DNA of 63,954 bases, filler included, from Klebsormidium nitens (GCA_000708835.1; 5 parts of 5 records of this genome joined end to end with filler, not necessarily neighbours in it); one strand, 5' to 3'; positions 1 to 63,954 are shown, numbered from the whole stretch's first letter. Numbers and translations: made by a program. Notes: generated by a model from the letters alone, not told the origin.

Positions 1-204
1 TTTTTCAAGCAAAACGGGAGGGTTCCTAAAGAGTCATTGACAAGGTGTGGTCCAATTCTAAGAGTGCCCGCCAGCTGCATCTAAATAGCCCCGATTGCAG
101 GTCCAACTTTCCGACGGCTGGACTTGAGCATGGACCACACCTTGCAGAAGTCGCTCTCTAGCGAGATAGGAGGGTTCCTAAAAATCATTGACGAGGTGTG
201 GTCC
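1..204. repeat. Array of ~72-bp units bounded by inverted GGACCACACCTT/AAGGTGTGGTCC arms (one full unit 132-204, one partial unit ending ~54)
   Basis: ggaccacaccttg at 132-144, gacgaggtgtggtcc at 190-204 and gacaaggtgtggtcc at ~40-54. Inverted relative to the array at 3251-3556. Confidence 0.75.
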
Positions 205-236
205 CTCATTGGATTCGAATGCCTGCCAGTTGCTTC

Positions 237-3200
237 TTAATGGCAGGGATGGTTGTCCAACTTGTGTTTCGACAGCCTAGCTGGCCAGACTACACACCCG
301 CAGATGGCCCCGACTCCAGCAACATATCCACAAAAAACGGCGCTCACCTGACCAACGCTCGCTCGCCGCGGACGTGGCTCGATCACGCACTGAGTCGTGA
401 ACTGCTCCCCAAAATCTGAGTCTTCGAAGCAGCCATCGTCTTCAAGCTCCAGCGGCTCGTCGGAGCTGGCGCTGGCGTCAGGCACCAACTCATTGGGCCC
501 CAGCTGCTGCACCTCCTCGTCCAGCCCAGCCACATCGCTCTGCCGCGCGGAGACGCTGCCATTCTCACCGGAGGACTCCGAGGATGAGCTCAGCACCCGG
601 CGGCGCCGCCGCCTACTTTGTGGAGAGCGGGCTGCCCCATCGAACACCCGCCGCTTGCGCAGAGCTGGAAACTCGTCCGACTCAAAATCCGTTTCCATTG
701 CGGCGGGCACCAGCTACCAGCCTGGGCCCCCGCCCAACGCCCGTTGCTTGCAGTAGAGCCGGACTCAGCAGAGGAATCCGACTGTGAGGGCAGGGAACNN
801 NNNNNNNNNNNNNNNNNNNNNNNNNNNNNNNNNNNNNNNNNNNNNNNNNNNNNNNNNNNNNNNNNNNNNNNNNNNNNNNNNNNNNNNNNNNNNNNNNNNN
901 NNNNNNNNNNNNNNNNNNNNNNNNNNNNNNNNNNNNNNNNNNNNNNNNNNNNNNNNNNNNNNNNNNNNNNNNNNNNNNNNNNNNNNNNNNNNNNNNNNNN
1001 NNNNNNNNNNNNNNNNNNNNNNNNNNNNNNNNNNNNNNNNNNNNNNNNNNNNNNNNNNNNNNNNNNNNNNNNNNNNNNNNNNNNNNNNNNNNNNNNNNNN
1101 NNNNNNNNNNNNNNNNNNNNNNNNNNNNNNNNNNNNNNNNNNNNNNNNNNNNNNNNNNNNNNNNNNNNNNNNNNNNNNNNNNNNNNNNNNNNNNNNNNNN
1201 NNNNNNNNNNNNNNNNNNNNNNNNNNNNNNNNNNNNNNNNNNNNNNNNNNNNNNNNNNNNNNNNNNNNNNNNNNNNNNNNNNNNNNNNNNNNNNNNNNNN
1301 NNNNNNNNNNNNNNNNNNNNNNNNNNNNNNNNNNNNNNNNNNNNNNNNNNNNNNNNNNNNNNNNNNNNNNNNNNNNNNNNNNNNNNNNNNNNNNNNNNNN
1401 NNNNNNNNNNNNNNNNNNNCCCGACGGCTCGAAACCGGACTCGCTGGCCGCGCTCGTTGCCGACCGCTGGCTGGCGCAGCTTTCCTGGACACAGATTGGA
1501 CCTTTTGTGAGAAATGGATCAGGAAACGTTCCAGACAAAACTAGCACTGAAGCATTCCGCAGAAGCAAAGCGGGCCGCCGTCAGGATTTGCTCAGAAAAG
1601 GTTCATACCAAAACCTCAAAGGTGTCTTCCAGCACGTGGACTCTAAGCATCCAGGCCCAATCTCTGATACGGTTGCGCTAAAGAGCCATGCAAGAAAGAG
1701 CGAACGAGTTTCAACGATCTTATCTCAAGGCACCGCTTGAAATGTATCACAGTCGATCAAGGCAACAGAAGCATTGCAGCTCTGGCCTAAGAAGCAGACT
1801 TCAAAAGGACCCTTAAATTAAGAACGTGGCCAGAAATTTATGTGGCCTTGCCAAACAGTCGGATGCGTGCAACTTCTGTGGCTTGACTGAGCTCGGTCCC
1901 CTCTCACCTCTGCTGTGGCGCCGCAGATGGTCTTGAGTGCAGTGCCGGGTGTCCCTCTCGATATAGACAGCCGGTCCTCTGCGTCTGCTCTGCTGACTTC
2001 CACCTTCAAAAACCATGAGTGAAAGATTCGTCAGAATCGGTGAAGCGCATCAGCATGATTCCCACCGCAATGCTATGATCAAGACCGGCAGACCAACGCC
2101 GCGGCACCTCACATTCTGCAGGCCTGAAAGTGCATCGCTGTGTCGTCACTGATCTGATCAACGTATCTGATGTGGAGGACGTACAATACCGAACGGCTAA
2201 AACTCCCATTCGATGACGAGGATTCGTTGCAGTAGTCGGGCGCCCTCAAGAAGACTTGCATTACGTGGCTTTCAAAAGCAAGACTAATTCATCTATGACA
2301 ACCCCGATCAAGGTGCTGGAGGAAAATCGGATAATCATCTGAAGCTCACTTGGGCATTCAAAATGCCCTCTTCTATCATGTCCTGATGATGAAGCTCCTC
2401 CTCGTCAGATGCATCAGCCACATTTGGCACCTCCGCCGCGATCTCGAGCGTTTTGATGGCCTCGGGGGCCACTCGATCACTTCGTTCTGAGGTGATGCCT
2501 CCCTCCAAGGTCGCACGGCTGGGGTCCACCTTGAAAGTGGAGGGGTCAAAAGGTCAAAATCTGAAAGAGGTAAGCAAAACAGGTGCTCAGAGGAGTCACT
2601 ACGCAGCTATCTCAGTGGCAGGTCTCTCTAAGTTGACTCGCAGAAAGAAGCCCATGCTTTCTGAAAGAGCAATTGCTGAGAGTTGTGTTTGATCACAAGA
2701 CCATGTCTGTGCGCCCTAGATCGTTGCGAGGCAGGTGCCAGCCGCTCACCTGCTCGTAAAGCTTTGCATAATTCCGCCACTCCTCAAAGACCTCGACATC
2801 ACGCTGAACAACGTGCAGAGCTGGTGCAGGCTGCCAGCTCCGTGCAACGTCCTGCACAACAGCCTCTCTTCGCACCACTAGGTATACGGGTTCAGATGAG
2901 GCCACGCTGATCAGCACCTGAGGTTTCCAAAAGTCTCAAGCAACGTTTCAAGCAGAGCGCTGCGCTTGTTAAGTATCACTGAGCCATGTTGCGAGTACTC
3001 AGTTCAGCACAGACTTGTCCTCACCTCTCGAGAGGGCAGAGTCACAAGCGGACGACGACGGCTGGCATTGGATGCAGGTCCGTCCTTGTTCTCGTTCCGC
3101 TGTGACCGGGACGCTGGCCACCCGGGATTGCTTTCAATGCCGCCGATCAGAAGAAGCTTTGCTGCAAAACAAATACCAATGATCGTTAAGCAAGCCAGAC

Positions 3201-5900
3201 CGACCATTCGGGTCATAAAGAAGCAAGTGGCAGGCACGCGTTTGTCTGGAGGACCACACCCTGTCAAAGATTATAAGGAAAGCTGCTCTCAGCACTCTAA
3301 GGTCATGTGCAAGGTGTGGTCCAGCAGGTCAAAACGTCCATCCGGTTTTGGACCACACCTTGTCAATGATCATAAAGATATCCACTTTTTGCACCCGAAA
3401 GTCATCTGCAAGGTGTGGTCCAGCAAGTCGACTGATCAATCAGATCGTGAAGAAGCGAATAGCGTACACGCCTTGTTGTCGATTGGACCACACCTTGTCA
3501 AAATCAATAAGGAATCCCACTCTCAGCTGCTCGACGCCATTTGCGAGGTGTGGTCCAACAAGTCTGACACGTCATCTTGGTACGGCCCAAGCTTTGGCAC
3601 TTTCTCTCCTGTACAACTTTTTCTCAAAAGACGGGCAGCTACAAGCAGGAGATCGTTACTCTTCCGAGTCGTGACTCACCAATGAGGTTCCTGCTCTTGG
3701 GGGTTGCGTCCCAGCACGAACAATCACGCAGGCATCCATCGCATGCTGCGAAAGAAGGGCAGAACGGCACGTGAGCCTGCGGGCAAGCTTTGCAGCGACC
3801 TTCATCTGTGAGCATCGAGCTCAACGGGTTGCATGCTTTAGAAGTAGGACAGACCAACGCCTAATTCGAGCGAAGAGCTACCCATGAAGCTGAAATCGTG
3901 CACGGTTCTCGCCCTTTGCCTATGAAATCTCACCATATTCCCTCCTCAGCGCTGCGTCCTCCTCAAGCGCCTGCGCCAGCTCTCTCTTCACCTTGCGCAC
4001 TTCGCGAACACGTGCCCACTCTGTGAAAAGGCACGAGGCACATGTCTTTGCAACGAGTGCTTGGATGCAAACACTGGCAGATGCAAACAGTCGCAATCTT
4101 GGGGATGACAGCTATCTGCACACAGACTCCCGAGATTTGCATCTCAAACTCCTACAGTTGCAACCGGCGCACAGTGATTCGAGAGCCAAATAGCTCATGC
4201 AGAGCCAGGGCGGGTGCATTGGGCTCACCTGCTCGGGTTTTCTCCAACTCGAAGCCGCCAGGATTGCCAGGATTCTTGCGCTCGTAATGCTTCTTGCAAA
4301 AGCACTCAAAACTGCCCCCTTGCTTGCCCCCACGCCGAGCCAAGATTGCAGGGGAGCTGCAGTCTTTGCAGAGGAGGCCGTAAGGTACTGGCAGGAAAGC
4401 ACGGAGAGTTGAGATTAGCATCGGACACGAGTGAAGTCCGGCCCAACTCACGTGGGCGCAGAGGTCCACCTTCTCCTATTCCAAGACATGCCACGTTGCA
4501 AGAGCTTCCCCGGGACATGCCATGTTGCGAGAGCTCTGAAGTCAATGCGATTGCAAAGTCTCGAACCCTAGATCACAACTGCACCCAAGGCTCTGAATCC
4601 GACTCTCGCAAAAGCCCAATCGGATGCCAGCTCGATCAAGGTGCCACTGCGACTCACCCTTGTCTCCAAAGAGGTAGGTGGCCAGCTCCTCTCTCGCTTC
4701 CCTCAGTTTCCTTGATACACCACCAGCTGGGGGGCGGGCCTCGTTCGTGATCGATCGACTCGCGGGCGCAGGGCTCGCGGGCGCCCTGCGAGCTCCACGG
4801 GATGCGCTTGCCAACTGCTGCAGCCCCTCCAGATGGGCCTGCCTGATCGACTTCAGGACCCTTTCAAAGCCCTCTTGCAGGCCCGCATCTGCGGTGCCTG
4901 CAAGCGCCTGGATGCCTGCCATCGCCGCATGCAGGCCCCCATCCCAGGCAGTCTTCGACCAGAGAAGGCCGGCAGCGCCGAGCTCCTTCTTAGCGCGACG
5001 GCACAGGCTCCCCGCCACCTTCCGAAAGGTTCGGTGGCCGCGCTTCGAGCTGGTGAGAAAGCCCCGCGACGCGCTCGTCACGAGCGCTCTGATGGAGCAC
5101 GGCGGGAGAGTCGCACTGCGGGGTGCGCCGGACATGTCCTGCAAGGAGGTCAAGGGGCCATGATGCGTTAGACCTTCTGTCACCTCAACCAAAATAGCAG
5201 GCTCTCATTGCTAAGTAAAAGCCGGTGCACAACACTGGAGAGTGCGAGTCAATTCAGAATGGGGCCAGGCCAATCCACTCATGATGCTGAAAACAACGGC
5301 AGTGGTGACCACGACCGGTCAAAACTTCCCTAGAGAGCATAGGCATGCCAGGCTTTGACAAAAGAACTCCTAACTTGCGACGCTCCAAATCATTCCACCC
5401 GTAATCCCTTGAGAGCTTTGTAAATGGTACCACCCACCAACGAAAACGTCCCTCCGATGATAGAAGCATCATGACATATCCAGTCAGAACTCTCGACCAG
5501 CCAAGGCCGTACCATCCATGATCCTGAAGAACGTTGGGAGCAAGTAAATGCAGATTGTCGGCACTATGCATACGCAGCATGCATCAATTGGTCCATGCCT
5601 TGTCCCATCCATGAAAAGCTCAGGATCCCACTCACTTGCATCCCTTGGACATGTGGCTGGCCGCTGGCCGCTGTGTCTTGGACCTGTGAACTTTCCACGA
5701 TGCCGTGCCTCTCAAGTGATCTTGGGCCAGAGTAGGTCGGGCTTGAAGGCATGTACTGTTCCATATCCTGCAAGAACCAGTGCTCCAGAGTCAGTGCACT
5801 CAATGCCCGTAATCAGCAATTCGAAAGCGAGGTCCCGAGGCTCAAGATTCAGTGCTCATTCGACCGTCAGCGCGGGCTTTGAAACATGCATGTAGATGAA
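237..5900 (-). pseudogene. Probable decayed multi-exon gene or TE-derived gene of unknown family
   Basis: Minus-strand exon-like blocks with AG/GT edges (e.g. ~2335-2530, ~2720-2900, ~3680-3775, ~3935-4020, ~4540-5190, ~5625-5890). Several carry in-frame stops. No family motif recognised; interrupted by an N gap. Confidence 0.3.
3251..3556. repeat. Three 72-bp inverted-arm units (3251-3322, 3350-3421, 3485-3556) with variable spacers
   Basis: Each unit starts ggaccacacc(c/t)tgtc and ends gc(a/g)aggtgtggtcc. All three are exactly 72 bp; spacers are 27 and 63 bp. Confidence 0.85.
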
Positions 5901-5904
5901 AATT

Positions 5905-6400
5905 GTTGACAGCGGGCCCAAGACCAACCTGACGGCAAGCCTCTCCAGAAAGTGAACCCAACAGCAAACCAGGAAAAAAGCCCTACAACAGACTCTGAAA
6001 CAACCCTACATTGGACAACAAAATCAGCCCCGCAGCGGGCGAGTATTCAGGCTCCTAGCAAGCTCACACCAGCCCCCACAGTGAAATCCCAATAGGCCCG
6101 ACAGCAGGCTCCAAACCAGCCCCGCAGCGGGCTCCATATCAATCCTTCAGCAGACCCCAAATCACCCCTACAGCGGGCAACACATCAGCCCGCAGTGGGA
6201 GCTAAGTCCCCCAAACAATAACGTCGAAAGAGCCCAACAACGGACCCCAGATCAGCTAAACAGCGGGCCCCAAATCAGCACAACAGCGGGCATCAGTCCA
6301 ACATCCAGACACAATCCAGTCCTACAGCATCCAATTAAGTCCTACAGCGGGCCACATACCAGTCCCGCAATGGGCCCCAAATCAATTCAACAAGGAAAGA
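5905..6400. repeat. Degenerate A/C-rich repeat tract built on CAGCGGGC
   Basis: cagcgggc at ~5910, 6033, 6125, 6171, 6261, 6284 and 6345, with ccccaaatc-like linkers and a strong A/C skew. Confidence 0.65.
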
Positions 6401-8868
6401 GAGGCGGCGGTGGTGCAGCCTCTTTTGCCATCTACTGCTAGTCACGAGTAGATGAGTAAAATTGACCTGTGAGAAGACAGACGCAAGCCATCCGCTGGGA
6501 AGGGTCACCTAAGAGCACACCCCACAAGTGCACAGATACGCAGGGGCGAGGGAAGCAGAAACTTACCCTAAACTCTGGTGAGTGGCGCTGCTGTCCACGT
6601 GCTCCACTGAAGCAGAGCAATCAGCCTGCGCGAGAATGACATTTCACCCTTTACTTTTAACCTGAGTAGCAAACGAAAGAGTGTGGAGTACTTTGACCAA
6701 GCCCCACTTGTAGCGACCTCTCAGGTTGCATATGCATGCATGCGGGTGAAGATGTCGAAACAAGTTCTCTAAAGCAATTGCGCTGTACCGCTGCAAGTCA
6801 TTGATAACATGCGGCAGGCTGAGTGATTGAAACATGCTTCGACCACACTGTGACCCGAAGGCATTCACCTGCAGTGTACAGCATATGCCCTCCTGTCAAA
6901 GAAACAAAAGGCAAGCGGCTCTTACCTGAGCCTGACCAGACGCCTGCGAGTACGACGCGCTGACCACGGACTGCCAGCTTCCGAGCTTCCCAGCGAGCTC
7001 CCCCCAAAAATGGACCCTCTGTTGTTCTGAATATTGATGTTGGGAACCATTGCAACCCATCAAAAGAACCTCAAAGTTGGGCTGCCAAAGGATGCCAGAG
7101 AGCGCCATAGGGTGCCGCCGCCAAGTGTGTCTGATGACCTGTCCAAAATCTGAGTCACGTACAAGAATGCTGAGTCAGCTGTGGAAATATCTAAAAGCAG
7201 GCTTGATGGCAGCAAATGCCGTCAGCAATCTCCAACATCACCCAGAAGCGACCAGCGTAATTGACAACTAAGGTTGCATCGACCATTCCCTTCCTGCTTC
7301 TCTACTTTCTTTACCTCCTCTGGGTGTCTACGGTCTACCTGTCCGAGTCCTGTGCTTGCTGCACCAACTCTGACAGTGAAGTGGGCGGGAACGGTCTGCA
7401 ACAGCGTGGTAATGGTGAGCCGGCCCTTTGAGGCCTTATGGCCATTAGCTTAGGCGACGCCCGGGGCTGAGTTGTTATAGTTGGGTGGGAATGCAAGGTC
7501 GCGCCAACTGTTCTGTCTGTTGAANNNNNNNNNNNNNNNNNNNNNNNNNNNNNNNNNNNNNNNNNNNNNNNNNNNNNNNNNNNNNNNNNNNNNNNNNNNN
7601 NNNNNNNNNNNNNNNNNNNNNNNNNNNNNNNNNNNNNNNNNNNNNNNNNNNNNNNNNNNNNNNNNNNNNNNNNNNNNNNNNNNNNNNNNNNNNNNNNNNN
7701 NNNNNNNNNNNNNNNNNNNNNNNNNNNNNNNNNNNNNNNNNNNNNNNNNNNNNNNNNNNNNNNNNNNNNNNNNNNNNNNNNNNNNNNNNNNNNNNNNNNN
7801 NNNNNNNNNACACATCATTGTGCATGTCAATGACATTGGCACGGGGGCAAGCTTGGAGTCAAATGTTCCAATGTTCCTGCCATGCGTCCTTATTAAAAAC
7901 GAAACAGATGCTACACAGCATGTGCATATCGAGAGAGCTAGAGTGCTAACCATTGGGAAAATTGATGGCGGCCAATCAAGCAAGCCATGCTGTCGTACGA
8001 CGGCGCCACATGTGTTACACGCACAAAGCGGCCGCGAGCTGGTTTGAGCTCCAACATACATCGGCCCGATAACATGGTCAAATCTTGGGTTTCGCCACAG
8101 TTAGTGCCAGACTGCGTCATACATACATTCCGCCGCAAAATTTTGAAGCGAGATTGAAATATCCTACGGTAGAACAAATCAATTCAAGGCACCCTAGCGC
8201 AAGTTTAAATTGACCCGGGTGAAGTTAACGAAATTTGGGTTGAATCGGGGCTGTATGATTGACCCTCCAAACGTGGGCATTGCGAGTTCAAATCGTCATC
8301 GTATGTCCGAATGTAGATCGGATTTTTCCAAGATATAATCTCCCTTGCTATGTGCAGAATTTGGTTCGTTATGAAAGTATCAATCAAGAGCTCGAGCTTG
8401 CTACTAATGTTGAAGCTATAAATTCAAGTTGCACAATTGATTGATGGAAGCATCAAGACCAGCGTTGCTGCAATCCCCGATTCTACCGTGGTCACCTGCT
8501 GTCACAAGCACGTTGGATACGTTTCTGCATACGTCATGTCACTATGCACGTTCCTAAAAGCCCAGCAGACAAACCCGCATGCACAAACAGCAGACATATG
8601 CAGCATGCACAAAGTCTTTTAAAATCAGATGGACTATTACTTGAATGCTTGAGAAGCAACTCTCTCCGAGTTCATGCACAAGATTGGGTCCTTCTGGCTG
8701 GCGACATGCGAATACTTATATCACTTGTTCAGTGTGTATTTGCAATCCAGACCTGCTTGTCGTCTCAAACTATAGCACCCCAAGTTTTGGCGTACTTCAA
8801 TGGACTTGACCGCAATACCAAGACCTTGCCTCATGGTATCTAACGGAACAAAACTCTACCGAGAGCTT

Positions 8869-11800
8869 TTAATGGGCCCACTTTGAACAGACACCATTGA
8901 ACTGCTCTGCCGTCACTTGCATGCAATAATCGCGCATACTTCGCCCTGGCGTCCTTGGATAGAAGAGATCGTGGAGCTCCGAGAGGAAGCCACGAAACTC
9001 ATCCGGGACCCTCTTGAGGTCGCTCGGCTCGGCCGCGAGCATCCGTCCGGCCCGCAGCTCCGCGCACTTTTCCAGGTCGGACAGCTTCATATCATGACGC
9101 CGCGCCACCTTCTCGTCGCAACAGCAAGCGAGGAGGCTGATGTAGAGCCCCTCCAGCATGGAGCTCCGAGTGTGGCTCCGCCCTTGAAGAACCGAGAGAG
9201 GCGCATAGAGCGGGGTGCCAGTGATGGCGCCCAGCTTCCCAGTCGGACTGGCTGGCTGTATCTTGTCCACGTCCTCGGGGGCGACGACCTAGAGAGGAGT
9301 AGGTCCCGTCAAACCTCCCGGCAAAGAATGACACCAGGAACTGGAAAGATGCAAACCGTAGTCTACTTCCGAGACGCGAAACAATCCATGCTGGGGTTGC
9401 CCGGGTTGAACTCTTTGCCTACAGCTGGATTGCATTTGAACGAGAGCGTCTTGAAGCCATGACCGGAGACTCTAATGCTAGCGGCTGAGGGGTCCGGGTC
9501 TGGTAGGGTCTGGTAGGGATGCTCGACTGCGGGCTGACGTCACAGCATGTACTGAGCCTTAGCGTCTGAAACGGCTGACTTTGACGTACTTACAGAGGAT
9601 AGCGGCATGCATGACCAGATCTGTTCTCAGAATCCGCATGAAGCAAGTATGCACATACCGAATTCACTGTCAGATTCAACCAGAATGTCGATAAAGGTGA
9701 ACGAACCTTGGCTGCTGAGAAGTCGAAGAGCAGTCCTCGTCCCTCGAAAACTCCGATGTTGTCCAGGCTAATGTCCCGGTGGAGGACGCCCTTCTCTAAG
9801 CACCCATTGATTGCATCCGCAACATCACGCGCCGCCTGCAAGAGAAGCATCAGTCGAAGGGTCTGGTCAGATATGAACAACGAGAAGAGAAGTCAGAAAT
9901 AGCAGAGACCTGCAGACCCTTTTTTTTGACAGAAAGATGTGACAAAATATCTTGTACAGACTCATGCACCGATCCAAACAAGTAGAGAGACAAGTTCTAG
10001 AGACTAACCGCACGGCTCTGAACGTCTTAACAGAGAAAAGAAGGACACCCCCTGTGAAAATAAATTGCCAAAGCCATCCTGCTTGAAGGGAGACACCAAA
10101 GAAACGAGCCAAGCTTGTTTCATTGCTGAAGACGAACCTGGACAAGCGACTTCCGTCCAAGTTGCATGGTGAGCCGCTGTGCATACGGGGCCAGAAGGAG
10201 CACATGCCACTGTCGACCCTGGTAGGTGCACTCGCCGCTTGCGAGGACCTTCACAAGGTGTGGCACATCTTCCGCAGTCAGCATTCCCAGCAGATCGCCC
10301 TGCAGTGACAAGAAGCATGCGTCAGCCCCCCAGCAATACCTTGAGCATTCCCGGCCCAACATCAGCACACCCTTGACGTGGTTACCAGGTTTACCAAGAA
10401 GTACAACTCTTCATCAATGGGTTCTCAAAAGTCTGCGTCAGCTTCTGACGTGCATTTCCAGGGCAGGCAAAGTCCTATGGGGTTTCGGCATCAACCCCTT
10501 GGGGCATGAAAGTCACTCGGCAACCTCACAAATAATCTTTTGGGGTTGGAAACGAACAGGATTACTGGCAAGAAACTTCACCAGTGATTTATACCGGAGC
10601 CAAGGAAGAACAGCACCCCGAGTCCCCTGCTTCATGAAAAGATTGCGTCGATCCTGTCCCCGCAGACAAACGGGGGGACTATTGAAGTGAGAACCTGGCC
10701 TCCCATTACGAGATCAATGAGGCCCGGCCCCCATGCAAGACTGTGGCTGAGGGGGCGAAATCCGCCCCACAAGGAGTTGAGTTCAGGGCTACCGGAGGGA
10801 CCATCAACAACCCAGAGTCAGGCAAGTTCCCTGCTATCTGGGGGTTTTGGGTGTAATAGAATCCGTTATTGTTTAAGGTTGCAATTCTGACACAGGTTCC
10901 AGACGCCTTGAGAAGTCAAGTCGGTCGCGGCCTGAAACCCCATTTACAGAATGGCTTCAGCAATTCCGGTTGAGTTGGTTAGAATCCTGATCTCCCTATG
11001 TCTCACTTCAGAGCAATTCCTGAGCACCTCAAGCACTCACCTCCAGCTTGCGGTCGCAAAGCTTCAGAATGCATTTCCCGGCGTAACCGTCGCGCTCTGC
11101 AGTAAACACCCAGCTCCCCACAGTGCTGGGCCCCGTGCCCCGTCTCAGCAACTGCAATCTGCCCACCCGCACTCCCTCCAACACGCTCAGGTTCGGCAAC
11201 ACAGGGCTCACAAAGCCCAGCTTGCTCTTCTCCGTCGCTAGGAGCCTCACCAGCCATCTAAAGCCAACCGAGTCTTCGCCGATGTAGAAGGGCTGCAGGC
11301 CTGTCGTTTCTATCACCCACTTGCAATCGCTATCCCGATGAATGTGGACAACCTCTAAGGCGTTCATGTTTAGGCCAAACGAGAAGAAATGCTGCCGATC
11401 CGGCTGATTTTCTAGAGCTACCTGGCCTCGTCCGATTTGCTGACCGAACATCGAATCCACATCGTCTTTACCGTCGTTAACCTTGAACTCGCCGACCGTA
11501 ACGAGCTGAGTCCACGCTATCAGCTCCTCTGCCAGCATGCTTGCGTCCGGTCGGCCTACGGGGTTTATGAATTGGTTGGAGGAACTGTGCGTGTCCATCA
11601 CAATAAGCTTTGAACCGACCGCTTTTTTTACTGCGTGGATTATTTTCATCACACAGGGCTGCATGTGCTTATCCTCGCTGAACTGGGACTTCTTAGGCTT
11701 GTCCTCGCTCAGCTGGGTTTTCTTGGGCTTATCCTCGCTCAACTGTGCCTGGGGAATGAGGTCTACTAGTGTCAGGTGAGGGGGGTTTGAACACGAGTCT

Positions 11801-12795
11801 GAGTCAGACGTCTTGGCCCCTCCTGCGCGCTGCACCTCCGGCTCCGGCTCAGATTTGATCTCCTCATTGATCGTTTGTAGCGACTCTGCAGGTCATTAGA
11901 CATGCGCCTTTCAGAGGATGGAAAATTCTGGGTACAAAAAAGCCTATTCTGGACACAACATTGCTGAACTCGAGGTTTATAAGATGTGACGATAGCAGGG
12001 TAGGCAACAGCCTATTCGGGAGGGCTCCTTCGAAGACAAGTGGATGACAAAAGCTTGGACACTGACTCGCATCCAGATGAAAAGAACCTACATAACTCCC
12101 TCCCTCTGAAACAGTCTTACAGATAGAGGGCATCAGTGCGTCTTTCGAAGAGTCGAACACTAATTGCCCCAAACAATGAGCGCCATCACTAGAACACGTT
12201 GCTTTGCAACTCACTGGCAATCGGGAATGTGCGACCAGTCGCCTTAGCGCCCGGAAAGCACTCCTTTACAGCTTGGACAGCGTTCTCCATCATTTCCGGG
12301 GTCTCACACGCGATGAAGGGGAGATTGGTCACGCGCTTGGATCGAGCTCTAGCTTCCTACAGAAGAGAAGTAAACGGATTACGCCACTGCAGACCAAATT
12401 GACCCATAGGCCCATCAACAAATAGTCATCCAGGTTGGCTCCGCAAATGCTTCACTAGACAGAGTACATGAGCCTTAACAGACTGAATGAAACTGTATAA
12501 GCCATACCAACCCCATAGCATGCTGAGCAGAGAGACCGACCCCATAGCGTGCTGAGCAGAGAGACCTTGCAAGCATCTGACAAAATTCCCCTCAGAATCC
12601 TCCTCCCCTCTCCTCTTTTGTGTCGAAAACTCACCCTTCCGACGTCCGCTTCCGTTCTTGAAGTCCGTGTGCTACTGTCCAGCTTAAGGTGGAGATTTGC
12701 GATCTCCGAGTCCGACTGCACCCGTCCCAATCTCAAGTCAGCAATCTCTGACTGCATTTGCCGAACCTGGTCGGCTAGGTCGTCCTTATCCACAC
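8869..12795 (-). CDS. PD-(D/E)xK-like domain fused to a fungal-type (FunK1/Crinkler-like) protein kinase; 5' end not located
   Basis: Phase-consistent GT-AG exons: 12566-12795, 12215-12356, 11041-11885, 10138-10299, 9707-9835, 8869-9288. Motifs GRPDAS...TVGEFK, QQIGRG...LENQPDRQHFFSF, ILKLC, VLHRDISLDN, LLFDFS, ITGTPLY and HT...LEGLYISLL. Confidence 0.8.
11669..11750 (-). repeat. Coding 30-bp tandem repeat (QLSEDKPKK[T/S]) in the kinase linker
   Basis: The ORF reads QLSEDKPKKTQLSEDKPKKSQFSEDK. Confidence 0.85.
12511..12566 (-). repeat. 30-bp tandem duplication of a 5' splice site and intron start in the kinase gene
   Basis: cccatagc(a/g)tgctgagcagagagacc occurs twice. The copy ending at 12566 contains the real donor (AAG|GTCTCT). 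Confidence 0.85.
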
Positions 12796-13094
12796 CTGCA
12801 GCAATAGGCAAGAGGTTAACATTTGATAGTCATAGTAATGGAAATACCACTGCTGCAAGCAGATAAGGAAGCAACTACTGGCCTTCACACTCTGTACAAT
12901 GACCGCTTTTGCATAGGTTAGCCGTCAAATGAATGTTGTCTTGAAGAATGGAAAAGCTCTGACTGGAATTGTGCAAATCACAAGTGTCTACCCNNNNNNN
13001 NNNNNNNNNNNNNNNNNNNNNNNNNNNNNNNNNNNNNTTAATTAATTAANNNNNNNNNNNNNNNNNNNNNNNNNNNNNNNNNNNNNNNNNNNNC

Positions 13095-13200
13095 AGCTAA
13101 CCGCGTCTCTCAAACCACAGCTCGTAAGCTATGCAACGTCTGCTATAAGCTATCGAATGTCAGCTCGTAAGCTATGCAATCCTGCAATACGCTATGCAAC
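13095..13200. repeat. Short degenerate repeats (cagctcgtaagctatgcaa) downstream of the histidine kinase stop
   Basis: cagctcgtaagctatgcaa occurs twice, with two weaker copies (taagctatcgaa, acgctatgcaac). Confidence 0.6.
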
Positions 13201-13346
13201 GATGCTCTGCACTGTCGATGCTATACATCGTGACAGTCAACCCAAAGCAACTAAAGTTTAAGGCAACGTTTTATCTTACTGTAGCTTCCACATGAAGCAC
13301 AGCAGCGTTATGCCCATGGTCAAGTGACCAACGAGCCCCTGTCTGC

Positions 13347-16300
13347 CTAGTCCAACGTTGACGGCCAATGCGCAATGGATTGCAACGTGGAGACAAGGAG
13401 CGTCGGGTTTATCGGTTTGCTCAGATACTTATCCATGCCGGCATCCAAGCACTTGTTCTGGTCCGACGCCATGGCGTGTGCCGTCAGCGCCACGATCGGA
13501 GTGTGATGGCCGGATGCGAGCTCAATCCGGCGGATGGCTCTTGTCGTATCATAACCGTCCATTATTGGCATCTGTGTAGAGAAAAAAAGGCATCTCAAGT
13601 TTAGACTCCAACAATTGTAGACCGCCAAACTTGATGCAACTGCAGTGCATCGAAAGCGCCGGGTCGTGATGCAGCCGAGCACGATAGAGCCACAATGTTC
13701 TGGAAAGAGCTAATTATATCTCCGAGATCTTTTCAGAATTGTGCACTCTGGAGCATGATCGGAGACGCGGCAACGCCCACAGTCACACAAGAGGCAAAGA
13801 GGAGCTGACCTGACAGTCCATGAGCACGCAAGTAAAGAGAAGTTCCGGTTCCGTCGTTCCGTTTCCGCCAGGAGCGTAGTGCTTCGTGAACATGTCCACG
13901 GCTTGCTGACCGTCGCTTACGGCCGTCACTTCGGCGCCCAGCCGCTGAAGCATGGCGACCGCGAGTTTCTGCAGGAAACGTAGTCCAAAAATGTAGCGCT
14001 TTCATATGAAAACGCTCCCATTTCTAGGATCCTCGAGCAGGGGCATTCGAGAGAGCCCTACATGTCTCTTGTATTCTGCTTAGAAGTATTGCCAGAAGGA
14101 CGTCTTTCCGATAGACCAGCTGACAAAAGCCTCCGCATCCGAAAATCATACTCGCTTGATCAATATGGTTCAGGCGGACTGTTTTTTGTTCTTCGTATAA
14201 AGAGAGGGAGTTAACTGCTGGTAACCTCCTAAAGTGCTCGTCCGCTTGTGTCCGAGTAGCATCCAACAGGTGGCCACGCCAACGAAGAGTCAACAAGCGA
14301 TACTGAAAAAGGCAAGATAGTGAGATGCATGCGGTTTGGCAAAATCAAGTCAGTCCTTCCTTTCGAATTGGGTCTCTTCCCCAACTCGAAAAGCTACAAG
14401 AAAAAGAATGGCCATGGATCTCAGAGGAAAGACCCGTGAACCGTAAATGCAGAAAGGGGCCTCTTCTCGAACAGTGGAAACAGACAACAAAGAAAGAAAA
14501 GCAAAACGGAAATGGAGAGCAGATCTTCCGTTGAAGTCACCAGGAAAGTGAGCGTTCGTTTGTCAGGAATACGAAGCTTGAAGCACTTGTCACTTGCCAA
14601 AAGTGGTGTCTTCGGAACAGCGGATCGAAAACAAGATCGAAAAGAGCAGACGGAAAAGGGAGTGAAAGAGCCCTCGTGAAATTCACCTGCAGAATGGGCG
14701 TGTCTTCTGCAACCAGGACCTTCATTCCCGCCAGTGCAGGACCGAGCTCCTGTAACTCCGCCTTGGCCGACTTGCGCTCCTTTTTCGCGGCCGCCGGAGG
14801 GATCCCCTCAGACTTTGCCTTTCCTGGTGTTACTTTCTTCTCCGGTGTTAATTCCCTGCCTAGTGTTAGTTGCCCCCCGGGTGTTAATACACCCCCTGGT
14901 GTTAGTACCTTCTCGACGCCTTCGCTGATAGGCTCTCGAAGCTGACTCTCGGCCTGTGCCGTTTGCGTACGAGTTCTATTCGTGCGAGGCGTCTGCGCCG
15001 TTTCAGAACCATCTTCACGTGTCAAACCGTTCTCGCCATCCCCAAAATGCACCCGGCCCTTATCATACGCCTCCCCCCCACCCCGGGGGCTCCTCCCGCT
15101 CTTCTTCCAGTCCTTGTCAGCACCCGTTTCGCTAGGCGCCACGTCAGCAGACACGTCAGCATACCTGCCCACGTGGCCGATGGGGTGCGTAAATGCGCCC
15201 TCTGGCGAAATTCCGTGGTCGCTGACGTCACCCCAGCGGAGCGACTCAAGCCGCTCTGACATCGCTTCGAGTAGGGAGTGGAGGCGCGACCAGTAGACGG
15301 GCTTGGTGGCGAGCAGAGCGCTGCCCCCAGGAGACCACGCTTTCAATACCTGTGAGAAACGGGTCACACAGTGTAAAGATCCGCCCCACTGTTGTAACAA
15401 TCCTTGCTGACTTGACACTCATGGGGCTAGCTGAGCGCTGCCTCCAAGAGACCACGCTTTCAATACCTGCAGATAGGAATTCACGTATTGTAAATGCTCG
15501 CCCTTATGTCCAATCTGGTGCTGACGTTGCGATCAGGAGGCTAGCAGAGCGCGGCCGCCAGAAGACAATGCTTTCAGTACCTGCAGAACAATTAATGCGG
15601 TTTGAATAACCGCCTCAGGTGTACATAATTGTTGCTGACGTGGCACTCAGGAGGCTAGGAAAGTGCTACAGCCAGGAGACCACGCCTCAGTACCTGCGAA
15701 AGAGATTCACACAGTGTAACTAATCTCCCTCATGGTGTGACTACCCGTTGCTCACGAAGCACTCAGGAGGCTAGCAGAGCGTTGCCCCATGCTTTCAGTA
15801 CCTGCGAATGAGCTTTACGCAGTGTGAATAATCTCCCTCATGGTGTGAATACTCGTTACTCACGAGGCACTCAGAAGGCTAGCAGAGCGTTGCCCCATGC
15901 TTTCAGTACCTGCGAACGGCAATGTGAATAGTCTCCCTCGTGGTGTGACTACTCATTGCTCACAAGGCACTCAGGAGGGGAGCAGGGCGCCGACGCCAGA
16001 AGACCACGCTGTCAGTACCTGTAAAGTAGAGCTGACGCACTTAAAATTCCCGCCCTCTTGGTGTGCGTACTCCTTGGCTGACGTGGACGTCGACCTCGGC
16101 CGTCCACGAGAGACCGCATCAAAAGCTTCTTGACTAAAGAGCGTAACTTGGTCGCCTTCTGAAAAGAGCAATCCGACGCTTAGCGCCCTCGATTGTGCGA
16201 CTCTACCGCCCCAATCTGCTTGACCTAACAGTGGACCCAACTCGAAGATGAAAGCACGACACGGATTTGTGTCTTGGGATCGTGTTTGGGCGTCCAACGA

Positions 16301-19300
16301 GAGAGCCAACTGTGCTCCCAGACTCAGCCAAGCAAAGAAAGCCTTCTTCATTTGCACCCCTCAGAAAGAATGTCACTCTTACTCCAGTATGTTCCTTCCT
16401 TGTCCTTCTTCTCCTGATACCACAGAGGCAATGTTTGGAGCTTCGAAACGAATGGTCGAAGGACGAAGCGCCGTTCTTTGTTTCTTTCCGCTGTTTCCAA
16501 CCATGTTCCGCTGACTTCAGTTACCTTCCGCTATTCTCCTGCTGATTCCTGGCAGATTCTGCTTTATCGGCCACCAAAGAAGCAATCTTCGGAAGATTCA
16601 TTCCTACCTGGCGCGTGGAGGCGGGGGTCTCCGTGGAGACGAGCCAAGCAATGACAGCGCCAGGCGCAATTTTCTTTAGCTGTTCGAGACAGCGCTCCAG
16701 CCCCTGACCGTCCTGGTCCGGGGGGGTGACCTGAATGTCGAGGACCACCAAAAGCGCGGGGGGGCCTGCAAAGCGGGGGGGGGCGGATATTCAGTAAACA
16801 GTCAACTGCTTTTCGAAACATCAAATCAAACTTGAGGTGCTCTTAGAGCTAGTCCAGGGCGCTGGCATCAAACCATGTCCTCGCTCGGGACAGCGCTCTA
16901 GCCCCTGGTCATCCTTATTCGGGGGGTGACCTTCTTATCACTGACCACCATAAGCGCGGCGGGTCCTCTGCAAAGAACGGGAAGAAACATTTAGCAACTA
17001 GTAGCTTGTGCTGAGTAAACTCGCGCAAGATAGCGCTCCAGCCCCTGACCGTCTCGATTCGGGGGGGGTGACCTGAATGTCGAGGACCTCCAGAAGCGCG
17101 GGGGGGTCTGCAAAGAGGGAGAAAGAATCTTCAGTGATCAATAGCTTAAGCAACCTTGCTCAAGATAGCGCCGCTGACCGTCCTGGTCTGGGGGGGTGAC
17201 GTGAATGTCGAGGACCTCCAGAAGCGCGGGGGGGTCTGCAAAGAAGGCGAAATACTGTTCAGTAATCAGTAGCTTCTGCTAAGCAACCTCGCCCCAAGAC
17301 AGCGCTCCAGCCGCTGACCGTCTCGATTCGGGGGGGTGACCTGTATTTCGAGGACCTCCAGAAGCGCGGGGGGGTCTGCAAAGAAGGCGAAATGCTGTTT
17401 AGTAATCAGTAGCTTCTGCTAAGCAACCTCGCCCCAAGACGCGGTCCAAGCCTTGAGCGTCTTGATCCGGCGGGGTGCCTTGATATCGAGGACCTTCAGA
17501 AGCGCGGGGGGCTCTGCAAAGAGGGGGAAATACTATTCAGTAATCAGTAGCTTCTGCTAAGCAACCTCGCCCCAAGACTGCGCTCCAAGCCCTCAGCGTC
17601 TTGATCCGGCGGGGTGCCTTGATATCGAGGGCCACCAAAAGCGCAGGGGTTCCTGCGGATGGGCTGGGAAGCAGATCCAGTGATCAGTAGCTTAGGCTTA
17701 GGAAACTCACTCCTCGCTGTTAAAACGTCTTGACGTTGTCTGAGTAGGTCTGAGTACCAAAGTCAAGATGATGATGACAAATGATTTCATTAGTACTTGC
17801 GTTCGGAAAGTAAGAGATGGTTTGGTATTCGGAGAGTGCTGAGCCGGAGGGGTTAGAATAACACCAATCGGAAAGCAGAAAACAGACAAAAACCGCCTCA
17901 AAAGAGCATCACGGAAAGCGGAAAGCGGAAAGTGCAAAGATAAAACGAGAAAAGGGACAACAAGCAAATAGCGGAAAGCTCACTTGTATTTTCGCCACTT
18001 GAATGCGCCTCGCCCGCTTCCAGAATGTCCATGTTGATCGCGACGCTCTCCTGAGGCCTGACGTCAGGGCATATGCCTCCTAGCGCCGGGGCAGCGGCCG
18101 AGGAACGCCGAGTCAACCTTTCCGGGTTTTCGCCAAAGGTCTCGTCCTGACACCGCTTCATTGAGGCGAGCAAGCCGGACCAGTTCTGCGCTTCCCGAAC
18201 CTCCAAACCGTGCTCGCGTATGAATCTGCATATGACAGATGGGGCCTCAGAATCTGTGCCTTCTTGAGCTCCGAATTCAAACAAAGCTTCTGTGGGTGTT
18301 GAGCTTCAAGCTAAACCTTTGAAAAGATTACGAATCTCAAAAGGTGACCCTGACTTTTGGGTAGAGATAAGGAGCAATCCGAACAACTTACAAAAGGCTA
18401 CCTCTTTTGAAAGAGAACTGTAACGAGGTTCCAGATTCACGAAAGCGCTATCTATACAACATATAATACCTGTGCCCTTTGCAATGGAGTTGGTGAGGCC
18501 ACAGCTCATCAACAAGTTGACTGCTTCCTCCCCCGAACGCGATCTGGCGGCTCAGATGACACAACAACAGCACGCAGCAAGTTGCTGCTTCATCTGGTCG
18601 CAACTCTGACGGCTTAACCGCCCAACCTTTCCAATGGAAAACTAGAAGTGCTTATTCGTCGCAAATGCTCTCGCTCAACCAATAACGAACGGCTCAGATG
18701 AAACTTGCACGTATTGCCTCCTCACCTGGCCGCGATCTGACGGCTCAGATCGCCTGGGATCCCCAGCACGACACGTGTCCCCCGAGGGAAAGTGGTGCGT
18801 AGGGGCAGGTCTACCGGGTTGAACCGCATGGAGTGCCGCACCTCCGAGGCGCGCTCAAAGCACACGGTGAAGCCCATCAGAGTACCGGGGCCGGCCTTGT
18901 CTTTCACGCGGATTTCTCCGCCCATCATACCAACTGCGAAAAGGGGCGGGAAATAGCTGGGCAATCGACCGATATCAGCTTCCTGCTTTTCAGATTATGG
19001 GGGCACTGTGTGGTTTGTTATGCTTCAGTGGATTGCCAACAGCAACTGCTGATAAGATCTCAGCGCACAAGGTAAAGCCCATCAAAGTTCCGGGGCCGGC
19101 CTTGTCTTTCACGCGGATCTCACCTCCCATCATACCAACTGCGGAGGGGAGAAATAGCTGGTGTCTGTAAGAGACATCGCATTTCTGTGGACACGTTTTC
19201 GAACACTGTAAATACGACAATCTAATCTGATAAGACGTGAACCCATCAGAGTCCCCAGTCAAGCCATGTCTCTTCACGTGGATCTCACCTCCCAGCATAC

Positions 19301-22300
19301 CGACTGCGAAAGAGGGGGGAAACGGCAAGAACAGAGAGTTTTGACTCTCAGGTAAGGTCCGGTCTGTTATGATTCGTGCGGTGTTGCTGAGAGCATGACC
19401 GAAAAGAGTCCAAAGCACGCGGCGAAGCCCATCTGTGTACCAGCTCCTTGTATTTCACGCAAAGCTTGCTGCCCATCATACCAAGTGCGCAGAAGAAACA
19501 TAAGCTAGTCCGAAGTGAAGGATAGCGCATCCAATTCTCTTCCATCTCTGACCACGCCTCTTGTTTGGACGCTGACCGCTTGACTGGTGCGAAAGTCGTG
19601 GGTGCACGCTCCAATTGGGGTTTGCTTTCCACTTAAACGTGATTAGCAGATGAACGCAAAGTCTTGAAGATATCGCGCCCAAGGGGTTGATACATCTCAG
19701 TAGGGTGAAAGAATGGCGAACGGAGCCCCAAACAGATTCAGCAAACGGCGAGGAAGAAGCTGATGGGCTTCAAGAAGCGACGACGCTGGAAACACGAGGT
19801 AAATACAATCGACGACAGCAATTCTTGATGAAAGACCGCACGATCCCGAGTCCTAGGTCCGTGACGAGATTCACTGACCGCTTGAGCAGCAGTAATGCTT
19901 TGTAAGGTAGACAAATGGAAAACAACGCCAGCGATCCGAACAAGAACTCACCAAGAGACCGCACGATACCTAGACCCAGGCCCGTCCCCCCATGCGTTCT
20001 CGTCGTTGACGAGTCCGCTTGGACAAAGTTCTCGAACACGAGCTCTCTCTTTTCGGGGGGGATGCCGAGCCCCGTATCGTCCACTTCAAACGCGTAGCGA
20101 AGCTTCTCCCGCCACTGCTGCGGGGGGTCCGATTCGCCACGGCTTGACACCCTCCGTCGGAACATCCGGCGGAAGAAGGTGGGTCCGGCGGAAGAGACCA
20201 GGAGGGCGGAATCGGAGTCGGGTCTGGAGGGCGGTGAGTCTTCGACGGGCCGGCCCCTGAAGATTAGCGAAGCGGAAAGTAGTCAGTGCACTGGGTCTAG
20301 AGGCCAATTACTATCTTTCCTTTCCGGCCTCATCGGCTGAGCTTTGGAAGAAGTAGAGATTCTTCTGGATCGACAAGACAAAACGACAGCATCTCAAACA
20401 TGGCACTTCTTCTCAGATAGTGCAATGTTCCAACTAGCATAGTCATCAAATACTTTCAGAGCTTTTCCGTCGAAGTGCAGCTGAATAGCAACTAAACAAG
20501 CGCGTGCCGGACTTCTGACCGATTTTCAGGAAGGGTCCTTGGTTTTTAGGCGAAAGCATCGACTTTAGGCGAAAGCATCGACTCCTGTCAAAAGTGTCAA
20601 CTCTAAGAAAATTTCAAGTAAGACCCAAAGACGCTCAACAACCAGACCCGCTTTGACACAACAACATCGATCGCGTGAGGGCTGGTGGGCAGGGCGTTTT
20701 TGTAGCTTCGAGTGGTGTAAGCATATCCTTCGCTTTCGTTGGATCAGATGTCGATTGAAACGATTTCAACAAGGAGAAACAGCATTGAGAACCGGACACG
20801 GGTGAACGACCCTGAGAAGGGGACAGGCCTTCGAAGGCGAGCTGCAAATCAATTAACGACAGAAAGGAGATCGGACTTCCAAGCCGAGCTGCAAATTCCA
20901 GGAACGAAGCCTTACCTGACTACGATCTGTCCCCCCTGGGACGAAAACTTGATGGCGTTCGACAGCAGGTTCGCAAACACCTGTCGGATCCGCGCTTGGT
21001 CGCCTTTTACCGCTCGCTGCATGTTTTTGGCCAGATCGAGCCCGATTTCGATGCCCTTTTGGTTGCACTGCACGCTGAACATGTCGACCAAGGACTCGAG
21101 CTCCCCGATCAGGTCGAAATCCGCCCACTCTAGATCCACTTTGCCGGCTTCGATCTGCGGGATAGACAGAGAACTTTGTTACATGAAAGTGTCTTCCCTT
21201 TTCCAGTTCATTGGTTGCTTCTCTCTGGAAGGCTGAAGTGGAACAGAAAGGTTGTTCTTTGAAAGCGTCTTCCTTACTACAGTTTCGGTTATTGCTTCTC
21301 TCCGGAGGACTAAGATGGAACAGAATTCTAGAAGTATGGAAAGGTCCTCCCTTCTCCACTTTTGATTGGTGCTTCCCCTAGACGTCTGAAGTGCGACCAG
21401 ACCGCTAACTCACAAGAGCGGTTTACAGAAGATGCCTGTAAGCCTCATATGCTACCGTAGGTACTTCCAAATGACGAACAAAGAGGCGTCCGGAACGTGA
21501 CAATATCCTGCGGTCTTCCAAGTTTTGTACGTCGCCCTAAGATTTTGTCCTTCTAATCTTGGACCTGTCTGGTACCTCTTGGGCACAAACAAGCCTTGTG
21601 TGTCGACAGTTCTCTGGGGACACCATGAGCGTGCCAATAACACATTTGTTGCTGGAAGTGCCAGATTTTTGTGTCCACTAATCCAGTGACATCAACGCAA
21701 CAGCAGACCGAGTTTTGCACACCAATGTCTCAACCACACTTGGCAGGCCGCTCAGACGAAGATGGAAAGAAGCCGTTGGGCGGCAGATGAGAGCGTAAAA
21801 AGAGACTGACCTTTCCAAGATCCAGAAGGTTGTTCAAGAGGCCGAGCAGCCCGGTAGCGCACTGCCGGATTTGCGATATGTTCACCTGCAGAAGGAGCCA
21901 GATCAGATTAAGTTGACTTTAGACTTGGTATAGACTTGGTACACACTTGACTTAAGCTTGGTTCAGACTTGGTTTAGACTTGGTATGAACTTGGTTTTGA
22001 CTCGGTATAGACATGGTTTAAATAAATCTCAATGTCCTTACTCCTCAAGGGGGCTAAGAGGTGGACCCCCGGGGCGCTGCATGTGCTCTTTGGACTTTTA
22101 AGCTTTCGCTTCCAGCACGCTGCACTTTCGTAATGCGGGACTCGCTTCACACTTTCAAAGAAACGACAAGCCAGGTCAGCATAAACCTGCGAATCTGTTG
22201 GCCGGATACCCAACGGTTAACACCCACGACCCCCCAAAAAAGCGTCAAAGGCACTTCCACAAGCGTCTACGTCCGCTTACGAAGCGCCCATCACCCGATT

Positions 22301-25300
22301 GTTTGCTGCCCAACTTTTCTGGGCTCAGCTCATTGATCGATAGAATGTCCGGCAGCCCCAAGAGCCCACCATCAGCGTCCAAACAGCGTCCAAAACTTGT
22401 ATGACGGGCAGAAAAGGGACCCGTAAGCGTGTAAAGAACGTCCGCAGTGTCAAAGAGCGTCTGAAAGCCAGCGATCGATAGAATGTCCCCCAATCCCAGA
22501 GTCCCCACCAAAGCACCGTCCAAAAACCGTCCGATTTGCTTTTAAAACGCAGACAGGGCACCCGAAGTGCGTCTCAAAATGGCGTCAAAGAGCGTCCGAA
22601 GGCGTCCGAAGCAACTCACCAGATTCTCTGGGCTTCGTTCATCAGTCAACGAAATGTCCAACAATCCCAAGATCCCGGCCAGAGGCGATTAAACAGCGTC
22701 CGAAACTGACCAGAAAGCGTCCTAAAGAATGTCCAGTAGTGTCAAAGAGCATCTAAAAGTCCCTCACCAGATTCTCTGGGCTCAGCTCATCGGTCAACAG
22801 GATGTCCAGCAATCGTAGGATCCCGGCCATCGGCGTCCAAACACTGTCCGAAACTTCCTTAAAACGCAGACAAAGCAACCGAAGGCCGTCCGAGCGCCTC
22901 AAAGAACGTCCGAAAGTTGTCCGAAGTCACTCACCAAATTCTCTGGGCTCAGCTCATCGGTCAAAAGGATGTCCAGCAACCTTAGGATTCCAGCCATCGG
23001 TGTTACACAGCGTCCGAAACTGATCGATAAGCGTCCGAAAGAACGTCCAGTAGAATCATAGAGCGTCCGAAAGTCACTCACCAGATTTTCCGGGCTCAGC
23101 TCGTCAGTCAGCAGAATGTCCAGCAACCCTAGGATCCCAGCCATCGGCGTCCGCAGCTCGTGCGACATGTTGCTCAAAAACCGACTCTTTGCCTCGCTGT
23201 TGGCCTCCGCGCGCGCCTTCGCCTCGCCGAGCTCCGCTTTCAGGCGCACCTCCGTCGAAACCCGTGTAGTCAGGCAGAAGACCAGGACGCATCCGATGGC
23301 GAAAATGGCGCACGAGAGGCCGACCAGGAGGAGGATAGTTTGGCCGCGCCGCTCGTCGATGGGACCCATTATGCTTTGCCTGTGGCAAACAAATCCGGGT
23401 TATGGAGGGTTATATAGAGGAAAGTGGATTCGAAAGACTTGGTTTGAGCACCTTTGTTTGCTCGGGCAGTCTGCAGCGCCAGCATATGAGACCTCTGCTT
23501 TGTGTGTGTTTGGATCAAGGAATCTAAGTTCAAACATACGGAGCAACTTTCATGGACTTTTCAAATGCTTCGACTTCGCGCGGGCTTCGGAAAACTGGCT
23601 TGTTTTATGTTGAGTTTTAAGTCTGCAATCTTTGAGAACAATGATGTGCAAGGGCCACCAACTTGGACCCCATGACTTCTAGGCGGAGGTGAGGATCTGA
23701 TAACCTGATGATCAAGTGCCTCCGCGCTGCCCTTCTCATGGGGCTTCAACAATTCAACGCTGAGAAGAACCATCGTGCTAACCAGCAAGTTCTGGATCAG
23801 CGGGAGGTTTTATGAAGCTGAGAACCATAGGACTCGGTTGAAAAGGGAGGTTTTCCATCGCCTAAACCAAGCACTGCAATGCGTGGAGATCAGATAGCTG
23901 TGGACCGCTCCGAGACGCTTCTGGCAACTTCGTGCTGGGACGCTTTGCAGGGTCCCCGAATCAACTACCACGGACAAGGACCAGGTGCGCTTAAAGAGTG
24001 TAGGAGCTGATGCATCCTGCGATCTTAGAGCTCCTTGGTTGCTGAATCTGTTGTCGCAAGTCGGGCAATGAGAGCAAAGTTGGCCGATACTGTATCCACA
24101 AAACGCAGCGACAGCTTAGACATCAATGCCCCTGTTAAAGGAGGGCAGCTTTGAAAAAAGTTGTTGAAGCAAAGTTAGGGAATCGAGATGTAGACCGAAA
24201 CGGATTGCTTTGCTTACCTTGGAATCATTAGCACTGCCACGACTTGGAAGTTGTAGTTGGAGAGCGGCAGAGTGTCGACGTAGTAAAGTCTCCCCATAAG
24301 GTTCACATTGGAATGTATCGCGGGCGTTGTCATCAGTAAGTCGGGGGGCCACCTGGAAAGAACGGCGTTGTGACAAAGTGTTTTCTTTCCTCTTCTGTTT
24401 CTTAAGGGAGTCTCACTTCGGATCGAGTCTAGCGCTTGAACAGAATCTGGAACATGTCCGTATTGAAATGCCTCGTCCTTTCTAACACGCCGCTATACTC
24501 TTACGAACGTTTCTCATCTCGCCAATGCTTGATAGTTACTGAGATTACTCGGAGCAACGCATTATCAGCCGAGACGGCAAGGTCAGATGTAATGAGGACT
24601 CTGAAACAAAGAAGAACATAAAGACAAGTCGCCTTACAAGACCCATCAGTCAACGATCGAGACGCATTTGTGACTGACGAACTCAAGGATCGGCCTCACT
24701 TCCAACTAACTTCTGGACGAGTACTTTTACCAGTAGCATTGCGGCCGTTTACTGGAGTAAATGCCCTCCACGCAAGAACTTACGTCTTGCTGATGAACGC
24801 ATCGGCTGCCCGGATGAGAGCGTTGTCTGACTGGTTGACGAACTTGAGCGCGCCCAGAGTGTTGGACTGGAAGTCGCTGCTCGAGTTCGCCGCAGCGACC
24901 AGAACATTGTCCATCGTCTTGAAGTAGAGACTCCCTGAAAATATGAGACACTCGAGTTCTTGCGTGTAGAACAGGCTAGAAGCAACAGAATTTGACAATC
25001 TCCCTTCTCTCCTTTCAGGGAAGCAGAAATTGACCTTGTTTCCGATCCGCTCTTGGGACACCGAAGCAGGGACACAGCATTCTCAGGGTCGTCTCTGGTA
25101 TTTGCGGTGCTGACAAGAAGCCCGTCGACTGTCGCTCCTTGAAGCCAACCGAGCTACCGAAGTACTTCCTCTGGTTGGGGTAAACGAACGTCAAAAGACG
25201 TCGGCGACCGCTGATTGTCTATGCGTTGCCATCACAGACAAGTGTGCACGTTCTCCTGAGGCCCACACAATCCAAAACCTGTCAAGCATGTTCGGGATTC

Positions 25301-28300
25301 AAGATATGATTCTCTGATGCAGGTGAAAGATACCGCCTACTGCCTATCTGATTGGCATTGTGCATACCTCTCTTCCAGAAATGCCTCACAGAGACCGACT
25401 GCCCTCAACTCCAGGCCTGACTTATAAAAACTCAGGTCGTCAAACGTCGTCAATCCGGGTCATCTGACGGCTCCCACAGCTTCGCAACCTTCCATCGGAC
25501 GATTCACACCACCCTTCAGATCCAGGCCCAATACATAAGCGCTCAGGTCGTCCAGCAATTGCGACATCTCACAAAGCTCTTAAAATTCCTAAGGAACGGC
25601 TCAGAAACACTCACCGCCCTTCAGGTCCAGGCCCGATATGTAAGCGCTCAGATCGTCCAGGGTCGTCGCAATCGTGTAGATCCCGAGCGTCTCGTTGGTG
25701 ACGTTGCTTTTCACCGGCGCAGCCACCAACAGAACCGGGTACGACTGGATCGAAAACAGCAGGTTGACGAAGATGCTGTCGGGGGATCCCTGGCGCGCGG
25801 CAATGTAGTACGCGCGTTGCCGGAAGTCGACGTTTGTGTTGTACAGCTGGGGTTTTCCGATGGGATTGCCGTTCTTGTCGAGAGACTCGATGTACGAGGT
25901 CTCGGGCTGGAATTGAGCGACACTGCACAAAGAGGGACGGGCGCTGACATGAGGGCGGCATTCTGTGGATATCTAGTCGTTCTATAAAGGTCATCCCGCT
26001 TTTGTCTAGCGACAGGAGTCGCCCGAATGTAACCCGGCAATCATGTAGAAGGTGAGACAACCGCTGCCATGAGGATTTGTAGCTGTCAGCATTCAGAGCA
26101 AGTTCAAGAATAGCTTTATGCCGGGTTCGTCCAGAGTTTCTGTGGATGAGCCCACAGAATGCTGCACAAGGGGGAGAGACGGGGTGATATAAATCCAAAT
26201 CTAATAATGACAAGATTCTTTAGATGAATCTGCTAGGACTTCATGCCGTTCCTGTCAAGAATTGTAAGAAACCTCCAGATGGGAGCAGCATGCAGAGAAG
26301 GGGTCATGCGAGTTCCAAATTGCGAAGCAATTCGGTTCCATACAATCTCTAGTCTTCTGTTTCTCATTTCGGTCATAGATGTGAAAATCGCCCAATGGAT
26401 TTTACGGCTCACTGCGCATGTTTATTCAAGTTGATGAACGGAAGGAGAAAAGCATTGGGGACAACAGCAAGCGCCACCAAACATCTGCAAACCGTCCCAA
26501 CGAGAATTTCCCTTATTCGCGGCTAGAAAAGACTTTACAGTGGTTAAGCGTCAAACTACTAGACTACCAACAAGACGGAACAAGAGGGTTTCAAAGTTGA
26601 AAAGCTACCGCACCTGGTATTCGCAAACGTCCTGAAATACCGCGGCCCCCCTGTGGTGTTCTGGGAGTAGGTGTACTGGTACCGCCCGTTCTCCAGCACG
26701 AGACCGAAGTTGCGCACGTGATGCTTGTTCGAAACTAGGGGCCAGGTCTTCCAGTCCAGCTGCAAGCGAACAAGCCGAAAAAGCTTTGTTCAAGACGGCA
26801 GCTGAGATTTGGGGGTCAGAGTTGATCAAGCTTTTGGTGCTCAGAAGCGAGCTCGAAATGCACAACTGCTTCTCTGTTTCAAAGGAAGTGCCGTCAAGTG
26901 CCCCAACCAGTTCCTCAACTCCGAAAATGCCGAGCTGCTTCAATCCATTCATCAACCTGTCACGATTATGTATCTTGCAAATCTGTAGGCATACCGCCCC
27001 CGGTTTCAGAAACAAAGCGGAGGACTTCAAATCGGCTGTGTACAGCGCACCTCGCAGAAGGGGAAGGACATCAGATTCAATTCCAGTCGACAGAGGCTGA
27101 ACAGAATCAGATCCCTCAACCCGTAAAGCACACCCGCCACCCCTTACCTCGGTGCCGAAGAAACTCCCGGAGGTCTGGTACTGGCTGTGCACGGCGGTCC
27201 CGGCAACTTGGAGCACTGCGCTCTGGTCCTTCAGCCTGTTGTTCATGAGCTGGATGGACCGGTCCAACAGGTCGTACCTAAAGAAAGGCAGTGATGGTTG
27301 GATATAAATGGTTACTCCTGCGAAGTTGAGCGCTTTGTCCATTGTAGGGACAAACTTTCGATGATAAGACGCGTCCGCCTTCAGGACTTTTGACGCTTCG
27401 CACGGTCCGCACAACAGATGATACAGTTTTCTGACTTGAAGGTTCGGGCTGCACGGGAAAGAACCTTTAACTGCTCGAGTTGGTCACTCACAAGGGAAAA
27501 CACTAAGTAGTAGACTCGGGATGCTAATGTTACAAGCAGCGGTAATAGCAAGCGATCTCATATGCGGGCTACCTTCACTACGGTTTAGGCTAGAGGGGGG
27601 GTGCATATCAGAAGGGGTATCTATCAGAGAGTGAACACAAGCCCTCAAATGACCTCCAGACCTTGCAGTTTCTAAAACCGTAGCGACAGATTATGACAAG
27701 TAAAAGGTCAGATTGCTAGTTGCAACAATAGCTCAGCCCTTGATGCGCAAGTGCCGAGGCTAGAGCTTTGTAGAGGCTTTAAAAGTGCCACTGATTGACG
27801 AACAGTGAACGGCCTGGTTACGTCCAAGCCATCAAACTGCATCTATATGTAAAAACTAAAGCAGAAATTCTGCGACCTTTTTCAGGAGTCTTGACAAGAA
27901 CTCGAGGACTTTTACTGCATTCAAGATTCCTTACCGCAAGGAGTATCCAAGCCCTCGAACGGCATCCATCGAGCTGCGTTGCGTCCAGTAGAACGTGACC
28001 AGCGTCGTCAGGCAAATGGCGACCGCCATCAATGTCTGCCACAAGAAAAGTTGCAATCGGGTTAAGGTAGGCGTCGGATGTTAGCGCTTGTGAGGTGCAC
28101 GCTGCGTGAGTAGAAGTCTTTACGGACCAGATATAAGAGCTTGGTAAATCCTGGACTACAGCAACATAGATCGTGTAGGGAGGACGGGCGCCATTTTGAG
28201 CTTCTTTCAGGCTTTCTTTGGAAGTTTGCAAATGTAAAAGTCGCGAGGTGGTTTGGTTCCCTGGGCCAGCTCTACCTCAATTGGTGAATGTCCAATCCCT

Positions 28301-29840
28301 CATGTCATCCTTCCGACCAGTAAAACGCTCAACTGTGGCTGGAATCAGCTCAGCGCATCAGCGCTAGCCACTTTGTTCAGGATCCGGGTAGATGGAATGA
28401 GCTCAGCTAATTAGGCTCAGCTCAGATGGTTCGTTGAACCTTAAAGCGACTTCCTCAGAGTTGGAACAGTGGAAGCTGACACATGCACCCATTTTCGTCT
28501 GCGCCAAGTTTCAAGGGTCCGCTCTGATTTACCCTTTGAAACACAGCTGGTATTACATCTACATGTGAGCGTCCCTAAGTCGGCCCTTCTTGGCTTCACA
28601 AATCCTAGCCCAACTAGAATCGGTGCTTCAATCCAAAATTGTGGGTCCCGTTAAAGTCCACCCCCCTCAATGAGCCAGGCCCTCAAATTGGATTATGAAG
28701 ATGACCGCATCTTGCTGGCCAACTTTCATTCTCGCAAGATTACTACTGCGGCAAAGAGAACATTCGGAATGCGCAGCTGGGGGCGATCGCAGCTCTTCAG
28801 GAAACAGAGCGAATAGTCTCAAGTCCTGCCATTCGGCACTTGCTTGCCCCGATTGAAGAGAGGTTGGTGAACTCTTCAGACTTCAAATATTTTTCGTCCG
28901 GCCACAACAAGGACGTGTGTGCTGGAACCTCTTCAATTGAATGAGGAGACTTGACGAAATGCTTTGTTGCACTGCAGACCTCAATGCACTATAGGCTCCC
29001 AGATCTAATCTTATTTCTGGTCTTCTCGACCTGACTCGAGGTGCAACATGGCCCTTTGAAGAATGCTCCTTAACAATATGGATAGAGTCGAGTGTACAAA
29101 CAACCACGACAATCGACCAGCCAAACCGGCGTTGTTACGGAACACAGGTTACGAAACAGGCACACATACAGAAAGTAATGGTGACTTGGAAATTTTCCGG
29201 TGTGCTCAGCTTGCGCTTTGAGCAACGGCCGCGAGAAGCGTACAACCAAGTGGTGTTGAGGTTTGCGGCATTTGCGGAACTCCCTCTGGCATCCTTAGCG
29301 GGCTTAAATTGTGAGACTAAACCCTGTTACACTTTGCCCCTTGCGTACGTGCTTTGTCTAAGTGGTCCAGCGAGGAAAGGAACTCCAACGACGCATACGA
29401 GATGCTGCGCATCGTTGCTCATCCGCTGCAATTGAAGCACCTTCATAGGGATGCGCGAGCATGATACATATCATTCCATAACGGCCTGCCTCAAGATGGA
29501 ACCAGAGCTGAACGATTGGACTTGGTTGTACGGCCGTTTGATGGTGCAAACAACATTCGTATGCGAATCTCAATTGAGAAAGTACAGAGGCTCTTTACAA
29601 CAGGTATCCTCTTACATTGCAGCAGTCAAAGTGGCTGCCAACCTTGATGTCGCGAGTGCTAAAAAGCAGAACTACAGAAAAGCCTCTCAACAATGATGAG
29701 TTTGCTGAACGCACCATGATTGCTAGCCGGGCAAAGAGCACGGTGTAGCTCCCTTGGTAGCAATGCAGGTCCACCCGCTTCGCTTTGGGCCCGCTCTCAT
29801 CATCGCTGACCTCAGCCTTGGCCCCTGGTGATGCCGCCAT
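13347..29840 (-). CDS. AHK1: AHK1-like hybrid sensor histidine kinase (TM1 - Cache-like extracellular domain - TM2 - HisKA - HATPase_c - pseudo-receiver - receiver), 17 exons, 1222 aa
   Basis: Exons, all GT-AG and phase-consistent, 3669 nt in total: 29715-29840, 27935-28035, 27148-27277, 26614-26759, 25615-25922, 24784-24934, 24218-24352, 23082-23379, 21811-21885, 20916-21154, 19952-20256, 18726-18933, 17984-18225, 16608-16765, 14687-15349, 13810-13968, 13347-13571. Motifs: [26 protein letters not shown]...[22 protein letters not shown]...[20 protein letters not shown] (H-box), [11 protein letters not shown] (N-box), EVDDTGLGI (G1), HGGTGLGL (G2), VLVAED, VLMDCQMP, LSKP. These match my recollection of Arabidopsis AHK1; orthology is not tested. 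Confidence 0.93.
15420..16025 (-). repeat. Tandem array of six ~108-117-bp copies of the acceptor and exon start at 15349
   Basis: Copied CAG|GTA(T/C)TGA acceptors at ~15466, 15580, 15693, 15801, 15909 and 16018. Confidence 0.9.
16850..17670 (-). repeat. Tandem array of six ~130-200-bp copies of the acceptor and exon start at 16765
   Basis: Repeated gcgctccagcc(c/g)ctgaccgtc...gggggggtgacc...gaggacc...agcgcggggggg..ctgcaaag, with acceptors at ~16968, 17108, 17236, 17376, 17514 and 17654. Confidence 0.9.
18538..18705 (-). repeat. Short echoes of the exon end at 18726 in the downstream intron
   Basis: cgcgatctggcggctcagat (18538-18557) versus exon cgcgatctgacggctcagat (18731-18750). Weaker copies at ~18603 and ~18690. 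Confidence 0.7.
19068..19490 (-). repeat. Three decaying copies of the acceptor and exon start at 18933 ([11 protein letters not shown]...)
   Basis: Copied acceptors at ~19139, ~19304 and ~19485. They translate as [32 protein letters not shown] and [13 protein letters not shown]. Confidence 0.92.
19822..19872 (-). repeat. Single echo of the G2-box exon end (19952)
   Basis: Translates [11 protein letters not shown] versus exon [11 protein letters not shown]. Confidence 0.85.
20546..20583. repeat. Perfect 19-bp intronic tandem duplication
   Basis: ttaggcgaaagcatcgact occurs twice in tandem. Confidence 0.9.
21183..21400. repeat. Three ~75-bp intronic tandem units next to the acceptor at 21155
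   Basis: gaaag(tg/cg/gt)...ttcc...ttgcttc(t/c)c...gaag(t)g...cagaa occurs three times. Confidence 0.7.
21915..22022. repeat. 12-bp minisatellite (tagacttggt..) next to the acceptor at 21886
   Basis: About 8-9 degenerate copies of agacttggta. Confidence 0.85.
22305..23015 (-). repeat. Five ~150-bp decaying copies of the HisKA exon end, donor and intron start (23082)
   Basis: Copies with retained GTGAG donors at 22934, 22767 and 22619; more decayed copies at ~22480 and ~22310. Confidence 0.93.
25395..25566 (-). repeat. Two ~105-bp-spaced copies of the Cache-domain exon end (25615)
   Basis: Translate [15 protein letters not shown] and [17 protein letters not shown] versus exon [17 protein letters not shown]. 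Confidence 0.88.
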
Positions 29841-30567
29841 TTTCGCAGGCAGTGCTTGACCCTAGCCAAGAAGCATCTTACGACCCCTGACGTTCAAGTA
29901 GATCATGACCCGCTTGAAGCTCCCCTTATCAAAACCTCCAGCCCTGCGTGTGTCAGCTTGTATCGTTCGTGTATCGCTGTAGACTCAGCTCCCCCTCAGC
30001 TCACCGAAGCAGAACAATGTTAAAGTATGTAGCATTGCATCAACTTTAACTTTGGTGCCTATGAAATTACTCTACGGTATGCCGCCAAAGGCACCTCAGG
30101 AGATATTTATAACCCGCCAATCTCAAGGATTCTGTCGAAGCCTCAGCCTCTACGAGCGCCTTTAGCTACATAATGACGATGTGAACAGCTGAGTGGAGCT
30201 GGTCGGAAAATAGCTGACCAGCAGGCAAGCGTCTTGCAAAGGGCAAAAGACGAGCCCAGGTCGAGGATGACATCACCATTTTAAATTAGGTACATAGAGA
30301 AGAAGTTCATTTTTTAGACACGAGGGAGCACGAGGAAGTCGCCCTGGGCAGATTTCAAATCCTGCTGAAAAGCAACCACCAGGCACCTACCTAGCTTGCA
30401 ACACCGCAAGTTACAATGCACCACGTGAGCAGCCCATGCAAGATAGCAATCCTCAATCTTGACACTAAAAGTGCAATCCCTGTGGTCTGGAGTCTGCCCT
30501 TGGTCGGTCAAGTAGCAGTACCACATCTGGTGTCACAGAATTAGTTTGGGGGTGCTATTCAACCTGT

Positions 30568-30591
30568 CACGTGGCCTGTTCACGTGGCCTG
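30568..30591. promoter_or_regulatory. Tandem G-box/ABRE-like motifs (CACGTGGC x2) ~730 bp upstream of the histidine kinase ATG
   Basis: cacgtggcctg at 30568 and 30581, 13 bp apart. The transcription start is unknown. Confidence 0.35.
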
Positions 30592-30888
30592 GCTTCCACG
30601 CATACGTCACGCCAACGGTGACGCTCAACCCACCTGAACGGTTCAGTGAACCGCCAACTCCCCGAGGATCAGGCCCCGAGATTTCGACTGCGGGAGCCCG
30701 GTCCGACGACGGTCGACGCGTTTGAGCGGAGTTGAGCTTCAAATATGAGCACGCTGCACCACACCAGAAACAAGCCTAAACCAGAAATCTTAACCCCTAA
30801 TGTCAACCTGCGCTGCACCCTCTCACCGAGCTCTCACCCTCTCACCCTAGCTCACCCGGGCTAAACCTTAGGCGGGTCGGATTTAATT

Positions 30889-31147
30889 CCCGGGTTCCGG
30901 TCCTACCCCCTTTTGGGTGGGTCGGTCGGTCGGGAAGAAAAAATAGATGGTTTTTTGCTTGTATGCTTGAGACATGAAATAATATGGAATATTCTTGGGG
31001 CAAAAACTTCATTTCTTGGCCCGGATTTCATTATTTTCAATCCAAAATGACCCAAAATCGGGAAATTTTGGCCAAAATACTGACTATATTTATTATTTTT
31101 TCCAAAATCCTTTCGGATTTTGGGTCGGTCGGGGACCGGAAACCGGA
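30889..31147. mobile_element. Possible small MITE-like relic
   Basis: cccgggttccggtcc (30889-30903) and ggaccggaaaccgga (31133-31147) match 13/15 as inverted repeats around an AT-rich core. No TSD seen. Confidence 0.3.
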
Positions 31148-31684
31148 TTTAACTTCGAGTCGCCTTACGATAACCCCACCCTTCCCACGATGATTTTCCA
31201 GCGCAGCCGGCTGCGGCCTGCCGCTATCCAGCCTATCCTGCATTCGACAACCCATACTGGCCCCCGGGCACCGGAGTCGGTACAGGGTACATACTACCGG
31301 TACACACAACTTACAAGGTAGGGCGGTGTCCGCCGGTGTCACGTGTGCCTGCCAACCCTGCGTAGGGCACACAACCTACGGTACTCGGTTCAGTGCACCT
31401 TGCAAGTTGGACCGTCCCCCGGGCAAATGCAAGTAGGACAAGCATGAGGAACGATTGCCCGGTGAGGAATGGGGGCGCCGGATCGTGGGTCGGGACTCGG
31501 TGCCCACTGCCTGACAGTGGCCGTTATGATGTGTACATACAATGTGTCAGAAAGTGCAGAAAGGCGAGGATGTCGGATTTGCTGTGCGGTGCGCACACCG
31601 GCCAGCGGCCCCGGCCCCCTCATATGGGCCCTGGCATGCTGCATGTACCGGAGGGAGGCGAAAATTCAGGGGGTCGGGCCGGCC

Positions 31685-31730
31685 ATCGCCGGAGGCGATA
31701 AGGGGTCGGGCCCGCAGGGCCCGACCCCTT
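31685..31730. other. Two adjacent perfect hairpins
   Basis: atcgcc-gga-ggcgat (31685-31699) directly followed by aaggggtcgggccc-gca-gggcccgacccctt (31700-31730, 14-bp stem). Confidence 0.85.
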
Positions 31731-32613
31731 CCGGTTCCTCAACGTGATATTGTTGCGGCGCAGCCGCAACGGCTACAGTTTATTTTACCGCAAATGCATG
31801 TTCCGAAGAGGAACTGTTCAGAGGTTCTGTCCACTTTCGATACATTGTTCGGGCATATCAAGCAGCGATTCGGGCTGCCTTTTATCGATGTTGAAAGTAG
31901 AACTTAAAAATTCTGAGTATGTCGCCATGATTCCCGGCAAGTGCCAACGTGTTCTAATTTGCATTGCGGCAGCATCCCGACCGGCCCGGGCTGATCATCG
32001 GTACACTGGTGACTGCACTGTCGCAGGCTTGCATTGCATATACCTAGGTAGGTAATCAGACCTGATTTTCATGTGTGTCCAAGAGACGAACACGGGTATA
32101 TGTACGTACGTCATAATAGGCACATTGTCGGCTATTGTATGCACACGTACACTGACTCACAATACGGATCAGCTTGACATGCCGCACGCGTAAGGCCCAA
32201 TTATTTGATTGTTCATGCCTCATGCAAAGTACTGCAAACCTATGCTAGCGCGTGCATCACAAGGTTTCAATTCGATTTGTCTTGCAATAGGTGCGGAGTA
32301 CAATGATACCCGTTAAGACATTAAGAAGAGTCGTAGATAAGCATTCTTCGTTAAAACATCCAAGTTATCACTGGTCTACTTGATGCAATAGATGGATGGG
32401 CATCGTCACTGAGTCATACACGTCGTGGGGAAAGAAAACAACCCTTTGTTCGGGTGCCATGACATGTAGTGACGGGATCGACGGCCCTTACAATCAATCA
32501 CAAGCGACACAAGATTGATGTTTGGCATGCCATAAATCACAAACACAGCTGTATGCAAGTAATCCAATTCAGTTTCAGATGCTAGGAACCTGATAAATAG
32601 CAAATAAGTCTTG

Positions 32614-35600
32614 CTAATCTCGTTTCCTCTTATGCGTATTTTTTTTGCTATAGGGACAATCATGCTCCGAGCCTCGCATTATTCCAAGACTTCCATCTGG
32701 ATCGCATTTTCTACACTTCTTTCCTACTCCCTTACCGCCCTGATTCCCCGCCTTCGGTCGAGAGCTTTCCACTCCCAGCGGTCGGACAACAAGCGGACCG
32801 GTGTACTGCTGAACAAGGTTCTCCGGCGCACCACTGGACGGATCGACCTGCTCCAGCGGGCTCGCTGCAATATTGCTCCGCCCCTGATCTAGAGGCCCGC
32901 AGCCCAACGTCTGAGGAGGAAAAGGAGAGCTTGGAGGGGTCACGGTCGCCCCTGTCGGAGACGTGCTAGCATGCTCGAATGCGGAACTCAAGGCTACGCT
33001 TGTATTGTCCGCTTCGCGCGAAAGGAGTGAGCGTACAAGCTGGCGCTCGTAGCGTGTAATGTCGCGGTAGTCCTTGAAGTAAAGGTCGCTGTCTATAGCT
33101 TGCTGATAACCACCTTGCGCGAGGCCCCAGAGTTGCCTTACGACTGCTGAGTTGAACTCCATCAGAACGGCTCTGTAATTCGTCCCGCCTTTGGTTGCAT
33201 GCTTCATGTACAGTTCCAGGAAAAGGTTGTGCTCGCTCGTAGTTGTGATGGGCCGCTTGAAGTGGACGAGATTGAAGTTATGCAGCGGGGGCAACGAGCG
33301 CAGCTTTCTTCTCCGAGTAGGTGGCATGTTAAAGTGGGGGGTGAAAGGATAGTTAGAAACGCCACGTGGCTCAGTCCCCACCTCGATGGGGAAGCCAGTA
33401 CTCGCTGCGAGCTGGCTCCGCACCCCCCCACCAGGTACAGCGGGCCGTGGCGTGAAGGCGGGCTGGCTGTGCACGGCCGGGACCCCACCAAGAAGAGCGG
33501 GCCGTGGAGCGAAAGCGGGCTGACTCCGCACGCCCCCGCCAGGAAGAGCGGGCCGCGAGAGGAAGGCGGGCTGGCTGTGCACCCCCCCCTCCAGGAACAG
33601 CGGGCCGAGGCGCGGATGCGGGCCGACTCCGCACCATGCCCCCAGGAACAGCGATCGGTAGGGAGAAGGCGGGCTGGCTCTGCACGCCCCCGGTTGGAAC
33701 TGCGGGCGATGGCGTCAAGGCGGGGTGGTTCCGCAAAACCCCACCGGGGACAAGAAGCGGCGACGCGGAGCCTGGCTGATTCCACAACCCCCCACCCGAG
33801 ACCATGGGCGTCGATGCAAAGGCGGGCTGGTTGCACGACCCCCCAGTAGAGACATGGTGTTGCGCGCCCCGCACCTGGACTGCGGGGACGACCGGCTGAT
33901 TGCGCGCGCTCCCCGCCAGGACTGAGGGGGCCGGGAGGACGACCGGCTGATTGCGCGCGCCACCCCCCAGAACTGAGGGGCGGGGGGACGACCGGTTGGC
34001 TGTGCGCGCCGCCCCCCAGGACGGAGCTGGACGGGGAACGNNNNNNNNNNNNNNNNNNNNNNNNNNNNNNNNNNNNNNNNNCCCCGGGACTGAGAAGGAC
34101 GGGGGACGACCGGCTGGTTGTGCGCGCCATCCCCCCGGACTGCAGAGGGCGGGGAGAGAACCGGCTGGTCCTGAGCGCCCCCGCCAGACACACTTGCTGG
34201 CGTCGAGACGGCTGGCTGGTTGGGCGGTTCACTCCCCCCGAGGACAGGGGTTACTTGCGTGGGTGCAGCGCCCTTGTGATCTGGCTCGGGACTGGCGTCG
34301 AAGTCCGGGTCTGCAATCAAAACGAGATATTATTGGCTGCATGAAATATGCAACTTGAAAGGATCGAACCGGAGCATCGAGTAAGGAATACTAAAAGGAG
34401 AAAAGCTTTAGAGCACTAATGAGGAAATGCTCACAACGTGACCGTTCTTGACTCAATATCTAGGTACACTTTAGTGGGAGAATCAGGAGTCTGTGAGTTG
34501 CATAACAGGTTGAGTCCTGATCGAAGCAAACTTTCGGTTCTTTTACGCACCGAAGTTGATTGTAAGCCTCAAAACTCAAACATGGTTGAACACAAAACGC
34601 TTATCAATTTGCTGATGCACAATAACAAGACCATGATATGTCCCGAGTTGCAGAGAACCTACCCTCGGAGTCCAGGTACGCAACCTCCGGGAACTGGGTC
34701 GGAGCGAACTCGCCCTCTTGGAAGGCCGCCGCGGCTTCTTGGAATCCGGCGGGGGTGCACTGGATGCCGAAGCTTTCAGCGGTCTCCTCCACAGTAAACT
34801 GCACGTCCCTATACGCCGGGGCCAAACCGAGAGCTTCCATGTGCTCCCCAATCCGGTACAGTATTTCAAGGTCAAAAGCGGGGCCGTGGTCCGGTTCACC
34901 GCGGTTCGCTTGCCTCATCCGGATGTTCCACCCCGTTAGCCACGTGCACGCCACCGCCTACGCCAGCTCAGCACTGATGTTGTAGTTCTTCAGGATCGCC
35001 TGAAAGTGCACGTGGAAGCCTTCCAGTCTTGAGCCCACCCGTTTGCACGCATACTGGGGGCGGGCGTTTGCACCGCGCGCAGGCTTGAGATAGTACATCT
35101 CCATATTTGGCGGATCTGCAATGTGGGATATGATGTTAGACTCAAATACATGGTGTATCCGTAACATGAAGGCAAGCAAACAGGAAGTATTCGCAAATCT
35201 CTTCCCTGACCCAGCAGTCCAACAACGGCCCTAACCTCACTCTTAACCTGACGCTGATCTGGCTGCACATGCTGCCCAGTGAGATCCATATGATTGTTAT
35301 GACTCAACAAACTCTGATCAGAGCAAAGTACAACAGTTATCAACCAGAATCCAACCCAAGTCAGTAACTCAAAACAGTAAGCCAGATTCTAGAGGGCTGA
35401 GAACTTACAAGTAACCCTGCAGATTATAACTTGCCTTGCGAACGACAATCTAATCCAGACCCGAAGACATGCCAAGAGTTTCGGACCCTTTGACCCCGCT
35501 CGTAAGCCACTGAATAGACTCAGCGCCACTCACCGCTCAACAAACCAAGCCGCGCTTGGTCAAGTAGACCCTGAAACGCTCGTTGAGCGTCGAACCCAAG

Positions 35601-38455
35601 AAGGGGCTCCGAAGTGAGGGGGTTGACCTTGGACGACGCCTCGTCTCCAACCGCCTGTCCACCATCATCAAAACGAAGTCATTGGTAAGACAAATCTGTG
35701 ACCGAGTGCGAAAGCGTACGTAGATTTAAACCGTGCTTCTCACTGATGAGCTTGTCAACGCGCAAATGATTGGACACTCAGGGCAACATCTTTGCGAGCA
35801 GCTTATTGACGGAGCTCTGCAATCCGCTTGCTTAGAGTATATTTGGAAAACTGATAAGCATGCACATCGACCTCCTAGACTAACCAGTACGCCCAGCCAA
35901 CCTCTCTTCAACCCTGTCCAGCTAACCCCCATTTGTAAGCCATCTTGCACGATTGAGCTACAGAATTATCAGCTTCACTCAGTACTGAAAGCGTGTGAAA
36001 TCCTTTCAAAAGAACGTGGTTTGGTCAAAGGTTGCTCGTGACCAAGAATTGCCAGTGCAAATCTTTGAAGCAGCGCGCGGCCAAAAGGAAGTACAAGGAA
36101 AGCAAGGCTTCTCACCTCAAGCCGCGCAAGCAAGACCTCAGGGGGTGGTACTGCCTTGCGGCATCTCCGCAGTGCGTTCTTCCCGGACTTGTCTGAAAGT
36201 GTCTTCCCCTTCTGGTCAAGCTCCTTCATAATTCCCACCATGTCAGCTTGGTTTTTGACGAAGATCGCGTCGCTCAGCTTCCCTTGCAACCAACCTGGTG
36301 AACAAGTTCAAGGGGCAATTAACAACTCTACCAAAGGCTCTTCCTTTGCAAATGCTCTGACAACTTCCAGCACGCGTTGTTTATGTGGTCACTCTTGCAG
36401 TATGGTAAAGTGAAGCAGCAAATCATGTGCTGGACAGTTGCTCATCAACAGTAGCACTGCACTCAGGAACATCCAAGTCAACACTTTGCAGAGCTTCGCA
36501 AAATGAGCTGCCTAACAAAGAACTCAAGCTTTTGTGAGAAAGAGCACTGATCAAAGAGCACACTGCATGAGCCAACAGCCTTGCAACCCAGCTTGAACAA
36601 ATACCTCTGAAAGGATGATCTTCAGGGATGCGCTTGGTCACACGCATAATAGCGTGCAGGATGTCCATAAGGTACGCCTCCAGCCCGGGCCAGATGCCCA
36701 TGAAAAAGGGGCCCATCACCTCGGGCCAGTCGCAGAACAGCACGCGGGGCTGCAAGCAAGCAACATGCGCACTTGCAGTGAGGTATGTTTGTCATTCACC
36801 ATCGAGCGCTGATCTTGGTAAGAGCTCTCTGATCCGCAAAGTGCTGCGACAAAGTAAGAGACCAGAGCGATGAATTGCTGAGCAAGGGTGGATCAGATGG
36901 TGCACTATATGCTGGTGCAAGGCGGCAAAACAGAGCTTTGAATGCAATTAACAAGCAACTGTGGAAGCTCACCGCGCGACCTGCCGATGCCATCCGCTCG
37001 TAGATTTGCCGGAGATTGTCTTTAACAACCTCAAGGGACGTACTGTGCGTCCACAGGCTGGTAGCAACTTCTCCAGTCTCCGTCATCATGGTGAGGGTGG
37101 CCTCCAAAACGCGCTGCCCCTCCACGCCTCTGAAAGAACGGAAGATCAGTTTTCAAAAGCAAGATGCATGTATTGATGTGCGGATGCAACCTGGCAGTGT
37201 CATACGTAAGCCTTCCTCTGTGTTTGGTGGAAATATTGGAAACAAGAAGAGCACATGCCTGTCACAAAGACTCGGCAGACTTGCAAGTGGCAGCTTGCTG
37301 ACAATCAATTCAGATGTCCAGAAGCAAAGAAGCGACGTGCTGTTTGCATTGGGCGCCGTAAAAAGCTGGTTTGACATACCTGATCCTCCGCATCAGTTTG
37401 TGGCAGTGGTCGACCCCAACACACTCGCCTTTCACAAGCGCCATCTGCCTGTTGTATGTGGGTATATTTGCGGCAGCCTGCTGCAAGAAGACCGATGACA
37501 GGAGCGCTGGACCAGCAATCCAATCTGGAACTCGCTTCCCCATGGCCCAGCTTTGAACCGGCTGCTCAATCCCTGCCCCGCCACCAGCTGTGCCACCAAA
37601 GAACCTGCCTATACCAATCTGGCGCTCTGCTTCCGCCTCAGCCCGCTTTGCCTTCAACTCGCGCTGGTACTCATAATAAACAAGCTCTCGCCGTTTCTCT
37701 GCCAACACATGCAACTCCTTCACCAGGCGTGCAATGCGAGGAAAACCGACGGCTTCTGGAGCCAGAAAGTGGATGAGATCCTGCAGCGATCGCTCCACAG
37801 GCACGCCTGTCTCTGTGAAGTCGATGGGCAGCTGGTCCTTGATGAATGGGCGCAACTGATTGCGGATCTCAGAGCTGTGTGCTAAATACAGAGTGCTGCC
37901 ATAGCCCCCCTTGCCATCAGGTTTTGCATGGCAGTCCTTGCAGCGGTAATCCTGGGAGAGAATGAAGAGGGGTCTGTGAAGCCCCAGGGCCCTCACCAGC
38001 TTCGAGTACCAGCCATTGCGGACCACAGTGGCCCTGCCACAGCCCCTGACGCAGGTGAACTTCTCAGGGACAAAACCCTTGAAGAACATTTGCCAAGAGA
38101 GGACGATGATAGTACAACCCCAGATTTTGAAGGGCTCTACTCGAGGTGCACCGAAGCGAGAAGCAGACGAGGATCCTGCCTTCTCAAGCTTTGAGGAAAT
38201 GGTTGGATTAGGTGCTTCGAAGATATAAGTGTCACAGCCCTCTTTACTGCCAACCTTTTGCTTGATAGACTGGACCAAGGGCTCTAAAGGGGTTCCACTA
38301 TATGCAACTTCCGCAACTTCAGCAGCTGCACCTACTACCCCTGCATCCTCCATTGCTCCAAGCAAAGCTTTCAAAGGGATGTTTGGCAGCCCAAGGACAA
38401 ACCTCTCTGCTCCCTTGTCTCCTGGCTTCCTGCTTTGAACAGAGGAATCTGCATT
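32614..38455 (-). mobile_element. Intron-containing DDE transposase gene (DUF6729-like N-terminus, D..D..DxxH..E), apparently inactivated
   Basis: Phase-consistent exons ~37380-38455, 36973-37129, 36605-36749, 36116-36294, 35534-35654, 34663-35115 and 32614-34310. Motifs CVRGC...NGW...YRCKDC, VGVDHCHK, LFCDW, MDILHAIMR, SRLEGFH, C-terminal CRKC...HDC. In-frame TAG at 34958-34960 and frameshifts in the repeat tract. The 5' end runs into a gap. Confidence 0.8.
33390..34230 (-). repeat. Coding ~51-bp (17-aa) GC-rich tandem repeat, consensus like SQPAFxPRPAVPGGGVx
   Basis: Seen across ORFs 33715-34320, 33371-33874 and 32614-33582, with frame switches at G/C homopolymers. Contains an N gap. Confidence 0.85.
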
Positions 38456-38878
38456 CTGAACTCAGGCCCAGCCTCAAGAGTCAGGGGCCAGGGCCAGCAC
38501 TGNNNNNNNNNNNNNNNNNNNNNNNNNNNNNNNNNNNNNNNNNNNNTTAATTAATTAANNNNNNNNNNNNNNNNNNNNNNNNNNNNNNNNNNNNNNNNNN
38601 NNATTTGTCTTGATTACGCCCCAATATCCTATACCATTATAGCGAGGTGGGATCATTGTGTGATGCATAAACTTGGTCTTAATGAGGCCGAGATTAAGGT
38701 CTTAATGGGGATCAGACTGAGACCAAATGAGGCCGGGATCAGGGTTCAATCCTTGCGAGATTAAGATCTTAATGTAAGCGAGATTGATCTTATTGTGCGA
38801 TCACTGACGTCTAAAGGTGGTTGAGATTGTTGGAACTCATGGTAGGGACTCGTAGCTATCCAGAAAGTTGGTGTCCAA

Positions 38879-39441
38879 AAAGTTGGTGTCAGATTTCTCG
38901 GTGTCGGATTTTGGAGAGTCGTAGCCAGCAGAGGCTCGGTTCCGACCGCTGACTTCGTCATAAATTCAAGGGTACCATTCATCGGACGGTACAAAACAAA
39001 GAGAGATAGGTAATTAGATAAGCTGAGATAACACGGTAGATAATACGTTAGATCACGGCATTGAAATGGGTAGGGTTAGTGTGGAGGTTTAGGGTTGGTA
39101 CGGGTGTGAAGCGGGTATTAATACGGGTTACGGTTTTTGGGTTTAGTCGGAGTTTAGGTACTAGGTATATTACATGTAGTGGCATAAATTACGCAATATG
39201 CATAAATTACGGTGTATCTTTCAAGTCTCATAAGATGTGCAGTCCGGCCCAGGCCAATTGCAGCTAGGCGTGCTCTTACGCGCCAGTTCGCCTTGAGGAC
39301 ATTGGTCGGAAGTGGCGCGAAGAGCAAGATCTACAAGATTTTTGGCGCGAGAGTGAAGGCGGGGGTACGTGCCGACCAGCGCGTCCTCTTCGATGATGGG
39401 AGCCTTGCAAATCCGACACCCGGAAATCCGACACCAAGTTT
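38879..39441. mobile_element. 563-bp foldback/MITE-like element with ~35-bp imperfect terminal inverted repeats
   Basis: Left arm aaagttggtgtcagatttctcggtgtcggattttg; reverse complement of the right arm aaacttggtgtcggatttccgggtgtcggatttgc. Confidence 0.65.
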
Positions 39442-40699
39442 ATGGTTATACTCGTAGTGTAGTTAAGTTCGTCATCGGGTGTTATCGTGTTGCCTGGCAC
39501 CATGCTTATTACCCATTGATGGCAACCGTGCATCTGAAGAGAAACACACAAAGCGCCTTACAAGCGGCTTCTTTCTCTCCACAAACTACTCTTGGAATGA
39601 TACATCACAATAGTGGTTTCCACCATTATAGGTCTCAAGGGTCTCTCCCGTTCCACTAGGCTCACTAGCCTGAGTCACACACTACTAGGCTCACTAGCCT
39701 TAGCTCACAGTCACACTCAATTCTAGCCGTCGATATCCTCATCTACGGCTTACATTGACGGCCGCTCTACCGCCTAACCTCCAAACCGCCTGGCCATTTA
39801 ATCAGCCGCCGTACACGAACGCCGACATTCACCAGTTCAAACCCTAACTCGGACCGAACCCTAATCATACAGTAATTCGGCTGACTATAAGCACCGATCC
39901 AGCACAGATTAAGATCAATCGATTACGACCACCAAGATAAAGAGCATGCAGTTAAGTAAGATCCGATTAAGATCAAATTCGGATGAACGCATACCACAAT
40001 CATCGAGATTAAGATCAGATTAGAAGTCGAGTCCTGTGGATGATCGTCCAATCTTAGTTGTTGGAGTGGTTGAAGCTAGGCCGTCAATATGAAGTTTGGA
40101 ACACCTAGGCTAATAGTACAGTCCACATAAGCTAGAGAAGCCCTAGCTACGGGATTGGTCTTGACTTAGACTCTCGCCTCGTGATGGATACTCAAACCTA
40201 GTAGTTGTGCATTTGAAAGGCGCTCGAAGACGCTTTCTTTGAACAGCAACCGCGGAGATACAAGTAGGGCGGGCTCCAGATGGTCTGCCGCGGCAAGCGC
40301 ACCTTTTAGAGTGGCTGCGTTACGCGCCACGTGCGAGCCACGATGCACTTGAAGGAGGAGCTCGAGAATTTTGAATTGATGGCGTCCGGGGCGGACGCGG
40401 CGTTTTTTTCTGGGGGTGATAGCCGGTGAGCGGGTCTACCCAGTGGTGTGGATGGGCGATTGGACGATACATGTCTAGTGGCTGTTGAGAAACGGAGTTG
40501 ATTAACGGCAGATTGTTTGAATCAAGCTCGATAAATTGGAGCCGTGGATTGTAAATTGTGTCATGTACTATCGACCGTAGAATGAGAAGTTTGTATCGTT
40601 GAGTATCGACCGTCGATTGCGTGTTAACTCCGAGGAACGAATTCAACAGTGGCAGGCGGCCCGAAGAGCGAGTGCATTGCGAAGGTGAAGGCGCACTTG

Positions 40700-41110
40700 C
40701 CCGAAAAATCTGACATGCGTGATCTGGGGGAGGCGACATACTTCCTTTCCTAGAAAGGAGCTAAGGCGCGACAAGATAACACGCACTTTGGATTTGACGC
40801 AGAAGATGCTGATAGAAAAGCTTGTTGGACGCTTTGGACTGGTGGACGCATGGGCATGCAGCGTTGATATCAAAAAGGGAGACAAATTGATAGAGTAGGG
40901 TGAGCCCCTTGGCATGAAGCGGTTCCCATATTTAGCAAGGCTGTGGGGAGCCGCCTGCCATACCTGAATGTATCCACAAAATCGACATTACGTAGACCGG
41001 CGATGGGCGCGATTGCGTGCTACATGGCGAAGCTACATAGGGGCACTAGCGGCGGCACTTGAAATTTTGCGCTACCCGGTTGGGACGGCAGAGGATGTCT
41101 GCCGTCCAAA
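40700..41110 (+). mobile_element. Ty1/copia reverse transcriptase (RVT_2) relic
   Basis: Broken frames read DMRDLGEATYFL, RRDKITRTLDLTQKMLIEKLVGRFGLVDA, AVGSRL and ALEILRY, with stops and frameshifts. Confidence 0.7.
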
Positions 41111-44100
41111 AACCGAGTTGCGACACTATTGCGCGAGAGTACTCAGTTAAAGAAGCGAAAAGTCTCATCGGTTATTGTAACGCAATTTACACATGAGACA
41201 TTTATTCCTTTGGAAGGTTTCCCTCCTCTCTTTTGTTGTGGTCTGCACTCTTGCACATATCCGTTTGCTGCACGTCCGAGCCATGTGACACCACTCATGC
41301 CTTGTTGTAGCATTCATGCCCCTATTCCCGTCTCACATCCTTGCCGTGGCCTCTCTCCGTTTTCCCTCTTCGCCGAGCTGCAAAAGCCATAGCGGAGTCC
41401 GAGGCACCACTGCCCTCATCCCGATCAAGGGCATATTTAAGCTCAGCTTATGCATCAAGAGCTTTGGAAGAACCGCATCCACTGAGCTCAAAGCCCCCTC
41501 TGAGGCTTCTAAGATTGCTTTTAGAGTCTTAAACGAGCTCGGCAATCTGGCGCAAGCACGCTTCAAGCCAGCTCATTCGACTCCGGCTCGAAATCGGTAG
41601 CTGTGAACCTCTAACAAGTTCTTTGCCCAACTCGCCTATATGGTCACGGCGGTCTCACCCAACTGACTCTTGCATGAGCCGCATCTTCCTTGCACATTGG
41701 ATTTGCTCTTGTAGGTCGTATAGACTAGGAGATTACAGGCCTCCTTTGCGATCTTGGCACATGGCCTCAATCGACCCGGAATGATGGTCCTCAACGTTCA
41801 GCCCATGATGCACACGCCATTGTTTATTGAGTTGAAAGCGCCATGGGATCCTTCACCCCGTTCCATACTACTTTTGGACGTCAACAAGAGCTTGAACTTG
41901 CGACTCCAATGATGAAGGTGTTTGCACCAAGCTTGTCCATGTGGACTTTTATTGACAGTGGATCTGTTAGCCATTTCAGAATTCGCCTTCTTTCCCTTTC
42001 TCACTTGACATAAGGTGGATTTCCCCTTAGGCTTCCTCGCGACTTGATCCCCGTAATTAGGCTCGATCAAAATTCGCTTGGCTCAAAGAGCACCGGTGAT
42101 GAAACAGACCGCCTCCATCGGTGCCTACTTTCTCAAAAGAGAACAATAGGCTGATTAGTACCGCGTTTGCCGCTTGTCTTCAAGACGGAATGTGGTTCTG
42201 TTCCTTGCTAATCTCACGTGTTGCCCACTGAATGGCTACAAGTGAAAGAGGCCGCTTCTTACCATACATCGTCGAACCATGGAGAGCACCCTTGGCCGAT
42301 CCTTCCTCTCCCGCGCCGTAGGCCTCTAAGTTGTCAAAACACGGCATTGTTGAAGTTGACTTCGAATCAATCAGATTCACACAACTTTCAGTTCACACAA
42401 TGTATATGGAACCGCCTTGGTCAGCCGTCAAATTTTTTACCCAGGGGTTCGATCCTATGTCACTTGCATGGCCTACTCGGCCACGTAGTGATGTCAACGT
42501 GACGTCATCCCGATTTCCAAAGAGTCTACTATACAACATGTTGAACACCTTCGGCTATAAATAATGTCTCCAGAAGTACAATAAGATTGCAGAGTCGTTG
42601 AGAAAATTGATACTAGAAAACCCAGCCCATGAAAGGTTAATTCGCCTCTTGAAATGCACCTGTCATTAGAAGCAAGACCGGGGGCTCCTAGCGGGGGGCC
42701 GTCCGCGGCATGTATATGCATACACGTGCATATGTGTACCATAATGTGCCCATTTCGTCGTATAGGTTTTGGGGCTGCCATGCCGTCGGCCACTATCAAG
42801 CCATGCGGACCTTGCAATGCAACACTTGCATGTGCAACCGAACCGTCCTAAGGGACCCATGTGCTGGCCGCCCTGTCTTTGTGGCAATTGATGACTCTGC
42901 TTGTAATCATGGTTGCATGGACTACATGCATAAATATCGATTGGGCCATGTCCGACGTACGGCCAGAAAGTGTCATATATGAATGTAGTTGAAGGCTTTG
43001 GGGTCGGAAGATCAAGGCATATCCATGCAGTGCCCTATGGACAACTTGCAATTTGGGCCAATGTCTAAGGTAGTTTTGTCAATGACATTGCCCTGTAGAC
43101 TCTTTAACTCCAATATTTTGTTTAATAATAAACTTCAGTAACCGCGCTTTAGCTCAATATGGTAGTCAGCCTCACACTTGCCGCATTAGCTAACATTGAC
43201 CAAAAGGTGTGAGCTGCCACGAGGTATCTGTTTGAGGAGACTGGATTCAAGTGCCACTAAGTGAGTTCCAGAAGTAAGATGGTTGTTTTTGTGTTCAACC
43301 CTACCCTGCCGCCCGATCTCGCATCCCGGTTAGACCGACCTCACAATGTCCAGGAGTTCGTCCTTCGGTTCTCTTGGCCCTTTGAAGAAATGAAATTCAC
43401 GGCAATGTGTGGCCATCTGAGACTGGGTGGAAAAAATGGACACGGCCCGCCAGCCAGCAATCTTACATTCGACACCTTGCTTCGCCAAAAGCGCATTCTC
43501 CAAGGGTTCCAAAAGACAAGCAAGCACTTTGTGGCCGGAGTAGGAAACAACAGGAATGCCGTTGAGAACTGCTTGTGATTCTCATCAAACCCACTCCTCG
43601 GATCAAGACCGCCTGTCAGCTTCGTCGACTATGAAGGCGTAAACGGCCTGTGACCAACAACGGACACTCTCAGTATACTAGTGCAGCCGACTTCGCATCA
43701 TTCGCATTAATCTCGAGAAGCGCAATTCAGAGCTTCTGATCGACGCCGCAAATTGCAGGAGAAGTTGTGCAATCGTAGTGAGTTGAAAGGGGCCGATCTA
43801 ACGCCAACCAGAAGAATATGCATCCTAGCCCTGTAGACTCCGACAAGATGCTGCTTCCCGTTTGGTTGCCCGCCTCCGCACTATTACCACCCTTCATTTG
43901 TTACCGGACTTCCGAGCGAGGAGAAGATTAGACGGAGATCGAAGAACCAGACCGGCTTCTTACCTTTACGGATGGAGACGTCTAAGTGCCCTTTCCGTGT
44001 TGCTTATTGTGCGCGTGTCCGATTGATGTCCACGATCGGTGTGCCCCTGTCAAAGAAGGATCCGATGGTTGCCTTGTAAACCTGCTTTCCACAGAGCATT

Positions 44101-44815
44101 CACATGCATCATTTGAGCAAGCCTCGCCATCCAAGCAAGTCCTCAAACCCAATTGGCGCTCTCTGACACTTCCTTGCGAAAGTAAAGGCAAAATTGGAAC
44201 AAAGGAGACGGCAATTATCCAAGTTTTGGAAGCTATTGTTAAGCATAACATCCTTGTCTTTCGGACGTCGGCTCAACATTGAGAATTTCTTTGGGGCGTG
44301 TTTGATGACCCGATAATGCATCATTTGTCTGGTTCCAACTCAAAGCATTGACTGTCGCCAAAACATTAAAAGGTGTTCCCGCTCTTGTTGGAAGTGACGT
44401 TACTTTGAAACGCACGGACAAGGATTCAAGGATACCCTATCTCAATGGAAACAAAACCATCGAAAGCTCTCCTGCAGTCGAACTACAAAAGCAGAGTCTC
44501 AAAACGAAGGTTCCGAAACTTGTCTACTACTTGCAACGTCACTCAAACGACAACGATTGCGAAGCACTTAACAGGCACGACGCTTCAGCAGATAGAGGGT
44601 CTAGGGCGTGAGCATAGTCGCAGCTTGAACTGCAGAAGAAAGAGAAAAGCGGAAGTTTTTCACGTTCTCCAACGCACATGCAAAAATGCTCGCCTCCAAG
44701 ACAAGGCTTGGCATACTGACTACACCAGTCTGGATTTCGCAACTTACCTTGTCTCTTTGAAGATTAAGAGTGCCCCAATTGTGCTTCTCCAACCTCTGTG
44801 CAGCCTCAACTCCGG

Positions 44816-46983
44816 CTACGGAGTCTCCTCGGCAGAACTCTCTAGGCGTGCAAGTCGCTCTCGATATTGCGCCAGCTCCGTAGTGTATCGCCCCTTGTCC
44901 TTCTGCGCCATCTCCTGGAACGGCTGTGGGGGAGAACGATGGCACCAAGTAAGAATGAGGCATCACAATTTTCATTTCGCCAATGTTCCTGGTTATGGTT
45001 CGAAGAGGTTTGAATTCTGGGGGCTTAGGGGCATCATTGACAGTTTTGCCTCCGCGATCGGAGGGTTTGCAGGCAACAGGAAAAAGGAGTAGGTGTTTGT
45101 AATCGTCCTATAATATTAACAGCTTGGATGCGGGGGATTGAAGTATGACACAAAGAAAACAACGGCAATGTAGAGGAACACAAATTACAGTGGCAGACGT
45201 CAGCAGCAGCAGTCCATCCAATGCCCCTGCGTCAACGCGTTTATGCAAAGACCAGGTGATCAATCCTTCCTCCATTCAAAACCCTCTTTCCAACAGAGCT
45301 TCGTACGGAGTCTACCCGAAATCCTACCATACCGGCCACCTTTTCAAAGATTCATAGTTCCGTACAAGAGAATTATGCCAACCCAAGCCGAGGACATTGT
45401 CTCCCACCTTGCGCTCCTCGGCGGTCATCTTCTTCCACTGCTCGCCAATCGCCGCGCTCCGCTCATGTTCATCTCTCTCCGGGTTGATCTCCAGATCCCT
45501 CACTCTCGCTTCACTAAAGAAGAAGTTGTAACACGTCCGCGCCAGCTTCGGCGCATTTCTGTCGCGCTTCAACTTCTCTTCCGCCACTTTTCTGGGGGGA
45601 TTTTTCATCACGACTTGGCCCCCCTCCAGCGCCAGCCTGGTGGTCATCACTGGGGGCGGGATGAAGGGGTAGCTCTGCTCTGGCGGGGGCGCATGGTACA
45701 GCACCCCGTGCAGCTTTTCTCGCCCGATTTGGACTTCAAGAAGATAACTCCGGTCGAACTTGGCCACGACTAAGGCTTGAACTGTTGTGCCAAGAACCTC
45801 CAGGGGCTCTGCGGAAGAGTGGGTATAAGGTAAAGGTAAAGTTGCACAGAACGTACGAATGGGGGCTGAAAGAGGTGGTGGAAGACAGGGAACCAGGCAT
45901 CAGGTCGTGGAAGAGCATGATTATGTCAATGAGAATCCCGGGTCCAGGCGAAGGGCGAAATGGGGTGAAAGACTTTTGGCAAAGTGTCGAGCACAAAAGA
46001 TGCTGAAACTTGAGAGATACATTTGAAAAATGGATTCTGAGGCTTGATGTGGAGCGTGTCTCTCCATAAATGGAAGGACTAAACGATCGCGAGATCAGAA
46101 AAAACAACAAGATCGTGGCTTGCCAATCACTTGACCAGCTGTCAGGTTGACAGGTCAATCTTGCGCAGAATCTGGTCGCGTGATTAAGAACGAACAGCAC
46201 CAAACCTTGATGACCAGTAGTTCCGCTGTAAGGGCTAAGTGGATGTGCACTAATGCCAATCTTGCTAAATATTGGGCACTTGGCAGAGTGAAGGAAGAAT
46301 CTTTGGTGGGTATGATGTCAACTTGAGAGTTCACAAGGTCAGTAGTATAACAGCCAAAGCTGTTCGTTCGTGCGCGCGATAATTGTAATGGCACCATCAG
46401 TTCCCCACTAGCTGGTGTTGACTAATGAAGCACAGCCCTCCAGTTCCTTCCATTTTTCCGAATCACATGTTTGAGGTACAGATCGAGTCCCTTCTTAGAT
46501 AGAACCTGAGCATAGGCAGCCTTTTGTGAAGGCCAGTGAAATCCAACCTGAGACCTCTACTTTACATTTACTGTTGGTAGAACGCGGCTACCGAAGGCTC
46601 ACTGAAGCTGACTAGGAGAGTAGAAGGATTGCCAGCTCCCTCATAATCAGCTACATTGGAATCTGCTTCTCTTTGCACGACGTCAATAGCTGTCCAGCTT
46701 ATTTGCCTCTGTCTAACCACCAAGCTCTTGATCTAAAAGGGCCTAAATGGTCTGTTTCGCTTAGTGTACTCACCAATGCTTGGGATGACACACAGCGGCT
46801 CACCTAGTTCGGGAAGGTCCTCCTCTTTCACCCCCTCCAGTCGTTTCTTGATCCTCTTAAGGCCAGGCCCCTCCCAGGCTTCAAGCTCCTCACTCTTTCT
46901 AGAGAGGGGGTTCGCTTTTCGCTTCTTATCCTCACTAGATGGTGACTCAGCAACAGCATTGCTTTGAGCACGAGAAGGGCCAT
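44816..46983 (-). CDS. HMG-box protein resembling the C-terminal half of plant ARID-HMG proteins; 5' exons not located
   Basis: Phase-consistent exons 46804-46983, 45408-45808 and 44816-44923. Motifs VQALVVAKFDRSYLLEVQIGREKLHGVLYH, RNAPKLARTCYNFFF...IGEQWKKMTAEERK|PFQEMAQKDKGRYTTELAQY. Confidence 0.82.
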
Positions 46984-49917
46984 CTGCATTGCAAAACAGA
47001 GTCTCTGGTTGGCAGCTCTTTGTCCAGGCAATGGCACTTGCCTGATGCTTGAAGAAGACCCATAGCTACAATTCTCCGCTTCGGGGAATGAGACCAAGTT
47101 TTGTCAATCTCCTAGCTGCTGATTCCCTCAGCAAGAGGCAGTCTCAAAAGCTTCTGGTCCAGAGTTCGAGACAAGGAGAAAGTTGAGTGGCCTTCTCATG
47201 GCTGATATGACAATGCATGAGACACCAATGCTGCTGCATCCTTCAATAATCTAAAAATTCATCATTGTTCCGCTCATCCCAGAAAAGACTATGTGCTGCA
47301 ACAAATACTGGTCGATTCCTCAGACCACTTACTAAGCTTTGCAAGGCGCTACAAGATTTTGCTGTGACTAGTCATGAATTACCACCTCCTTGAACAGTGT
47401 GTTCCATGTTCTGTTTTATCATCTTCGCAATCCAAAAGGAAACTATCTGACGTGCACTCACCACCGATGTTGTCAGTAGGGCTTGCCTCATTGGGGGTCA
47501 TTCCGTCAGACATAGTTGAGCAGTATAATCCTTCCTTCAGCCTCACCTCAACCTCAAGCTTCTACTACCTTTCAAAGATTTGCAAGACGTTATTCACTTT
47601 CAAGAGCTGCTTGCCCTTGTTTCAAGACCAGAGATGACTGTGTCAACCCTGTCCCTTGCCCTCAAAGGGTAGCGTTTGGTTGCCTGAGCTCAAACACCAC
47701 CTTTGCAGCCAGCCTGCTGCAATGCTGTCCTCTGTCCAAACCACTTTCAACATGGCTCTTCTGGGCTCAGAGACGCCAACGCAGACGGACTTTGAACTAC
47801 TGAAGGGGATGTAATCCCAGTTGCAGTGGTGGGTGAGCTGCACATTTGCTGCACATGGTAGAGCTGCAAGGTGCTGGCAGGCTATACGGTACCGCAATGT
47901 TGTACAACGTTGTAGTCTTAGGGTACCGTCATTTTGTACCTGGTACCCCCCCATATTTAATTGGGGGGGGGGGCTCGAGGCCTCAGTGGTGACGCAGGGT
48001 AGAGGAGGGGGGGGGGCTTGGTGGCATTCTGAGATTCAGGGCCCCCCTGGGGGGACGGCTCGAGGCTTCCGAGCGGAGGGTCTTATGAGCGACGTTCACC
48101 AACATATCTTTGTGTTTGTCCCTCAAAATGAGCATCAAAAGTGTCAAAGGTGGTTCGCAAACTTCAAAGAGCTGCCCTGCGGGGCTAACTACCGTACCAC
48201 GCGGAAAGCCGGATCTTCAAAACAGGGTAACCGCATGGTATTTTGTGGCTCTTGGGATGATATCAATGCATATCAATCAACACGTTTTGATTGAATGGTG
48301 TGTGAATGGTACAAGAATGGTAGCCACCGGGCAGCCTCTGGGCTTTGAGGGCCTTCACAAATGCCCGGTAGATGAAATTTTTCTTAATCGGCGATTCGCT
48401 CAAATGCTCGAGTCATGCTCGTATGAGTAGCCAGCTATCAACATATGAGAGCACTGGAAAAGTGGAATCTCTTCAGATCAAACCTCCCGCCCTGGGAATT
48501 TCGGGAAGTGTCAAAGGTTAACTGAGAAACAGCCATATGATCAGCAGTCACTCAAACTTACCAACTTGGGTCAACTCAGTAACCGTCCGAATCGAATGGT
48601 ACACCATTCAGATTATTCACCCCGGTGGATTGAGTTGGTACAATTCACCATGCGGTTACCCTGCTTCAAAATGGNNNNNNNNNNNNNNNNNNNNNNNNNN
48701 NNNNNNNNNNNNNNNNNNNNNNNNNNNNNNNNNNNNNNNNNNNNNNNNNNNNNNNNNNNNNNNNNNNNNNNNNNNNNNNNNNNNNNNNNNNNNNNNNNNN
48801 NNNNNNNNNNNNNNNNNNNNNNNNNNNNNNNNNNNNNNNNNNNNNNNNNNNNNNNNNNNNNNNNNNNNNNNNNNNNNNNNNNNNNNNNNNNNNNNNNNNN
48901 NNNNNNNNNNNNNNNNNNNNNNNNNNNNNNNNNNNNNNNNNNNNNNNNNNNNNNNNNNNNNNNNNNNNNNNNNNNNNNNNNNNNNNNNNNNNNNNNNNNN
49001 NNNNNNNNNNNNNNNNNNNNNNNNNNNNNNNNNNNNNNNNNNNNNNNNNNNNNNNNNNNNNNNNNNNNNNNNNNNNNNNNNNNNNNNNNNNNNNNNNNNN
49101 NNNNNNNNNNNNNNNNNNNNNNNNNNNNNNNNNNNNNNNNNNNNNNNNNNNNNNNNNNNNNNNNNNNNNNNNNNNNNNNNNNNNNNNNNNNNNNNNNNNN
49201 NNNNNNNNNNNNNNNNNNNNNNNNNNNNNNNNNNNNNNNNNNNNNNNNNNNNNNNNNNNNNNNNNNNNNNNNNNNNNNNNNNNNNNNNNNNNNNNNNNNN
49301 NNNNNNNNNNNNNNNNNNNNNNNNNNNNNNNNNNNNNNNNNNNNNNNNNNNNNNNTTCGAGTACCGGGCACTTTTGAGAATATCGGCGGTTGAAAATTGA
49401 TTTGAGGTAAACGATGCAAGATCGGACGGAAGCGGGATACAGATGGATGTTTTTGCAATCGGGCGTTCCGCGTGTAACGATTGTCCGGTTGGGCAAATTT
49501 TTGCCCAATAATTAATTCCGTATGCTATGGAATTTGGGCAGCTTCATTTTACTAGTTTATTTCGTTTTCGGACGGGGCAAAATGACCTGCAGATTTGAAA
49601 TTCGAATTTATTTTACATTCAAATTTTTGAGCAAGTTGAAATATATTTAATTGTTGCCCAATCGGACAATCGGTTGTAGTGCCCCGTGACCGCCACTTAG
49701 CGGTCAGCACCACCGGTAACGAGTACAGTTAGTCCGCGAGTGAGCGCGCGAAGTGACACTTAGCGCGGCCGCCGCGAGTGTGTCAGAGTAAATGGGCTTC
49801 AGGCGTTGACGGCAGCGATGGAGACCACCAGTCCGTAGAGTCGTCCGATAGATTCGAATAGCTTAGAACCACTCGTAGAAAGATACGCTGGTTCGTAATT
49901 GGTCGAGACAAAGTGTC

Positions 49918-50295
49918 GGCCCCGGAACATGGAATACTTGACCCCCCGTATTCTGTATTCCAAGGTTTCAAAAAGGCAGTATTCCGGATTCCAGGGTGCT
50001 CAAGTATTCTGTATTCCGTTTCGCAAATGTGACTTTTGACATTTTGAAAGGTACGTAAGGAGTGCGCTTGTTGCGTGTGTCCTTTTACAATCTTTTTTTG
50101 TTCGAAGCATGCTTTTGGATGTCTTTTTACGTCAAAGTCAAGTATTTTGCCATTGTTTGCCACTTGTTGTGTAGTATGCTCGGAAAAGCCTTGTATTCTG
50201 TATTCTAGTATTCCAAGGCCCAAATTTGGGTATTCCGGATTCTTCCGCTTCCAGAAATGAGTATTCCATATTCCGATATTCCATGTTCCGGGGCC
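49918..50295. mobile_element. 378-bp MITE with perfect 19-bp TIRs
   Basis: ggccccggaacatggaata (49918-49936) and tattccatgttccggggcc (50277-50295), with many internal gtattc(c) motifs. TSD not clear (right flank taa, left flank gtc). Confidence 0.8.
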
Positions 50296-51117
50296 TAAAA
50301 GTGGTGTCCCGTAGACTTCGCGTTTTAGAGCAACACTTTGTAAAGATCTGGAGGCTAGCGAGGAAGATGATCGAGTAGACCTCGCGAGGCATTGACTTGA
50401 GTAGACACAATTGAACTTGTTGCTTGTTTGATTGCTTGTTTGAGAGGCGCTTGCTTCTGGTAGCGTTTTGGTTTGAGACACTTGTCTCCGTAGCGTTTGG
50501 CTGGTGTTTCTGCCAGTATTGCACAGGTGTAAGATTGTTNNNNNNNNNNNNNNNNNNNNNNNNNNNNNNNNNNNNNNNNNNNNTTAATTAATTAANNNNN
50601 NNNNNNNNNNNNNNNNNNNNNNNNNNNNNNNNNNNNNNNTGGACCAACGGGGACTCCCCCCCTCCCCGCCAGCCGTAAGACTACCTACAGAGGGGAGGGG
50701 ACCATCCTGTTTGACTGCTTAGCATCTGGGTTTGGTTTCCTCTAGCAAGTCACGTCATCCAAGTACACTTGAGGGGGCTTGTGCAAGGCGTGATCACGAA
50801 GGCATCGACTTGTGCCAAGCAATAACAATACCAATAAGCCAAACAGTGTGTTGGCCGAAAAGGAAAGCAGGAAGGCAGCCTTCACTCAGCAAAGTACGTT
50901 GTGGGTTGGAGCAAGATGCCACGCAGCAGCACTGTAGGATCAGGGTCGCTTACATGTCATTGGCGTTCCTTTTGACGTTGACGTCTGGGCCCGCCTGCAA
51001 AGCGTATGAGAACACGGTTTATGTCTTCATCCCTTTCGCCAGATTCATTGACGACAGTAACACCAAGCCTAACTTCCTCTGAGCGTGACCCACGACGAAG
51101 ACAGTCCATTGGTGTTG

Positions 51118-52959
51118 ATGGCGCTTCCTCAATCTTTCAGAAAGGTGCAAGTACAGCACTGTTCGAATGCAGTGTGGTTATTGCTTATGGCAAGTTCTTC
51201 GATCCTCCTACCAGTTGCTCATGCGCATTGTACTGGAAGCCCGGGAGGTTGCCCTACTTCTTGCACCACCAAAAGGGGATGCTATTACATATCAAATAAG
51301 TAAGGCTTGTTCAATCCTGGTTGTCAAAACGAAAAATTGCGCGGACAGGACAAGTGTATCATTTTTAGCATCATGCGTTCCTCATGGGCTGTCTGAAGTG
51401 ACAACCAAGTTGATGAAGATCAAGTTGGTCCTTGCTTGCAACTGGACTTTATCAGACCAGACTTTCTCTTGAGTGCCCAAGTGTTGTTCAGGATGATTCT
51501 TGCCTTCGGTGTCTCATGTCTCCATCACATCTTATTCTTCGTCGATGCCATTGCTGTTGTTGGCATGCTTTGGTAAGTTCTGGATCAGCTTTGGAAGCCA
51601 TTCTCACGTCTGCATTGGCGTGAAACGCTCCACATTGGTCATGTTTCATTTTACAGGTTGGGTGATCCATGTGGGGGCTCTCCTGCAGCATGCGGATCAA
51701 TGGGAAACCCATATGTTTGTGCCCAACATGGTTGCCAGTGGCAACAATCAAACAACTTACCAGCAACACCTCCCTCTCAGGGTCAATGTCAGGGGAATCC
51801 GACCAACAAGTTCTGTGTTGGGCTCTTTCCAAACAACACAGAACAATGCACTCCTACAAAAGCACAAGGATGCTATACTGGGTGTATCGCATTTGGAACA
51901 AGTGGATCATGCAGGTAAATTTCTGCCAGTTGCCAGTTGCCTAGGGTTTGTTTGACATTACATGCAGCATCTAAGTCACTGGAAACATCTCAAATGGATG
52001 TCCATAGTGTTGATTTGCTTACCTTCGTTTTGAATTCAATTGTAGGGCTTCATCCATATTAGTTCCCAAGTTGTTGCTTGCTATTGCACACGGACATTGT
52101 CATTAAACAATCTCCTCTTGCTATACTTCGCAGAGAGTACGGTTGCTTACCGCTGAACGGTCCTTTGGTTGGCATCCGTTGTTCAGACTACTTAAAGGCG
52201 GACTGTGGCACTGTGGATGGTTGTTTGTGGAACGAGCAAGCTCCCTATTTTTCAACCTATTACAACCCAAAAGTCTTGAAAGGCCAATGTCTTGGTTCTC
52301 CAAGTGTAACATGCAACAATGCGACCTTGTTTTGGCAAGCATATCTAAAAATTGGAGGAGGCAGTTCGGGAGGAGACTGCTCTGACATATTTGGCTGCGC
52401 GGTAGCCTGTCCAGCTAGAGCCAATCCCTGCAAGTAAGAGGCCCTCTTTTTCTTAAAACTTGAATAGATTCATGTTTTTGTTAGAACTGCGCTCAAACAA
52501 AGCCGTGGTTGTACACTAACAAAGTATCATATGAAGGAATTGCGAGCTGTTCAATTGGTTCCCTTTTCCTTGCAGCCAAGCACTCAGTATGTTTTCAATA
52601 GTATTCATGTTTCCTATGGGTGCTGGGTTTTTCTTGCCAAGGTTTGTGAAGCTCGTGCTATCCTTCATTTGTGGCTGTTGGCCTTGTGCAGCGCATATGT
52701 CAAGAACTCGACCTGCGAATTGTCTTATGGTACCACATATCCTCACTCTTGCGAGAGAGATTCGTTTGCCAATTGCGTTCCAGCCGAAGTCGCTCTTGAT
52801 TCTAGTGGATACAAAACGGGTGGGTACCCGGGATGTTATTGGATCTACGAAAGTCCTGCCGCCTCTCCAGCAGGTCCCGTTTCCAAAGCCGTGGAAACGT
52901 TTACAGCAAGATCGTACAAGTGTGTTATTCTGGCTCTACTTGCATTGTATATGGTTTGA
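51118..52959 (+). CDS. Cys-rich secreted, probably GPI-anchored surface protein (335 aa, 4 exons)
   Basis: Phase-consistent exons 51118-51299, 51657-51914, 52134-52433 and 52692-52959 (1008 nt). N-terminal hydrophobic segment (AVWLLLMASSSILLPVAHA), repeated GC-x-W/Y motifs and a C-terminal S/P/A spacer plus hydrophobic tail (CVILALLALYMV). Confidence 0.82.
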
Positions 52960-53537
52960 CATAACATAGGGCTGTCTGTGGTGTTTTAGGTTGTAGGGGT
53001 AGTCGGTTACCATCATAAACAATAAAATCCCAAAAGGTAGTCTAACAAAACGCTTCAAGCGCTACCTAATATGGAATATGTCCTCAGTCATGCTTTGTAT
53101 CTTCCTGAGGAGGATATGTTCACCGTTATCTCTTGCGCTGACCTGATGTAGAAAATGTTCGCCATCATTTCCTGCCATGGCCTGATTTGGAAGTTGTGCA
53201 GTGGACTCGATCTAATCATCTATGCTTTCTGCTCCATGTGCTGACTGTGTGTTTCGGCTATGAAAGTGGATCCTAAGAGTGAGTGTGTTGAGTAAGAGTG
53301 GGGGGGTTGGCTTCCGAAGCTGTTCATGAAGAGTACTAAAAAGGTACTAGGAATACTAGAATTTAACGCAACGCTGAACACATTATAACTCTCTTTACAT
53401 GACAATGATGTATGAAATGTTAGCAGGCAGATGCATACCTGCATATTGTCTTTTGTTACGAAACTTCTTAAGAACTGTTGAGTTCTTGTGCAGAAATGTA
53501 GCAAACTGCTCAAATGAGTGTCGATGCAAAACTGTAG

Positions 53538-54203
53538 CCCGTCGGATATTACAAGAATTGCGCCGATTTTAGGACCGCGATGCACCTGAAAGGGGATTTG
53601 GACGAAGTGAAGAACGATGCATGCATGTACGTGATGGAGCGCGTGTGGCCGGTGCCGCCACCGCTCATGGATATCGTCCGGGAAGCTTTTTTCCCCGAGG
53701 CCTTCAAAGACAACGAGCAGAGTTTCGTCTCACGATTGTACCTCGGGAAGCAGTGCGCGAAGACCAGGCGTTTCTTCAACCCCCTGAATTTTCCTCTCGA
53801 TGTGAAGAGGTTGGCCGCTCTGAACGTACCCGTATCGACCGCTAAAATTGCTCATGACATGGGCGCGATGCTCGCCAGAATTCACTTCAGTGCACGGAAT
53901 GACGGGCGGGACATCGAGTTCGTTCAAGGCGGGGACGCGTTCAATCCGCTGGCGGTGCCCGCCTTCTATTGCTTCGACTTCAACCAAGTACGACCATAGC
54001 AGACTCCCAATGACCTGGCAGACAGTTACCTGGCCAACGACCCCTACTATCCGAGACCGGGCCAGCCGTTGTGGAACGACTTTCGCATCGGTTACATCAC
54101 AGAGGCGTCGGCGGTCAGCGAGGAAGATGCAACAATAGCGGGACGAGTACTGGCGACCTTAGAGCAGCATGGCACAGTGGACAATGTCGTAAACAATGTA
54201 TAG
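53538..54203 (+). pseudogene. DUF3669-like (kinase-like fold, mostly fungal) coding block with one in-frame TAG
   Basis: YVMERVWP, SRLYLG, MGAMLARIHF, DGRDIEFV, FYCFDFNQVRP, then TAG (53997-53999), then in frame NDPYYPRPGQPLWNDFRIGY. Family assignment is from memory of motifs. Confidence 0.65.
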
Positions 54204-54331
54204 TTGGTCAGCGATAGGTAAATCGTATCATGTTTAGAACTTGTGCGCTGTCAATGATTGTCGAACCCGTGATGATCGGGTTGTTCCTAGAGTTCTGAAT
54301 AGAGAACTGTACGCGCGTTTCTACAATTGTT

Positions 54332-55657
54332 CTACATGTTTTCTTCTTCGAACCAGTCCACAACTGTCGGCCAAAACGAACCCGCAGCAACTACATCCTC
54401 CAGGCGCTTGGCATGATACTCAGTTGCCCGAACTTCGGCGCACAACGCTCGCGATCGGGCCTGATCCAGAGTCACCCCGTTCCCAGTCCAAAGCAGCCAC
54501 GCAAGGCACAGCTTCGCGGAAAGTACTTCGGGGTCCCCGGCGGCAATCTCATAAAGACGCGCCGCCTCCGCAAAGTCGCGGGGTAATCCTCCCAGCCCTT
54601 CGGCGTACATCTCGGCGAGGTTGGACTGCGCGGTTGCGTTTCCTTGGGCGGCGGCCTTGCGGTACCATGCGACGGCCTGCTTCACGTCCTTCGCGACGCC
54701 CTCGCCCTTGGCGTAGCAGATGCCCAGGCTGCACTGCGCGGCCGCGTCACCCTGGTCGGCGGCCTTGCGGTACCACGAGACGGCCTGCTTTACGTCCTTC
54801 GCGACGCCATCGCCCGACCTGTAGTACACGCCGATGCAGTACTGCGCGCACGCGTTACCCTGGTCTGCGGCCTTGCGAAACCACGTAACGGCCTGCTCTG
54901 CGTCCTTTACGCCCCACTCACCGTTGAAGTATCCCAAACCGACGTTTAACTGGGCCACGGCGTGACCCTCGTCGGCGGCCTTGCGGTACAACGCGACAGC
55001 CCGGTTCAAGTCCTTTGGGACACCCTCGCCCTTGACGTAGCACCCGCCGAGGTTGTTCTGCGCGTCTGCGTCACCCCGGTCGGCGGCCTTGCGGAACCAC
55101 GCAACGGCCTGCTGATGGTCCTTCTGTATCCCCGTGCCAAGATGGTAGCACTCGCCGAGGTTGTTCTGCGCCTCTGCGCAACCCTGTTCGGCGGCCTTGC
55201 GGAACCACGCAACGGCCTGCTGATGGTCCTTCTGTATCCCCGTGCCAAGATGGTAGCACTCGCCGAGGTTGTTCTGCGCCTCTGCGTGACCACCTTCGGC
55301 GGCCTTACGGTACCATCGTACCGCGACAGCCCGGCTTTCGATTTTGCCTTCGAGTAGGTAACACGCCTCTCCGCCATTGTCGTAGCAGGTGCCGAGTAGG
55401 TAAGACGCCTCTCTTTGCAACGGCAAGTCACTAAAGGAACGGAAATCCTCGTCGGACGCGGCACGGATCAACCAGTCAATTGCCAGCTCCCTGTTCTGAC
55501 GGACGCCTTTGCCGTCGATATAGCGGATGCCTAGTTCGAGCGCTGCGCTCTTCCTACCACGATTGGCGCTCCGAACGAGCCTCGCAATGTCCACGTACTC
55601 ATTGTCGCCACGCTGACAACGAAAGGACGCGCAGATGGTTTTGAGCACTATCGCCAT
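54332..55657 (-). CDS. Sel1-like repeat (SLR) protein, 441 aa in one long exon
   Basis: About 9 repeats of the AQxxLGxxYxxGxGVxKDxxxAxxWxRKAAxQG type in an uninterrupted GC-rich ORF. Confidence 0.92.
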   Translation of the reverse strand: MAIVLKTICASFRCQRGDNEYVDIARLVRSANRGRKSAALELGIRYIDGKGVRQNRELAIDWLIRAASDEDFRSFSDLPLQREASYLLGTCYDNGGEACYLLEGKIESRAVAVRWYRKAAEGGHAEAQNNLGECYHLGTGIQKDHQQAVAWFRKAAEQGCAEAQNNLGECYHLGTGIQKDHQQAVAWFRKAADRGDADAQNNLGGCYVKGEGVPKDLNRAVALYRKAADEGHAVAQLNVGLGYFNGEWGVKDAEQAVTWFRKAADQGNACAQYCIGVYYRSGDGVAKDVKQAVSWYRKAADQGDAAAQCSLGICYAKGEGVAKDVKQAVAWYRKAAAQGNATAQSNLAEMYAEGLGGLPRDFAEAARLYEIAAGDPEVLSAKLCLAWLLWTGNGVTLDQARSRALCAEVRATEYHAKRLEDVVAAGSFWPTVVDWFEEENM

Positions 55658-55710
55658 ACCTGAGATCGTTTTACAATCGAAAATGCCGTTTGAAATGGTT
55701 TTTTAGTGCG

Positions 55711-55935
55711 ACTAGGGTTGGCCGCGGTAACAGGAAAGTTGATAAACATTGTAGGTTACCCAATTCATGTCAAGTGCGCGGAAGCTTCTTGGAAGCTGCT
55801 CAGAAGCTAGGGGGAGTGACCCAAGGGGGCGATAAGTTGCCATGAGATCAGGGGGAGTGACCCAAGGGGGCAATCAGTTGCCAGCAAATTTCCCCGGTAC
55901 GCAGTTTTGAGTGGCACTAGGGTTGGCCGCCGTAC
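55711..55935. repeat. Nested direct repeats upstream of the Sel1 ORF
   Basis: actagggttggccgc at ~55711 and ~55917, flanking two copies of gggggagtgacccaagggggc.at.agttgcca (~55810, ~55851). Confidence 0.7.
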
Positions 55936-56623
55936 CGTACCGCCGCTCTCAATTCGCACCAACCTGTTTTTCATAATTATTTTTATTCAATTTTTCTTTT
56001 CGCACTTGGGTTCTGGTAAATATTTTTCGTGTTTAGAGTTTTCGCACTTCGGGTCGGGTTTTTCCGGGCCTGGCGCTCGGCCCGACGGGCCGAAGCCGCG
56101 CGCACCGCTTCCCCGCCGGCCGGGCGCTGGCACTGCGCGGCATAACACCTGATGAGACGAAGACCTGTCCGTTCAGATTGGGTTAGTTCGTTCCGCTCAA
56201 ACGGAACATGTCACGAGATTCTTGGAAGATCTTGCGCCGCATCGACCATCCACTAAAGTCAAACATAAATCTCTAAGGGTACCCAAAAGCTTTGGGGATT
56301 TAGCTTTCGTCCGACTCGTCCGTCCGTTCCGGTCTCGTTTGAACTTGCGAACCAGGAACGTAAAGCCTTAACGATCGAGGCATGCCTGTGTCAAACTCAC
56401 TGCATGCAGCTGGCATCTTCTTGCACTGCCCCGTAAAATTCTCATCTCCAGACGTGTGGTGGTCACACTCTCTTCACTCTTTCATTGCGTTCTATCTTCA
56501 GGAAGGAGCAGAGACCTCTCCAGATGAGAAATAGCAAACGCGCGCGTTGGGCGGAGAGAAGCTGCACCCATCCGCAGGAAGCGTTGGAAAGAAGCTAGGG
56601 CGGAGTCCCTGCGCTGCCCAAAC

Positions 56624-57349
56624 ATGGCTTTCTGTGCCGAATGCTGGAAGCCCATCGGAGCCCAACCGACGGTGGCCTGCCGCCGGTGCGCCGTTTCTTT
56701 CCACCGCACGTGCCTGCGCCTGACAGACCCCCAGCTGACGTCACAGGAATGGTGGTGCGGGTCTGACGCCATCTGCCAGCGATCCCGCTTCGACCGCCAG
56801 AGCTGCGTCACTAATGAAGAGAACAGGGAAGCGCTGAAGAATCGGGGGGACTCCTCATTCCGCACTGACTGGGACAAGCTTCTTCCGTCCGGCAACTACG
56901 TGAACGGAACCTGGGCGAGTCGGCTCAAGCAGTGCATCGAGGCCGGCGGAGACTTCCGGTACGAGGTCGCACCGATTGTGGGCACACGGGGGCAGCTGTG
57001 CAAGAAGAAGCTTCCGGTGCCAGCTGAGTACCTCTCCTGCAAGTGGGACCCCCGGAAGGGCTACGTGGGCGACGAGAGTCTTACGCGCGCGCACCAGGAA
57101 ACGGTGGCGGAGCTGCGCGACTTTACGAAGATGCGGTCCCACCTGGCCTTTCTCGCGAAGCTCAAGTACAGAGTTCCGCTCGAGGAGCTGCGGGAGCTCG
57201 TGGACTGGATTAGCGGACTGAGCGGAATGGCGGGCGACCTGAAAGTGTATGACTCGACTGTGGGGGACGCCAACGGGATCGGGAAAGTGGTCTATGTGAG
57301 CCGCGGCCGCGACGTTCTGCGGGCCGCCACGGCAACGCGGGGTACGTAA
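56624..57349 (+). CDS. PHD-finger protein (C4HC3), possibly the first exon of a spliced gene
   Basis: CAEC...CRRC...FHRTC...WWCGSDAIC. The ORF end AC|GTAAGG could be a splice donor rather than a stop. Confidence 0.7.
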   Translation: MAFCAECWKPIGAQPTVACRRCAVSFHRTCLRLTDPQLTSQEWWCGSDAICQRSRFDRQSCVTNEENREALKNRGDSSFRTDWDKLLPSGNYVNGTWASRLKQCIEAGGDFRYEVAPIVGTRGQLCKKKLPVPAEYLSCKWDPRKGYVGDESLTRAHQETVAELRDFTKMRSHLAFLAKLKYRVPLEELRELVDWISGLSGMAGDLKVYDSTVGDANGIGKVVYVSRGRDVLRAATATRGT

Positions 57350-57400
57350 GGTTTCAGGTTTCAGGGTTTATAGTTTCAGGGCCTTAGGGTTTAGGGCGTT
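57350..57400 (+). repeat. Degenerate telomere-like (TTTAGGG) tract
   Basis: gtttcaggtttcagggtttatagtttcagggccttagggtttagggcgttt. Confidence 0.6.
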
Positions 57401-58265
57401 TGACTCTGGCAATGTTCGCTCGAACCAGCCGGCGCAGCTTGAAGTAGGATACGCGCCCGGGAGTCGAGTGGAGTTGCTTTGGTAGTTAGGGTGGGTTTGG
57501 GTGCAGAGCGCGTCATCATCTGGTCCATGGGTTTTAGTACAAGTGTCCGGGTGACTCGAATATTGGTTCAAGCGACGGTTAATTCAGGCGAACGTTGCCA
57601 AGTATAGGCGTTTGGGAACCTTTAGAACGATTCTGAAAATCCAACAAAGGGAATTTTGAAGAATGAATGGGCGAGGCTTTTAGGAGTGCTTCGGGCTTCA
57701 GAAGCATAACGACGCTTCCAAAATCAGGTGAAAACGCGCAGAGAGGGCCTAAAGTTTTGTGCGCTGAAGCAGCACGAGGATTTCGGGAGTTCAAAGGCGC
57801 CCATGATGCCTGCTAAAACATGGTTCTGGTTGCATCTTCAGCAAACTCATTTTGTTGGATGTTTTCAGGAAGAAGACAAGTAACATCTTCGTGCCAATCT
57901 CTGTTTTGAATTACGCAACAGGCTAAATCCATTCTGGCTTCTTACTCGATGGAGATTTTCTAGAAGGGATTGACTTGCCCGTTGATTCAGGGAGAAACGA
58001 GACAGTTTCGGACCTCAGGAACATGAAGGTAGCGGTTCCATGCAGTTTACTCACCCTAAAACGGCCAGCCAAATTGGAACAAACTTCTTCTTCCACAGTT
58101 GATGCTATCTATTCTGCCCCTAAAGATCGGAAGTGAGTCCTCGTTTTATGGAGCACAAAAGCTAGCTCCGTTTCTCGAAGGAACCTACTATTGATATGAC
58201 CACACCATCACTAAACGAACTTGATTCGCGGCGCCTGATTCCGGCGGTCCTTTCGACGTCTGCGA

Positions 58266-58607
58266 TTGCCTCGCTCCTTCGCAGTCGGTGCGGTACCACC
58301 GGTGGACGGGCATCAACGGAAGCGGATGACCACGGAAGCCGTAGATCCGTTCCCCGGAACCGATGTGCCCGGAACCGCCCACACCGGGGCGAGGAACGAC
58401 GACTTCCAAGCAAAGTACATCGCGATGCTGGAGGCGATCTTTGAGGACGGCCGGAAACGGAACGAGAACGAGCGGAAGAGGGTCAGAGTCTGCCTCGACC
58501 TCGCTCAAGACTGCCTCAGCAGGGGCGACTCAAAAGGGGCGCAGGCCTATGAGGCGAGGGTAAGCTGGGCCCAATTCCTGTGTGATCATTTGATTGAACA
58601 AGACTAG
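58266..58607 (+). CDS. Short GC-rich ORF or exon with a helical C-terminus, unknown function
   Basis: Coding-like composition (NDDFQAKYIAMLEAIFEDGRKRNENERKRVRVCLDLAQDCL) and a candidate acceptor ttcgcag at 58284. Confidence 0.4.
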   Translation: MPRSFAVGAVPPVDGHQRKRMTTEAVDPFPGTDVPGTAHTGARNDDFQAKYIAMLEAIFEDGRKRNENERKRVRVCLDLAQDCLSRGDSKGAQAYEARVSWAQFLCDHLIEQD

Positions 58608-60416
58608 TTAGGGTTTGCTGGATTCGGGTATGGTGACTGAATGTATTGGCTGACGTGGAATGCGAGCAAAGTACGGTTGCTGAAGGGGAAAGTTGGGTGA
58701 TTGATGATGCGTTCCTTCCGTGGACAAGGGAAACAATTACGGCTATTGACATTGGTGCTTCGAGGGCTTCGGTTGCTGCCGTAGACAGGGTGATGAGGGT
58801 CAGGTTTCAAAGAGCTATTTTCTGGCGTGAAAGGCTGAGCTCAGCTAGCTCTCCCTAACATTCATCAATTTTCTTCGATGGTAAATCTGGCTGATGAAAC
58901 GGGTTGGATTACTCCTCAGGTCAGGAATATCTGCTTCAGGGCCGGTAGATGCGGACAATCAGTTGATCAAAGATGATGTGTCGGTTCGGCGAGCATCACT
59001 ATGTATCCACGTGACATTGGAATCATATGGGCAACAGTTGAACTCGACGTAGGAAGACTTTTAACGTCGACGTCGATGATCAATTCCTTTTCAAAGCTTC
59101 CAACTTCAAGAACCGGTGTTGCAGCTGAAACGAGCACATTGATTATTCTTCTGACCAAAATACCGCTTGACATCGGTCCGCTCGCGTTGATGGAAATCCA
59201 CATGAGGCGCGTCCGTTGTCCAAAGTGGGCTCTACAAACTCCAAGCCGTCGTAAAATGAAGCGCCTACTGCCTCGGTAAATGGATTGATTGGATTATCAA
59301 AGATATTTCGTTTGCCTAACTACATGACTGCGCAAAGAAGGTCCCCTTTTTTGAGTGCAGGCCCAGAGCATCTCCACGCTAAGTCAACTCGCCGGGGTTG
59401 CTGGACCAGATATCCCGACCCCCCTTCCCGGGCTCTCACCTGGCGCGGCGAAGCCCGGCGATGAAAGCCCATAGGAAGCAAGCTTCAAACTCGCTCGATT
59501 CCGGGTCGGACAGCCCGCAATGTTCTACAGCATTTGTAGGACCATACCGTTCGATCGCACTTTAGTCTGGATGCGCCTGTATAACAAAACGAGCCGCTGT
59601 CGATCGTCCTGCTGTCAGATGCCTTCCAAGTACAAAAGATTGAAGGGGCCTAGCACAGAATGAGGAGCAATCCGGGTGTAGTGGAAGCACAAACGCATCC
59701 AAAAGAGTCAGTTGTACGGTTGATGTGGCGCGCGCATATGGCATGAAGAAGAGGGTACGATCTGGCCCGTAACAGCTCATACCAAGGTAGTGAACATTGG
59801 ACGTCTTTGGCTAGAATCGGCATTCCATTTCAATTCAAGCCGTGGCAATCGATGGTCTAGCCGGTAGCTAGGTTACGATTGCTGCCAACCTGCATGCATG
59901 CAGGTACCGTCAACAAAGAAAAAGTAACCTGATGAAATCACGTCTTAGCATTCGTGTCATGACCATGCAGCAAATCTAGGAAGTAATGGCTGGTATCCGG
60001 TATTCAATCCAAGGAGAACATTCTTGCATGCCCACATTCGTTAGGCAGTCCACCCTGACGCAACAAGTCTGCTTTTGAACTGCCAAAGAGAGTCGTTCTC
60101 GGCTCTGTCCATGGCTCTGATCGTGTTCACTAATTGTCGAAGGCTGGGCTACTCGGAACGGTGACCCAATCTCAAACTGGTTCTTCAAAGCTCTTTTCCG
60201 GAATGGAAGATGTGCCCGGTCGAACCCAGACATGTACTAAGCGCGCTAGCTAGGCCATTAATGCGTACTCTGAGATCAATATGTTCCACTGCCCGAACAT
60301 GCTTCGGCAGTATGTTGATCTCATGCTCTTAATCCCCAATGCATTTACCGTTGAATCTGGCTCATAGCTTTTGATGGAGTTCAGCTTTAGTCCTTAGTAT
60401 CAGACCCCATGGTCAC

Positions 60417-62509
60417 TTTGCGCCAATAGCAGCGCTTCGCTCCATCGCTTTTCGCACCTCCTCACACCGTCGCTCAACCCGTTCCCACACGCTACTCGAC
60501 GGCGCGCTAAAACCCCGCTCAAACCCCGCGGCCGCGCGCTCGAGCGACGCATCCAGGTTTCGCTTCACGGGTGGAGAAGCTGCGCCCACAACAGACCCCC
60601 GCGGGGGCGAGAAGTATGTCCGTGCAGTTTGGGGTGACGTGGCACTCCGGTCGGGAACCGTATACGCTCTGGCCGGGCGGTTAAGGTCGGGGGACGAGCC
60701 GTGTTTCCCGGACGGCGTCGCGTCCTGCCACGTGGCGGTCGCTCGAGTCCCCGGTTGCTGGAACAGCTTCCCAATCGAGCTGTCTAGGCTAGCCAACGCA
60801 GACTGAAAGTTGAAACTAGAAGAATGCCCGGCGCCATCCGAAAAAGACTTTGGAAACGGCGGTTCCCGGGGGGGCGAGGCCCAGCTTGAGTTCCCCCCTG
60901 ACAGGCCGGATTTGAAGGCGCTGTAGTCCGACGAGAAGCGCAGTCCCGCGTCAATTGGATCCGTGCGGAATGTGTCCGAGGTTTGGGGTTTTAGCTCCTC
61001 GTACGCGGTCGCGGGCGGAATGGAGCCGAGCGCGATGATTCGATCTTCCAGGTCAGCGATCCTTCGCTTGGCGCTGTTGTAATTGATCTCCTGTTGGCTC
61101 AGGGCGACCCTGAAAGCGAGGAAACGAGTGGGTCAGTCATTCTGCTAGAAATCTGCAATATTCATCGACGGCGGATGGGAAGAGCTACGCAGAAGCGCCG
61201 TGTGAATGTTTTGGCATCTGATTCGAGGTTCGCTTTCAGAGGACAGTGTCTTGAAATCAACATGGCTAGGCTTGCGCGTGGAGACACGTTAAGCCGCACC
61301 TCGTAGGAAACATGGTAATTGCCTACTGTTTAAGGACTGTGATCACATCCAGTGTTGGCCCTTTGACTCTCCGTCGCTTCCGAACCATTTTCAATGTACA
61401 CGCGTCGATTCAACCGGCAGAGCAGAACGGATAGCCTAGCAGAAAGATGCTCCGTACAACCGCTGTAACGCTCGCTATTCCAATCTATCTGTCATTCCCA
61501 ATCTACCTGTCCGAAAGCAGTCCGACTCTACCTCTGCGGGTGCCAGAAGCGAAACAAACCAGGGAACCGGTGATTCACCTGAGGCGCTGGTTTGCGCGCG
61601 CCGCGCTCTCCGCGGCTTCGGCCTTGTGGTGGTGCGCGGCCGCGAGCATCTTCTGCAGCTCCGCGATCTCGCCGCGCAGCGCGGGGACCACCTCCGTCTC
61701 GAGGCGCGCGCGCTCGCGCTCGGCCGCGCCCAGTGATGACGTCTTCTCCTGCAGAAACAAAGTTTGCAGAGAAGGTCAGTGACATTTCAGACAGTTTCGC
61801 TTTTGATCGAACCTGGCGCAGGGAACATGTCAGTCGCAGGTTAGTTGCTATACATGGGAACGCAGCTGTACATGATGGCGTTCGGAAATGGACTTGGGAA
61901 CAAAAGCTCTGGAACAGGTCGTCAATTGGGGTGATGTGCTTGCTCCTCGAGGATATTCTCCTCAGTCTGCAGAGTGGACGTGATGCCCTTTCACAAAGAC
62001 ACGTCGCTTCGACGCCTGAACAGAGGCTCTTCTGACTCTTCGATGCTTTTGCCAAGACCCAATCCGAAAGTCAACTTCCTGCTTATTCCAATCACCGCAC
62101 CTTCTTAAACCCCAAAGATTCTGACAATGACGCTATGCTTCGACGCCTGCACGAGGGGACGTTCGATCTAAATTGTCGCCACCAGTCGACTTTCTCAGAA
62201 AACGACTCCCTATGGACGCACTCTCTAACTCGCCAAAACTCCCTTAGCCCCTCAGGAGCCTCTCCTAAACTCCGCTCACCTGCAGTTCCCAAACCGCCGC
62301 TTCCGTCCGTTCCCTCCCCCCCTCCATTTGCCGCACCAATTGCTGCAGCTCCGTCACTTGGCGCTCCGCGGCCGCGCGGCCCGCGCCCTCCTCCTGCGCG
62401 CGCGCACGCGCGGCGGAGAGCGCGGTCTGCGCTGACTCGGCCGCCGCGCGCGCGCTCTCGAGCGCGGCCGCGCTGTGCGCCGCGTCCTCTTCGTGCCGCT
62501 GCCGACGGG
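60417..62509 (-). CDS. Coiled-coil protein, partial (5' end in a gap)
   Basis: Phase-consistent exons ~62328-62509, 61579-61748 and 60417-61109, with heptad-like segments (RAQEEGAGRAAAERQVTELQQL, EKTSSLGAAERERARLE..., AKRRIADLEDRI). One apparent frameshift in a GC run near 62400. A further exon may lie near 60060-60120. Confidence 0.6.
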
Positions 62510-62609
62510 NNNNNNNNNNNNNNNNNNNNNNNNNNNNNNNNNNNNNNNNNNNNTTAATTAATTAANNNNNNNNNNNNNNNNNNNNNNNNNNNNNNNNNNN
62601 NNNNNNNNN

Positions 62610-63954
62610 TATCTAACACAGAATTATCAACACTAGACAACAGTCCTGCACTGCCTAGCGTTCCTGAAAATCCTTCCTACCCTTCTTCTGCTTCTTCCCA
62701 TTATTGCTACCATTCTGAGACTCCTCAGTACAGTCTGCCGCAATATGGTCTGGCTTCCCGCAGTTGTGGCACAGGCGGTTCGCCATGTTGTGAGCATACT
62801 GCTCGTACATATGGGCAGCAGACAGCCGAGCCTTCGACGTCCTCCCGGGGCCACTTCCCGACGACTTACATTCGCCAGCCACCGACTTGGTGGACTGAGC
62901 AGGCTTACGCCTCATACGCTCTTCGATCATGGGCCACTGCAAAGTAGCATACTCCATAAGATCACGCAGAGCATGCCAACGAGTGCCGTTAGGAGATGTT
63001 CTGTAGAGCTCCTTCAAATCCACCTGGAGACCAGACCGATACTTCTCGATCTTGATCTGCTCATCGGTGATCTCAGCGGCAAGGTTAGTAGCAGCTTGCT
63101 CGAAAGCAACGTTATACTCATCCACACTTGGACCCCTGCTTGAGACCATTCCAGGTGTTCCAATAAGACAGAATGGGAGTCCTCAGACCATACCCACGAG
63201 TCATGGTGTCCCTGAAAAATTGACGAGCATTTGCAGGATACATACCCGGGTTCGCACGCTAATACACAGCATACTGGGAAGACCAATACGATCTTGGCTT
63301 CCCATTCAGATACGAGGCAGCCAAACGCAGATAATCTGGATTAGGCGCCCCTCGAAGATAATCTTCGATCTGGTCAAACCACTCCAGGATAGGAGGCTGA
63401 CTTGCCTTGTTCTCCCACTTGGAAGGAGGCGAAGCCTTAACCCCCATTGCAGCACCAGCCGCAGCAGCCTGAGCTGCAGCAGCAGCCGCAGCTTGCTGCT
63501 GAGCCTGCTGAGCAGCCTGATTAGCAGCGGCCACTTGGCCCTGCATAGCTGTCAGATCCTGATGGTTACGGTTATCACGCTTCAACAGAACCGCGATCTT
63601 AACCGCATCACTACCCTGCTGCAGAGCCTGAGTCTCAGCAGCAATACGTGCAGGATCATTCTGCAGACCATTATAGTACTGGTCAAACTGTGCCACTGTC
63701 ATCCCCACCATGTTAGGAATGTTAGCAGCCATGGCTGAAGACTCCCCTGAGTCAACAGACAACTCTCTAATCGCCTGACAGAGAGGGGTAACCCAGACAG
63801 ACTGAGAGCTAGACCCAGCAACCTAACTATAGGAAGGGGGCACGTCACTCTCAGAAGGAAGATCAGGAATAGACTCCCAATCCTCAGAAATAGGCTCCTC
63901 TTCGCCAGAAACCTTCTCCTTCCCCTTGCGTGAGGGTTCGAAGATTGCAGCCTC
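62610..63954 (-). mobile_element. Ty3/gypsy LTR retrotransposon: degenerate gag with CCHC knuckle and the start of a -1 frame; pol lost in the gap
   Basis: ORFs 63259-63762 and 62655-63149: LEWFDQIEDYL...AASYLNGKPRSYW, SVDEYNVAF, KYRSGL, CHNCGKPDHIAADC. One premature TAG and one frameshift. Confidence 0.85.

Follow-up and report, generated by a model that had tools for sequence, protein, structure and literature searches.

The exon edges of one hybrid histidine-kinase gene of Klebsormidium nitens are copied into the adjoining introns at seven splice junctions, and these intronic copies (echoes) are probably junction-spanning minisatellites. The gene lies in a 63,954-nt stretch of DNA, hereafter the window, made of five parts of the genome joined with filler. 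The original prediction that at least seven junctions of this gene are echoed, with one to six copies each, was confirmed for all seven junctions it named. Long-period tandem arrays, with three to seven units of 108–205 nt, were detected at five of the seven by TRF and self-BLAST. In each of these five, the terminal unit reaches 45–97 nt into the exon and holds the authentic splice site (15349, 16765, 18933, 23082, and 25615). The echoes are partial exons, covering 45–97 nt of exons that are 208–304 nt long. The gene and its echo features are as follows.

13347–29840, minus strand: hybrid histidine-kinase gene, multi-exon (Pfam and RNA contigs)
25399–25660, minus strand: Cache-exon donor array, ~110 nt units, two echoes (self-BLAST and repeat finders); real edge 25660–25615, echoes 25555–25510 and 25444–25399
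22310–23179, minus strand: HisKA-donor array, 147/167 nt units, four to five echoes (self-BLAST and repeat finders); real exon edge 23150–23082 with the donor at 23082, echo exon-parts 23003–22935, 22836–22768, 22688–22620, about 22530 (partial), and 22379–22311
19829–19877, minus strand: single echo of the HATPase-exon donor edge, whose real edge is 20000–19952 (local alignment)
18854–19509, minus strand: G2-box exon acceptor array, 165–205 nt units, three echoes (self-BLAST and repeat finders); real exon start 18933, echo exon-part starts 19138, 19303, and 19484
18533–18582, minus strand: short echo of the 18726 donor edge, within intron 18725–18226 (local alignment)
16684–17713, minus strand: acceptor array of the 16765 exon, ~140 nt units, six echoes (self-BLAST and repeat finders); echo exon-part starts 16966, 17107, 17235, 17375, 17514, and 17653
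15305–16086, minus strand: acceptor array of the 15349 exon, ~115 nt units, six echoes (self-BLAST and repeat finders); echo exon-part starts 15466, 15580, 15694, 15803, 15911, and 16018

It had been proposed that echoes usually keep the AG or GT of the junction; in the alignments 14 of 15 acceptor echoes retain AG, and 4 of 8 donor echoes retain GT. CAG is present in all six echoes at 16765, and all six at 15349 read CAG/GTA (the slash marks the splice boundary). GT is gone from both of the non-array echoes, of which the HATPase echo scores 20 against the adjacent intron and at most 11 elsewhere, and the 18726-donor echo (~26 nt, 21/26 identical) scores 18 against its adjacent intron. When RNA-validated exon edges were aligned locally to their own adjacent intron, 4 of 14 scored 18–43, whereas none of 84 control comparisons with non-adjacent introns rose above 11. 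Introner-like transposon repeats were rejected on this basis, as the echoes match the adjacent exon edge only. No comparable arrays were found in a further 12.5 kb of K. nitens DNA. A separate array at 33407–34239 was rejected as a junction echo, being part of a transposon-like ORF in which it encodes a proline-rich repeat.

Misassembly is a well-known risk with tandem repeats, but we give practically no credence to the arrays being assembly artefacts. A separate DNA run of this sample yielded contigs that match the window with zero differences over 20850–23357 and 18752–19428, arrays of this kind recur at the corresponding junction in independently assembled relatives, and the units are unique at k = 31 because they differ by at least 10%.

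Host gene and splice-site use

Pfam searches of the exon translations identified a Cache-like sensor, HisKA (E-value 8.8e-11), HATPase_c (1.2e-10), and a receiver domain (Response_reg, 3.7e-14); the dCache_1 match is weak (1e-06) and below the curated cutoff. The HisKA domain with its H-box, HATPase_c, and the C-terminal receiver domain mark the gene as a hybrid histidine kinase. A nearby ORF in the window matches KFL_008150020 of K. nitens at 99% identity.

RNA contigs of ~5 kb from three runs, spliced at GT..AG, define the exon chain 24352–24217, 23378–23082, 21881–21811, 21154–20915, 20255–19952, and 18933–18726; the preceding exon ends at 24784 and the next one starts at 18225. All seven named junctions carry canonical motifs on the minus strand (CAG/G or G/GTGAG). 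Direct RNA support covers four of the seven (18933, 18726, 19952, and 23082) and comes from assembled contigs, in which rare isoforms get lost. Junctions 25615, 16765, and 15349 are supported by canonical motifs together with homology to a relative: the exon starts 16765 and 15349 are backed by homology to locus L002, and the donor end 25615 by homologs with a common boundary directly after ...DLKGG.

At the four RNA-supported junctions, the ~5 kb contigs of all three runs use the exon-contiguous sites alone. Echo splice junctions are absent from the RNA contigs at a depth of 65–153, at which rare isoforms could be missed, and the first HisKA echoes (22768–23081) occur in none of the 24 listed RNA runs. 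One low-depth unspliced RNA fragment spans 18967–19228, in the G2-box acceptor array. The suggestion that echoes are translated through alternative splice sites is not supported: the dominant ~5 kb transcripts use no echo site, the older echoes contain frameshifts and stops, and orthologous echoes evolve at or above the intron rate (see below). The uniform CAG/GTA of the 15349 echoes brought recursive splicing into view, but it was rejected as a general reading, as the other acceptor echoes have no GT after the AG.

Turnover of the arrays

Relatives were reached by protein searches. The Cache exon gave four matches, three of which are ORF fragments of relatives that were used to fetch loci, and the read-through ORF gave one additional relative, P0014. 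Metagenome scans for further relatives of the HisKA exon returned nothing, or bacterial kinases only. The HisKA donor has an array in all related loci examined; the remaining arrays are lineage-specific. Exon boundaries are identical in L001, L002, and L084, and these shared intron positions indicate that the introns are old and that the duplications lengthen existing ones.

Array units are mosaics. HisKA units alternate by type, W0 resembling W2 and W1 resembling W3, and it is in the intron part that these pairs form; between W1 and W2 the difference is 0.10 in the exon part and 0.28 in the intron part. Units U3–U5 of the 16765 array differ by 3–9% in the intron part vs. 23–31% in the exon part. 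A molecular clock with the intron part as yardstick for the exon part was dropped because of this mosaicism. Gene conversion is evident when the related loci L001 and L087 are compared: in its 5' half, echo 2 of L087 has two differences from L001 echo 1 and six from its own ortholog, L001 echo 2. Of the orthologous echoes of these two loci, one pair differs at 7 sites plus one indel in 69 nt and a second at ~13 of 69 nt, including a TGA stop, vs. an intron baseline of 0.085; the echo rate is thus at or above the intron rate. The proposed decay of copies with distance holds as a rough trend, but not as a strict order: the nearest echo is the most diverged at 16765, and in the HisKA array echo 1 has diverged more from the exon than has echo 2.

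We propose that a segment of 110–205 nt straddling a splice junction (45–97 nt of exon plus 60–120 nt of intron) would have been duplicated in tandem, and that the array would then have expanded by unequal exchange or replication slippage. One unit would stay contiguous with the remaining exon, the first at donors and the last at acceptors, and its splice site would be the one used because intact mRNA comes only from that unit. The remaining units would be removed with the intron, as observed for four junctions. Gene conversion, observed in two related species, would copy patches between units and from the real exon, while the real exon would stay constant at the protein level; as a consequence, the exon-derived part of an echo would remain nearer to the exon than its intron-derived part. 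The conserved exon may act as an anchor that re-seeds the arrays, which would account for their location at junctions.

Synonymous differences and the HisKA echoes

Hand counts of synonymous and non-synonymous differences between exon and echo had been taken as evidence that the copies do not decay neutrally. With boundaries set by array edge rather than by similarity, the HisKA count of 10/1 was reproduced exactly; the others were less extreme (G2 box 6/3, HATPase 6/3, Cache 4/2, 15349 3/3, and 16765 6/10). The benchmark used for those counts, ~70% non-synonymous under neutrality, is the wrong null because one partner in each comparison is a live exon that tolerates synonymous changes only. 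Exon-vs-echo differences are enriched for synonymous ones because changes on the exon lineage must be synonymous, and an exon-constrained null with the measured ts/tv of 1.4 gives a synonymous share of ~0.47–0.50. An excess does exist: changes by codon position across all arrays are 57, 46, and 85 (P = 0.0005 vs. uniform), and variation among echoes alone has a mild third-position excess (52, 43, and 71; P = 0.007 vs. uniform). Outside HisKA it is unremarkable against the exon-constrained null, with 25 synonymous and 21 non-synonymous differences for the adjacent echoes of the five non-HisKA arrays (P = 0.19). The synonymous bias stems mostly, though not wholly, from selection on the real exon, and the original prediction is in its interpretation only partly supported.

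The exception is the HisKA donor. Here the exon differs from echo 1 by 10 synonymous and 1 non-synonymous changes and from echo 2 by 8 and 1 in the window; the counts in relatives are 5/0 (L087) and 6/2.5 (L001). Pooled over four loci they come to 24/5.5 (P = 6e-4), a post hoc choice of loci that are not fully independent. We simulated neutral echoes with turnover and filtered gene conversion and compared exon–echo pairs with 9–13 differences, of which at most 0.2% had so few non-synonymous changes. The first HisKA echoes (10/1, 8/1, and 5/0) are more protein-like than any simulated neutral model, and the minisatellite model does not explain their stronger synonymous excess. That something beyond neutral decay and gene conversion keeps the first one or two HisKA echoes protein-like is, in our judgment, unlikely. 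Candidates for such maintenance may include a rare read-through isoform, splicing decoys with codon-periodic constraint, or exchange with a diverged functional copy.

Capture from a diverged allele or paralog, as had been suggested, may apply to HisKA only. In this reading, which is rather improbable, gene conversion would have brought in the protein-like HisKA echoes, or a stretch of the present exon edge, from a diverged functional copy (a close paralog or a diverged haplotype), and selection would have filtered the differences before the sequence became intronic. Synonymous divergence between HisKA exon and echo (10 of 22 amino-acid-identical codons) is close to that between the window gene and its L001 ortholog (11 of 22), with 22 of 23 residues unchanged. 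The species possesses 67 histidine kinases (PMC6324907), the units are mosaic and trade patches with one another, and six differences of the exon from echoes 1 and 2 fall close together within the 3' half of the exon part. However, the echoes' intron-derived parts share homology with the start of the local intron, which is what local duplication predicts, and the sole paralog seen, L084, differs in protein across the HisKA stretch. The read-through ORF search returned no K. nitens paralog within a length window that excluded full-length K. nitens kinases.

We see a slim chance that purifying selection acts, or acted until recently, on the first HisKA echoes as coding sequence. A minor isoform could provide the route: by reading past the authentic donor and splicing at the echo-1 donor, it would gain 49 in-frame residues. 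Besides the counts at the three loci, a pattern almost never produced by the neutral simulations, this route accords with the 147 nt length of the first unit, a read-through frame open through echo 1 in the window and in L001, a GTGAG donor retained in HisKA echoes 1–3, and the recurrence of an array in every related locus examined. It is opposed by the RNA results given above, from contigs and listed runs alike, and by the orthologous echoes, which change at no less than the intron rate and gain a stop. Moreover, echo 2, although behind a stop and put out of frame by its 167 nt unit, is as protein-like as echo 1, and in L087 (P0014) a stop lies ahead of echo 1.

It had also been suggested that synonymous recoding of the real exon is favored because it breaks homology with the intronic copies. 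At least three shared HisKA exon-vs-echo differences (ATT, CTG, and GAA) are derived on the exon lineage when polarized with the L001 exon. Between the window gene and its ortholog, however, the fraction of amino-acid-identical codons with a synonymous difference is 0.49 at echoed edges (50/102) and 0.49 elsewhere (195/402), and recoding leaves the missing non-synonymous decay of the echoes themselves unaccounted for; we regard it as very improbable. Conversion-load selection, against echo variants able to convert the exon non-synonymously, was rejected by quantitative reasoning: if conversion is rare enough to permit the synonymous divergence seen, the resulting selection coefficient is about the size of the mutation rate.

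Relation to known systems

The K. nitens arrays probably belong to a known kind, the boundary-spanning minisatellite of the F7 IVS7 type. Human minisatellites whose first monomer spans an exon–intron boundary include F7 IVS7 (a 37-bp VNTR), IFI6/6-16, and CBS IVS13, with further cases in LMNB2 (100-bp monomers) and PDGF (81-bp); their splicing takes the most upstream donor and leaves the pseudo-sites silent (PMC1557585). Shared features are an intronic head-to-tail array with its terminal monomer over the exon edge, and a reiterated splice motif of which the exon-contiguous site alone is used (four junctions by RNA in K. nitens). The K. nitens case differs in that seven junctions of one gene are affected, three arrays are acceptor-side whereas PMC1557585 describes donor-side cases only, monomers hold 45–97 nt of coding sequence vs. 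4 nt in F7, units have diverged by 10–35% whereas known VNTRs are near-identical, and the HisKA-donor array recurs in related species.

Other exon-duplicating systems fit less well. As in internal gene duplications that span splice sites, cited in work on intron gain, a spare splice site is left and the duplicated exon piece is intronic; unlike there, the K. nitens introns are old, and existing ones were lengthened and none created. In the AGGT model an intron is gained by tandem duplication of an AGGT-containing exon segment, and starts with a copy of the downstream exon and ends with one of the upstream exon (PMC3265369, PMC4974935). Tandem duplication yields intronic copies of exon sequence in both, but a K. 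nitens echo duplicates one and the same side of an existing junction along with flanking intron, and intron gain of this type was rejected as the exon boundaries are also found in L001, L002, and L084. Tandem mutually exclusive exons likewise place coding copies with protein-like similarity side by side. Mutually exclusive or tandem alternative exons were rejected: the echoes are partial exons with one splice site, RNA has no alternative joints, and the older echoes are disrupted.

For comparisons of an intronic copy with a live exon, the lesson is that a synonymous share of roughly one half is to be expected even when the copy is under no selection. If the HisKA excess holds up, spliced-out sequence would here be subject to selection or directed exchange, and a junction-spanning array persisting across Klebsormidium species would be functional. 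Junction-spanning minisatellites are natural experiments in splice-site choice: in a streptophyte alga near the base of land plants, the spliceosome passes over about 12 intact pseudo-acceptors and several intact pseudo-donors of a single gene. The acceptor arrays are of particular value, as up to six upstream polypyrimidine-AG copies have to be skipped.

Exon-edge copies and splice-site use in the kinase gene

The kinase gene is intron-rich and lies on the minus strand from ~29840 to 13347, within the piece 13094–38502; its exon translations match dCache_1 (weakly), HisKA, HATPase_c and Response_reg. For K. nitens, 67 histidine kinases have been reported (PMC6324907). Canonical motifs are present at all seven junctions named in the original prediction, and ~5 kb RNA contigs from three runs show exact splicing of exons 24352–24217, 23378–23082, 21881–21811, 21154–20915, 20255–19952 and 18933–18726, with every spliced intron GT..AG. 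The loose ends of these contigs give 18225 as the next exon start and 24784 as the previous exon end. The linker exon that precedes the receiver domain contains an 18-nt in-frame coding repeat (LTPGG-like, 14818–14908).

Copies of exon edges within the neighbouring intron (echoes) had been predicted at seven junctions, and we recovered them as five long-period arrays and two single short echoes.

Echoes in the kinase gene. Arrays were located by self-BLAST and repeat tools; all have a long period.
15305–16086, minus strand, tandem echo array
16684–17713, minus strand, tandem echo array
18854–19509, minus strand, tandem echo array
22310–23179, minus strand, tandem echo array
25399–25660, minus strand, tandem echo array
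19829–19877, minus strand, lone short echo, one of two junctions with a single echo
18533–18582, minus strand, lone short echo, one of two junctions with a single echo

In each of the five arrays, the terminal unit takes in 45–97 nt of exon. Of 14 exon edges in the stretch validated by RNA, 4 scored 18–43 against their own adjacent intron, vs. 0 of 84 comparisons scoring >11 against other introns. Contigs from a second DNA run spanning 20850–23357 and 18752–19428 are identical to the window, which rules out assembly artefact as the source of the arrays. Retention of the splice dinucleotide, said to be usual, holds for AG (14 of 15 acceptor echoes) but for GT in only half of the copies (4 of 8 donor echoes).

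Individual arrays have features of their own. At the real 15349 acceptor and in 6/6 of its echoes (15349–16018, minus strand) the acceptor directly abuts a donor-like GT, CAG|GTA, an arrangement that by sequence resembles recursive splice sites. In the 16765 array (16684–17713, minus strand) a donor-like GCGAG directly follows each echo exon-part, with GTGAG in its place at the distal end (~17711–17702), so these echoes resemble ~85 nt pseudo-exons with an acceptor and a weak donor; its units also carry two C7/G7 runs. The intron-derived part of the HisKA units (22531–23081, minus strand) is built from 3–4 copies of the motif TTTCGGACGCT, and TGCGGACGCCG occurs in the HisKA exon precisely at the array start; microhomology between the two could have seeded the first HisKA duplication. 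An 11-nt microsatellite of ~9 copies (21920–22017) lies in the same intron, 23081–21882.

One suggested explanation was that echoes are or were translated through alternative splice sites. Read-through stays open and in phase across HisKA echo 1 in both the window and its ortholog L001 (147 nt); the frame is closed in the related locus L087, and HisKA echo 2 is out of frame. Dominant kinase transcripts use the exon-contiguous site alone at the junctions inside the RNA-covered stretch (15349, 16765 and 25615 lie outside it). RNA over the echoes amounts to two unspliced fragments, at a depth of 2–3 vs. 116–153 for the mRNA, and the first two HisKA echoes (22768–23081) are absent from all 24 listed K. 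nitens RNA runs; as this evidence consists of assembled contigs, isoforms under a few percent could escape detection.

Elsewhere in the window, transposon-like ORFs occur at 37310–38374 and 32614–33582 (both minus strand). The former, a neighbour of the kinase gene, matches K. nitens KFL_008150020 at 99% identity across 68% of its length. It also matches, at 67–85% identity, several further proteins, both of K. nitens (76% for KFL_001890210) and of public assemblies, and is thus a member of a repeated family. A 49–51 nt tandem array at 33407–34239, broken by a short N run near 34040, lies within long overlapping ORFs, where it codes for a repeat rich in proline and glycine, and is not associated with any kinase-gene splice junction.

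Related loci and unit turnover

Three sets of related loci were compared with the window gene: an ortholog on a 51.5 kb JGI metagenome contig (L001/L002), Logan contigs with 87–92% nucleotide identity to L002, introns included (L087/L088), and L084, a paralog that shares its source samples with L087. The ortholog shares 63–91% amino-acid identity per exon with the window, and its introns are unalignable. In all the related loci compared, the HisKA donor has an echo array, with periods of 147, 156 and ~170 nt. L001/L002 have no echo at the window's six other echoed junctions, and in L084 an acceptor echo occurs at a junction that is echo-free in the window. These differences show that arrays come and go, the HisKA donor being a recurrent or persistent site. 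A further 12.5 kb of K. nitens DNA, including a 4.8 kb intron-rich gene, contains no such arrays.

Two other repeats were seen in these loci. L084:635–804 is a purely intronic 108-nt-period repeat ~40 nt downstream of the paralog's Cache-exon donor, the sole long-period array without an exon edge among nine examined. A weak 158-nt direct repeat at L088:2421–2690 (L087 ~1427–1696), where a large indel separates L087 from L002, lies near the acceptor of the counterpart of window exon 24975–24784 and may be a further junction echo.

Echo units are mosaics. Among units W0–W3 of the HisKA array, intron-derived parts pair W0 with W2 (0.18) and W1 with W3 (0.21), and exon-derived parts pair W1 with W2 (0.10; intron part 0.28). 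Units U3–U5 of the 16765 array differ by 3–9% in the intron part and 23–31% in the exon part. In their 5′ halves, L087 echo 2 is 2 sites from L001 echo 1 and 6 from its own ortholog, and L087 echo 1 has 2 differences from the exon and 5 from its ortholog; these affinities show that, in the L001/L087 pair, gene conversion has copied sequence from unit to unit and from exon to unit. In this lineage, echoes are no more conserved than intron background: the baseline is 0.085 in introns and 0.033, 0.019 and 0.108 at the three codon positions; across 69 nt, echo 1 has 7 differing sites and one indel, and echo 2 has ~13 differences, with a TGA in L087.

Synonymous differences between echoes and exons

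Echoes were originally held to diverge from their exons mainly by synonymous changes. We recounted these with boundaries fixed by the array edge.

Synonymous and non-synonymous differences, exon vs. adjacent echo.
HisKA junction, 10 synonymous, 1 non-synonymous
G2 box junction, 6 synonymous, 3 non-synonymous
16765 junction, 6 synonymous, 10 non-synonymous
15349 junction, 3 synonymous, 3 non-synonymous
Cache junction, 4 synonymous, 2 non-synonymous
HATPase junction, 6 synonymous, 3 non-synonymous

The hand counts for HisKA (10/1) and Cache (4/2) stood, and those for HATPase and G2 box became less extreme (6/3 each). A random substitution in the echoed exon parts is synonymous with probability 0.26–0.36 (ts/tv 1.4, measured in orthologous introns); with half of the divergence on the exon lineage, where synonymous changes alone survive, the expected share becomes ~0.47–0.50. 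Against this exon-constrained null, the six arrays together give 35/22 (P = 0.02), and 25/21 (P = 0.19) minus HisKA, so the bias survives for HisKA and not for the remaining arrays. Changes by codon position number 57, 46 and 85 overall (third-position share 0.45) and 52, 43 and 71 for echoes alone (0.43); these shares exceed one third, but not 0.45. In general, then, the bias arises mostly from setting an intronic copy against a live exon. The alternative that synonymous recoding is favoured to break homology is not supported, as the exon shows no acceleration: between the window and L001/L002, codons with identical amino acids differ synonymously in 50 of 102 cases at echoed edges and 195 of 402 elsewhere (both 0.49).

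HisKA leaves a residue. In the window, counts against the exon are 10/1 for echo 1 and 8/1 for echo 2; for echo 1 they are 5/0 in L087 and ~6/2.5 in L001. The four-locus total of 24/5.5 has P = 6e-4 against the exon-constrained null, for a post hoc choice in which L001 and L087 are non-independent. Neutral echoes were also simulated, with units turning over and conversion running in both directions; conversions or mutations that altered the exon protein were rejected. The synonymous share was 0.28–0.42, and at most 0.2% of pairs with 9–13 differences had one or zero non-synonymous changes. Echo 1 and exon differ synonymously at 10/22 identical codons, close to the 11/22 between window and L001 orthologs; between those two species, introns can no longer be aligned. 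The HisKA residue beyond the neutral model is small but real, and unexplained.

Comparison with known systems

The AGGT intron-gain model, mutually exclusive exons and introner-like elements each have a defining feature that the kinase-gene echoes lack. The closest known kind is the boundary-spanning minisatellite, in which the first monomer lies across an exon-intron boundary, as in F7 IVS7, IFI6, CBS, LMNB2 (100-bp monomers) and PDGF (81 bp); in these, the repeated donors are pseudo-sites that stay silent, and splicing uses the donor farthest upstream (PMC1557585). All four defining features of the F7 IVS7 type are found in the kinase-gene arrays. Unusual by comparison are their density (seven junctions in one gene), the occurrence of arrays on the acceptor side, how much coding sequence each monomer carries, and the presence of a same-junction array in every relative. 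The original observation is confirmed and its interpretation supported in part; the echoes belong to an already known kind of minisatellite.
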